In this document: piece after piece, positions 1-32,000 of the stretch | Layout of the letters: every line of letters begins with the position of its first letter | How positions within the stretch are numbered: position 1 is the stretch's first letter | NCBI GenBank assembly: GCA_040752355.1 | Contig: JBFMHE010000023.1 | Location: 1-32,000 of the forward strand | Length of the DNA: 32,000 nt | Source of the DNA: Nitrospirota bacterium | GTDB lineage: Bacteria > Nitrospirota > Thermodesulfovibrionia > Thermodesulfovibrionales > Dissulfurispiraceae | Direction of reading: 5' to 3' | Translations under genes and position numbers: made by a program | Notes under the pieces: model-generated | Told to the model about the DNA's origin: nothing | The model's input: the letters and a program-made list of their open reading frames with translations, nothing else | The model's database searches: none

Positions 1-23
1 GGTGAGCTTGCAGGAGGACAGGG

Positions 24-1631
24 ATGTCCCCCTTATCTGATAAATGGCGAGCCTCCTCGGAGGTCGCATCGACCGAGAACGGGGTCCCCGAAGATCGTAT
101 GATCTTTGGGGTACAGTTGAGTCGAGCATACCATGCCCCGCCCCTTCCCCCTGCTCATTCCATGTCATTTTTTAAGTTGAGCGCCTTGCTGTTCGTCCTT
201 TCACTTCTTGCGGCAATGGTCGGCTGTGCGGTCAACCCGGTAACCGGGCAGCGCGAGCTGATGTTCGTCTCGGAGGGGCAGGAGGTCGCGCTCGGGAGGG
301 ACCTCTATCCCAACGCCCTCTGGGGAGCGGAGGGTGGCGGGGGAGAGTACCGGGACGAGCGGCTCCGGGCGTACCTGAAGGATATAGTCCTCCGGATCCA
401 TGGCGTATCGCACCGGCCGGGCCTCCCGGTCGAGTTCGCGATCCAGAACAGCTCAGCCCCCAATGCATGGGCGATACCCGGGTATGTGGTGATAACGAGA
501 GGACTCCTTGCAGGCCTCGATAACGAGGCGGAGTTCGCCTTCATCATGGGCCACGAGATAGGCCATGTGGCAGCGAAGCATTCGGCGCGCCAGATGACCT
601 CGTCGATGCTCCTGCAGCTCGGGCTTGCCGGCGTCGGCATCGGCCTGAGCGGCAGCGGCTATTCCGATGTCGCCATGGGATTGGGGGCTGCAGGCGGCAG
701 CCTGGTGCTCCTGAAATACGGCAGGGACCACGAGCTCGAGGCAGACCGCCTCGGCGTGCTCTACATGACCAGGCTGGGGTACGATCCCCGCAACGCCCTG
801 AGCGCGCATCACAGCCTCGAAAGGATATCCCGGCAGTATCTCGAGTCGCTCGGGAAAGAGGCGCAGGAGCGGTCCTTCTTCGAAGAGCTCCTCTCGACCC
901 ACCCGAGGACATCGAGGCGGATCGACGAGATAGAGCATATCATCCGGACGACGCCCCCGTCGCCGCTCCTGGGGAACGGGGCTTTCGGGAGCAGGTTCAA
1001 AGAGATGACCGCCGGACTGGAGCAGGTCAACACGGTGTATCGCGACTATTACGACAAAGCGGTACCCGCCTTCCGGAAAGGTGACCTCGATGAGGCAGAC
1101 GGCCTTCTCGACAAGGCCCTCGCCCGTAACAAGACCCAGCCTTCTTTTCCTGCGCTCAAGGGCTTCGTCATGCTCAAGAAAAAGGAGTATGCGGAGGCTG
1201 AGCGGCACTTCACGGCAGCCCTCGACCTGGACCGGAATTATGCTCCGGCCTATCGCGGACTGGGCGCCTCGCGCTACTACCGCGGCGACTATCACGCGAG
1301 CATCCAGCACCTGAAAAAGGGGCTTTCGCTCTTTCCCCAGGATGCGGCTGCTCATTACCTCCTCGGGATGAGTTACTACAGGACCGCTGCCTACCGCTCA
1401 ACGGTCGAGCACCTGAAGCCTTTTGCCGGAGCGCAGCCCAGGCATCCGGAAGTCCACGGCGTCCTTGGCATCTCCTATGAATATCTCAACGACATCCCCG
1501 CTGCCTACAACGAATATCTTCTGCAGCTCAAGGTCGCCCCGGATAACGAGATGGGAAAACATGCTGCTGCCCGCGCCCCGGTCCTGCGGGCTGTTATCGA
1601 GGGCCGGAACCGGCGGCAGCTGGTCCCGTGA
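24..1631 (+). CDS. M48-family Zn metalloprotease with C-terminal TPR repeats (BepA/YfgC-like), probable lipoprotein
   Basis: Carries the HExxH motif (FIMGHEIGHVAAKH), a downstream HELEADRLG and STHPRTSRRI, all typical of peptidase M48. The C-terminal ~180 aa are TPR-like (AEAERHFTAALDLDRNYAPAYRGLG...). AGGAGG lies 6 nt upstream of the ATG at 24. An internal Met at nt 162 precedes a signal/lipobox (LLAAMVGC), so the true start may be 162. Confidence 0.85.
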   Translation: MSPLSDKWRASSEVASTENGVPEDRMIFGVQLSRAYHAPPLPPAHSMSFFKLSALLFVLSLLAAMVGCAVNPVTGQRELMFVSEGQEVALGRDLYPNALWGAEGGGGEYRDERLRAYLKDIVLRIHGVSHRPGLPVEFAIQNSSAPNAWAIPGYVVITRGLLAGLDNEAEFAFIMGHEIGHVAAKHSARQMTSSMLLQLGLAGVGIGLSGSGYSDVAMGLGAAGGSLVLLKYGRDHELEADRLGVLYMTRLGYDPRNALSAHHSLERISRQYLESLGKEAQERSFFEELLSTHPRTSRRIDEIEHIIRTTPPSPLLGNGAFGSRFKEMTAGLEQVNTVYRDYYDKAVPAFRKGDLDEADGLLDKALARNKTQPSFPALKGFVMLKKKEYAEAERHFTAALDLDRNYAPAYRGLGASRYYRGDYHASIQHLKKGLSLFPQDAAAHYLLGMSYYRTAAYRSTVEHLKPFAGAQPRHPEVHGVLGISYEYLNDIPAAYNEYLLQLKVAPDNEMGKHAAARAPVLRAVIEGRNRRQLVP

Positions 1632-1700
1632 CGCTCACGCCCGGACTCTCCTCGCGGTCTGCATGACAACATACCGCCGTTTTTGCTACAATTTCCTGCT

Positions 1701-2600
1701 ATGCTGCTCCAGCAGTTGATCAACGGGCTCACCGTAGGCGGCGTCTATGCCGTCATCGCCCTCGGCTATACCATGGTATACGGCATTCTCGAGCTTATCA
1801 ACTTCGCCCATGGCGAGATCTACATGCTCGGCGCCTATTTCGGCATCATTTTCCTGGGAATTTTTACCGCCCTGGGGTTGACGACCGCGAACCTCCCCCT
1901 TGCTCTCCTTCTGACTGTTATCCTTGCGGCAGCCTTCTGCGCCGCCTACGGCTTCACCATGGAAAAGGTCGCCTACAAGCCGTTGCGGAGCGCGCCGCGG
2001 CTGAGCCCGCTCATCAGCGCGATCGGGGTCTCGATCTTCCTCCAGAATTACGTGATGCTCACGCAGGGGGCGACCGACAAAGTCTTCCCGTACCGGTTCG
2101 GCGAGCAGCGCGTGCAGATACTGAACGCGGAGGCGACCGTCCTGCAGGTGGTGATCATCGCGGCTTCCGCCCTGATCATGCTCTCGCTCCACTTCTTCCA
2201 GAAGACCCGCAGGGGAAAGGCGATGAGGGCCACGGCGCAGGACAAGACCATGGCGGCGCTGGTGGGGATCAATGTGGACAGCGTCATCTCCCTCACCTTC
2301 GTCATCGGCGCAGGGCTCGCCGCGGTGGCGGGCGTCATGGTCGCTTCCTATTACGGGCTGGTGAACCACTTCATCGGTTATGTCGCCGGCATCAAGGCCT
2401 TTACCGCAGCCGTGCTGGGAGGGATCGGGAGCATACCGGGCGCAATGCTTGGCGGCATACTCCTCGGCCTGGTCGAGAGCATAGGGGCGGCCTATATCTC
2501 GAGCGAGTACAAGGACGCCTATGCGTTCATAATCCTCATCATCATCCTGCTCATCAAACCTTCCGGCATTCTCGGCAGGCATACCGAGGAAAAGGTGTGA
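1701..2600 (+). CDS. livH: Branched-chain amino acid ABC transporter permease (LivH family)
   Basis: The N-terminus MLLQQLINGLTVGGVYAVIALGYTMVYG is the canonical LivH start. The protein is polytopic and hydrophobic. Its stop overlaps the next gene's start (GTGA). Confidence 0.9.
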   Translation: MLLQQLINGLTVGGVYAVIALGYTMVYGILELINFAHGEIYMLGAYFGIIFLGIFTALGLTTANLPLALLLTVILAAAFCAAYGFTMEKVAYKPLRSAPRLSPLISAIGVSIFLQNYVMLTQGATDKVFPYRFGEQRVQILNAEATVLQVVIIAASALIMLSLHFFQKTRRGKAMRATAQDKTMAALVGINVDSVISLTFVIGAGLAAVAGVMVASYYGLVNHFIGYVAGIKAFTAAVLGGIGSIPGAMLGGILLGLVESIGAAYISSEYKDAYAFIILIIILLIKPSGILGRHTEEKV

Positions 2601-3712
2601 GCCGCACCTCCCTTCTCAGACCGCTGGTCATCGGCCTCTGGGCGGGAATGCTGCTGCTCCCTTTTGCCGGTATAACGGCGGCGCTGACGCTCTTCGCCTG
2701 CGTGGCAGCAGGGCTCTTTCTCTTCTTTAACGCGCGGAAGCTCGGTGTAGCGGAAGCGGTGAAGGCCTCCCTCCCGTTCAGTCCCGCGGGGCTTCCCTAT
2801 CTCCGTACCGCAGCGCTTCCGCTCGCGGTGGTCGCGAGCCTTGCCGTTCCCTTCGGGATGAAGGACTACTACCTGGATGTGTTGATCGTGGCGGGTATCT
2901 ACATCCTGCTCGCGCTCGGTCTCAATGTCATCGTCGGCTTCACCGGCCTGCTCAATCTCGGGTTTGCCGCCTTTTACGCCATCGGCGCGTATACCTATGC
3001 CCTGCTCAACACCAAGATGGGGCTCGGGTTCTGGCCCTCGCTGCCGCTTGCTGCCGCTGCAGCGGCTCTTGCCGGGCTGCTGGTCGCGGTGCCTGCGCTG
3101 CGCCTGCGGGGAGACTACCTCGCCATCGTGACGCTCGGGTTCGGGGAGATCCTCCGCCTCGTTCTCAATAACTGGGACAGCCTGACCAACGGACCGAACG
3201 GTATAGGGGGCATAGCCCCGCCTTCGCTCGCCGGGTTTTCACTCGGTACGCTGAACGCGTATTACTACGTGGTGCTGCTTTTCGTTTTCCTGGGCATCGT
3301 CGTGATCGGAAGGGTCGAACGCTCCCGTATAGGGAGGGCCTGGGTCGCCATACGCGAAAACGAGATCGCCGCAGCCTCGATGGGCATCAATACGACACGC
3401 TACAAGCTCTATGCCTTTGCCTTCGGCACCTTCTGGGCCGGGATAGCCGGCACCCTCTTCTCGGCAAAGATGCGCTTCATCTCCCCCGAGAGCTTCACCT
3501 TCATGGAGTCGATCATGGTGCTGAGCATGATCATCCTGGGAGGCATCGGCACTATTCACGGCGCCGTGCTCGGCGCCTTTCTGCTGGTAGTGCTGCCCGA
3601 AGTGCTGCGCGAGGTCCAGGTCTACCGGATGCTTCTCCTCGGCATCGGCCTGGTCCTGCTCATGATCTTCAGGCCCCAGGGATTGATGGGAAAGACAGGG
3701 GTAACCAGATGA
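2597..3712 (+). CDS. livM: Branched-chain amino acid ABC transporter permease (LivM family)
   Basis: GTG start overlaps the livH stop. Hydrophobic permease with LivM-like motifs (GLLNLGFAAFYAIGAYT, GDYLAIVTLGFGEI). Confidence 0.9.
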   Translation: MSRTSLLRPLVIGLWAGMLLLPFAGITAALTLFACVAAGLFLFFNARKLGVAEAVKASLPFSPAGLPYLRTAALPLAVVASLAVPFGMKDYYLDVLIVAGIYILLALGLNVIVGFTGLLNLGFAAFYAIGAYTYALLNTKMGLGFWPSLPLAAAAAALAGLLVAVPALRLRGDYLAIVTLGFGEILRLVLNNWDSLTNGPNGIGGIAPPSLAGFSLGTLNAYYYVVLLFVFLGIVVIGRVERSRIGRAWVAIRENEIAAASMGINTTRYKLYAFAFGTFWAGIAGTLFSAKMRFISPESFTFMESIMVLSMIILGGIGTIHGAVLGAFLLVVLPEVLREVQVYRMLLLGIGLVLLMIFRPQGLMGKTGVTR

Positions 3713-3737
3713 AAAACGATGCCCGTCATAATGAACC

Positions 3738-4502
3738 ATGTTCATACTGGAACTGCGCGACATAACGAAACACTTCGGCGGCGTACGCGCTATCGAAGAG
3801 GTGAGCTTCAAGGTGGAGAGCGGCGCCATCATCAGCATTATCGGTCCCAACGGCGCCGGCAAGACCACCCTGTTCAACTGCCTTACCGGGATAACCAGGC
3901 CGAGCAAGGGAACCATCCACTTCGCTGATAAAGAGATATCGAGACTCCCGGCCCATGCGATTGCGGAATCGGGCATTGCGCGCACCTTCCAGAATATCAG
4001 GCTCTTCACGGATATGACGGTGATGGAGAACGTGATGGTAGCCCAGCACGCGCGCATGCGGTACGGCCTGCTGAGCGCTGTTGCGCGGGGTAAGGGCTTT
4101 CAGCAGAAGGAGCAGTCCATGAAAGAGCGGGTCTTCGAGTACCTCGAGCTCGTGGGCCTCGAGACCTTTACCGGTACGGTCGCCGGCAATCTTCCCTACG
4201 GCAGCCAGCGGAGGCTCGAGATTGCGCGGGCCCTCGCCACGGAGCCGCAGATACTCCTCCTCGATGAGCCTACCGCCGGGATGAACCCCATAGAGACGAC
4301 GGAAATCATGGAGCTGATCAGGAAGATCAGGGAGCTGGGCAAGACCGTTCTGCTCATCGAACATGATATGCGCCTGGTTATGGGCATCTCGGAAAAGATC
4401 GTGGTGCTCGACCACGGCGTCAAGATCGCCGAGGGCTCGCCCGAAGAGGTGCGGAACGATCCCCTCGTCATCGAGGCATACCTGGGGAAAGAAACACATT
4501 GA
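3738..4502 (+). CDS. livG: Branched-chain amino acid ABC transporter ATP-binding protein (LivG family)
   Basis: Walker A GPNGAGKTT, ABC signature YGSQRRLEIARAL, Walker B LLLDEPTAGM and an LIEHDM H-loop. Confidence 0.92.
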   Translation: MFILELRDITKHFGGVRAIEEVSFKVESGAIISIIGPNGAGKTTLFNCLTGITRPSKGTIHFADKEISRLPAHAIAESGIARTFQNIRLFTDMTVMENVMVAQHARMRYGLLSAVARGKGFQQKEQSMKERVFEYLELVGLETFTGTVAGNLPYGSQRRLEIARALATEPQILLLDEPTAGMNPIETTEIMELIRKIRELGKTVLLIEHDMRLVMGISEKIVVLDHGVKIAEGSPEEVRNDPLVIEAYLGKETH

Positions 4503-4534
4503 AATACGAATTCTAAGCACTGAATTCGAATTTC
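4501..4534. repeat. Imperfect hairpin (13-bp arms, 1 mismatch) at the livG stop, followed by three tandem heptamers at 4550-4570
   Basis: GAAATACGAATTC (4501-4513) pairs with GAATTCGAATTTC (4522-4534) around an 8-nt loop. TTCGGAG/TTCGGAT/TCCGGAT follow at 4550-4570. They fill an 80-nt livG-livF spacer. Confidence 0.6.
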
Positions 4535-4582
4535 CAAACGGGAGCTTGTTTCGGAGTTCGGATTCCGGATCTGATACGGACT

Positions 4583-5281
4583 ATGTTGACGCTCAATTCT
4601 ATACACGCTTCATACGGCCCGATAAAGGCCATCGAGGACATCTCGATCGAGGTGCGGGCAGGCGAGATCGTTTGTCTCATCGGCAGCAACGGCGCCGGCA
4701 AAACCACGACGCTCATGACAATCTCGGGTATCGTCAGGCCGGATGCAGGGATGATCGTCCTGGAAGGAGAGGATATCGTCCGCCTGACCCCGGATGAGGT
4801 CGTGGAGCGGGGCATCTCCCAGGTGCCTGAGGGCAGGAGGATATTCCCCCGCCTTACGGTGCGCGAGAACCTCGAGATGGGAGCATTCCTCAGGGTGCGT
4901 GATTTCAAGAGGAATCTCGAAAGGGTGGTCACGCTCTTTCCCATCCTCAAGGACCGCCAGGATCAGTTGGGAGGGACCCTGAGCGGCGGAGAGCAGCAGA
5001 TGCTTGCGGTGGGAAGGGCGCTCATGGCGAGCCCGAAGCTCCTCCTGCTCGACGAGCCCTCACTCGGCCTCGCGCCTATCATGGTGAGCAAGATATTCAA
5101 GACCATAAAAGAGATCAACAGGGAGGGCGTCACCATCCTCCTCGTAGAGCAGAACGCGAAGGCGGCGCTTACGCTGTCGCACCGCGGCTACGTGCTCGAA
5201 AGCGGCCGTATCACGTTGCAGGGGAGCGGTTCAGACCTCCTGCACAGCGAGGCGGTGAGGAAGGCATATCTCGGGGAATAG
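4583..5281 (+). CDS. livF: Branched-chain amino acid ABC transporter ATP-binding protein (LivF family)
   Basis: Walker A GSNGAGKTT, signature LSGGEQQMLAVGRAL and Walker B LLLDEPSLGLAP. Confidence 0.92.
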   Translation: MLTLNSIHASYGPIKAIEDISIEVRAGEIVCLIGSNGAGKTTTLMTISGIVRPDAGMIVLEGEDIVRLTPDEVVERGISQVPEGRRIFPRLTVRENLEMGAFLRVRDFKRNLERVVTLFPILKDRQDQLGGTLSGGEQQMLAVGRALMASPKLLLLDEPSLGLAPIMVSKIFKTIKEINREGVTILLVEQNAKAALTLSHRGYVLESGRITLQGSGSDLLHSEAVRKAYLGE

Positions 5282-5294
5282 CGCACTTCCCGGC

Positions 5295-5422
5295 AATCAG
5301 CTGTCAGCAATCAGCCTTCAGCTATCAGCTCAAAAAAACTTAAAAGCAGCATATAATTTATAAAGGCGGACGTGCTGCTCTTTTTTTGCCGATTGCTGAA
5401 GGCTGATAGCTGATTGCTTGCT
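5295..5422. repeat. Heptamer-array palindromic element, copy 1: 5x NNTCAGC, a 58-nt spacer, then 5x GCTGANN
   Basis: Left arm: aaTCAGC tgTCAGC aaTCAGC ctTCAGC taTCAGC (5295-5329). Right arm: GCCGAtt GCTGAag GCTGAta GCTGAtt GCTTGct (5388-5422). The reverse complement resembles the element at 10457-10545, including a shared TCGGCAAAA junction. Confidence 0.8.
5345..5387 (+). terminator. Putative rho-independent terminator inside repeat copy 1 (possibly bidirectional)
   Basis: AGCAGCA (5345-5351) pairs with TGCTGCT (5373-5379), followed by C and seven T (5381-5387). An A-run at 5332-5338 sits on the other side. The 21-nt loop is long, which weakens the call. Confidence 0.5.
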
Positions 5423-5434
5423 CAAGGAGGTCTC

Positions 5435-5710
5435 ATGAAAGCGCGGGCCCATGTCTATATTTCAGGAAGAGTGCAGGGGGTGAACTACCGGTGGTTTACT
5501 CTCGAAGTGGCCGAGGAGCTGAAGCTGGCCGGCTGGGTGAGGAATCTCCCCGACCGCCGGGTCGAGGCGGTGTTCGAGGGGGATCGGGACACGATCGAAA
5601 AGGCTATCGTGAGGTGCAAGCAGGGACCTCCGGCGTCGCGCGTCGACGATGTCGATGTCACCTGGGAAGACCGCCTCGAGGGATTCGGGGACTTCGAGAT
5701 CCGGCATTAG
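5435..5710 (+). CDS. acyP: Acylphosphatase
   Basis: About 91 aa with the signature ISGRVQGVNYRWF and GWVRNLPDRRVEAVFEG. AAGGAGG lies 5 nt upstream of the ATG at 5435. Confidence 0.9.
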   Translation: MKARAHVYISGRVQGVNYRWFTLEVAEELKLAGWVRNLPDRRVEAVFEGDRDTIEKAIVRCKQGPPASRVDDVDVTWEDRLEGFGDFEIRH

Positions 5711-5990
5711 GCGTGCTCCATCCTTATTGATAGTCTCCTGAATTTCTTGTAGGCTTAGGTCAGATGCGGTGATCCTTGAGTGGTGAAAGTTTGCCCCCGT
5801 TGTGGCAAGGGCTATTCGGGACACCTCCCCTATTCTCATGGAGACAGGCCGAATAAACGAATTCGAAAGCCCGGAAAGTATCCGTGGGCCATTCTCTCTC
5901 CATGAGCTCACCGCACTATCTCTCCAGAAAAACATGTCCTTGCATGTGCTATGAATTTTATGTACGTAATAGTATTGCATGAGGTGCCCT

Positions 5991-6452
5991 ATGCCACGAG
6001 TGAAAGTTGATGAGGATATCAGGCCGATGTCGGAGGTCAGGACAGGAATCGCCTCTTTTCTCAAGAAGGTCCATGGGACCAAAAGGCCTCTGGTTATCAC
6101 GCAGCACGGCAAAGGTGTCGTTGTCTTGCTCGATGTGCGGGAGTACGAGGCCATGCAGGAGAAGATAGAGCTCCTGCAGGACATACAGACTTCGATCAGC
6201 CAGTTGGAAGGGGGAGCGGCCGCCTGGCGCCGGAGATCAATCATCACCATTTCAGAGAGTTGTTTTACGGCAATTACCGATTATTTACCGGATCGAGAAG
6301 AGGCAGGTTTCTATCCTCACGATCAGGCATGGCAAGCAGATAGTACCCGTAGATTAAGTCTCGAAATAACATTGCACGCGGGGTGCGCCCTGCTCCCTGT
6401 GAGCGTATGCTCCACAACACGAAGAGCCAGAGGGCCGATAAAGATTGTATAA
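5991..6452 (+). CDS. Phd/YefM-type antitoxin N-terminal domain with an aberrant read-through C-terminal tail
   Basis: Residues MSEVRTGIASFLKKVHGTKRPLVITQHGKGVVVLLDVREYEAMQEKIELLQDIQTSISQLEGG match the Phd/YefM fold pattern. A GAGGTG SD precedes the ATG at 5991. After about 80 aa the ORF continues about 75 aa through what is toxin sequence in other frames. Confidence 0.6.
   Translation: MPRVKVDEDIRPMSEVRTGIASFLKKVHGTKRPLVITQHGKGVVVLLDVREYEAMQEKIELLQDIQTSISQLEGGAAAWRRRSIITISESCFTAITDYLPDREEAGFYPHDQAWQADSTRRLSLEITLHAGCALLPVSVCSTTRRARGPIKIV
6251..6357 (+). pseudogene. ParE/RelE-family toxin remnant (C-terminal ~35 codons only, apparently frameshifted)
   Basis: My own translation gives FRELFYGNYRLF in the frame of nt 6251 and IYRIEKRQVSILTIRHGKQIVPVD* in the frame of nt 6283 (stop at 6355-6357). 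Joined across the T-run at 6284-6286, this reads GNYRLFYRIEKRQVSILTIRHGKQ, the typical ParE/RelE C-terminus. No toxin N-terminus is present. Confidence 0.55.
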
Positions 6453-6484
6453 TGAAGTAACCATTAGAACGAAAGGGGGCTCCT

Positions 6485-6991
6485 GTGGGCGCTTCGTACA
6501 ACTATATAAACGATTTTCTGTACTTTGTGATAGAGCCCGATGAAAGCCGGGGGAAGGGGGCGTATATCTACTGCTCCGGGGCCGATATGTTCCGTTTCCT
6601 TCCCCTCACCAAGGGGCGGCACGGGCTGGCATCGAATTCGACTCTCCGGGGGCTCCAGCTGGTCAATCTCGGGATCAGGGACATGGCGCGCGAGAGGGGA
6701 GTGACGATAACGCCGCTCAAGGGAAATTGCGCGGAGTTCGCTCCCGGGGCGGGCGGATGGTATTCGGAGCGGCTGCTGATCGAGAACGCGCCGGATTCGT
6801 TTCCCGAGGAGATCCTTGCTTATGGCGTCATCAACCTCCTGAAGAAGATCGGCAAGGCCTGCATGCTCGACGACCCGATGCCCGATACGCTGCTCGAGCC
6901 GAAAGAGCTGCAGGCATTCATCGAGTCCCTGTGCGACAAATATCAAGGGAAGCATGACCTGAGATTCGTAGGAAAGAAGACCGCTCCTTGA
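6485..6991 (+). CDS. Hypothetical protein, no recognisable domain
   Basis: 168-aa ORF with a GTG start 5 nt after AAGGGGG. Composition is protein-like, whereas the antisense ORF 6464-6955 is Arg/Pro-rich. I recognised no motif. Confidence 0.5.
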   Translation: MGASYNYINDFLYFVIEPDESRGKGAYIYCSGADMFRFLPLTKGRHGLASNSTLRGLQLVNLGIRDMARERGVTITPLKGNCAEFAPGAGGWYSERLLIENAPDSFPEEILAYGVINLLKKIGKACMLDDPMPDTLLEPKELQAFIESLCDKYQGKHDLRFVGKKTAP

Positions 6992-7042
6992 GCGGGCGCG
7001 CGCTGTGTAGTGGTGCGCCCCACTGCGGCCGGCTGCGGCCAG

Positions 7043-8059
7043 TTAGGGAATAATCGCGTATTTTATTCCCTGGCCCTTCGACAGCTTCTCGAGCGCTGCA
7101 GGAAGCCCCTCCAGGGGATAGCTGCCGCTGATGAGCGGCGCAACACGGATCGTCCCTCCGGTCAGCAACTCATACGCTTTCTTCACATCCCGCGGGGTGA
7201 AGTGAAAGACCCCTTTCAGCGTCAACTCGTCGTAGTGCAGCCGGTAGGTGTCGTAGGTTGCTACCGTGCCCTGTTTCACGCCGCCGAAGAGGACGACCGT
7301 GCCCCCGCGGCGTACGTAATCGACGGAGGACTCCCAGACATCGATCTGGCCGGTGCACTCGAACACCGTATCGACGCCGAGGCCGTTGGTGTACTCCGGG
7401 ATAAAACTCTTGAGCCCGGAGGGGAGGATGGCGGCGTCGGCGCGCAGCTGCTTTGCGAGGTCGAGCCGCTCCTGTTCGAGGCCGGTGATGACGACCGTCG
7501 CCCCCTTCTGCTTCAGCAGGAGCAGGTGCAGGAGGCCGATCGGGCCGGTGCCGATGACCAGCACGGTGTCGCCTCTTCTGATCTCGACTCCCTGCATGCC
7601 GTGGACCACGCAGGAGAGCGGTTCGAGGAATGCCGCCTCCTCGAAGCTGAGGTGAGGCGGCTTGTGGAAGAGATTCTGTTGTGCGATGTGAGAGGGGAGG
7701 AGTATATACTCGGCGAAGGCGCCCATGACCTTCGAGGTCATGATATTTTCGCAGAGATTGAAGAGCTCCTTCCGGCAGTACCGGCAGGCGAGACAGGGCG
7801 CGCTATGGACCGCCATGATCTCGTCGCCGGACTTGAATTCCGTTACGCCCTCGCCTGTCTTTGCGACGACTCCTGAAAACTCGTGCCCGCAGACACCGGG
7901 CATGGGGATCATCGGGTGGCCTCTCAGATAGGCCTTCAGATCGGTGCCGCAGGTGAGGGCGGCCCTGACCTTGATGAGAACCTCTTCCTTCCCCGGCTCG
8001 GGGACAGGGACCTCCCGCAGTTCGAGAGAGCCCGGCTTTACCAGATAGCTTGCGCGCAT
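7043..8059 (-). CDS. Zn-dependent alcohol dehydrogenase, MDR family (threonine/sorbitol dehydrogenase-like)
   Basis: GHEFSGVV catalytic-Zn motif, structural-Zn cysteines CLACRYCRKELFNLC and Rossmann VIGTGPIGLL. Start taken at MRASYLVKPG (ATG at 8059), not the upstream extension of the ORF track. Confidence 0.88.
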   Translation of the reverse strand: MRASYLVKPGSLELREVPVPEPGKEEVLIKVRAALTCGTDLKAYLRGHPMIPMPGVCGHEFSGVVAKTGEGVTEFKSGDEIMAVHSAPCLACRYCRKELFNLCENIMTSKVMGAFAEYILLPSHIAQQNLFHKPPHLSFEEAAFLEPLSCVVHGMQGVEIRRGDTVLVIGTGPIGLLHLLLLKQKGATVVITGLEQERLDLAKQLRADAAILPSGLKSFIPEYTNGLGVDTVFECTGQIDVWESSVDYVRRGGTVVLFGGVKQGTVATYDTYRLHYDELTLKGVFHFTPRDVKKAYELLTGGTIRVAPLISGSYPLEGLPAALEKLSKGQGIKYAIIP

Positions 8060-8137
8060 ATAGCTGAAGTATAGTGGAATTCCCTGCGACAGTGCAATGT
8101 GCTCCGCCCCTTTTACACCGCTCTCCGAATTTTTTTC

Positions 8138-8167
8138 TTGACACCGAAAGGTAAGAACCTTTAGAAT
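8138..8167 (+). promoter_or_regulatory. Sigma70-like promoter: TTGACA, 18-nt spacer, TAGAAT
   Basis: TTGACA at 8138-8143 and TAGAAT at 8162-8167, 32 nt upstream of the cytochrome c start codon. Confidence 0.6.
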
Positions 8168-8181
8168 GAGACACAGTCTCA
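8167..8181. promoter_or_regulatory. Palindromic operator candidate TGAGACACAGTCTCA (TGAGA-N5-TCTCA), copy 1
   Basis: 15-bp inverted repeat that shares its first T with the -10 hexamer. The same TGAGA-N5-TCTCA pattern is present at 8713-8727 and 17041-17055. Confidence 0.6.
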
Positions 8182-8198
8182 AAAATAAGGAGGATTCG

Positions 8199-8657
8199 AT
8201 GAGCAAAACGTTTCTCGCCGTAATGAGCAGTCTCTTCTTCTTTTCACTGGTCTCTGCCGCATGGTCCGAAGAGGTGACCTACCGGAAACATATCAAGCCG
8301 GTCGTCGATGCCAAGTGCGCCGGCTGCCACGGCAAGGAGGCCGCTCCCGAATACTACGCCTTCAAGGAAGAGAAGGACAAGTGGCTCGCCAAGGGGCAGG
8401 GGATGCGGATGGACACCTACAGCCACCTGATTTTTTACACCGCCTGGCCCGACACCGGTGCCCTCATGCGCAGGCTTGATGACGGGAAAGGCTCCAAGGA
8501 AGGCAAGCAAGGCAACATGTACCAGTATCTCGGCGCAACCGAGGAAGAGCGGCAGCAGAACCTGAAGCTCTTCAAGGAGTGGGTCGGCAACTGGACATTG
8601 AAGCGGTGGAAGGATATCACCAAAGAGGATATGAACGGGATCAAAGTAACGTACTGA
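8199..8657 (+). CDS. Secreted monoheme c-type cytochrome (PSCyt1-like haem motif)
   Basis: Signal peptide MSKTFLAVMSSLFFFSLVSAAWS and a single CxxCH within HIKPVVDAKCAGCHG, which resembles the planctomycete cytochrome C (PSCyt1) motif. AAGGAGG lies 6 nt upstream of the ATG at 8199. The track start at 8166 lies inside the operator. Confidence 0.8.
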   Translation: MSKTFLAVMSSLFFFSLVSAAWSEEVTYRKHIKPVVDAKCAGCHGKEAAPEYYAFKEEKDKWLAKGQGMRMDTYSHLIFYTAWPDTGALMRRLDDGKGSKEGKQGNMYQYLGATEEERQQNLKLFKEWVGNWTLKRWKDITKEDMNGIKVTY

Positions 8658-8668
8658 TCTTCCGGGGA

Positions 8669-8702
8669 GAGGGGCGGGGCACTGTCTCGTCCCTCTTTTT
8701 TT
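8669..8702 (+). terminator. Rho-independent terminator after the cytochrome c gene
   Basis: GAGGGGCGGG (8669-8678) pairs with CTCGTCCCTC (8686-8695) as 10 bp including 2 G-U pairs. The loop is 7 nt, followed by seven T (8696-8702). Confidence 0.7.
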
Positions 8703-8712
8703 GGCCTACTGA

Positions 8713-8727
8713 TGAGAAGCAGTCTCA
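8713..8727. promoter_or_regulatory. Palindromic operator candidate TGAGAAGCAGTCTCA (TGAGA-N5-TCTCA), copy 2
   Basis: Lies 19 nt upstream of the first DUF2325-like gene's ATG, immediately after the terminator. No strong -35/-10 was seen here. Confidence 0.5.
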
Positions 8728-8746
8728 ATAGCAAAAGGAGGGTGGC

Positions 8747-9043
8747 ATGTGTATCGCGCTGATCGGCGGCATGGACAGGCTTGAGCGGCATTACAGAAGC
8801 GAGGCAGAGAGCTTCGGCGTAGACCTTAAAGTGTTTACCACATCCGAGAACGATATCACTGCCAAGGTCAGGCATATGGATGCATTGGTGATTTTTACCA
8901 ATAAAGTCTCACACAGGGTAAAAAGAGAGGTGATGAGTGTCGCGCGAGCAAAGAGTATCCCCGTTTTCCTGTATCACTCATGCGGGGTCTGCACCCTGCG
9001 TGACTGCCTCGCTTGTCTGAAAAATCCGAAGCAGGAGGTGTGA
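8747..9043 (+). CDS. DUF2325-like small cytoplasmic protein with a C-terminal CxxC-x4-CxxC
   Basis: MCIALIGGMDRLERHY...DALVIFTNKVSHRVKREV...IPVFLYHS matches my recollection of the DUF2325 pattern. The C-terminus reads SCGVCTLRDCLACL. An AAGGAGGG SD is present. Confidence 0.65.
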   Translation: MCIALIGGMDRLERHYRSEAESFGVDLKVFTTSENDITAKVRHMDALVIFTNKVSHRVKREVMSVARAKSIPVFLYHSCGVCTLRDCLACLKNPKQEV

Positions 9044-9045
9044 TC

Positions 9046-9327
9046 ATGTCTGCGATTGTTTTAAGCGGCGTGGAGAAGCTTGTAACCATGTCCCCGGTAC
9101 TCGAGAAGATCGGCATCAAAAACATCCATTTTTTCAACGCGCGCAATAACGATGAGCTGAGCACTCCACTCGTTGCGCTGGTCCCGTTCGTGGATGCGGT
9201 GGTGTTGGGAGAGGACGCTCATTTCTCGCCTCATATACACAGGCTTATTGATGAGGCGCTTGCACGGCATATCCCGGTCGTCGCGGAGAGTTGCATTAAT
9301 GAAATTGAATACCTTTTCAAGAATTGA
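9046..9327 (+). CDS. Divergent DUF2325-like paralogue lacking the Cys cluster
   Basis: Starts 2 nt after the previous stop, with an AGGAGGTG SD. AIVLSGVEKL...VDAVVLGEDAHFSPHIHRLIDEA...IPVVAES aligns positionally with the upstream protein. Confidence 0.5.
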   Translation: MSAIVLSGVEKLVTMSPVLEKIGIKNIHFFNARNNDELSTPLVALVPFVDAVVLGEDAHFSPHIHRLIDEALARHIPVVAESCINEIEYLFKN

Positions 9328-9403
9328 AACATGGAATGATCGTGTAGCGAGGAGGACAAGGAATTGTTTCAATTCTATTCAGATAGCAATAGGAGGAAAG
9401 GGA

Positions 9404-10177
9404 ATGCTTAAGAAGGGATTATTAATCGCTGCGCTGCTGCTCATTATGAGTAACGTCGCGACGGCTAAGGATATCTTAATTACCAATGATACAGGCACGC
9501 AAGGAAAAGGCCATCTGCTTGTTGAGGTTAACAGCGAGTTTTCTTTTGACGAGGAAAGCGCTGATGGCGTTACCACAAAAGAGTCGGGGATAGAGTTCGA
9601 GTCGATATTTTCTTATGGGCTTGCGGAGAACATAGATTTCATTGTTGCGTTGCCCTATGCCTGGAACAAGGTCAAGGAGGACGGGGTCACCATACAGAAA
9701 GAAGAGGGCATTTCCGATGTAGGGCTGGAGCTAAAGTGGAGATTTTATGAAAAAGACGGACTGAGCTTTGCCCTGAAGCCGGGTATTTCGCTCCCCACCG
9801 GTGATGATGAAAAGGGACTCGGAGCCGGAAGAGCAGCATATGGCATCTTCTTCATTACGACGAAAGAGGTCCAGCCCCTCTTATTTCATCTGAATCTTGC
9901 CTACACGAGAAACGAGAACAAGGTCGACGAGAGAAAAGATATCTGGTACGCCTCCCTTTCGGGAGAGGTGGAGCTCATTAAAAAGCTCACGTTCATCGGC
10001 AACGTGGGAGTGCAGACGAATACCGATCCCGCGTCGGGCAGTCCGCCTGCCTTCATTCTCGGCGGCTTTAACTATGAGGTCACCGATGCTTTTTCGGTTA
10101 ATGCCGGCATCAAGGGAGGCCTCACCAGGGCCGAAACCGATTACGCCGTCCTTACCGGTCTAGCGTGGCGGTTCTAA
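9404..10177 (+). CDS. Outer-membrane beta-barrel protein (transporter / MetA-pathway phenol-degradation-like family)
   Basis: Signal peptide MLKKGLLIAALLLIMSNVATA, alternating beta-strand pattern, an LPTGDDEKGLGAG motif and the terminal ...GLAWRF (C-terminal Phe typical of outer-membrane proteins). An AGGAGGAAAG SD is present. Confidence 0.75.
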   Translation: MLKKGLLIAALLLIMSNVATAKDILITNDTGTQGKGHLLVEVNSEFSFDEESADGVTTKESGIEFESIFSYGLAENIDFIVALPYAWNKVKEDGVTIQKEEGISDVGLELKWRFYEKDGLSFALKPGISLPTGDDEKGLGAGRAAYGIFFITTKEVQPLLFHLNLAYTRNENKVDERKDIWYASLSGEVELIKKLTFIGNVGVQTNTDPASGSPPAFILGGFNYEVTDAFSVNAGIKGGLTRAETDYAVLTGLAWRF

Positions 10178-10194
10178 AAAAAGGAGGAGCGGAT

Positions 10195-10476
10195 ATGATG
10201 CCTCTCGGTCTTTTGAGCGCCGGGGAGACGGCGGAGGTGGTGGAAGTGCGCGGTCAGCACCAGGCGGGCCAGTGCTGTGCTGCGGAGAGCAAGTCCGGGT
10301 CGTGCAGCCAGACCTGCAGGATAGAGGATATGGGGCTCCGTGCCGGCAAGGTCATCGAGATGCTGAGCAACGGCGGACAAGGAGCCTTGCTGGTAAAGGT
10401 CGACGAGACCCGGCTGGCCATCGGCCGCGGCATGGCGATGAAAGTAATGGTAAGAAGATTAGCGTTCAGCAGTTAG
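10195..10476 (+). CDS. feoA: FeoA-domain protein with a Cys-rich insertion
   Basis: FeoA core MPLGLLSAGETAEVVEV...IEDMGLRAGKVIEMLSNGGQGALLVKVDETRLAIGRGMAMKVMV is interrupted by GQHQAGQCCAAESKSGSCSQTC. An AAGGAGGAG SD is present. The stop codon lies inside repeat copy 2. Confidence 0.8.
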   Translation: MMPLGLLSAGETAEVVEVRGQHQAGQCCAAESKSGSCSQTCRIEDMGLRAGKVIEMLSNGGQGALLVKVDETRLAIGRGMAMKVMVRRLAFSS

Positions 10477-10545
10477 CTTTCAGCAGTCGGCAAAATCATC
10501 TTGTAAAATGGCTGCTATCCGAGAGCTGAGAGCCGATGACTGCAA
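10457..10545. repeat. Heptamer-array palindromic element, copy 2: 5x NNT[CT][AG]GC, a 19-nt spacer, then 5 inverted heptamers
   Basis: Left arm: gaTTAGC gtTCAGC agTTAGC ttTCAGC agTCGGC (10457-10491). Right arm: GCTGCta TCCGAga GCTGAga GCCGAtg ACTGCaa (10511-10545). Same family as 5295-5422, in the opposite orientation. Confidence 0.75.
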
Positions 10546-10557
10546 AGGGAGGGTATT

Positions 10558-10785
10558 ATGAATCTGGCGAAGTTGAAGCCCGGAGAGAGAGGGCGCATTA
10601 CGCATATCGGCGTCACCGGCCCGTTGAAGAGGAGGCTCATGGACATGGGCGTGCTCGTCGGCGAGGAGGTCAGGGTCGAGAAGGTCGCTCCGCTGGGAGA
10701 TCCCATCGAGGTGACTATTAAAAATTATAACCTCTCGCTCAGGAAGAAAGAGGCTGAGGGAATTGCGGTGGAGGTGGCAGGATGA
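10558..10785 (+). CDS. feoA: FeoA (canonical, 75 aa)
   Basis: LAKLKPGERGRITHIGVTGPLKRRLMDMGVLVGEEVRVEKVAPLGDPIEVTIKNYNLSLRKKEAEGIAV is a standard FeoA SH3-like sequence. Its stop overlaps the feoB start (ATGA). Confidence 0.92.
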   Translation: MNLAKLKPGERGRITHIGVTGPLKRRLMDMGVLVGEEVRVEKVAPLGDPIEVTIKNYNLSLRKKEAEGIAVEVAG

Positions 10786-13013
10786 GCACAGCCGTTCGCA
10801 GCAAGGAGACAGGGACCGGGAGCGAAAGACCGCGGCTTAAAGCTCAAAGCCAAAAGACCATTACCGTTGCGGTCGCCGGCAACCCGAACTCCGGCAAATC
10901 GACGCTCATCAATGCCATCGCCGGCACGCGGCTCCATGTGGGCAACTGGCCGGGCGTGACCGTCGAGAAGAAAGAGGCGCTGTTCGACTATGAGGGCACG
11001 AAGATCAAACTGGTCGACCTCCCCGGCACCTACAGCCTCAGCCCCTACACGCAGGAGGAGATCATCGCCCGCGATTATCTCGTGCATGAGACGCCCGATG
11101 CGATCATCAACGTGGTCGATGCGACGAACCTCGAGAGGAATCTCTACCTGACGGTCCAGCTCCTGGAGCTCGGCATTCCCGTTGTCCTCGCCCTCAATAT
11201 TTACGACGAGGCCGAGCAGAAAGGGTATACGATCGATGTGCGGGCGATGGAAGCACTGCTGGGCGTTGCCGTCATCCCCACGGTGGCGACGAAGAAGAGG
11301 GGTCTGAGCGATGTGATGAGGACCGCGATCGAGAGCGCTGAAAAGCCGCAGCAGCACCGGCCGAAGCGCCTCAACTACGGCGATGACATAGAGGCTGCGG
11401 CCAGGGGAGTGGAAGAGCAGATGAACCGCATCCATCCCGCTCTCATCGAGCGGTATCCCGCACGCTGGCTTGCGCTGAAGCTGATGGAAGGGGACAGCCA
11501 TGTTCGCAAAGAGATCAATACCGGCAGCAGCGGCTTCATCGGCGAGGCGGTGAGGCATCTCAAGGAGGCCCACGGCGATGATATCGAGTCCCTTATGGCG
11601 GACATGCGGTACGCACAGGCAGCAGGCCTGACCCGCGAGGTCATGAAGAGGCCCGACATACGGAAGATGGAGCTTACCGAGAAGATCGACAGGGTAGTCC
11701 TCAACAGGTTCCTCGGCATCCCCCTCTTCCTCGCTGCCATGTGGCTGGTATTCAAGCTTACCTTTGACGTATCGACCCCCTTCGTCGACTGGATCGACGC
11801 CATGACCGCAGGGCCGTTCAAGCGATGGGCAGAGGCGCTCCTGGGCGCATTGAACGCCCCTGCATGGACGGCATCACTGGCAACGGACGGCATTATTGCC
11901 GGAGTGGGGTTTGTCCTTGTCTTCGTGCCGGTCATCTTCGCCATGATGTTTTTCATTACGTTTCTTGAGGGCAGCGGCTACATGGCGCGGGCTGCCTTTG
12001 TCATGGACCGGGCGATGCACGCCATCGGGCTGCACGGCAAGTCGTTCATCCCGATGCTGCTCGGTTTCGGCTGCAACGTGCCTGCCATCTATGCAACGAG
12101 GACCCTCGAGAATCCGCGGGACAAGGCGCTCACCGCACTGCTCATCCCCCTCATGTCCTGCGGCGCGCGCCTTCCGGTATATGTGCTCTTTGTCGGCGTG
12201 TTCTTCTCGGCCAATGCGGGAACGGTGCTCTGGTCGCTGTACGTACTGGGCATTGTACTTGCCGTGGTTATGGGAAGTATCTTCAAAAGGACGCTCTTCA
12301 AAGGGGAGTCGCCGATGTTCATCATGGAGCTCCCGCCGTACCGTATGCCCTCCTTCAGGAGCCTCATGATCCACACCTGGGAAAAGGGAAAGCATTTTCT
12401 GATAAAGGCCGGCACGTATATCCTCGCGGTCTCGATCTTCGTATGGTTTCTCCTCAATCTGCCGTGGGGCGTGGAGCACAAGAAAGACTCCTACCTCGGC
12501 AAGGCCGGACAGGTGATCGCTCCTGCGCTGAGCCCTCTCGGGTTCGGCAATTGGGAGGCGGCGTCCTCATTGATCACCGGGATCATCGCAAAAGAGATCG
12601 TGGTCGGCACCATGGGAGAGATCTACGCTGTCACAAGTGGGGATGAAGAGAGGACGGAAATCCCTACGCTGACGGATGACCTCAAGGAGATCGGGACCTC
12701 TTTTGCGGGGGCGGTCAGGGACTCGGCGGCCAACGTGATCTCGACCTTCGGCATAGCGAGCATATCCGCGGAGGAGGATGAAGAGCAGAGGCCGCTGCGA
12801 TCGGTTGTTCAAGGCGCGTTCAGTCCGCTCTCCGCCTATGCGTTCATGACGTTTGTGCTTCTTTATATGCCCTGCGTCATTGTCGCCATAGCCATGCGGC
12901 AGGAGTTCGGCACCTGGAAGTGGTTCGGCATCGCCTTTGCGTACCAGACAGTGCTGGCGTGGGGTGCCGCGTTTGTGATCTACCAGGGCGGAAGGCTGTT
13001 GGGGCTCGAGTAA
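10782..13013 (+). CDS. feoB: Ferrous iron transporter FeoB (743 aa)
   Basis: N-terminal G-domain with GNPNSGKST, DLPGTYSL and NIYD, followed by a polytopic membrane domain with the gate-motif region. Confidence 0.95.
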   Translation: MSTAVRSKETGTGSERPRLKAQSQKTITVAVAGNPNSGKSTLINAIAGTRLHVGNWPGVTVEKKEALFDYEGTKIKLVDLPGTYSLSPYTQEEIIARDYLVHETPDAIINVVDATNLERNLYLTVQLLELGIPVVLALNIYDEAEQKGYTIDVRAMEALLGVAVIPTVATKKRGLSDVMRTAIESAEKPQQHRPKRLNYGDDIEAAARGVEEQMNRIHPALIERYPARWLALKLMEGDSHVRKEINTGSSGFIGEAVRHLKEAHGDDIESLMADMRYAQAAGLTREVMKRPDIRKMELTEKIDRVVLNRFLGIPLFLAAMWLVFKLTFDVSTPFVDWIDAMTAGPFKRWAEALLGALNAPAWTASLATDGIIAGVGFVLVFVPVIFAMMFFITFLEGSGYMARAAFVMDRAMHAIGLHGKSFIPMLLGFGCNVPAIYATRTLENPRDKALTALLIPLMSCGARLPVYVLFVGVFFSANAGTVLWSLYVLGIVLAVVMGSIFKRTLFKGESPMFIMELPPYRMPSFRSLMIHTWEKGKHFLIKAGTYILAVSIFVWFLLNLPWGVEHKKDSYLGKAGQVIAPALSPLGFGNWEAASSLITGIIAKEIVVGTMGEIYAVTSGDEERTEIPTLTDDLKEIGTSFAGAVRDSAANVISTFGIASISAEEDEEQRPLRSVVQGAFSPLSAYAFMTFVLLYMPCVIVAIAMRQEFGTWKWFGIAFAYQTVLAWGAAFVIYQGGRLLGLE

Positions 13014-13032
13014 TCAGAATGAGGAGGGCATC

Positions 13033-13197
13033 ATGAACCTTACCGATGCGGTATGGATGGCGGTGATCCTGGCAGGCGCGGTATATCTCCTCTACCGCTC
13101 GGTCTGGAAAAAGAAGGGGCACTGCCAGGGATGCGATTCAGGGATATGCAATAAGAAAAGAGGAGAGGAGCAGCCGCGCTCATCTCAGGAGCTTTAA
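13033..13197 (+). CDS. FeoB-associated Cys-rich small membrane protein (54 aa, absent from the ORF track)
   Basis: My own translation is MNLTDAVWMAVILAGAVYLLYRSVWKKKGHCQGCDSGICNKKRGEEQPRSSQEL*. It has one TM helix plus CxxCxxxxC, and a GAGGAGGG SD lies 5 nt upstream. Position and pattern fit the FeoB-associated Cys-rich family. Confidence 0.7.
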   Translation: MNLTDAVWMAVILAGAVYLLYRSVWKKKGHCQGCDSGICNKKRGEEQPRSSQEL

Positions 13198-13521
13198 CTC
13201 TCCCGTCAACTCGTCGAGGGATGCTGCTTCGGCAGGTCCGAGTCCCAAGCAGGTGATGGTTCCTGCAGGCACGACCGTCCTGCCTGCATCGGCAATCAGG
13301 GAGGCAGGGATGCCGCGCTGCCTGGCCGCCTCATCGAGGCGTTTGAGCTCTTCATCGCTCTCGGCCCTCAGGACGACCTTGGGCATCCCGCTCGCGAGCC
13401 ACGCCCGCCGGGCGTCTTCGTCTGCGCTGAGAAAAGCGGCGACAGCGGCATGAGCTGCCTGGGCCGCCAGTTTGCCCCGGGGCAGCTTGAGTGATTCGTT
13501 GACGACGATAACCTGTTTCAT
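13180..13521 (-). CDS. Peptidyl-tRNA hydrolase, PTH2 (archaeal/eukaryotic-type) family
   Basis: MKQVIVVNESLKLPRGKLAAQAAHAAVAAF...PKVVLRAESDEEL...IADAGRTVVPAGTITCLGLGP matches the PTH2 pattern. Its 3' end overlaps the convergent small ORF by 18 nt. Confidence 0.8.
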   Translation of the reverse strand: MKQVIVVNESLKLPRGKLAAQAAHAAVAAFLSADEDARRAWLASGMPKVVLRAESDEELKRLDEAARQRGIPASLIADAGRTVVPAGTITCLGLGPAEAASLDELTGELKLLR

Positions 13522-13638
13522 TGCTGCGGAATATAGCATAGCCGGGACACAAAAGCAATTTCAGGGGTCCCGCGGCCCTCGTCTTCAGCAGGGTATCGGG
13601 AGAGAGAGGAATTCACCGCGCGGCGGGCTCAGGACCGG

Positions 13639-14055
13639 TTACGCTCTCCTGATCACCATGAGCCTCATCGCCAGGGTACGGCTGATAGCCAGCCGGGCGC
13701 CATCCACCTTTACCACCAGAGCCCCTTTGCCGTCGTTGCTCAGCATCTCGACGATCGTGCCGGCACGGAGGCCCAATCCCTCCATCCTGCAGACAAGACT
13801 GTCCGGTTCCGGTGCACTGCTGCCACTCGTGCACGGCTTGAGCACTGCTCCGCCGGGCAGCTGCCGTATCTCTGCCCGCGCTCCCGGCTGTAAAAGGCCG
13901 AGGGGCATGCCTCCAGCCTGCTCTCCTGCCGGAAGGGCGCCATCGTCCCCTTTGAGGCCCGGATAGCCGACCGCGGGGTCGCCTGATCCTCTCTTTATGC
14001 CGGCATCGAGGCCGAAAGAGTCAATTATGGTGGGATTTTCTGCTGCTTTTCTCAT
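13639..14055 (-). CDS. feoA: FeoA-domain protein with a Cys-containing insertion and a possible Gly-rich N-terminal extension
   Basis: MPLGLLQPGARAEIRQL..KPCTSGSSAPEPDSLVCRMEGLGLRAGTIVEMLSNDGKGALVVKVDGARLAISRTLAMRLMV is a paralogue of the 10195-10476 product. The alternative start at 13908 has a poorly spaced SD, while the ATG at 14055 has GAGG 5 nt upstream. Confidence 0.75.
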   Translation of the reverse strand: MRKAAENPTIIDSFGLDAGIKRGSGDPAVGYPGLKGDDGALPAGEQAGGMPLGLLQPGARAEIRQLPGGAVLKPCTSGSSAPEPDSLVCRMEGLGLRAGTIVEMLSNDGKGALVVKVDGARLAISRTLAMRLMVIRRA

Positions 14056-14187
14056 TGCACCCTCTCTTCAAACGTCCGTACCGGGGGATGACCCCTCACC
14101 GATAGCGGCTGTCATGTTCAGGCAGTTTCCTTCTCGAACGATTCATGCATGCCGCGACACTGCGCGATGCGCCTGGACGAGATGATA

Positions 14188-14469
14188 CTACGCTGGAGGT
14201 GCCTTATTGTTGGAAGGGGATTTTGATACGGATAAAAAGGAAGACGTGTACGGCTGAAAGACGATGGTCCTTATTTCATGGCAGTTGAGGAGGATAGTGC
14301 TGTCCGCTGCTATGGCGCTGGCGAGGTGGGACGACACTTTGCAGAGAGGGCAATTCCTCTGAACTGTTCTGCCCTCATGGTTGTCGAAAGAGACGGCGGC
14401 AGCAGTGAGGAGCAGAAGTATCGCACAGAGGAGGGAGAGCTGTCTCGAGAACCGTTCGGGTAATAACAT
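14188..14469 (-). CDS. Small signal-anchored protein with a CPLC motif (hypothetical, vaguely DUF2946-like)
   Basis: The 93-aa ORF reads MLLPERFSRQLSLLCAILLLLTAAAVSF...NCPLCKVSSHLASAI. A consensus promoter ends 5 nt before its ATG. Confidence 0.45.
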   Translation of the reverse strand: MLLPERFSRQLSLLCAILLLLTAAAVSFDNHEGRTVQRNCPLCKVSSHLASAIAADSTILLNCHEIRTIVFQPYTSSFLSVSKSPSNNKAPPA

Positions 14470-14474
14470 ACTGT

Positions 14475-14503
14475 ATTCTAAGAGGCAGGTTGCTGTTTGT
14501 CAA
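14475..14503 (-). promoter_or_regulatory. Consensus sigma70-like promoter: TTGACA, 17-nt spacer, TAGAAT (minus strand)
   Basis: The reverse complement of 14498-14503 is TTGACA and that of 14475-14480 is TAGAAT. The ATG at 14469 follows after 5 nt, which implies a leaderless or near-leaderless transcript. Confidence 0.6.
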
Positions 14504-14540
14504 TGGCAGGAGAGCTGGCGCTTCCTGCTACCAGCAATTA

Positions 14541-15005
14541 TTAATGCGATTTAATGTTGTGATGCGAAGCGGTCTTGCCCGTGTCGCCGCCGCAGGTGCT
14601 GCAGTACCCGAAGATTTCGAGGCTATGCCTCACCTTCTTGAACTTCTCCTTCTGGCAGAGCTCGTCCTGCAGCATCTCGAGGGTAGGGGAAAAGAACTCG
14701 ATGACCTTGCCGCACTTGATGCAGATCATATGGTCGTGATGGGCCTCCTCCGACACGCGCTCGTAGTGCGCATGCTTGTCGATCCGCTCGACCTCCTCGA
14801 TGAAGCCGCACTCGATGAGGAGGGGGATTGTCCGGTACACCGAGGCGCGGGACACCTTCGAGCCTTTCGTCTTGAGCCTGACGAAGAGCTCCTCGGGGTC
14901 GAAGTGGCCCTTGATGCTCATGATCTCGTCGATGATCTCGTCACGCCCCTTGGTGGCTTTGAGCCCCTTGGTGCAGAGGAACTCTCTGAACTTCTCCTTT
15001 GGCAT
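14541..15005 (-). CDS. fur: Fur-family transcriptional regulator
   Basis: Winged-helix segment SRASVYRTIPLLIECGFI, metal-site HHDHMICIKCGKVIEF and a second CxxC (CSTCGG). A GGGGGAGGTG SD is present, and the gene lies 17 nt downstream of feoB. Confidence 0.9.
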   Translation of the reverse strand: MPKEKFREFLCTKGLKATKGRDEIIDEIMSIKGHFDPEELFVRLKTKGSKVSRASVYRTIPLLIECGFIEEVERIDKHAHYERVSEEAHHDHMICIKCGKVIEFFSPTLEMLQDELCQKEKFKKVRHSLEIFGYCSTCGGDTGKTASHHNIKSH

Positions 15006-15022
15006 GCAATCACCTCCCCCGG

Positions 15023-17002
15023 CTATAGTGCGACATTGAAATAACGCAGCAACCAGTTCAGTGCCCCGCCGAAGAGAAAGGCGAGGGGAAAAACGATGCC
15101 GATGACCCAGAGGGTCGTCTTCAAGCCCCGCTCTTTGATGATCATGAAGAAGCTGGCGAGGCAGGGAATGAACAGCGTTATGGTGACGAGACTCACCAGC
15201 GCCTGTATCGGCGTGAGCAGACCGTCCTCGAAGAGCTTGAAGAGTCCTGCCGCACCGTAATCCCTCCGCAGGAAGCCGAGGATGAAGGACTCCGTCGTCT
15301 TCTCGGGAAGGCCGAGGAGCGTAACGACGACGGGCGAGGCGATCTCCTGGAGCATCGCGATGAGATTCAGCTTATGGAGCAGGAAGAGGATGAGGGTGCC
15401 GAGGATGAAGAGCGGCACCGCCTCTTTCAGATACCACTCGATCCTGCCGAGGGTCTTTACGAGGATGTTGCCGATATTGGGCATACGGATCGGCGGTATC
15501 TCGAGGAAGAACTCGGTCCTCTCCCCGGGAACGAGCTTCGAGGCGAGGAAGCCCGAGATGAAGAGGATGACGATGATGCTGCTCATCCAGATGACGGCCG
15601 CTTTGAGCGAGAGCGCCCCCAATATGCCGAGGATGACTCCCAGCTGCGCCGAGCAGGGGATCGCGAGCGCGAGGAGAAAGGTCGTGATGATCCGGTCCCT
15701 CCTGGTCTCGAGGATACGCGAGGTCATGACCGCCATGGTGCCGCAGCCGAGGCCCAGGATCATCGGCAGCACCGCCTTGCCGTTGAGCCCCATGACATTG
15801 AAGACCCGGTTGCTCATGATGGCGAGCCGCGGGAGATAGCCGCTGTCCTCGAGGAGAGAGAAGGCGATGAAGAAGGTCGCAGTAATGGGCAGGATAATCG
15901 CGATCGCATAGGTGAGGGCGACCGTAATCAGCCCGTACTCTCCGACGAGCAGCTCCTGAACAATACCGATGGGAATCAGAAGCTGCACCACCTTGGTCGC
16001 CATCGGATTGATGTAGCCGTTGAAGAGCGTCTCCTCGAAGAAATCGACGAGCGTGCCGGCCCCGAAGACGCCGACGAACTGGTAGATGCCGTAGAGCACG
16101 CCGAGCAGGAGCGGAATGCCGTAGAGCGGATGCATGCTGATCCTGCCGATGAGGGCGAGGAGCTTGCCTCCCTCCGGCCCCGCTTTTCTGACGACGCTCC
16201 CGACGATCGCTTCCGCTGCCTCGATGCGGGCCTTGTTTATCACGTAGCCTGCCGGCTCTTTCATCGCGAGCTTGCATTCGTCGCGGAGCGCTTCTATTTC
16301 GAGGAGGGCGGCCTCTTTGAGATTGCTTTTCAGCCAGTCCCGCAGGCTCTCGTCTTCGGAAAGGACCATCACCGCAAGGGACCGCTGCGAGACGGCAGCG
16401 GAGGGGAGCAGCCGCCCGATCTTTTCGATATAGTCCTCGATGACCGGGTGATAGGTGATCCGGACCGTCGGCCTCCCGGGCGAGAGCATGGATTCCCGCA
16501 GCTCCTTGATCCCTTTACGCTGCGGGGCGATGGTGCTCACCACATTGATGCCGAGCATCTGCTTAAGCCGCTCGGTATCGATGGTAATGCCCTTGTCCAT
16601 CGCCTCATCGACCATGTTCAGGTCGAGGACGATCGGAATGCCCATCTCGGCGAGCTGGAGGGTTATCATGAGGGTCCTCTTGAGATTTTTTGCGTCCCCT
16701 ACCTGCACCACGGCCGAGGGGGCCTCGGTCAGGAGGATATCCCGCGTCACCTTCTCGTCCTCGCTCATGGGGATGAGGCTGTTGACGCCGGGGGTATCGA
16801 CGAGGACGAGACGTTTACCGTCGAGGGCGATATTGCCCTGGGTGATCTCGACGGTCGTCCCCGGGTAATTGGACACGGTCACGTACTTGCCGGTGAGGAG
16901 GCCGAAAATAACGCTCTTGCCCACGTTGGGATTGCCGATGAGCGCAATTTTCTCGAGCTCGCCGTGCTGCTTCTTCGCCTTTACCGCTGCTGCCTCTGCT
17001 TT
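15023..17002 (-). CDS. feoB: Ferrous iron transporter FeoB, second copy (~660 aa)
   Basis: G-domain with GNPNVGKSV, DTPGVNSL and NMVD, plus a polytopic membrane domain. I prefer the TTG at 17002, which has AGGAGG 4 nt upstream. The maximal ORF reaches 17056, but that TTG would sit at or upstream of the predicted transcription start. Confidence 0.9.
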   Translation of the reverse strand, partial: KAEAAAVKAKKQHGELEKIALIGNPNVGKSVIFGLLTGKYVTVSNYPGTTVEITQGNIALDGKRLVLVDTPGVNSLIPMSEDEKVTRDILLTEAPSAVVQVGDAKNLKRTLMITLQLAEMGIPIVLDLNMVDEAMDKGITIDTERLKQMLGINVVSTIAPQRKGIKELRESMLSPGRPTVRITYHPVIEDYIEKIGRLLPSAAVSQRSLAVMVLSEDESLRDWLKSNLKEAALLEIEALRDECKLAMKEPAGYVINKARIEAAEAIVGSVVRKAGPEGGKLLALIGRISMHPLYGIPLLLGVLYGIYQFVGVFGAGTLVDFFEETLFNGYINPMATKVVQLLIPIGIVQELLVGEYGLITVALTYAIAIILPITATFFIAFSLLEDSGYLPRLAIMSNRVFNVMGLNGKAVLPMILGLGCGTMAVMTSRILETRRDRIITTFLLALAIPCSAQLGVILGILGALSLKAAVIWMSSIIVILFISGFLASKLVPGERTEFFLEIPPIRMPNIGNILVKTLGRIEWYLKEAVPLFILGTLILFLLHKLNLIAMLQEIASPVVVTLLGLPEKTTESFILGFLRRDYGAAGLFKLFEDGLLTPIQALVSLVTITLFIPCLASFFMIIKERGLKTTLWVIGIVFPLAFLFGGALNWLLRYFNVAL

Positions 17003-17040
17003 CAAAACGCCTCCTGCAGGAATCCGGGAACGCAATCCAG

Positions 17041-17091
17041 TGAGAATAAATCTCAATTACAATTGTAGAAAAGGTACGATGATTTAATCAA
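17041..17091 (-). promoter_or_regulatory. Promoter (TTGATT, 18-nt spacer, TACAAT) plus operator candidate TGAGAATAAATCTCA (copy 3) upstream of feoB-fur
   Basis: On the minus strand, -35 is at 17086-17091 and -10 at 17062-17067. The palindrome at 17041-17055 starts 6 nt downstream of the -10. It has the 7-1-7 layout of Fur-family boxes. Confidence 0.6.
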
Positions 17092-17239
17092 GCGGAAAAT
17101 GCCGGTCCGGTCCAATCTTGTCTTCTGCGACCGGTATCCTGTATCCTGTCTAGAGTGGTGTTGTTACTGCTTGCAATTTGCCGTTATGCCGAAAGAGCAG
17201 TGAATATCGGGGAAAAAGCCATAAAGTTAAGGATAAACG

Positions 17240-18373
17240 ATGTCTAAACCGCAGGCGCTCATCTTCCGTCTTCTTGCCGTGCTTTTCACGATAGCCGTTC
17301 TGGCCCCTGAAACGACTGCCCAGGACCCTCCCAGGGGGCCGGCGAAGGGCCTTTCCGGCGCTGCCGGGGCCGTGACGGTGCGCATCGGCAAACATCCCGG
17401 CTTCATGCGGATTGTGCTCGAAGCGACCGAAGAGCAGGTGCAGAATGCCTCGGTGATGTTCTCCGGAGAGAGCGCCGTCAAAGTGGTCTTCCCCTCGCCC
17501 GTCGCCTTCAGAGTGGTCCAGAAAGGCGCTTCCCAGAAGACCCTGCCGCCGGGGAGCAAGATACCCCATGAGGCGGAGAAGGGAGTCAGGATCACGGCAG
17601 GGGGGACGTACTGCGTGATCGTTATCGACGGGCTCGATGATATCAGTGTCTCGAAATTCTCGGCGCCCTCGCGCCTCGTCATCGACGCCTACACGGTCCA
17701 GGCCGCCCCGCCTCCTGCGCCGAGCGCGCCCGCAGCGCCTGCAGAGCGGCCCGCAGGCGAGCGGATGGTCGAGAGCGCCGCTGGTGTGATCGAGGCGCTC
17801 GATATTCCGTATTCGTCGTTCGTTATCGATGCAGGGCATGGCGGTCTCGACAGCGGCATGCAGTTCGGCAAGGCCGCTGAAAAGGATATCGCACTCTCCT
17901 TTGCGAGAGACCTCGCCGCGGTGCTGGGCAAGAAGGCGAAGAAGGTCTCCCTTACCCGGAAAGGAGACCAGGTCATGACGATACGGGAGCGGGTCAGGAT
18001 AGCGCAGCAGAAGGCGCCCGAGCTGCTGATCAGTTTCCATGTCGCCTCCGGGAACGAGCTGGTCGTCTACACGGCGGCGAAGAGGGCGGGGGGGCAGGCT
18101 GGCGGTGTTCAGAAGAGGCTGCTGACGGCCGAAGGCGACCCGGCTGCGGCGTTCGCCCGGGCGCTCGTACAAAGCGTCAGGAGCGAGTGCAAGGTAGAGG
18201 CCCGGCATGAGCGGCTCCCGCTGCCGCTCCTCACGCATACTGCGGCGCCGGCGCTCCTGGTGGAGCTCCCCAGCCCCGAGCGGTTCAGCTACGACGGGAA
18301 AAACAAGGCGAGGCTTATCAAGGCGATCCTCCACGGCATCGCAGCGGTCCCGATGAACCAGAGCCAGGGGTAG
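17240..18373 (+). CDS. N-acetylmuramoyl-L-alanine amidase (Amidase_3) with an N-terminal AMIN domain
   Basis: Signal peptide, an AMIN-like segment (VTVRIGKHPGFMRIVLE...SRLVIDAY), a Pro/Ala linker, then VIDAGHGGLDSG, AEKDIAL, LISFHVAS and LLVELPS, the amidase_3 landmarks. Confidence 0.85.
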   Translation: MSKPQALIFRLLAVLFTIAVLAPETTAQDPPRGPAKGLSGAAGAVTVRIGKHPGFMRIVLEATEEQVQNASVMFSGESAVKVVFPSPVAFRVVQKGASQKTLPPGSKIPHEAEKGVRITAGGTYCVIVIDGLDDISVSKFSAPSRLVIDAYTVQAAPPPAPSAPAAPAERPAGERMVESAAGVIEALDIPYSSFVIDAGHGGLDSGMQFGKAAEKDIALSFARDLAAVLGKKAKKVSLTRKGDQVMTIRERVRIAQQKAPELLISFHVASGNELVVYTAAKRAGGQAGGVQKRLLTAEGDPAAAFARALVQSVRSECKVEARHERLPLPLLTHTAAPALLVELPSPERFSYDGKNKARLIKAILHGIAAVPMNQSQG

Positions 18374-18404
18374 GGGGACAAGAGGTCGCTCGCGACGGCC
18401 GCTT

Positions 18405-19046
18405 ATGGAGAACAAGAAATACATAGTCATCGCCGTAGTGCTCCTGATCGTTGCAGGCGCTGCCGGGTGGCTTGCCACGCAGTACTACTTCTCGCCCGGC
18501 AGTGCAGGCCCCCTGTCGGTCCTGACGCAGGGCGAAGGGCTGTCCAGGCCGCACGGGAGCGCTGCCGCCGGTCCTGAAGCCGGGGGAGAGGCCGGACTGC
18601 ACGCGGACACCGATGCCGTCCCGGTCAAGATATTCACCCCCTCGGCGGGGAGTGTCGCCGTGGAAGAGGTGCAGGTCCCGAACAACCCGGTACCGGTGAA
18701 GATGGCCGAGACCGTTCTTGCGGAGTATTTCAAGCGGCTGAAGAACGGCCCCCGGGACATCAAGGTGCTCGGCGTCTACCGCGACAGGAGAAATACGCTC
18801 TACGTCGACCTCTCCGATGATTTCCGGAGAAAATTCTCGGGGGATGCACGGGAAGAGTATACCCTGCTCGGCTCCCTCTTCGATACGATCGTCACCAACG
18901 TCATCGGAGTCGAAGATGTCCGGCTGCTGATAGAGGGAAAAGAGGTCGAGAGCGCCGGAGGACATTTCAGCATCCTTTCTCCGCTGAAAGAACTAGTGAA
19001 AGAGGAGCATAACGAGGATACCCCGCAGCACCCGGCGAGCTCGTGA
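18405..19046 (+). CDS. GerMN domain-containing membrane-anchored protein
   Basis: N-terminal TM helix followed by a GerMN-like region (VLGVYRDRRNTLYVDLSDDF...VEDVRLLIEGKEVESAGGHFSI). Confidence 0.75.
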   Translation: MENKKYIVIAVVLLIVAGAAGWLATQYYFSPGSAGPLSVLTQGEGLSRPHGSAAAGPEAGGEAGLHADTDAVPVKIFTPSAGSVAVEEVQVPNNPVPVKMAETVLAEYFKRLKNGPRDIKVLGVYRDRRNTLYVDLSDDFRRKFSGDAREEYTLLGSLFDTIVTNVIGVEDVRLLIEGKEVESAGGHFSILSPLKELVKEEHNEDTPQHPASS

Positions 19047-19077
19047 CCCGTACGCCGGTCATGATCGAGGACAGGGG

Positions 19078-19908
19078 ATGCGGGCTCTCCGCGCCGAACA
19101 AGCATCCATGAAGAACTGTTCAGCCCCCATAGGTATTTTTGATTCAGGCATCGGCGGTCTCACGGTCCTCAAGGAGATATCCCGGATACTGCCGCAGGAG
19201 CGTATCATCTATCTCGGCGATACGGCGCGCGTCCCGTACGGCATCCGCTCTCCCGAGACCGTAACGCGCTATTCTTTCGAGTGCAGCGGGTTCCTGATAC
19301 AGCAGGAGATAAAGCTCCTCGTGGTAGCCTGCAATACGGTGTCCGCCATCAGCCTCGCTTCGATCCGTGAGAATGTTTCGATTCCCGTGATCGGCGTCAT
19401 CGAGCCCGGTGCCCGGGCCGCGGCAGCAGCGACGCGGAGCGGCAAGATCGGCATCATAGGAACGGAAACCACTATACGGAGCAGCGCCTATGTCAAAGCC
19501 ATTCAGGCGCTGGATAAGGACCTGGAGGCCTTCGGCATGGCCTGCCCGCTCTTCGTCCCCCTTGTCGAAGAGGGTTGGACCGACGGCCCCATCGCCCGTA
19601 TGGTGGTGGAGAAGTACCTGTCCGGCATGGTCGACAAGGAAGTGGATACGCTCGTTCTCGGCTGCACCCATTACCCGTTGCTCAAGGGCGTCATCCAGGA
19701 GGTCATGGGAGAGGTCCGCCTGATCGATTCCGCTGTCGAGACGGCGCTGGTGGTGCAGCGCATGCTCGCCGACACGGACCTGCTCGGGCCGAGCGGAGAC
19801 CCGGCCCCGACGAGATTCTTCGTGACCGACTCGCCGGATAAGTTCATCGCCGTCGGCGAGCGGTTCCTGCAGAAGAGGATCGAGGACATAGACAAGATAT
19901 CGTTATAG
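19078..19908 (+). CDS. murI: Glutamate racemase
   Basis: IGIFDSGIGGLTVLKEI, VVACNTVS and LGCTHYPLL (the two catalytic Cys motifs). An alternative start is at 19108. Confidence 0.93.
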   Translation: MRALRAEQASMKNCSAPIGIFDSGIGGLTVLKEISRILPQERIIYLGDTARVPYGIRSPETVTRYSFECSGFLIQQEIKLLVVACNTVSAISLASIRENVSIPVIGVIEPGARAAAAATRSGKIGIIGTETTIRSSAYVKAIQALDKDLEAFGMACPLFVPLVEEGWTDGPIARMVVEKYLSGMVDKEVDTLVLGCTHYPLLKGVIQEVMGEVRLIDSAVETALVVQRMLADTDLLGPSGDPAPTRFFVTDSPDKFIAVGERFLQKRIEDIDKISL

Positions 19909-19990
19909 TGCCGGGTGTTGTCGAGGCATACGTTAACCACAGGATTCAGGAACTTTTACAGTAAATACGGTACCTGCAACGGAGGTGTGA

Positions 19991-20701
19991 ATGAGGCCCG
20001 ACGGACGAAGGAATGACGAGTTGCGAGCGGTGAAGATCACCCGGAATTTCATTGCTACGGCAGAGGGGTCAGTGCTGATCGAGGTCGGCAAGACGCGGGT
20101 CATCTGCACCGCATCGATAGAGGAAAAGGTGCCGCCGTTCCTGAGAGACCAGAAGAAGGGGTGGGTCACCGCTGAGTACGGAATGCTCCCCCGGTCGACA
20201 CAGAACAGAATGATGCGGGAGTCCACATCCGGTAAAGTGGGGGGGCGGACCCAGGAGATCCAGCGGCTGATCGGCAGGGCGCTCAGGGCCGTCGTCGACC
20301 TCAGGCTGCTCGGAGAGCGGACGGTATGGATGGACTGCGATGTCATTCAAGCCGACGGCGGCACGAGGACGGCATCGATCACCGGTGCTTATGTAGCCTT
20401 CAGCGATGCCATAAAGTATGCCATGGCAAAAGGCATGATCGACAAGAGCCCGATAAAGGATTTCCTCGCGGCTGTCAGCGTCGGGATCATCGAGAACGAG
20501 GCGCGGCTCGATCTCTGCTATGCCGAAGACGCCGCCGCCGAAGTCGATATGAACGTCGTCATGACCGGGAGCGGAAAGATCGTTGAAATACAGGGCACTG
20601 CGGAGTCGCAGGTCTTTTCACGGCAGATGCTCGACACGATGCTGTCCCTGGCCGAAAAAGGCATAGGTGAGCTGATCGCCCTCCAGAAAGGGATAGTTTA
20701 G
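19991..20701 (+). CDS. rph: Ribonuclease PH
   Basis: [20 protein letters not shown]...[17 protein letters not shown]...[12 protein letters not shown] is the canonical RNase PH sequence. A GGAGGTG SD is present. Confidence 0.95.
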
Positions 20702-20780
20702 TATAGATATGGTAAAATAAAGAAAAAATGTACCTTTCGTGCATAACGTAGCCAGTAAAGAAGATAAAGGAAGATGAACG

Positions 20781-22640
<1,860 letters not shown>

Positions 22641-22648
22641 TCCCAGGC

Positions 22649-22690
22649 CCGGGGCAGGTGAAGCTGAGAGAGAATCTCTATCTGCCCCGG
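22649..22690 (+). other. Nested hairpin in the ftsH-folP spacer
   Basis: CCGGGGCAG (22649-22657) pairs with CTGCCCCGG (22682-22690). Inside is TGAGAGAGAATCTCT (22665-22679), containing AGAGA-A-TCTCT. No T-tract follows. Confidence 0.5.
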
Positions 22691-22698
22691 TAAACAGA

Positions 22699-23553
22699 AT
22701 GAAACTCTCGTGGGCGAGCTTCTGCCTCGACTTCAGTAAGAAGACCTATATCATGGGGGTGCTCAACGCCACCCCCGATTCCTTTTCCGACGGCGGCCGC
22801 TATTTCGACCGGGAGCGGGCCGTGGATCATGCCTATCGGCTCATAGAGGACGGTGCGGATATCCTCGATATCGGCGGTGAGTCGACGCGGCCCGGCTCGG
22901 AGCCGGTCCCGGTCGATGAAGAGATACGGCGGACCGTGCCGGTCATCGAGGCTGTTGCGCGGAAGATCACCGTCCCCCTCTCGATCGATACCCGCAAGGC
23001 GGAGGTCGCGCGGCGCGCGCTCGACGCCGGGGCCTCGATGGTGAACGATATCAGCGGCCTCAGGTTCGATCCCGCTATGCCGGAGGTGGTCGCTGCCGCC
23101 CGCGTCCCGGTCGTGCTCATGCATATCAAGGGGAAACCGGAGGATATGCAGCAGCATCCTGTTTACGAGGCCCTCATCCCCGAGATCATGGATTACCTCA
23201 GGACCGGGATACGCATCGCCGGCGATGCCGGCATTCCGGAGGAGATGGTCCTCATCGATCCCGGGATCGGGTTCGGGAAGACCTTTGACCATAACCTCGA
23301 AATCCTCAACAGACTGCGTGAATTTTCCGGGTTGGGAAGACCGATTGTCATGGGAGTATCGAGAAAGGCCTTTATCGGCAAGATACTCGATAACGCCCCC
23401 GCAGCGGAGCGGGTCGAAGGCACGGCGGCAGCGGTCGCGATCTCGATAGCCAACGGAGCGCATATAGTCCGGGTGCACGACGTGAAGGAGATGGCGAAGG
23501 TCGCGAAGGTCGCCGATGCGATAACGAGAATGCGGATGCCTGTCACGGCCTGA
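22699..23553 (+). CDS. folP: Dihydropteroate synthase
   Basis: IMGVLNATPDSFSDGG, GADILDIGGESTRPG, SIDT and DPGIGFGK motifs. Start taken at 22699, not the track start, which overlaps ftsH. Confidence 0.94.
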   Translation: MKLSWASFCLDFSKKTYIMGVLNATPDSFSDGGRYFDRERAVDHAYRLIEDGADILDIGGESTRPGSEPVPVDEEIRRTVPVIEAVARKITVPLSIDTRKAEVARRALDAGASMVNDISGLRFDPAMPEVVAAARVPVVLMHIKGKPEDMQQHPVYEALIPEIMDYLRTGIRIAGDAGIPEEMVLIDPGIGFGKTFDHNLEILNRLREFSGLGRPIVMGVSRKAFIGKILDNAPAAERVEGTAAAVAISIANGAHIVRVHDVKEMAKVAKVADAITRMRMPVTA

Positions 23554-23575
23554 CATACCTTCACTATGTCCGGGT

Positions 23576-23747
23576 TACGGCATGGAGTGATCGGCTTTCG
23601 TCGGACGTGTCTGGGTTCTCTAGGGGCAAAGCAGGGTCTTGCCCCACGCCCTTGGTCATTCCTGAAGGCTGCATATTCTCTCTCAGATATCGAATTGGAG
23701 CAAACGGCTAATTCACGTCCGACGAAAGCCGATCACTCCATGCCGTA
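23576..23747. repeat. 172-bp element bounded by perfect 34-bp inverted repeats (MITE-like or long hairpin)
   Basis: TACGGCATGGAGTGATCGGCTTTCGTCGGACGTG at 23576-23609 is the exact reverse complement of 23714-23747. The 104-nt interior contains a GGGGCAA/TTGCCCC hairpin. The terminal TA on both ends could be a TA target duplication. Confidence 0.8.
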
Positions 23748-23776
23748 GTGCTATTTTTCATCCGAAAGGAGCGCTT

Positions 23777-26458
23777 ATGACCGAACGGGATTTCAAGTAC
23801 CGGCGCGAGGACTTCGGCCCGCTTCCGGTGACGCTGCACCATCTGACGATCTCCCTGAGCTTCTTCAGCGATTCCGTCGAGGCGACCAACTGTCTCGAGA
23901 TGAGCGCGCGGCAGGAGCTCAGCGAGCTCCCTCTCGACGCCAACAGCCTCGAGATCCTCTCTGTCGAACAGGTCACAGGCCCCGAAGACCGGCAGGGGAC
24001 CCCCCTGCGCTACGACTACCAGAGGGAGAGGAACAAACTGGTCGTGCTCCTGCCGCAGAGGGTTGCGCCCGGGGAGAGATTCTTCGTGAGGACGAAGACC
24101 CGCTGCTTTCCCTCCGATCACCTCCTGGAGGGGATATACAGGGATGCGACACCTCCCGGCAAGCCGCAGCAGTATATGTCACAGTGCCAGCAGTGGGGAT
24201 TCCAGCGCATCATGCCGATCTTCGACGACTGCCGTGCGAAGTGCACCATGACGACGACCCTCGAAGCGGACAGCGCCTATACCCATCTCATCAGCAACGG
24301 CAACATCAGCCGCCGCACGAATCCCGGGGGAAGGCCGGCGCCCAAGCCGGGCGACCCGAAACGGCAGGTCATTACCTATGAGAATCCGCTCCCGATGGCG
24401 CCCTATCTCTTCATCGCCTGCGCCGGGACCTGGGACACCCTCGTCGACAGCGTCACCTATCCGTCGGGGAGGACGGTGCGCCTCGAGTACCTCGTGCCCC
24501 CCGGCGCGGTCGACGAGGTGCGCGTACCCATGGAGATACTGAAGGCGTCGGTGCTCTGGGTCGGCAGGACCCAGGATTACGAATACACCGGCGATACCTA
24601 TCGCACCATCTGCATGAACAAATCGAATTTCGGGGGTATGGAGAACGTCGGCAACACCACGATCGTCACCGACGCCGCGCTCATCAACGAGCATACCCTC
24701 GACACGGCGCTGCTCTACGCCCATGCGGTGATCGTGCACGAATTCGAGCACAACCAGTGCGGCAGCGAGACGACCATGGATACGCCGTTCGATGTCTGGC
24801 TCAACGAAGCCTATACCGTGGATGTGGAGCGCCAGTTCATGGCCGATGTCTTCACTCCCTCCTTCGTGCGCCTGCAGCAGGTGGACAGCATCCGCAATCC
24901 TCTCCTCGGCCCCCTGGCGATCGAGGACGCAGGGCATGCCGGGAGGATCGTCCGGGAGGGATTCAACGACCCCGATGAGCTCATCGACAGCGTCACGTAT
25001 GTGAAGGCCGCCGAGGTGATCAGGATGCTCCGCCTCGTCATCGGCGCCGAAGACTTCATCAAGGGCAAGACGCTCTACTTCACGCGGTATCATAACGGCA
25101 ACGCCACGACGGACCAGTTCTTCGCCTGCTTCGAGGAGGCCTCGGGTATCTCCCTCGAACAATTCAAACGGCAGTGGCTCTATATCATCGGCTATCCGAA
25201 GGTGAGCGCCACGACCCATTACGATCCGTCGTCGAAGAGCTGCCGCATCCGCTTCCGGCAGGCGGTGAAACAGGACCAGCAGTCCTTTCATCTCCCCCTC
25301 GAGCTCGCACTCGTAGACCGGCAGGGGCGCGATATGCCGGGAACGCATCAGGTCTTCCAGCTGAAAGAGAGCGAAGCGGAGCTGCTGATCGAGCGGGTCG
25401 ACGAGGCGCCTGCATTCGCCTCGATGAACCGGGGCTACTCCTTCTACGGCACCTTTCAGCACGAGAACGCGTCGCCCGAGGCGAGGATAGCCCAGGCGCG
25501 GCTCGACCCCGATGTCTACAACCGGATCGATGCGATGCGGCAGCTGACTGACCAGGAGCGCATCGCCCTCCTCGAGAGCCTGGATAAGGGGACTATCGGC
25601 GACGTGAGCGCGGCGTGGCTCGATCTTTACGGCGAATTCCTCGCCGATCCGGCTCTGCCTGCATCGCTCAAGGCGTACTTTCTCCGCATCGACGAGCAGC
25701 CGGTAAACCGCGCCTACAGCACCTGGTACCAGGAGCTCGTCGCCGCACGGGAAGCACTCATGAAGGCGGTGAACCGCCGTTATCGCGACCGGCTCGTCAG
25801 GGAGTTCCGGCGCATCGATACCTATTCGGCTGCGCCTGCCGCCTCACCGGGCAGCGGCATCGAAGAGCGCATGCTCAAGAACGTGCTGCTCGATCTGATC
25901 GTTATCGACGACTCTCCTGAGAGCCATCGCCTTATCCATGAGCATTTCGCTGCGGCGACTGCGGCCACTGATCGTGTTGCAGCGCTCCTCGCCCTCAACC
26001 GGAGCTCGGCCCCCCGGCGGAGGGAAGCGCTCGAAGAAGTGTACGAGAAGTGGCGTCACCATCTGAGCGGCTACGCCAATTACCTTCGCATCGTGTCGAG
26101 CGGGACCCGTGAGGATGTCTTCGACATGATCGAGGCCGAAAAGCGGCGTCCAGGGTTCGACATTACCCAGCCCACATGGAGCAGGGCGCTGTTCCTCCCC
26201 ATGGCGGCAAACAACAAGATGGTCTGGACAGACCGGGGCATCGCGTGGGTTGCGGCAACGGTGGTAGAGCTGGCCCCCATCAATGCAACGACGACGGGGC
26301 GGCTGCTCACCACCTTTCAGCACGTCCGGTCATTGAAGCCCGCGCTCCGGGGGAAGGCAGCGGACGCCCTGGAGCGTATCGTCGGGAACGTTTCGCCCGA
26401 GAAGAGCCCGGCTGTTTACGGCCAGGCGAGGACGTATCTGGCGAGTGTTGCCCCGTAA
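23777..26458 (+). CDS. pepN: M1-family aminopeptidase (aminopeptidase N-like, 893 aa)
   Basis: GGMEN exopeptidase motif and HEFEHNQCG...WLNEAYT (HExxH plus a distal Glu). An AAAGGAG SD is present. Confidence 0.88.
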   Translation: MTERDFKYRREDFGPLPVTLHHLTISLSFFSDSVEATNCLEMSARQELSELPLDANSLEILSVEQVTGPEDRQGTPLRYDYQRERNKLVVLLPQRVAPGERFFVRTKTRCFPSDHLLEGIYRDATPPGKPQQYMSQCQQWGFQRIMPIFDDCRAKCTMTTTLEADSAYTHLISNGNISRRTNPGGRPAPKPGDPKRQVITYENPLPMAPYLFIACAGTWDTLVDSVTYPSGRTVRLEYLVPPGAVDEVRVPMEILKASVLWVGRTQDYEYTGDTYRTICMNKSNFGGMENVGNTTIVTDAALINEHTLDTALLYAHAVIVHEFEHNQCGSETTMDTPFDVWLNEAYTVDVERQFMADVFTPSFVRLQQVDSIRNPLLGPLAIEDAGHAGRIVREGFNDPDELIDSVTYVKAAEVIRMLRLVIGAEDFIKGKTLYFTRYHNGNATTDQFFACFEEASGISLEQFKRQWLYIIGYPKVSATTHYDPSSKSCRIRFRQAVKQDQQSFHLPLELALVDRQGRDMPGTHQVFQLKESEAELLIERVDEAPAFASMNRGYSFYGTFQHENASPEARIAQARLDPDVYNRIDAMRQLTDQERIALLESLDKGTIGDVSAAWLDLYGEFLADPALPASLKAYFLRIDEQPVNRAYSTWYQELVAAREALMKAVNRRYRDRLVREFRRIDTYSAAPAASPGSGIEERMLKNVLLDLIVIDDSPESHRLIHEHFAAATAATDRVAALLALNRSSAPRRREALEEVYEKWRHHLSGYANYLRIVSSGTREDVFDMIEAEKRRPGFDITQPTWSRALFLPMAANNKMVWTDRGIAWVAATVVELAPINATTTGRLLTTFQHVRSLKPALRGKAADALERIVGNVSPEKSPAVYGQARTYLASVAP

Positions 26459-26468
26459 GAGTGTGGAG

Positions 26469-26858
26469 TTATCCGGCGTCTGCCTGCGGCGCGGCAGGAG
26501 GCGCTGCAGGCTGCTGCGGCGCAGGGGCGGGTGCTGCCGGCGGCCTCACCGGCTGAGCAGCAGGGAGGGGCCTCTCATAGTACTCGACGGGGTCGAAATT
26601 CCCCAGCGGCCTGGTGAAGGTAAACTTGGCAGGGGCGACGATGAGCTGGCGGGCGGCGTTCTCCGTGCTGCCGCTTATGAGAGCAAAAGGCAGAGAGGCG
26701 ATGAACACTGCGGTGCCGACGGCGATGGCGACGATCCCCACCGGTCTGACGATGAGCGTATCTGCCATGATCGAGCCTGCCCCCCCGTCAGCGGCAAAAG
26801 AGAGCGTCGAGGTGAACAGGACAGCAAGCGAGAGAATGAGGGCGATGATTGTTCTCAT
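26469..26858 (-). CDS. Small conserved-looking membrane protein with a Pro/Ala-rich C-terminal tail (function unknown)
   Basis: MRTIIALILSLAVLFTSTLSFA signal, a TM segment VRPVGIVAIAVGTAVFIASLPFALI, then PAKFTFTRPLG, ending in PAAQPVRPPAAPAPAPQQPAAPPAAPQ. A GGAGGA SD lies 4 nt upstream. The rest of the 26469-27638 track ORF is antisense to the TRIC gene. Confidence 0.6.
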   Translation of the reverse strand: MRTIIALILSLAVLFTSTLSFAADGGAGSIMADTLIVRPVGIVAIAVGTAVFIASLPFALISGSTENAARQLIVAPAKFTFTRPLGNFDPVEYYERPLPAAQPVRPPAAPAPAPQQPAAPPAAPQADAG

Positions 26859-27053
26859 AGTATCCTCCATGACCCTTCGGTATCGCCGCATCCCCTGCCG
26901 GTTGAGGTGAGGGAAGGGCGCTGCGTTACTTCCATTATAGGGCAAAGGACGGGCGATCTTCAATGAGATCAAAGGGCGATCACCGGGCGGCTGCCGGTGC
27001 TTCCGCAGGGGATTTGCAATAATCCGGGGCGTCTGGTTCACTACGGTAACGGC

Positions 27054-27677
27054 ATGCATGATACTATCCCTGTAATTTACCTGCTCGACCTCTTCGGTGT
27101 CGTCGTCTTCGCCGTCACCGGCTCCCTGGCCGCAGGGAAAAAGAGGATGGACCTCTTCGGCGCGGTGGTGCTCGCTCTCGCAACAGCGCTGGGGGGCGGA
27201 ACTCTGCGCGACCTCATCCTCGGAGCGCACCCGGTCTTCTGGATCGCCGACCCGACGTATATCGTCGTAGCGTCTGTCGCCTCCATCCTGACCTTTGCGC
27301 TGGCCCGCTTCCTCGGCCCGCTCGGCAAGCTGCTCAAGGTGGCGGATGCCTTCGGGCTTGCCGTCTTCACGGTCATCGGGGTCCGCAAGGCGCTCGGCCT
27401 CGATATCGCACCCCTCATCAGCGTGATCATGGGCGTGATGACCGGCGTTGCCGGCGGCATGATACGGGATATGCTTTCGGGGGAGATCCCGCTCATCCTC
27501 CGTACCGAGATCTATGCTACCGCGTCGCTCTGCGGCGCCGCCGCCTTTGCGCTGCTCTCTCCCGTGGTCGCCTCCGAGCGCGTGGTCATTATTGCTGCGG
27601 CAGCGATCATCCTGGTCTTGCGGCTTGCCGCCATACACTGGAAGCTCTCCCTGCCCACCTTCCCGTTTTCGGAGTGA
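27054..27677 (+). CDS. TRIC / UPF0126 family membrane channel (YadS/YicG-like)
   Basis: Two UPF0126 repeats, each with the Gly-rich motif (GGGTLRDLILG and AGGMIRDMLSG). About 7 hydrophobic segments. Confidence 0.85.
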   Translation: MHDTIPVIYLLDLFGVVVFAVTGSLAAGKKRMDLFGAVVLALATALGGGTLRDLILGAHPVFWIADPTYIVVASVASILTFALARFLGPLGKLLKVADAFGLAVFTVIGVRKALGLDIAPLISVIMGVMTGVAGGMIRDMLSGEIPLILRTEIYATASLCGAAAFALLSPVVASERVVIIAAAAIILVLRLAAIHWKLSLPTFPFSE

Positions 27678-27746
27678 GGAGGCCCCTCACCCGGGAGGAA
27701 CTCCCGCGCACTTGCATTTTGCATCCCCCTATGCTCCAATTTTATT

Positions 27747-27770
27747 AGAGAGGCGTTTCGCATCCTCTCT
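27747..27770 (+). terminator. Hairpin, possible weak terminator after the TRIC gene
   Basis: AGAGAGG (27747-27753) pairs with CCTCTCT (27764-27770) around a 10-nt loop, followed by TTCGT. The U-tract is poor. Confidence 0.3.
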
Positions 27771-27930
27771 TTCGTATGAACCGCTCACGCTGCTCCAACG
27801 AATCCTCGCGCGCTGCACCCGTTTACCCGGAACGGCTTGTGTCCAGCTTCTGGATATCTCCGGCAGTGGCGCGTCCCGGCGTTTTTACGCAAGGGGGGCA
27901 GGGGCATCTTTCGTACAAGAGGAGGTACTG

Positions 27931-28389
27931 ATGGATATTCTGGCATTGCTGAAAAAAGATCATGAAAGCGCATTGATGCTGTTCGATGAGCTCGATCAGA
28001 TCATGGAACGGGGGACAAAAAAACAGGGCAGGCAGGAACATGTTTTCAACCAGCTCCGGCAGGAGCTCGAAATGCACATGCTGGGCGAGGAGGATGTCTT
28101 CTATCCGCTGCTCAGCGAGGACGAGGATACCCGTCCCATGATACAGGACGCCCTGGAGGAGCACCGGCGGGTCAAGCTCCTCCTGACCGATATCGGACGC
28201 ATACCGAGGGGCGAGCGGTGGAACGACCGGCTCAAGGATTTGAGAAAGAGCGTGGAGCAGCATATCGAGGAGGAGGAGGACGATATTTTCGAGCGTGCAG
28301 AGGACCTGCTCGGGAGCGACCAGCGGGGCATTATGGGCAACCGGGTGATGGAGATCAAAGAGGAGCATATGGCTGCTTCATCACGGTAA
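27931..28389 (+). CDS. Hemerythrin-like (HHE cation-binding) domain protein
   Basis: KKDHESALMLF, EMHMLGEEDVFYP, EEHRRVK and EQHIEEEEDDIF are the repeated His/Glu ligand pattern of hemerythrin HHE domains. An AGAGGAGG SD is present. Confidence 0.85.
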   Translation: MDILALLKKDHESALMLFDELDQIMERGTKKQGRQEHVFNQLRQELEMHMLGEEDVFYPLLSEDEDTRPMIQDALEEHRRVKLLLTDIGRIPRGERWNDRLKDLRKSVEQHIEEEEDDIFERAEDLLGSDQRGIMGNRVMEIKEEHMAASSR

Positions 28390-28424
28390 GCGGAACGGAA
28401 GCAGGATCAGGAAAGGAGGAGACG

Positions 28425-28814
28425 ATGAAATTCGATGAATTCCTTAAGAGGGTGCAGAGCCTTACCGGCATCGATTCGACTGGTGAGACGATGAGGGCTA
28501 TCAGTGCCACCCTCGAGGTGCTCGGCCAGCGGCTGGTCAGGGGCGAGGCAGAAGACCTTGCAGCGCAGCTTCCGGCTGAGCTCCAGGCGTGCCTGCTCAA
28601 GGAGCGGGGCCCCCAGCGCTTCGAGCTCGACGAGTTCTTCAGGCGTATCGGAGAAAAGGAAGGCATCGGTCGCGACCTGGCGGAGAAGCATGCACGGGTC
28701 GTTTTAGCGATGATGACCGAGACGGTGAGCTCGGGCGAGATCAAGGATGTGCTCTCCGAGCTGCCGAAGGAGTTTCACGAGCTTTTCAAGCCCGTATCGG
28801 TGGGAGCAGCATGA
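28425..28814 (+). CDS. DUF2267 domain-containing protein
   Basis: MKFDEFLKRVQSLTG...AISATLEVLGQRLVRGEAEDLAAQLPAEL...FFRRIGEKEGI...VVLAMMTETVSSGEIKDVLSELP is the two-repeat DUF2267 pattern. An AAAGGAGGAG SD is present. Confidence 0.75.
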   Translation: MKFDEFLKRVQSLTGIDSTGETMRAISATLEVLGQRLVRGEAEDLAAQLPAELQACLLKERGPQRFELDEFFRRIGEKEGIGRDLAEKHARVVLAMMTETVSSGEIKDVLSELPKEFHELFKPVSVGAA

Positions 28815-28850
28815 GCGCCCGCCGGTTGCGCGAGAGAGGGATTATCCATC

Positions 28851-29507
28851 GTGTTCAATGATAGAAGGGATGCGGGAGTACAGCTCGCCGAACGGCTGAA
28901 GGAGTACCGGGACCGGCATGATGTCCTGGTGCTCGCTCTTCCGCGAGGCGGCGCGGTCACCGGCTCCGAGATCGCCTCCCGGCTCAATGCGCTCTTCGAT
29001 ATCATCATTGTGCGAAAGCTCGGCTTTCCCGGCCAGCCGGAGCTTGCCATAGGAGCGGTTGCGGAGACGGGTACGGTCGTTTTGAATCACGATATCATCT
29101 CGATGTTCACCATTACGGACGAGTATATCCAGGCCGAGGTCTCCCGGCAGAATGAAGAGATAGCCCGCAGGATCGAGCGCTATCGGGGCGGCGCTTCCCT
29201 TACCGGGCTCCGCGGCAAGACGGTTATTCTCGTCGACGACGGCGTCGCCACGGGCGCGACGATGAAAGCGGCGATCACCGCCCTCCGGAAAGAGGAGATC
29301 GGCCGCATGGTCGTTGCCGTTCCCGTTGCCCCGCCCGAGACGGCGGAGGTATTGAAACATATGGCCGATGAGTTCATCTGCATGGAAACGCCCCTCTCGT
29401 TCATGTCCGTAGGGAGTTACTACCGTGATTTCACCCAGGTGACCGATGAGGAGGTGGTCGCGCTGTTGCAGGAGTCGATGGCCCTCAGCGCAGCCCGGAA
29501 CGGGTAA
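28851..29507 (+). CDS. Phosphoribosyltransferase-family protein
   Basis: (M)FNDRRDAGVQLAERL at the N-terminus and the PRPP-binding loop VILVDDGVATGATM. GTG start. Confidence 0.85.
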   Translation: MFNDRRDAGVQLAERLKEYRDRHDVLVLALPRGGAVTGSEIASRLNALFDIIIVRKLGFPGQPELAIGAVAETGTVVLNHDIISMFTITDEYIQAEVSRQNEEIARRIERYRGGASLTGLRGKTVILVDDGVATGATMKAAITALRKEEIGRMVVAVPVAPPETAEVLKHMADEFICMETPLSFMSVGSYYRDFTQVTDEEVVALLQESMALSAARNG

Positions 29508-29562
29508 GGGAGAGAGCGGGTCCTGCCCAAGGCTATTCCGCGTAGCTCCTCCAGCGGGAATC

Positions 29563-32000
29563 TCACTTCGGCGCCACTTCGGCATCGACGCTATGTTCTC
29601 TTCCCTCCCGCAGGAAGATGATCCCGATACGGTTTCCCGGGCTGAGGGACTTGAGCACATTCGAAAGGTCCTTCAAACTGTTCACCGGGGCTGCGTTGAT
29701 GCGTATAATGATGTCGCCCTCCTTCAGACCGCAGATCTCTGCAGCCGAGCCCGGCACGACTCCCGAGAGGCGGCACCCGGCGCCGCTGAAGGTGAAGTCC
29801 GGGATAGTGCCGAGACTCACCCGCCGTTCTCCTTTCGCCTCCGCAGCTTCGCTTCCTCTCTTACGGTCGGCCGGGGTGAGCGGCTCCGGACGGGAGGCGA
29901 GGTATTCGATCGCTTCCTTTGCTACCGATGCCGCCTTCACGAGCCCTTCTGCGTCGGTCTTGTCAGCGGTATCGGTGGGACGGTGATAGTCGGGGTGCGG
30001 TCCGCTGAAGAGCTGTATCGCGGGAATGCCCGCCTCCTCGAAGCTCACCTGGTCGCTCGCGTCGAGCCGTTCGGCAACCGCCTCGATCTCGATTCCCGTG
30101 ACAAAGCCGGCGCCCCTGACGATGGGGAGCCACTCCTTTGCCGTATCGCTGCCGAGCACCAGCAGCTTCCTCTTCCCCAGGCGGCCGACGGTATCGAGGT
30201 TGATCATGGCCCGGGACGATGCAGCAGGAAAGCGTTGCTGCCGGGCGATATACTGCTTCGATCCTCTTCTGCCCGCCTCCTCGCCGCTGAAGGCGACGAA
30301 AATGACGGTCCGGTCGGGATTCGTGCTGCTGCCGAGCACGCGGGCCAGCTCCAGGAGCACCGCCACGCCGCTCGCGTTGTCGTCGGCGCCGGGATGTACT
30401 TTCCCTTTGTTGCCCTCCCGCACGTCGGGCCAGCCGAGGCCGAGGTGGTCGTAGTGCGCACCGATGACGATGCTCTGGCCGGCCCACTCCGCTCTCTTTC
30501 CGGGAAGGATGCCGACGACATTCCTGAGCGATGCCGCGGCTTCGGGCTCTCCCCCCCGTTCGCTCCAGGTCTGGAAATAGCTCTCTTCAGTCTCTCCTCC
30601 CGGCATGAGTCCCGCCTCCCTGAACCTCTCGGCGATGTGCGCTGCCGCCAGTTCGAGCCCTTCGGAGCCGAAACCCCTTCCCTTGAGCTCGTCGCCCGAA
30701 AGGAACCGCACCGTCTCCATCATGCGCTCTGAGGAGAAGACCTTCGGCAGCGCTGCCAGCGGTTCCCGGGCGGCGAGCGCGGCCCGTTCCACCCGCTTTA
30801 CCGCGCCACCCCTGCCGGGCAGAAAGACGGTCATCGGCGAATCGACGACCGGCCACCGGCCTTTCGCTATATTGACGGGCTCATCGCCCTCGAAGCCGAG
30901 ATAGCTGTACTTGTGATAGTGAGGGAGCTTCCGGCCGAGGCCGGGCAGCGCCTTCACGGTATCGGCGGCTATGAAGAGGAGGGCCATACTGCTGTTCTTC
31001 GCATTGCGCGCCGTCAGTACGACCGCATGGTTGCCGCGAGGAATATCGGTTGCTTCTACGCGAATACCGTTGCCCTGCGCTGATGCGCCATAGCGCTCCA
31101 TGGTCTTGAGCGCCTCCGCTGCAAAACGATTCTCCCAGCCGACGACCGCTACCGCGCGGTCGGCAGGGAGCTTCCCGATCTCTGTATCGAGCTTTATCTC
31201 TGCCGTATCAGGTCCCGAGGCTGCGAGCATTCTTGCAAAATCGCGGTATCCCCGGAGCAGCGGCGCCTTGGCGGACGCGGGGAGGAGGATCAGCATCTTC
31301 CGGGCCCCGAGGGCCTGCGAAAGCGCGGGAGGGATCTCGTCGAGATCGAGCCTGCGGAAGAGATCGAACTCGGGATCGAGATCGAGCCGCACGGGGCGGG
31401 CGGGTACCGGAAGCGACAGCACGGACCGCTTCTTGCTCACGGTGACGGTCGTCTGGTAGGCGCGCTCCTGGCCTTCCAGTGTTACGGCAAGAGGAATGTT
31501 CAGGCGATAGGCCTTTCCCTCCTGGAGCTGATCGACCGAAAAGGTGAGCAGATAACCGCTCCCCTCCTTCTTCGCCTGCACCTTCCCGAGCGCGATCTGC
31601 GGCGCGCCCCGCCGGGTGACCCACTGATCGAAAAAGGACTTCAGATCTCTCCCCGAGCTCTTCTCGAAGCTCTTCCCGAGATCGGAAAAGGACGCTGCTT
31701 TAAATTTGTACGAGCGGTACAGCTCCTGCAGACCGGCGGTGAAGGCTTTATCCCCCAGTTCCCTGCGGAGCATGTGGAAGACCATGAGCGATTTACCGTA
31801 GCCGACCGCCTCCGAAGAAGAGCTGTGGCGGGAGCGGAACTCGGTCAGCGGAAGATCCCGCTCGGTAAGGACATAATCGGTGTACTTCTGGAGCGTCGTC
31901 TGGCGGTGCTCGACGCCGCTGCCCTGCTGCTCCTTGATGAGGTGGTCGGCGAGATAGGCGGTCAATCCCTCTGACCAGTTGCCCGACCGGTAGTCGGGAA
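29563..32000 (-). CDS. Multidomain peptidase: M1 gluzincin (partial, runs off the window), M28 aminopeptidase and a C-terminal PDZ domain
   Basis: The frame stays open to nt 32000, reading ...GNWSEGLTAYLADH (the M1 distal-Glu region). The M28 core is IGAHYDHLG...GADDNASGVAVLLELAR...FSGEEAGRRGS. The PDZ-like tail is GVVPGSAAEICGLKEGDIIIRINAAPV. Confidence 0.8.
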   Translation of the reverse strand, partial: PDYRSGNWSEGLTAYLADHLIKEQQGSGVEHRQTTLQKYTDYVLTERDLPLTEFRSRHSSSSEAVGYGKSLMVFHMLRRELGDKAFTAGLQELYRSYKFKAASFSDLGKSFEKSSGRDLKSFFDQWVTRRGAPQIALGKVQAKKEGSGYLLTFSVDQLQEGKAYRLNIPLAVTLEGQERAYQTTVTVSKKRSVLSLPVPARPVRLDLDPEFDLFRRLDLDEIPPALSQALGARKMLILLPASAKAPLLRGYRDFARMLAASGPDTAEIKLDTEIGKLPADRAVAVVGWENRFAAEALKTMERYGASAQGNGIRVEATDIPRGNHAVVLTARNAKNSSMALLFIAADTVKALPGLGRKLPHYHKYSYLGFEGDEPVNIAKGRWPVVDSPMTVFLPGRGGAVKRVERAALAAREPLAALPKVFSSERMMETVRFLSGDELKGRGFGSEGLELAAAHIAERFREAGLMPGGETEESYFQTWSERGGEPEAAASLRNVVGILPGKRAEWAGQSIVIGAHYDHLGLGWPDVREGNKGKVHPGADDNASGVAVLLELARVLGSSTNPDRTVIFVAFSGEEAGRRGSKQYIARQQRFPAASSRAMINLDTVGRLGKRKLLVLGSDTAKEWLPIVRGAGFVTGIEIEAVAERLDASDQVSFEEAGIPAIQLFSGPHPDYHRPTDTADKTDAEGLVKAASVAKEAIEYLASRPEPLTPADRKRGSEAAEAKGERRVSLGTIPDFTFSGAGCRLSGVVPGSAAEICGLKEGDIIIRINAAPVNSLKDLSNVLKSLSPGNRIGIIFLREGREHSVDAEVAPK

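Follow-up and report, generated by a model that had tools for sequence, protein, structure and literature searches.

A conserved, iron-regulated extended Feo module with a predicted envelope-spanning function in a Nitrospirota bacterium

Canonical Feo is repressed by Fur, and EfeUOB and FtrABCD are the known cases in which the inner-membrane Fe(II) importer has a periplasmic redox protein as an integral partner. The closest described relative of the locus presented here is the pccH-feoB-2 cluster of Geobacter sulfurreducens (GSU3274-GSU3268), in which two feoA genes lie 5' of feoB-2 (GSU3268). The crystal structure and the knockout phenotype of PccH (GSU3274) have been published, and its potential is unusually low, about -24 to -35 mV. 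Loss of cathode current consumption is the sole published phenotype of the pccH mutant, and a current review presents PccH purely as an electron-uptake carrier. However, the GSU3274 deletion left the oxidation of reduced AQDS (AHQDS) unimpaired, and PccH is therefore no general electron-uptake component. The gene, gsu3274, has been cited as directly targeted by Fur and is grouped with feoAB in the Geobacter target list.

We analyzed a 32-kb stretch of DNA (the window) from an anaerobic Nitrospirota bacterium, in which the locus studied spans positions 8138-17091 (Table 1). All 13 open reading frames of an earlier sequence-only reading were present at or near the positions that it gave, and HMM scans with Pfam and NCBIfam supported the family assignments. 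When genes were called independently on a public contig from this organism, the first four of the plus arm had identical boundaries. The two arms converge as that reading had described, with the FeoB_associated gene and the PTH2 gene overlapping tail to tail at 13180-13197. We conclude that the extended Feo module is real, conserved and iron-regulated, with known parts and a predicted function as a unit. With moderate confidence, we regard the region as an iron-regulated iron-acquisition island that combines two anciently diverged Feo systems with a proposed envelope-spanning mechanism.

Table 1. Genes and regulatory elements of the locus, in window coordinates.
Feature	Position	Strand	Details
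Sigma-70-like promoter, pccH	8138..8167	+	TTGACA-18-TAGAAT, 11/12 matches
Fur-type 7-1-7 operator 1	8167..8181	.	TGAGACACAGTCTCA; abuts -10 hexamer
pccH, secreted monoheme c-type cytochrome, 152 aa	8199..8657	+	PF22297, E 2e-58
Terminator-like hairpin and T-run after pccH	8676..8702	+
Fur-type operator 2	8713..8727	.	TGAGAAGCAGTCTCA; just 5' of DUF2325 ribosome-binding site
DUF2325 protein, 98 aa, cytoplasmic	8747..9043	+	PF10087, E 1e-25
93-aa cysteine-poor ORF	9046..9327	+	Tentative DUF2325 paralogue
Outer-membrane beta-barrel	9404..10177	+	PF13557 (Phenol_MetA_deg), E 1e-19, 71.6 bits (cut-off 22 bits)
FeoA paralogue with Cys-rich loop insertion	10195..10476	+	QCCAAESKSGSCSQTC; PF04023, E 6e-14
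Canonical FeoA, 75 aa	10558..10785	+	PF04023, E 1e-23
FeoB, FeoB-2 type, 743 aa	10782..13013	+	FeoB_N, FeoB_Cyto, Gate x2, FeoB_C
FeoB-associated Cys-rich membrane peptide, 54 aa	13033..13197	+	PF12669 (FeoB_associated), 27.6 bits (cut-off 27 bits)
PTH2 peptidyl-tRNA hydrolase	13180..13521	-	NF003314, 133.6 bits (cut-off 126 bits)
FeoA paralogue, 138 aa, N-terminal extension and loop insert	13639..14055	-	PF04023, E 7.5e-11
Membrane-anchored His/CPxC (CPLC) peptide, 93 aa	14188..14469	-	Unnamed family
Strong sigma-70-like promoter, 93-aa CPLC gene	14475..14503	-	TTGACA-17-TAGAAT
Fur-family regulator, 154 aa	14541..15005	-	PF01475, E 3e-32
FeoB, FeoB-1 type, ~660 aa	15023..17005	-	FeoB_N, FeoB_Cyto, Gate x2, FeoB_C
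Fur-type operator 3	17041..17055	.	TGAGATTTATTCTCA on minus strand; just 3' of feoB-1 promoter -10 hexamer
Sigma-70-like promoter, feoB-1/fur unit	17062..17091	-	TTGATT-18-TACAAT

Gene for gene, the plus arm is orthologous to the G. sulfurreducens cluster, so that the system is not entirely uncharted, as the sequence-only reading had supposed it to be. Compared with a G. sulfurreducens-type contig, whose layout agrees with the published GSU numbering, its genes show 56-87% identity in unchanged order (87% for the canonical FeoA and 74% for FeoB-2), and both clusters contain PccH, DUF2325, a barrel, a Cys-loop FeoA, FeoA, FeoB and FeoB_associated. In both, a Fur-box-like palindrome lies just 3' of a TTGACA promoter, although Geobacter has TGAAAA as the half-site where the window has TGAGA(A/C). 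The Geobacter-type locus carries DUF3793 in the slot of the Cys-less DUF2325-like gene and an OprB-family porin instead of the PF13557 barrel; in the window, the cluster also converges on the second Feo system.

The cytochrome had been typed as PSCyt1. We rejected this generic type because the PF22297 match and the match to PDB 4RLR (E 4e-70, covering the full mature length) identify a close PccH orthologue, with the motif CAGCH and a GNM(Y) methionine that is invariant in the family alignment. Of the two genes described as DUF2325-like, the first was confirmed. Its C-terminal CxxC-x4-CxxC (C79/C82/C87/C90) is invariant, as are H56 and H77, and its AlphaFold2 model (pLDDT 89) has a minimal Rossmann-like fold. 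The second, which lacks the cysteines, matched nothing in Pfam or NCBIfam and resembled DUF2325 only in a profile-profile comparison (hhalign, probability 59%, E 9e-5); its relatives always lie directly 3' of DUF2325 in related loci. The barrel has a signal peptide and ends in ...AWRF. Across lineages its slot is filled by PF13557, OprB, DUF3187/Pom or weak, sub-threshold Porin_4- or BBP2-like matches, and the use of unrelated barrel families in one slot argues for selection for an outer-membrane channel as such. The loop insert of the first FeoA is variable and Cys/His-rich in an alignment from 20 loci, and the FeoB-associated peptide is kept 3' of feoB in related loci.

The minus arm resembles the fur/feoB-1 locus of Geobacter (GSU1379/GSU1380), where a divergent FeoB likewise adjoins a Fur-family gene. 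Its FeoB, which starts at a TTG at 17005 in an open reading frame extending to 17056, is 42-55% identical to the fur-adjoining FeoB of Geobacter and Nitrospirota loci and 29% identical to the plus-arm FeoB. The regulator has HHDH and two CxxC motifs, and Fur models were its best NCBIfam matches, every one below cut-off. Fur and FeoB-1 are kept in related loci, where a DtxR/IdeR-FeoA regulator and PccH often follow (four loci). In the window, however, the order is feoB-1 then fur, and the place of the DtxR-FeoA gene is taken by a His/CPxC peptide with a promoter of its own and by an N-extended FeoA. The peptide had no Pfam or NCBIfam match and 11 relatives among 1.8 billion representatives; H31, C40, C43 and a C-terminal PP are invariant in this family, whose members precede FeoA or head ZnuA/ABC-3 operons. 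A 127-aa homologue of the N-extended FeoA occupies the same position in locus L082. That locus has the same convergent layout without PTH2, which was also found in none of about 160 related loci. We therefore rejected PTH2 as a member of the system. It is a passenger gene, and in the HMM searches it was the only accessory gene that fell into a family with an established unrelated role.

The proposal that the accessory genes share operators and operon structure with feo was borne out by three palindromes and tight operon spacing. The palindrome TGAGA-N5-TCTCA has exactly three matches in the 32 kb (8167, 8713 and 17041), against 0.03 expected, and none of 100 shuffled sequences contained three. 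All three occupy promoter or operon-start positions of the Feo locus, with one copy of the 7-1-7 palindrome at the pccH promoter, one ahead of the DUF2325-to-feoB block and one at the feoB-1/fur promoter. Upstream of pccH orthologues, the position of operator 1 is occupied by canonical Fur-box variants. No recognizable promoter was found at operator 2. An analogous second site precedes the porin gene in one related locus (L081); the hairpin after pccH is possibly an attenuator between pccH and the remainder of the plus arm. When Fe(II) is abundant, the island-encoded Fur or one of its paralogues most likely keeps the three units repressed. We infer the binding protein, because these operators depart from the Fur consensus of E. 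coli, for which the window had no match at up to 3 mismatches.

Gene-neighborhood surveys across lineages were positive for PccH, DUF2325 and the outer-membrane barrel, whose synteny with feo extends over Nitrospirota, Desulfuromonadales/Geobacter, Syntrophia-like and other lineages. The set that recurs across phyla comprises PccH, DUF2325 (alone or accompanied by DUF3793 or a DUF2325-like protein), a barrel, a Cys/His-loop FeoA, FeoA, FeoB and the FeoB-associated peptide. For pccH, 29/80 species loci had Feo genes within 7 kb, as did 13 of the 32 loci in which each flank was 5 kb or longer; for DUF2325, they were nearby in 44/80 metagenome loci and in 15/23 loci with flanks. The link of PccH with feo (~36-41% of PccH genes) is thus frequent but not obligate, and PccH can work without an adjacent Feo, because more than half of the fully flanked pccH genes had no feo within 7 kb. 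A Fur-box-like 7-1-7 site was found within 150 bp 5' of pccH in 35/79 species loci, a density of 3.1 per kb compared with 0.066 per kb elsewhere in the same loci; these sites include perfect TGATAATGATTATCA sites and one in the G. sulfurreducens-type locus. Shared operators and synteny thus partly support the extended system that had been proposed, without PTH2, while its envelope-spanning character is predicted.

In the proposed mechanism, the barrel would let iron through the outer membrane, and PccH, a periplasmic heme protein, would reduce Fe(III) or hold periplasmic iron in the ferrous state at the mouth of FeoB. FeoB would then import Fe(II) under the control of two FeoA proteins, and the Rossmann-like DUF2325 protein, with its four invariant cysteines, could be a cytoplasmic iron receiver or an iron/redox sensor. 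The minus arm would add another importer (feoB-1/fur), equipped with a FeoA of its own and with a His/CPxC peptide facing the periplasm. Why a reductant should be needed in the periplasm is not evident, because soluble Fe(II) is usually ample for anaerobes. EfeUOB and FtrABCD offer a functional analogy for PccH with FeoB, but their permease (FTR1/EfeU) and redox proteins (DyP peroxidase, cupredoxin) are unrelated to those of the window, and they oxidize Fe(II) during uptake. Pfam scans of the locus found no FTR1/EfeU permease, cupredoxin or DyP peroxidase. Like FeoAB(C) of E. coli and Vibrio cholerae, the locus has a FeoB with a G-domain, two Gate motifs and FeoB_C and a small SH3-like FeoA, but it lacks FeoC, and its plus arm carries a pair of FeoA paralogues, of which one has a Cys/His loop, and adds a FeoB_associated peptide and dedicated periplasmic, outer-membrane and extra cytoplasmic genes. 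A 2022 comparative study of Feo architectures includes none of these extras, with no occurrence of 'cytochrome' or 'porin'. A study on E. coli OmpC (PMC7315122) shows that Feo-dependent uptake of Fe(II) can have a specific porin as its outer-membrane leg; OmpC, however, is a general porin encoded away from feo under EnvZ/OmpR control, whereas the barrel gene of the window lies within the feo operon.

PccH might instead be an electron carrier that adjoins feo only as a fellow member of the Fur regulon. Fur would then switch it on under iron limitation, either for taking up electrons from a cathode or from outside the cell, or to spare iron by putting a monoheme protein in the place of multiheme periplasmic cytochromes. 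The knockout phenotype and the redox partner GSU2515 point to electron uptake, many stand-alone pccH genes have their own Fur-box-like site (five loci are examples), and pccH in the window has its own promoter and terminator-like hairpin. Yet several phyla have PccH ordered with DUF2325, barrels and feo as tightly as in an operon. PccH is also encoded inside or at the end of feo operons (for example 3' of feoB in three loci) and occurs in lineages for which respiration with electrodes or minerals is not known, such as Thermodesulfovibrio sp. N1 (an isolate genome) and Planctomycetota and Chloroflexota MAGs. Together with the normal AHQDS oxidation by the GSU3274 mutant, this makes co-regulation without co-function doubtful, although it is the alternative that survives best.

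We consider it unlikely that the region is a general divalent-metal island in which FeoB-1, perhaps with the His/CPxC peptide and its FeoA, would handle a different metal such as Mn(II), in the manner of the 'Meo' members of the Feo family. The low identity between the two FeoBs would fit such a division, as would the ZnuA/ABC-3 (Zn/Mn/Fe) operons headed by relatives of the peptide; the literature assigns no substrate to Geobacter FeoB-1, and Mn-specific FeoBs exist. However, the operator found at pccH is also present at the feoB-1 promoter, and the Fur-family gene co-transcribed with feoB-1 matches Fur best, not Zur, Mur or PerR, albeit below cut-off.

A role of the accessory genes in Fe(II) sensing, oxidation or detoxification instead of uptake, with PccH accepting electrons from periplasmic Fe(II) and the module guarding against excess iron or oxidants, appears very improbable. 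The periplasmic EfeB/EfeO and FtrB of iron transport do oxidize Fe(II). The Campylobacter jejuni DUF2325 homologue Cj1384c, a small Cys-rich protein likened here by description, is regulated by the Fur-family PerR and strongly induced by oxidative stress, but its gene adjoins katA and a heme-trafficking gene, not feo. Because the promoter is overlapped by an operator of the repressor type, induction should occur at low, not high, iron; the low potential reported for PccH makes it better suited to donate electrons to Fe(III) than to accept them from Fe(II); and the grouping of gsu3274 with feoAB in the Geobacter target list also argues against this role. Chance adjacency of the non-Feo genes, which holds for PTH2, is already contradicted for all other accessory genes by the synteny surveys, in which the same-strand order recurs in dozens of species-level loci from several phyla; the shared operators also speak against it.

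We therefore retain the iron-acquisition reading of the locus. The partner set found across phyla suggests a role in iron acquisition for PccH, hitherto examined only for its part in electron uptake from electrodes in Geobacter.

The sequence contains a genuine Feo island made up of two systems, in which one Fur-type operator occurs three times. Every gene that the sequence-only reading had named was recovered by ORF listing and HMM scans (see the table), and its two arms do converge, with an overlap of 18 bp at 13180-13197. The first plus-arm genes had the same boundaries in independent calls on a public contig of the same organism (a 'Nitrospirota bacterium' MAG). The intergenic gaps of the plus arm range from -4 to 89 bp, which is compatible with an operon. 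None of the accessory ORFs was named by the NCBIfam scan, and scans of the whole window found no Rfam family and no tRNA. The GC content falls to 0.48 at 9001-10000, compared with about 0.55-0.63 on either side. This stretch spans the Cys-less DUF2325-like ORF and the barrel gene, both variable between lineages, and these genes may result from a later insertion or replacement. The flanks show no iron link: a Zn-dependent alcohol dehydrogenase gene is divergent from pccH, a pair of Amidase_3 and GerM-domain (Germane) genes lies beyond the feoB-1 promoter, and a PhdYeFM-type antitoxin gene lies further out.

Features of the two Feo arms, the predicted operators and the flanking genes
Feature	Position	Strand	Basis
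pccH, secreted monohaem cytochrome	8199-8657	+	ORF listing, HMM scan
DUF2325	8747-9043	+	PF10087, 90.2 bits vs cut-off 33.6
93-aa ORF, no family match	9046-9327	+	ORF listing
Outer-membrane barrel	9404-10177	+	PF13557, 71.6 bits vs cut-off 22
FeoA with Cys-rich loop	10195-10476	+	HMM scan
Canonical FeoA	10558-10785	+	HMM scan
FeoB, 743 aa (feoB-2 type)	10782-13013	+	HMM scan
FeoB_associated peptide	13033-13197	+	PF12669, borderline, 27.6 bits vs cut-off 27
FeoB, ~660 aa (feoB-1 type)	17005-15023	-	HMM scan
Fur	15005-14541	-	PF01475, 111.6 bits vs cut-off 23.1
93-aa CPLC membrane protein	14469-14188	-	ORF listing
FeoA, 138 aa	14055-13639	-	HMM scan
PTH2	13521-13180	-	HMM scan
Predicted operator site 1	8167-8181		exact palindrome
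Predicted operator site 2	8713-8727		exact palindrome
Predicted operator site 3	17041-17055		exact palindrome
Zn-dependent alcohol dehydrogenase	7043-8206	-
Amidase_3 and GerM-domain (Germane) gene pair	17240-19046
PhdYeFM-type antitoxin	about 5991-6356		carried over from related locus L090, inferred offset

The proposal that feo and non-Feo genes share operators holds for an exact palindrome, TGAGA-N5-TCTCA, which occurs three times in the 32 kb, each time at this locus; 0.03 copies were expected and none of 100 shuffles reached three. The copies are 7-1-7 inverted repeats of the Fur-box type, with G replacing T of the classical box, and are predicted to be the Fur-type sites of the island. 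Site 1 abuts the -10 hexamer of a near-consensus pccH promoter, site 2 lies between a terminator-like hairpin 3' of pccH and the DUF2325 ribosome-binding site, and at the feoB-1 promoter site 3 comes directly after the -10 hexamer. The operator claim rests on the exact palindrome, because the looser form with two mismatches was not enriched (10 matches vs 8.65 expected). The E. coli Fur 19-mer, GATAATGATAATCATTATC, had no match in the window at up to three mismatches.

In 35 of 79 species-level loci, the 150 bp upstream of pccH contain a Fur-box-like site that fits TGAnAAT-n-ATTnTCA at 10 or more of 12 positions. These orthologous pccH promoters have canonical versions of the box where the window has site 1, and perfect TGATAATGATTATCA boxes are among them. 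Their density upstream of pccH was 3.1/kb, compared with 0.066/kb elsewhere in the same loci, a control unmatched for intergenic composition. The pccH promoter of L081, a G. sulfurreducens-type contig from our surveys of related loci (L-numbers), has TTGACA, a -10 hexamer and then TGAAAAACATTTTCA, as in the window, and a second, weaker site precedes its porin gene. According to a passage in a preprint citing Embree et al. 2014, gsu3274, the pccH gene of G. sulfurreducens, is grouped with feoAB as direct Fur targets in that organism.

The plus-arm cytochrome matched PF22297 over profile positions 1-133 of 133 (196.4 bits, cut-off 24.4, E 2e-58), and a phmmer search aligned it with residues 2-129 of the 129 in the G. 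sulfurreducens PccH chain (PDB ID 4RLR, E 4e-70). By these matches, the protein is identified as PccH. Its N-terminus, MSKTFLAVMSSLFFFSLVSAAWS, read directly, is a signal-like segment. An alignment of 23 PccH-family sequences revealed that C41, C44 and H45 (CXXCH) and M108 (GNMY) are invariant, and the residue numbering makes M108 the candidate distal haem ligand. The family is large and unusually conserved: relatives fall into 2044 clusters below 1e-5, and identity among the best 120 is 66-81% (the organism's own entry is at 100%) although they are spread over several phyla. The sole NCBIfam match of PccH, to hydrazine synthase alpha, was disregarded as a 27-residue haem-motif match, and what looked like fused or tandem PccH copies some 1350 bp upstream in L037, L049 and L058 were rejected as spurious Arg/Pro-rich frames of high-GC DNA. 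The 215-aa database protein P0090 (PF22297 and PF10087) was not accepted as a true PccH-DUF2325 fusion, as it is missing the N-terminal part of DUF2325 and resembles an assembly or frameshift join. Although probably an artefact, P0090 independently shows the adjacency of the pccH and DUF2325 genes.

The plus arm has an orthologous cluster in the model organism G. sulfurreducens. The source of contig L081 is closely related to that species, its PccH being about 3 positions off the 4RLR chain by our reading of the alignments, and the contig carries PccH, DUF3793, DUF2325, an OprB-family porin, FeoA, FeoA, FeoB and FeoB_associated in this order. The published numbering agrees with it (GSU3274 for PccH, GSU3268 for feoB-2 and two feoA genes 5' of feoB-2). 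Between the window and L081, identities are 66% for PccH, 64% for DUF2325, 56% for the loop-containing FeoA, 87% for FeoA, 74% for FeoB and 61% for FeoB_associated. The other Geobacter system, in which feoB-1 adjoins fur, matches the minus arm of the window. Compared with the Nitrospirota isolate Thermodesulfovibrio sp. N1 (L022), FeoB is 60% and FeoA 66% identical. The higher identity to the Geobacter-type contig points to horizontal transfer, suggesting that the plus-arm module may have moved between phyla as a whole.

In a survey centred on PccH, one genome per species was scanned; 287 species had a PccH relative and 80 loci were analysed, from Nitrospirota/Thermodesulfovibrionales, Geobacter/Desulfuromonadales, Syntrophaceae, Syntrophorhabdus, Planctomycetota, Chloroflexota, Rokubacteria and others. 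PccH had Feo genes within 7 kb in 29 of the 80 loci, and in 13 of the 32 whose flanks reach 5 kb or more on either side; 17 of these 32 had at least one of Feo, DUF2325, barrel and Fur. The full order PccH-DUF2325-barrel-FeoA(loop)-FeoA-FeoB-FeoB_associated recurred in six loci (L001, L010, L013, L017, L023 and L059) and also in L004, whose contig ends inside feoB, and permuted orders were seen in five (L022, L043, L057, L070 and L080). FeoB_associated homologues hold the same place directly after feoB in related loci. A second survey covered 80 metagenome loci whose DUF2325 is 57-73% identical to the window protein. Feo was nearby in 44 (15 of the 23 with 2.5 kb flanks), the barrel in 34, PccH in 23, Fur in 22 and any partner in 63. 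The neighbourhoods thus bear out the sequence-only reading on this point: this Feo type repeatedly has PccH, DUF2325 and an outer-membrane barrel as partners. PTH2, which that reading listed in the minus arm, is not counted as part of the Feo system, as it is missing from all 160 loci of the two surveys.

PccH directly follows a fur-feoB-1-DtxR/FeoA unit in three Geobacter loci (L026, L028 and L064) and in the Nitrospirota locus L059, which has both Feo systems on one strand. The side-by-side placing of two Feo systems is therefore itself recurrent, and PccH can be attached to either Feo type. In the same four loci the DtxR/FeoA gene encodes a DtxR/IdeR-FeoA fusion regulator, so that two iron repressor families flank PccH. 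Fifteen related loci, mostly of Geobacter/Desulfuromonadales (for example L027, L057 and L077), and likewise L081 (6259-6933) have DUF3793 (PF12672) beside PccH and DUF2325 or separating them, in the slot of the window's Cys-less DUF2325-like ORF; it is a further uncharacterised family tied to the module. Two Planctomycetota loci (L040, 10458-12236; L045, 3326-4996) have, after pccH and in its orientation, no Feo genes but a gene for a FeeM-like N-acyl amino acid synthase/GNAT protein of 556-592 aa.

The window barrel, read directly, begins with the signal peptide MLKKGLLIAALLLIMSNVATA... and ends in ...LAWRF; a sequence search revealed no solved relative. The slot next to PccH is occupied by an OprB porin in the G. 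sulfurreducens type, by proteins with a weak, sub-threshold Porin_4-like match in several Desulfuromonadales loci, by one with a weak, sub-threshold BBP2/OmpL-like match in L005, by DUF3187 and Pom barrels in L053 and by a divergent PF13557 barrel in L014. Occupation by unrelated families suggests that selection acts on the presence of an outer-membrane channel beside PccH and not on one family. The OmpC-Feo route of E. coli, as described in part of PMC7315122, is a functional precedent for a link between a channel and Feo.

Feo is the most widespread bacterial Fe(II) importer and is still pictured as confined to the inner membrane and cytoplasm, with FeoA, FeoB and FeoC as its parts. Both FeoB proteins of the window have the full domain set (N-terminal G-domain, cytosolic helical domain, two Gate motifs and FeoB_C) above the cut-offs. 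They are 29% identical to each other, which indicates old paralogues and not a recent duplication. In the plus arm, two feoA genes lie directly 5' of feoB, with a 4-bp overlap, whereas the sole feoA of the minus arm is about 1 kb downstream of feoB, beyond fur and a separate promoter. The loop-containing FeoA has a variable Cys/His-rich insert of about 10-35 residues after the second strand, and this insert is shared by the Geobacter homologue and most of 20 related loci. For Geobacter FeoB-1 the literature assigns no substrate, the question being Fe(II) vs Mn(II), and the FeoB-1-type system of the window could likewise handle either metal. Pfam scans of the locus ORFs found no FTR1/EfeU permease, cupredoxin or DyP family; the likeness to the redox-assisted Fe(II) importers EfeUOB and FtrABCD would be functional only.

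The best NCBIfam matches of the window Fur are Fur equivalog models, with a score of 97.9 against a cut-off of 200, and its subtype could be Fur, PerR or Zur. Often a second type of Fur-family gene immediately precedes pccH or DUF2325 in the same orientation. It was seen in L008, L010, L011, L019, L023, L032 and L046, where its identity to the window Fur is 33-41%, and also in L091, L093, L094, L104, L113, L114 and L129, and may be a Fur paralogue dedicated to the module.

An alignment of 38 DUF2325 sequences revealed that C79, C82, C87, C90, H56 and H77 are invariant and C2 nearly so. The AlphaFold2 model (pLDDT 89) predicts a minimal four-stranded Rossmann/flavodoxin-like fold, and a Foldseek search with this model returned generic folds of that kind only, with no functional relative. 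Kinship to RecA chains was rejected: the strongest profile hits (E 1e-7 to 7e-5) had no domain-level stretch passing the threshold, and the remaining matches had merely a marginal one (E 0.035). The published work found on DUF2325 deals with Cj1384c of C. jejuni, which is PerR-regulated and Cys-rich; judged by titles, none of the papers that mention the family concerns Feo. The next ORF (9046-9327) had been taken for a second DUF2325-like gene, which stands only in part. A full-length hhalign match to DUF2325 was weak (probability 59%, E 9e-5), but no Pfam match was found at E <= 0.1, pairwise BLASTP gave E 0.05 and the invariant cysteines are missing. The ORF has few relatives (4 proteins in a word-indexed search), and it lies directly 3' of DUF2325 in every related locus that carries one.

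The CPLC protein of the minus arm belongs to an unnamed family with 11 matches among 1.8 billion representatives, whose members share an N-terminal membrane helix, F-H-H-H, C-P-x-C and an R-A-P-P-A end. In the window, a separate near-consensus promoter precedes this gene, without an operator. In locus L082, a 43%-identical relative is followed by a 127-aa FeoA, converging on a feoB-2 arm as in the window, with no PTH2. In L086 and L088, CPLC relatives open ZnuA/ABC-3 metal-import operons (268-2920 and 3536-6280, respectively); next come a conserved 441-444-aa protein that has no Pfam match and then ZnuA and the ABC-3 genes. The His/CPxC relative and the 441-444-aa protein are an uncharacterised leader pair of metal ABC operons. 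In the 2741-aa database protein P0125, 38 separate stretches match CPLC residues 32-67 (E 6e-39), indicating that the His/CPxC segment also exists as a long tandem repeat.

The Geobacter literature knows PccH (GSU3274) in a single context: a low-potential periplasmic cytochrome (about -24 to -35 mV, values reported for the Geobacter protein alone), induced in current-consuming biofilms and required to draw electrons from a cathode. For more than ten years Geobacter PccH has been known by this cathode phenotype, and in the PccH passages of a September 2026 cytochrome review it is still an electron-uptake protein and Feo is absent. The GSU3274 deletion mutant oxidizes reduced AQDS normally. In our favoured but tentative reading of the locus, the barrel would carry iron across the outer membrane, PccH would reduce Fe(III) or keep periplasmic iron ferrous for FeoB, and the two FeoA proteins and DUF2325 would work on the cytoplasmic side. 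A bolder reading, which may well prove wrong, is that the PccH family is the periplasmic redox part of an envelope-spanning Feo machine made up of porin, PccH, FeoB and FeoA/DUF2325. The conserved job of PccH would then be iron acquisition, and the Geobacter cathode phenotype would be secondary to iron supply or a lineage-specific side use.

The main alternative seems to us unlikely: PccH would serve only as an electron carrier under Fur control, either to spare iron or to take up electrons. This alternative accounts for the many stand-alone pccH genes with their own Fur-box-like site, and would reduce the locus to an ordinary pair of Feo operons with PccH only co-regulated. However, it leaves unexplained why pccH is linked, at the close spacing of an operon, with barrels, DUF2325 and feo across several phyla, and why PccH occurs in lineages not known for electrode respiration.

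The sequence-only reading had called the system, to its knowledge, uncharacterised. The families are known, G. sulfurreducens has the cluster and gsu3274 is reported to be under Fur control, so that nothing here is categorically new, but the extended Feo module is not described as a unit in a 2022 comparative Feo study, in which the words 'cytochrome' and 'porin' do not occur, in the PccH passages of the 2026 review or in the DUF2325 literature at the level of titles. Nor do these same sources state a role for PccH in iron acquisition, a role that may be conserved. The window and related loci show a recurrent Feo variant with Fur-type operators whose gene set includes a periplasmic cytochrome, an outer-membrane channel and a Cys-rich protein of the cytoplasm, which bears on how iron gets to FeoB and in which redox state. 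The idea is directly testable in G. sulfurreducens, which has this module and for which genetics, the ΔGSU3274 mutant and a crystal structure of PccH are available. If true, a well-studied 'electron-uptake' cytochrome would gain a new function, DUF2325 and possibly DUF3793 would gain a role, and the Feo model would be extended across the cell envelope.

Follow-up and report, generated by a model that had tools for sequence, protein, structure and literature searches.

The 32,000-nt stretch of Nitrospirota DNA analyzed here (the window) carries three exact copies of a 15-bp palindrome, TGAGA-N5-TCTCA, upstream of iron-acquisition genes and fur (pccH, DUF2325-porin-feoA-feoA-feoB, and feoB-fur), and these copies are very probably boxes bound by the Fur protein encoded at 14541-15005, through which the iron-uptake operons would be shut off. 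On the basis of their 7-1-7 layout, a sequence-only reading of this DNA had proposed the palindromes as operators of the local Fur-family regulator. This proposal receives strong comparative support from the observed sequences, from where they lie with respect to promoters, from how well they are conserved and from the way they co-vary with Fur clades, as well as from a weight matrix derived independently from other genomes and a precedent in Geobacter.

An exact search of the window placed TGAGANNNNNTCTCA at 8167-8181 (box 1, TGAGACACAGTCTCA), 8713-8727 (box 2, TGAGAAGCAGTCTCA) and 17041-17055 (box 3, TGAGAATAAATCTCA) and nowhere else (n = 3), in agreement with the sequence-only reading. Its chance expectation of ~0.03 copies was likewise reproduced (mean 0.03), with none of 100 dinucleotide-preserving shuffles yielding three. 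Allowing one mismatch added two sites to the window, namely the near-match already pointed out at 22665-22679 (TGAGAGAGAATCTCT), located between ftsH and folP, and one overlooked at the time, at 16318-16332 (TGAGATTGCTTTTCA), located within the feoB coding sequence, where it overlaps a plus-strand hairpin resembling a terminator. All three exact copies fit a 15- to 19-bp inverted repeat of 7-1-7 layout with TGA...TCA ends, and none of them shows evidence of a further 7-1-7 unit overlapping the first with a 6-bp offset. Fifteen sites from relatives give the consensus TTGAGATTAAATCTCAA, and the perfect version, TGAGAAT-T-ATTCTCA, is present in one of the relatives' loci (L013). At inner positions 6-7, box 1 (CA/AG) and box 2 (AG/AG) are farther from this A/T-rich consensus than box 3.

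Box 1 is associated with pccH (8199-8657, plus strand), the gene for a monoheme periplasmic cytochrome c (Pfam PF22297, E = 2e-58), next to a minus-strand zinc alcohol dehydrogenase gene (7043-8206; Pfam and NCBIfam scans). The pccH promoter at 8138-8167 (plus strand) is of the sigma-70 type (TTGACA-18-TAGAAT, scoring 11/12 in the promoter scan), and the final T of its -10 hexamer doubles as the opening T of box 1, which thus shares a base with TAGAAT, as previously claimed, and overlaps the region of the pccH transcription start. Box 3, read on the minus strand from 17055 to 17041, starts 6 nt past the -10 of the feoB-fur promoter (17062-17091, minus strand; TTGATT-18-TACAAT from 17091 to 17062, scoring 9/12) and leaves 35 nt between its end and the TTG start codon of feoB; here, too, the minus-strand promoter scan bore out the spacing given earlier. 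Both boxes consequently overlap or abut the core promoter, taken as -35 to about +20. The two genes of the feoB-fur operon are feoB (15023-17005, minus strand; identified by Pfam, with the 660-aa gene call taken from L073, the same stretch in another assembly) and, directly after it, fur (14541-15005, minus strand), which encodes the proposed repressor.

Box 2 lies downstream of a terminator-like hairpin with a T-run that follows pccH (8676-8702, plus strand; terminator scan), and it ends at 8727, 19 nt before the ATG (8747) of the DUF2325 gene, precisely the distance reported before. No sigma-70-like promoter was recognized around it in the promoter scan. The operon that follows, entirely on the plus strand, begins with the gene for the DUF2325 protein (8747-9043; Pfam PF10087, E = 1e-25), which adjoins pccH in 14 loci, and continues with a small conserved ORF of 93 aa (9046-9327; tblastn homologs in L002 and L019, no match in NCBIfam) and a gene for a porin-like outer-membrane protein of the Phenol_MetA_deg family (9404-10177; Pfam PF13557), which has a signal-peptide-like start at ORF residue 78 and is kept in at least 12 loci. 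Downstream are feoA (10165-10476; Pfam PF04023), a second feoA (10558-10785; NCBIfam ferrous iron transporter A, E = 3e-11) and feoB, encoding a ferrous iron transporter (10782-13013; Pfam FeoB_N, Gate and FeoB_C).

Several other features of the locus deserve mention. The kilobase 9001-10000, containing the small ORF and the porin gene, has a G+C content of 48% vs. 55-63% in the adjacent kilobases. Just 5′ of the iron locus, an ORF with a Phd/YefM-type antitoxin domain (5979-6452) is followed by a 168-aa ORF lacking a Pfam match (6485-6991), and the two may form a toxin-antitoxin pair. The 485-nt gap past fur contains a near-consensus promoter (14475-14503, minus strand; TTGACA-17-TAGAAT, 11/12) with no Fur box, and directly after it a minus-strand ORF of 93 aa with a hydrophobic N-terminus (14188-14469), for which we found no family match and no homolog in the fetched loci except L073, i.e. 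the same stretch. Farther downstream, the minus strand encodes a 138-aa protein with a C-terminal FeoA domain and a 50-residue N-terminus without assignment (13639-14055). As the DNA of its FeoA part is 76% complementary to feoA at 10314-10465 (plus strand), it looks like a diverged FeoA paralog.

Scanning a genome collection with PccH returned 35 loci with a full-length homolog, mainly from metagenome-assembled genomes (MAGs) of Nitrospirota, Syntrophaceae, Geobacter and others. In 17 of these, a TGAxA-N5-TxTCA motif occurs within 100 nt upstream of pccH, against 0.30 expected from the rate of the motif elsewhere in the same loci (binomial p = 3e-24). The regions inspected reveal a common layout, in which cTTGACA is followed after about 17-18 nt by a TATAAT-like hexamer and by a box that abuts or overlaps this hexamer. 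In nine other loci, the interval separating pccH from the DUF2325 gene holds a second box, 440-540 nt past the pccH start; in relatives, this box is immediately preceded by a hairpin and T-run and lies a short distance 5′ of the DUF2325 ribosome-binding site. Lineage variation among the pccH boxes is confined to base 4 of the half-site and its mirror position. This base is G in L001, L004, L007, L012, L013, L018 and L033 (in one arm only in L033), T in L002, L003, L005, L011, L015, L016 and L020, and A in the Geobacter locus L025 (one arm only), the pccH boxes of Geobacter being of the TGAAA type.

Two TGAGA-type palindromes in L010 were dropped, as they fall within a stretch whose minus strand holds a long reading frame, open to the end of the locus and apparently encoding a sensor kinase. 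In a cultured relative, Thermodesulfovibrio sp. N1 (L021), the sequence ATGAGAATTTTGGATTCTCTT is found about 60 nt upstream of pccH, its TGAGAAT and ATTCTCT arms being 5 nt apart rather than 1, which may reflect altered spacing or decay of a box.

Metagenome scanning with the Fur protein returned only three loci, and relatives of the feoB-fur operon were therefore fetched singly (L077, L079, L081, L082, L083 and L084; Fur 66-84% identical). The window Fur is 100% identical to an NCBI protein attributed to a Nitrospirota MAG, and Fur relatives of 65-85% identity are named as Nitrospirota, Thermodesulfovibrionales or Dissulfurispiraceae. A TGAGAT-type box precedes feoB-fur in all six fetched relatives, visibly 3′ of a -10-like hexamer in L077, L079, L081 and L082, with TCTCA, TCGCA or TTGCA as its second arm; TGCGA variants occur in relatives of the window. 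The six have in common a divergent arrangement of an amidase gene and feoB-fur, and in L083 a porin-feoA-feoA-feoB operon is inserted between the amidase gene and feoB. In this Dissulfurispiraceae MAG, porin-feoA-feoA-feoB and feoB-fur diverge from one 350-nt region (4688-4982), where TGAGA boxes, two of them strong (20.6 and 19.1 bits) and a third weaker, make up a compact version of the regulon.

To rank sites in the window, a weight matrix was built from seven sites upstream of pccH, all from other genomes. The three palindromes came out on top, with box 3 scoring 24.1 bits, the highest value in the window, followed by box 1 (19.2 bits) and box 2 (18.7 bits); next were hits at 16317 (13.7 bits) and 22664 (10.7 bits). 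For comparison, a similar matrix of 15 sites gave an average maximum of 10.2 bits in shuffled windows. The same seven-site matrix selected the site upstream of feoB as its top match in L077, L079, L081, L082, L083 and L084, narrowly so in L077 (10.7 vs. 10.4 bits), and ranked a putative feoB-proximal site third in L074. Boxes are kept at orthologous promoters while their flanks diverge. The two one-mismatch sites of the window, at 16318 (13.7 bits) and 22665 (10.7 bits), had no counterpart among the relatives' top matches; they were not retained as boxes and are probably chance matches.

The product of 14541-15005 contains a Fur domain (PF01475, residues 13-131, E = 3e-32), as expected of a protein joining an N-terminal winged helix to a C-terminal dimerization domain, and a PDB sequence search, in which Fur structures came first, identified the Fur of Magnetospirillum gryphiswaldense (4RAZ/4RB1; E = 2e-24 to 4RAZ) as its closest solved structure. 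Aligning the two proteins matched Lys16, Tyr57 and Arg58 with the DNA-contacting residues Lys15, Tyr56 and Arg57 of Magnetospirillum. The two regulatory metal sites of the latter involve eight ligands (His33, Glu81, His88, His90; His87, Asp89, Glu108, His125), every one of which is kept in the window Fur, as His34, Glu82, His88-His89-Asp90-His91, Glu110 and His127. The division of these ligands into site 1 and site 2 draws partly on general background on Fur, the source for the structure naming only H33/H90 and E108/H125. The window Fur also has two CxxC pairs, which hint at a structural zinc site. Among NCBIfam models, those for Fur matched best, at 97.9, 73 and 70.9 bits, with PerR (56) and Zur (45) scoring lower, and none reached its equivalog cut-off (146-220 bits), so that assignment to the Fur subfamily rests on the ligands and the gene context. 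The suggestion in the sequence-only reading of a paralog with a different metal or redox specificity gains no support from the complete ligand set, the best NCBIfam matches and the feoAB targets.

The crystal structure of Magnetospirillum Fur on DNA also bears on the TGAGA half-site, as readout there is limited to a guanine contacted by Arg57, one or two thymines contacted by Tyr56, and a narrow A/T minor groove contacted by Lys15. TGAGAAT keeps the G of TGA, the thymines and inner positions rich in A/T, so that altering position 4 would be compatible with this structure, disturbing none of the contacts seen in it.

Within Nitrospirota, the base at position 4 follows the type of Fur encoded nearby. 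All nine loci with a Fur of the window clade have TGAGA boxes (the window, L007, L074, L077, L079 and L081-L084), and all five with a distant Fur, 34-39% identical to that of the window and encoded directly upstream of pccH, have TGATA boxes (L006, L009, L010, L019, L022), both before fur and after pccH (Fisher p = 5e-4, a value that ignores phylogeny and reflects essentially one evolutionary split). The recognition helix reads SRASVYRTIPLL (S-R-A-S-V-Y-R) in six of the seven aligned Furs of the window clade, and SRASVYRTINLL in L007; its counterpart in the distant clade is G[Y/F/Q]ATV[Y/H/Q]R. At the start of this helix, Arg53 of the window Fur corresponds to isoleucine or leucine in the Fur proteins of Magnetospirillum and E. 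coli. Conceivably, then, two diverged Nitrospirota clades divide recognition by a single base pair, with Arg53 reading the extra guanine, although we regard this as rather unlikely. Were it true, and were both clades to occur in one genome, they would constitute a natural specificity switch insulating two Fur regulons. As an observation on its own, the distant clade is encoded within a fur-pccH operon in other Nitrospirota MAGs, its gene lying ~600 nt upstream of pccH, and in some of its members His or Gln replaces the DNA-contacting Tyr.

The existence of this second clade bears on the alternative that another Fur-family paralog encoded elsewhere in the genome, such as Zur, PerR, Mur or a second Fur, is the protein that uses the palindromes. 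Related Nitrospirota do carry the distant Fur in a fur-pccH operon, only 32 kb of the genome are in view, and in Bacillus subtilis the boxes of the paralogs Fur, PerR and Zur differ from each other at just one or two half-site positions. However, the second clade is paired with TGATA rather than TGAGA in five of five loci, and in every relative examined a TGAGA box precedes the window clade's own feoB-fur operon, a pattern of autoregulation. The targets, moreover, are ferrous-iron transporters and not zinc or peroxide genes, and the best NCBIfam matches of the local protein are to Fur, not to PerR or Zur. We thus consider action of a different paralog improbable.

Still less probable is a function of the palindromes as hairpins in RNA or DNA (attenuator, terminator or processing site) or as sites for regulators outside the Fur family (CRP/FNR or DtxR/IdeR type). 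The arms are able to pair, with predicted energies of -3.8 to -6.1 kcal/mol, and the change from G/C to T/A at position 4 stays symmetric across lineages, both of which a hairpin would accommodate. Yet the stems are short (5-6 bp) and lack a T-run, box 1 begins inside the -10 and would be transcribed only in part, and Rfam at gathering thresholds gave no match in the window. Asymmetric boxes in relatives (TGAGA...TCGCA, TGAGA...TTGCA) would, in addition, break the pairing but fit the TG[A/C]GA degeneracy of Caulobacter sites. As to other regulators, CRP/FNR sites are of even length (5-N6-5 or 5-N4-5) and the odd-length 7-1-7 arrangement is that of Fur, and we know of no likeness of the boxes to the DtxR/IdeR box. 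Finally, chance or remnants of a dispersed repeat can be effectively discarded: intergenic DNA is more A/T-rich than the window as a whole (60% G+C), which makes such palindromes somewhat likelier than the shuffles suggest, but no shuffle produced three copies, a repeat search of the window detected no extended repeat around the sites, and the boxes are kept at orthologous positions in many genomes with diverged flanks.

Returning to recognition by the local Fur, the TGAGA half-site is an already documented variant of the Fur box, and no new kind of element, as is evident from Caulobacter sites and the Anabaena FurA consensus. The Fur site list of Caulobacter crescentus, for which 11 sites confirmed in gel shifts supplied the motif, includes ATTGAGAACCATTCTCAAA, TTTGAGAATGGTTCTCAAT and AATGAGAACAGCTCTCAAC, all of them exact instances of TGAGA-N5-TCTCA (da Silva Neto et al. 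2009, PMC2724300). This 'Fur-alpha box' has the same half-site (TG[A/C]GAA) and the same spacing as the boxes of the window, and the degeneracy between TGAGA and TGCGA is identical in Caulobacter sites and in Nitrospirota relatives. Differences lie in the Caulobacter consensus, which prefers TGCGAAC and is G/C-richer inside, whereas the inner positions of the window type are A/T-rich (TGAGAwT); in the regulon, which in Caulobacter, unlike in the window, takes in activated respiratory genes; and in phylogeny, Caulobacter belonging to the Alphaproteobacteria and the window to the Nitrospirota. While the closest Fur in the PDB is likewise alpha-proteobacterial (Magnetospirillum), this is no evidence of orthology with the Caulobacter-type Fur. 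The Anabaena FurA consensus, AAATAAATTCTCAATAAAT (Gonzalez et al. 2014, PMC4005646), contains ATTCTCA, the reverse complement of TGAGAAT, but mostly as a single half-site in very A/T-rich DNA and, in contrast to the window, without a clean palindrome. The sequence-only reading had also considered a lineage-specific box; this holds insofar as G at position 4 is peculiar to the window Fur clade among the Nitrospirota loci examined, but not beyond, given its occurrence in Caulobacter and Anabaena. In the literature collection consulted, nothing relevant turned up on Fur boxes of Nitrospirota, Thermodesulfovibrio or Leptospirillum.

In gene content, the closest precedent is the predicted dFUR box, WTGAAAATNATTTTCAW, of Geobacter, Desulfuromonas and Desulfovibrio (Rodionov et al. 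2004, PMC545781). In G. sulfurreducens, predicted boxes precede genX-genY, porin-feoA-feoA-feoB2, feoB1 and fur, genX being of the cytochrome c family, and according to the same authors, microarray data obtained under iron limitation confirmed the dFUR prediction (PMC545781). From the Pfam name and the gene context, we infer genX to be the counterpart of pccH. The Geobacter regulon and the window have the same gene set and gene order, and their boxes the same length and 7-1-7 symmetry. They differ in position 4 of the half-site, which is A in dFUR and G in the window, and in fur, which in Geobacter has its own box and in the window is the second gene of feoB-fur.

The classical box of E. coli, B. 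subtilis and P. aeruginosa, TGATAAT-N-ATTATCA, shares with the window boxes the overall architecture, the TGA...TCA ends and the A/T-rich inner positions; the window boxes depart from it by one base pair in each half-site (T4 to G, A12 to C). It is likewise located over the -10/+1 region of iron-uptake promoters, and the classical Fur contacts, in which Arg recognizes the G of TGA, Tyr meets thymines and Lys inserts into the minor groove, appear to be matched by residues kept in the window Fur. Other Nitrospirota pccH promoters bear the exact classical TGATAAT form.

For the window, we infer Fur binding, its dependence on iron and repression as its outcome from what is typical of the family. 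Each 15-bp core, lying within a 7-1-7 repeat (wTGAGAwT-N-AwTCTCAw), would be bound by one Fur dimer, and with Fe2+ plentiful, the metal-loaded protein would occupy the boxes. At box 1 it would cover the end of the -10 and the pccH start site, and at box 3 the positions from +1 to about +15 of feoB-fur, blocking RNA polymerase in either case. The mode of action at box 2 is less certain, since a recognizable sigma-70 promoter is missing there; Fur might occlude a weak internal promoter or prevent transcription from reading through the pccH terminator. Under iron scarcity, Fur would come off the DNA, enabling expression of both Feo transporters, the porin, PccH and Fur itself, and the position of box 3 upstream of feoB-fur would imply fur autoregulation.

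PccH is better known from the cathode biofilms of Geobacter and from electron uptake there. Across loci of Nitrospirota, Geobacter and other MAGs, pccH is followed by the DUF2325 and porin genes and often by feoA/feoB, and about half of them have a Fur box upstream.

Apart from its Nitrospirota host, the locus would represent an ordinary, routine arrangement of repressor and operators. Its only mildly novel aspect is that the position-4 base tracks two Fur clades in one phylum, accompanied by a clade-specific arginine, which could amount to a specificity switch. What the window does provide is a usable Fur-box model, wTGAGAwT-N-AwTCTCAw, for uncultured Nitrospirota of the Thermodesulfovibrionia type, making their iron regulons predictable from metagenomes. 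The wiring of PccH to Fur and feoAB across several phyla, i.e. its linkage to DUF2325, porin and feo genes together with the Fur boxes, suggests that this cytochrome serves in iron acquisition.

What the first reader, a model, noticed from the sequence alone, without database searches (positions are those of the whole stretch)
8199..10177. Low-GC module (secreted monoheme cytochrome c, two DUF2325-like proteins, OM beta-barrel) grafted in front of feoAAB
Seen: my spot counts of 60-nt lines give about 35% G+C (9361-9420) and 47% (9481-9540) here, against about 63% at 24001-24060. The module is therefore compositionally distinct from the flanking genes.

It encodes:
- a periplasmic one-haem cytochrome with a PSCyt1-like IKPVVDAKCAGCHG motif
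- two small cytoplasmic DUF2325-like proteins
- a PF13557-like barrel ending in ...AWRF

The barrel stop is only 17 nt from the feoA start, implying co-transcription.

Inference: the barrel could be the missing OM entry route for Fe(II). The cytochrome could keep iron reduced or sense periplasmic redox state. No such role is established for any of these families.
Basis: partly seen in the sequence, partly recalled or inferred. Interest (0 to 1): 0.7.

Follow-up and report, generated by a model that had tools for sequence, protein, structure and literature searches.

The report
Iron-regulated extended ferrous-iron uptake locus
This is a conserved, iron-repressed gene cluster that adds a periplasmic cytochrome (PccH), small cysteine-rich cytoplasmic proteins and an outer-membrane barrel to the FeoAB ferrous-iron importer; the layout was already seen in Geobacter, but the barrel family also sits beside nickel and cobalt importers, which suggests it is an unrecognised outer-membrane metal gate.

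Summary
The genes are real and mostly as described. The cytochrome is a true PccH orthologue, 77% identical to G. sulfurreducens PccH (PDB 4RLR), not PSCyt1. The first small protein is DUF2325. The second is only a distant, rare relative. The barrel is a PF13557/COG4313 12-stranded barrel.

The low G+C is real, but only for DUF2325, the second small gene and the barrel (8747-10177, GC3 0.60-0.64 against 0.81). PccH has host-like GC3 (0.78).

A palindrome, TGAGA-N5-TCTCA, follows the -10 of the pccH promoter, precedes DUF2325 after a terminator hairpin, and follows the -10 of the neighbouring feoB/fur promoter. Equivalent Fur-like boxes and the terminator-plus-box layout recur in relatives from several phyla.

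G. sulfurreducens has the same order with an unrelated OprB porin in the barrel slot. Rodionov 2004 and Embree 2014 already linked it to Fur.

New here: close barrel homologues lie next to FeoAB or next to NikR/CbiX-CbiMNQO nickel/cobalt importers. PccH and DUF2325 accompany only the iron version.

Best reading: a Fur-controlled, envelope-spanning Fe(II) acquisition system. The barrel is the outer-membrane metal channel. PccH is probably a periplasmic iron reductant. No function has been tested.

The parts
8138..8167 (+). Sigma-70-type promoter P1 of pccH (TTGACA-18-TAGAAT)
   Evidence: 11 of 12 consensus matches. The Fur-like box starts at the last base of the -10 hexamer.
8167..8181 (+). Fur-box candidate 1, TGAGACACAGTCTCA
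   Evidence: Exact match to TGAGA-N5-TCTCA. There are three exact sites in 32 kb, all at feo-related promoters. Allowing one mismatch the window has 5 matches, and 0 of 100 shuffles reach 5. Fur-like boxes lie upstream of pccH in 42-49% of relatives against 3-5% of controls.
8199..8657 (+). pccH: secreted monohaem c-type cytochrome (152 aa; signal peptide; CAGCH at residues 40-44; invariant Met107)
   Evidence: PF22297, 197 bits. E 4e-70 and about 77% identity to G. sulfurreducens PccH, PDB 4RLR. 1386 homologues at 67-81% identity among the top 120. GC3 0.78.
8662..8704 (+). Intrinsic-terminator-like hairpin plus U-run after pccH
   Evidence: -25.5 kcal/mol, z = -2.25. Flagged. A hairpin plus T-run at the same place in at least 12 relatives.
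8713..8727 (+). Fur-box candidate 2, TGAGAAGCAGTCTCA, 20 nt upstream of the DUF2325 start
   Evidence: A box at the equivalent position (about 45-57 nt into the intergenic region, just before the ribosome-binding site) in most relatives.
8747..9043 (+). DUF2325 protein (98 aa), cytoplasmic, with invariant HSCGxCTLRDCxxC cysteine cluster
   Evidence: PF10087, E 1e-25. Invariant C79, C82, C87, C90 and near-invariant C2. AF2 model pLDDT 87, a minimal Rossmann-like (beta-alpha)4 fold with no specific PDB relative. GC3 0.64.
9046..9327 (+). Second small cytoplasmic protein (93 aa), a distant DUF2325-like paralogue lacking the Cys cluster
   Evidence: No Pfam or NCBIfam hit. hhalign against the DUF2325 family: probability 77%, E 2e-5. 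Only 18 clusters in 1.84 billion representatives. Found between DUF2325 and the barrel in L003, L036, L095-097 and L123. A 2-nt gap to the upstream gene. GC3 0.61.
9404..10177 (+). Outer-membrane 12-stranded barrel (257 aa; signal peptide ...VATA|KD; conserved N-terminal segment ILITNDTGTQGKG; C-terminal AWRF)
   Evidence: PF13557, 72.7 bits. AF2 pLDDT 75.5, pTM 0.72. Foldseek: FapF TM 0.72-0.77, COG4313 Pput2725 (4RL8) TM 0.72. Conserved predicted lumen residues: 17 acidic against 6 basic. Homologues sit next to FeoAB or CbiM/NikR/CbiX. GC3 0.60.
10195..10476 (+). feoA-1 (93 aa, with a Cys-rich insertion)
   Evidence: PF04023, E 4e-14. Starts 17 nt after the barrel stop.
10558..10785 (+). feoA-2 (75 aa)
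   Evidence: PF04023, E 1e-23. Overlaps the feoB start by 4 nt.
10782..13013 (+). feoB (743 aa), the Geobacter 'FeoB-2' type
   Evidence: FeoB_N, FeoB_Cyto, Gate x2 and FeoB_C. 69-79% identical to the feoB next to pccH/barrel in relatives.
13033..13197 (+). FeoB-associated Cys-rich membrane protein (54 aa)
   Evidence: PF12669, 27.6 bits. Same position in relatives and in the G. sulfurreducens-type locus.
14541..15005 (-). fur (154 aa), the likely regulator of the locus
   Evidence: PF01475, E 3e-32. Downstream of the second feoB on the same strand, as in Geobacter feoB-1/fur (PMC2700814).
17041..17055 (-). Fur-box candidate 3, TGAGAATAAATCTCA, just downstream of the -10 of the feoB-1/fur promoter (17091-17062, minus strand)

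Best explanation
The region 8138-13197 is a Fur-repressed ferrous-iron acquisition system that spans the cell envelope. It is built from two adjacent transcription units.

Unit 1 is pccH alone: a promoter, an operator overlapping the end of the -10, the gene, then a terminator.

Unit 2 is DUF2325, a DUF2325-like gene, the barrel, feoA, feoA, feoB and the feoB-associated gene. It has its own operator about 20 nt before the first ribosome-binding site.

Proposed sequence under iron starvation:
1. Both units are derepressed.
2. The 12-stranded PF13557 barrel lets iron across the outer membrane. Its lumen is predicted to be acidic and it has a highly conserved N-terminal plug segment.
3. Periplasmic PccH keeps that iron, or converts it to, Fe(II). 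The Geobacter orthologue has a midpoint near -35 mV, which is unusually low for a monohaem cytochrome.
4. FeoB with two FeoA proteins imports Fe(II).
5. The cysteine-cluster DUF2325 protein and its Cys-less paralogue act on the cytoplasmic side, as a metal or Fe-S acceptor or as a sensor for Feo. This would be analogous in role to FeoC.

Shown: gene identities, operon layout, operator candidates and their conservation, synteny statistics, and the fold of the barrel.

Inferred: Fur binding, metal permeation through the barrel, iron reduction by PccH, and the DUF2325 role.

My step-wise confidences are: locus-level function 0.8, barrel as metal channel 0.6, PccH as iron reductant 0.4, DUF2325 role 0.3.
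For: Identities.

Regulation:
- Three exact TGAGA-N5-TCTCA sites sit only at the pccH, DUF2325 and feoB-1/fur control regions.
- Fur-like boxes lie upstream of pccH in 39/79 genomes, against 3.4% of random windows and 5% of other genes' upstream regions.
- The terminator-plus-box architecture between pccH and DUF2325 is conserved.
- In G. sulfurreducens, Fur boxes were predicted upstream of the cytochrome (genX, now PccH) and upstream of porin-feoA-feoA-feoB2 (PMC545781). gsu3274 is cited as a direct Fur target.

Synteny:
- Of 80 pccH loci from GTDB species genomes, 23 have feoB, 22 DUF2325, 18 the barrel and 14 fur within 5 kb. 39 have at least one of these.
- The G. sulfurreducens-type locus reads PccH-DUF3793-DUF2325-OprB-FeoA-FeoA-FeoB-FeoB_assoc.

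Barrel:
- Of 80 barrel-anchored metagenome loci, about 24 are in a Feo context, about 33 are directly next to CbiM (often with NikR or CbiX upstream and CbiQ/O downstream), and 3-6 are in a CbiK/FecCD B12 context.
- Other close homologues lie by Fe(III) ABC or RND metal-efflux genes.
- The fold matches 12-stranded plugged barrels. The predicted lumen is acidic.

Iron specificity of the accessories: PccH 7/20 and DUF2325 10/20 in Feo contexts, against 0/32 in CbiM contexts.

Precedent for periplasmic Fe(III) reduction feeding FeoAB: B. japonicum FsrB (PMC10760861 abstract).

PccH potential of -24 to -35 mV: PMC4717640 and PMC13591261.
Against: - No experiment links PccH, DUF2325 or any PF13557 barrel to iron uptake.
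- The published PccH phenotype is loss of electron uptake from a cathode (Strycharz 2011, as cited), and in vitro it accepts electrons from GSU2515. Both fit a role as a general electron carrier.
- About half of pccH loci have no feo, fur, DUF2325 or barrel gene within 5 kb.
- The characterised COG4313 members are implicated in uptake of hydrophobic molecules, not ions (PMC4493636).
- The N-terminal plug segment is modelled with low confidence (pLDDT < 50 for residues 13-32). Lumen orientation was inferred from residue parity, not from coordinates.
- No convincing -35/-10 pair was found for unit 2.
- The low GC3 of the three middle genes is unexplained by this model.
Confidence: 0.55

Rival explanations
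1. PccH is a general periplasmic electron carrier. It would be either part of an inward electron-uptake chain, as the Geobacter literature holds, or an iron-sparing monohaem substitute for multihaem carriers. On this view it belongs to the Fur regulon and merely lies near feo. The barrel is an ordinary small porin with no dedicated role in metal uptake.
For: - The cathode phenotype, and electron transfer from GSU2515 to PccH.
- Fur regulons elsewhere include iron-sparing carriers such as flavodoxin (PMC545781).
- Half of pccH loci lack feo neighbours.
- pccH is its own transcription unit.
Against: - pccH lies within 5 kb of feoB in 23/80 species, about 36% where both flanks are present. My rough estimate for a random gene is about 1%, taking 1-3 feoB copies per 3-4 Mb genome.
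- It never accompanies the same barrel next to Ni/Co importers.
- PccH deletion did not affect AHQDS oxidation, so it is not generally required for inward electron flow.
- The barrel's adjacency to three different metal importers is not expected of a generic porin.
Confidence: 0.25
2. The barrel imports a hydrophobic or chelated ligand rather than free divalent cations, in line with its COG4313 relatives. Candidates are a metallophore, a corrinoid or haem-like compound, or a metal complex.
For: - Family precedent: Pput2725 binds detergent; TcpY and SphA have hydrophobic substrates.
- Some homologues sit in CbiK/FecCD/periplasmic-binding-protein B12-type clusters.
- One is preceded by an Fe(III) ABC transporter.
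Against: - The most frequent neighbours are CbiM(NQO) and FeoAB. From established knowledge of those families, both take free cations.
- NikR, a Ni2+ sensor, lies upstream in about 10 loci.
- Conserved predicted lumen residues are mostly acidic or polar.
Confidence: 0.15
3. The low-GC block is a recent horizontally acquired island. It landed by chance in front of feoAAB and has no functional connection to it.
For: - GC3 of 0.60-0.64 against 0.81 for host genes.
- Most relatives carrying the cassette have low-GC genomes, 33-46%.
- Loci with pccH directly followed by feoAAB exist (L048, L052, L066). An insertion between them is therefore conceivable.
Against: - The same order recurs in many genomes and phyla.
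- The block carries a Fur-like operator of the host's own TGAGA-N5-TCTCA type.
- There are no tRNA genes and no flanking direct repeats.
- Barrel GC3 is also somewhat below feoB GC3 in most relatives.
- Acquisition by transfer would in any case not argue against function.
Confidence: 0.05

Closest known systems
G. sulfurreducens GSU3274-GSU3268 locus (pccH/'genX', 'genY', porin, feoA, feoA, feoB-2)
   Same: - Same gene order on one strand: PccH, small cytoplasmic proteins including DUF2325, an outer-membrane barrel, feoA, feoA, feoB, the FeoB-associated peptide.
- Two Fur boxes.
- PccH is about 77% identical.
- A second feoB next to fur elsewhere. In this window it is only 2 kb away.
   Different: - The barrel is PF13557 (257 aa) here and OprB/PF04966 (469 aa) in Geobacter.
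- Geobacter has DUF3793 where this locus has a Cys-less DUF2325-like paralogue.
- The second Fur box lies before DUF2325 here and before the porin in Geobacter.
- The host here is a Nitrospirota MAG.
COG4313 / PF13557 outer-membrane channels (Pput2725, TcpY, SphA) and FapF
   Same: Pfam membership. [quoted passage not shown]
   Different: - Known members are linked to hydrophobic substrates or amyloid export.
- This subfamily has a near-invariant (A-H-P)-L-I-T-D-D-T-G-T-Q-G-K-G N-terminus and many conserved acidic residues.
- It is encoded next to metal-cation importers.
- The window protein carries the minority K-D-I-L-I-T-N-D variant.
Dedicated or preferred outer-membrane Fe(II) routes: Francisella FupA with FeoB; E. 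coli OmpC with Feo
   Same: The concept of an outer-membrane protein working upstream of FeoB for ferrous iron.
   Different: These are unrelated protein families. FupA and OmpC are not encoded in the feo operon. Their roles have experimental support; the role proposed here has none.
B. japonicum FsrB plus FeoAB (periplasmic ferric reduction feeding Feo)
   Same: The logic that iron reaching the periplasm is reduced there and then imported by FeoAB (PMC10760861 abstract).
   Different: As I recall, FsrB is a membrane ferric reductase rather than a soluble c-type cytochrome. PccH has not been tested for Fe(III) reduction.
FeoC of gamma-proteobacteria
   Same: A small cytoplasmic, cysteine-bearing protein encoded in a feo operon. 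This is a functional analogy proposed for DUF2325.
   Different: From established knowledge, FeoC is a winged-helix protein. DUF2325 is predicted to be a Rossmann-like (beta-alpha)4 domain. No homology and no data link them.

Membership tests
PccH cytochrome c (PF22297) | Profile HMM match above the curated cut-off over the full domain | tested here: met
   196.7 bits against a cut-off of 24.4. Residues 27-152 match profile positions 1-133 of 133.
PccH cytochrome c (PF22297) | Close sequence relationship to the solved G. sulfurreducens PccH (4RLR), with a single CXXCH and a conserved axial Met | tested here: met
   E 4e-70 over residues 25-152. C40, C43, H44 and M107 are invariant in 26 homologues. 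Assigning H44 and M107 as His21/Met84 of the mature protein rests on my recollection of Dantas 2015.
PccH cytochrome c (PF22297) | Low midpoint potential (about -24 to -35 mV) and periplasmic location | not testable with these tools
   A Sec-type signal peptide is visible (MSKTFLAVMSSLFFFSLVSAAWS). The potential is known only for the Geobacter protein.
   No PF07635 hit at E <= 0.01. Only PF22297 is reported.
DUF2325 (PF10087) | Profile HMM match (ORF 8747-9043) | tested here: met
   90.2 bits against a cut-off of 33.6.
DUF2325 (PF10087) | Profile HMM match (ORF 9046-9327) | tested here: inconclusive
   No Pfam hit at E <= 0.01. hhalign of its small family against the DUF2325 family gives probability 77%, E 2e-5, over 65 columns. 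It lacks the Cys cluster.
COG4313 / PF13557 outer-membrane channel | Profile HMM match above the cut-off | tested here: met
   72.7 bits against a cut-off of 22.
COG4313 / PF13557 outer-membrane channel | [quoted passage not shown] | tested here: inconclusive
   The model (pLDDT 75.5) superposes on 4RL8 (TMq 0.72) and FapF (0.72-0.77). DSSP splits the sheet into 13 elements. The N-terminal segment has pLDDT < 50, so its position is not resolved.
COG4313 / PF13557 outer-membrane channel | Uptake of hydrophobic substrates | not testable with these tools
   Gene context points to metal cations instead.
Feo ferrous-iron transporter | FeoA plus FeoB with G-domain, helical domain, two Gate motifs and FeoB_C | tested here: met
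   All domains are above their cut-offs.
Fur regulon | Palindromic operator overlapping the promoter, shared with fur/feo genes of the same genome and conserved in relatives | tested here: met
   Three exact TGAGA-N5-TCTCA sites at the pccH, DUF2325 and feoB-1/fur control regions. Enrichment and positional conservation in relatives.
Fur regulon | Fur binding and iron-dependent repression | not testable with these tools
   Reported for G. sulfurreducens gsu3274, only as cited.
Horizontally acquired genomic island | Deviant composition | tested here: met
   GC3 of 0.60-0.64 against 0.81 +/- 0.055, for 8747-10177 only.
Horizontally acquired genomic island | tRNA target or flanking direct repeats | tested here: not met
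   No tRNA in the window. No direct repeats bracket the block.
Horizontally acquired genomic island | Mobility genes (integrase, transposase) in or next to the block | not tested
   The Pfam hits I obtained between 4.5 and 17 kb include none. I did not annotate the rest of the window.

The most novel reading that the evidence does not exclude
A subfamily of COG4313/PF13557 barrels, marked by the near-invariant N-terminal AHPLITDDTGTQGKG segment, is a dedicated outer-membrane gate for divalent transition metals. FeoAB (Fe2+) and NikR- or CbiX-linked CbiMNQO (Ni2+/Co2+) recruit it as a module. The PccH cytochrome family is the periplasmic reductant of the iron branch. If so, the cathode phenotype that gave PccH its name would be a secondary consequence of iron acquisition or homeostasis.
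Probability: 0.3. Interest if true: 0.8.

Novelty: new variant of a known kind. Interest (0 to 1): 0.6.

Why it matters
How Fe(II), and Ni(II)/Co(II), cross the outer membrane is usually put down to unspecified porins. Feo reviews treat the system as FeoA/B/C only. This locus and its relatives offer concrete, testable candidates for three missing parts:
- an outer-membrane channel family shared between iron and nickel/cobalt importers;
- a periplasmic redox partner specific to iron;
- a cysteine-cluster cytoplasmic partner.

It would also reframe PccH. It is studied as a key cytochrome for electron uptake in electrosynthesis, but here it appears as a widespread member of the iron-starvation response, found in at least 287 species genomes across Nitrospirota, Thermodesulfobacteriota, Planctomycetota and other phyla.

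G. sulfurreducens already has the genetics for decisive tests.

Tried and rejected
1. I tested whether the barrel's mature N-terminus separates Ni/Co-linked from Fe-linked barrels (A-H-P against K-D). It does not. AHP is near-universal in all contexts: CbiM 32/34, Feo 36/43, B12 6/6. The window simply carries a minority KD variant.

2. Exact look-up of the closest barrel homologue, P0002, found no contig on record.

3. Embree 2014 and Dantas 2015 could not be read. Their content is cited second-hand or from memory and marked as such.

4. Sequence search of the barrel against PDB chains found nothing. Only the fold search related it to 4RL8 and FapF.

5. NCBIfam gave no informative names for any of the accessory proteins.

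6. Foldseek of the DUF2325 model gave only generic Rossmann-like or PTS-IIB-like matches.

7. An inverted-repeat scan with default extension missed the short operators. They were found by pattern search instead.

8. Literature searches for PF13557, COG4313 or 'MetA-pathway' together with Fe/Co/Ni uptake returned nothing relevant. This is absence in the searchable corpus, not proof of novelty.

9. No clear -35/-10 pair was found for the second unit.


Full report
**What is there**

The + strand between 8.1 and 13.2 kb carries eight co-oriented genes, each with a good ribosome-binding site.

| Gene | Coordinates | Evidence |
|---|---|---|
| Secreted monohaem cytochrome | 8199-8657 | PF22297 |
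| DUF2325 protein | 8747-9043 | PF10087 |
| 93-aa ORF | 9046-9327 | no Pfam hit |
| PF13557 barrel | 9404-10177 | PF13557 |
| feoA | 10195-10476 | PF04023 |
| feoA | 10558-10785 | PF04023 |
| feoB | 10782-13013 | FeoB domains |
| FeoB-associated Cys-rich peptide | 13033-13197 | PF12669 |

On the opposite strand, 2 kb further on, lie a FeoA-like gene, fur (14541-15005) and a second feoB (15023-about 17005). The closest database entries name a Nitrospirota MAG with a 63-kb contig.

**Checking the observation**

The 17-nt barrel-feoA spacer, the haem motif and the AWRF terminus are also correct.

The compositional claim needs narrowing.
- Third-position G+C is 0.64, 0.61 and 0.60 for DUF2325, the 93-aa ORF and the barrel.
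- Thirteen reference genes give 0.81 +/- 0.055.
- The cytochrome has 0.78, like feoA/feoB.
- The deviant block is therefore 8747-10177. It is the lowest-GC 1.4 kb of the window.

Relatives carrying this cassette are mostly low-GC genomes, and barrel GC3 is mildly below feoB GC3 in many of them. No tRNA or flanking repeats mark an island. Horizontal origin of the three middle genes is plausible but unproven. Loci with pccH directly followed by feoAAB exist, so an insertion between them is conceivable.

**Identities**

- **Cytochrome.** It is not PSCyt1-like at family level. It is a PccH orthologue: 197 bits to PF22297, and E 4e-70 with about 77% identity to PDB 4RLR. The family is strikingly conserved, at 67-81% identity among the top 120 of 1386 hits.
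- **DUF2325 protein.** It has an invariant HSCGxCTLRDCxxC cluster. The confident model (pLDDT 87) is a minimal Rossmann-like fold with no informative structural relative.
- **The 93-aa ORF.** It belongs to a tiny family of 18 clusters among 1.84 billion representatives. It is only weakly DUF2325-like and lacks the cysteines.
- **Barrel.** The model (pLDDT 75.5) matches the 12-stranded, plugged barrels FapF and COG4313 Pput2725. Its subfamily has a near-invariant N-terminal segment and many conserved acidic residues on the predicted lumen face.

**Regulation**

A strong sigma-70-type promoter at 8138-8167 is followed immediately by the perfect palindrome TGAGACACAGTCTCA.

The motif TGAGA-N5-TCTCA has three exact copies in the window.
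- The first follows the pccH promoter.
- The second (8713-8727) lies 20 nt before DUF2325. It comes just after a -25.5 kcal/mol hairpin with a U-run that ends the pccH unit.
- The third (17041-17055) lies just after the -10 of the feoB-1/fur promoter.

The motif resembles the delta-proteobacterial Fur box TGAAAATnATTTTCA of Rodionov et al..

Across 79 pccH loci from other species, a Fur-like 15-mer (at least 10 of 12 positions) lies within 200 nt upstream in 49%. The figure is 3.4% for random windows and 5% upstream of other genes.

The 'terminator, then box, then ribosome-binding site' layout of the pccH-DUF2325 spacer is conserved in at least 12 relatives. So there are two Fur-type units: pccH alone, and DUF2325 through feoB.

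**Conservation of the neighbourhood**

*Anchored on PccH.* 287 species genomes matched and 80 loci were fetched. Within 5 kb:

| Neighbour | Loci of 80 |
|---|---|
| feoB | 23 |
| DUF2325 | 22 |
| barrel | 18 |
| fur | 14 |
| at least one of these | 39 |

Other recurring neighbours are DUF3793, DtxR-FeoA regulators, other barrels (Porin_4-like, OMP_b-brl-like), TerC, P-type ATPases and RND efflux systems. All of these are metal-homeostasis genes.

The G. sulfurreducens-type locus reads PccH-DUF3793-DUF2325-OprB-FeoA-FeoA-FeoB-FeoB_assoc. That is the same plan with an unrelated barrel in the same slot.

*Anchored on the barrel.* 80 metagenome loci at 49-61% identity were fetched.
- About 24 are Feo contexts.
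- About 33 are immediately next to CbiM. NikR (10 loci) or CbiX (8 loci) often lies upstream and CbiQ/O downstream.
- 3-6 sit in CbiK/FecCD B12-type clusters.

Many database entries even fuse a PDGLE/CbiN-like domain to the barrel.

PccH and DUF2325 occur only in the Feo contexts: 7/20 and 10/20, against 0/32 (p = 6e-4 and 1e-5).

**Interpretation**

The barrel is shared by importers of Fe2+, Ni2+ and Co2+. This is the strongest available argument that it is the outer-membrane passage for divalent transition metals.

The cytochrome accompanies only the metal that has environmental redox chemistry. The midpoint of the Geobacter orthologue, about -35 mV, is low enough to reduce chelated Fe(III). 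That thermodynamic reasoning is my inference. Together these observations favour a role in keeping periplasmic iron ferrous for FeoB. B. japonicum offers a precedent: FsrB reduces periplasmic ferric iron for FeoAB.

DUF2325, with its Cys cluster, is likely a cytoplasmic metal or Fe-S partner of Feo. This is the weakest step.

**What is already known**

- Rodionov et al. (2004) described this cytochrome (genX), a two-domain genY, a Fur box, and a porin-feoA-feoA-feoB2 operon with a second Fur box in G. sulfurreducens. They speculated that the porins carry ferrous iron.
- Embree et al. (2014) are cited as showing direct Fur control of gsu3274.
- PccH was later characterised as the cytochrome needed for electron uptake from cathodes. 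It is not needed for AHQDS oxidation.
- Outer-membrane Fe(II) routes are known in Francisella (FupA) and E. coli (OmpC).
- I found no paper linking PF13557/COG4313 barrels to metal uptake.

**Verdict**

This is a real, conserved, iron-regulated extension of the Feo system. It is a new variant of a locus already noticed in Geobacter, in a different phylum and with a different barrel family.

Three of its claims need correction: the 'graft', the family assignment of the cytochrome, and the statement that nothing is known about these families.

The most valuable lead is the link between this barrel subfamily and FeoAB, NikMNQO and CbiMNQO. The iron-specific association of PccH is a second lead. 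Both are directly testable.

Noticed in passing
window 15023-17091 (minus strand): A second feoB sits with fur immediately downstream, behind a promoter (17091-17062) and a Fur-like box (17041-17055). The mechanical ORF start at 17056 overlaps the operator. A TTG near 17005, preceded by CAGGAGG, is a more likely start.
   Followed up: partly
window 13639-14503 (minus strand): A strong sigma-70-type promoter (14503-14475, 11 of 12 consensus matches) precedes a 93-aa ORF (14188-14469). The ORF has a hydrophobic N-terminus and a CPLC motif and no Pfam hit. It is followed by a 138-aa FeoA-domain protein with a 50-residue N-terminal extension. No Fur-like box was seen at this promoter.
   Followed up: partly
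window 10195-10476: The first FeoA (93 aa) carries a Cys-rich insertion (QCCAAESKSGSCSQTC) that the canonical 75-aa second FeoA lacks. Homologues in relatives also have Cys in this loop (for example L011). It may be a metal-sensing element.
   Followed up: no
window 10459-10486: A tandem 14-nt duplication (TTAGCGTTCAGCAG / TTAGCTTTCAGCAG) spans the stop codon of the first feoA.
   Followed up: no
L084 3156-4229 and proteins P0062, P0063, P0095: In many metagenomes the barrel ORF is fused in frame to an N-terminal PDGLE/CbiN-like two-helix domain next to CbiM. An intact internal signal peptide is retained before AHPLITDD. This is either a real inner-to-outer-membrane fusion or two products from one ORF.
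   Followed up: partly
Alignment A2 and loci L082-L164: The barrel subfamily's predicted mature N-terminus is almost invariably A-H-P-L-I-T-D-D-T-G-T-Q-G-K-G. An N-terminal X-His recalls the Met1-His2 metal site of NikM/CbiM. I recall that resemblance from memory and did not test it. The window protein, L011, L110, L085 and L107 have K-D-(I/M)-L-I-T-N-D instead.
   Followed up: partly
L167 307-8271: In a Nitrospira MAG the unit DUF2325-barrel-feoA-feoA-feoB is preceded on the same strand by an FbpABC-type Fe(III) ABC transporter. The same genome carries fur-pccH-DUF2325 on another contig (L008).
   Followed up: no
L096, L097 (tandem) and L053 (8648-9070 and 17024-17446): Some genomes carry two pccH copies, either in tandem or 8 kb apart.
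   Followed up: no
Protein P0210: A 215-aa database entry joins PccH to the C-terminal two-thirds of DUF2325. A periplasmic-cytoplasmic fusion is topologically odd, so it is probably a deletion or an assembly artefact.
   Followed up: no
window 13180-13197: The FeoB-associated peptide gene overlaps the 3' end of a convergent PTH2-family peptidyl-tRNA hydrolase gene (13180-13539, minus strand) by 18 nt.
   Followed up: no
L025, L031, L032: In some Syntrophaceae/Syntrophorhabdus-like MAGs pccH sits among conserved genes that, from sequence inspection only, look like a sulfur-carrier/threonine-synthase-like cluster (clusters c11, c26-c28, c43-45). No feo genes lie nearby.
   Followed up: no
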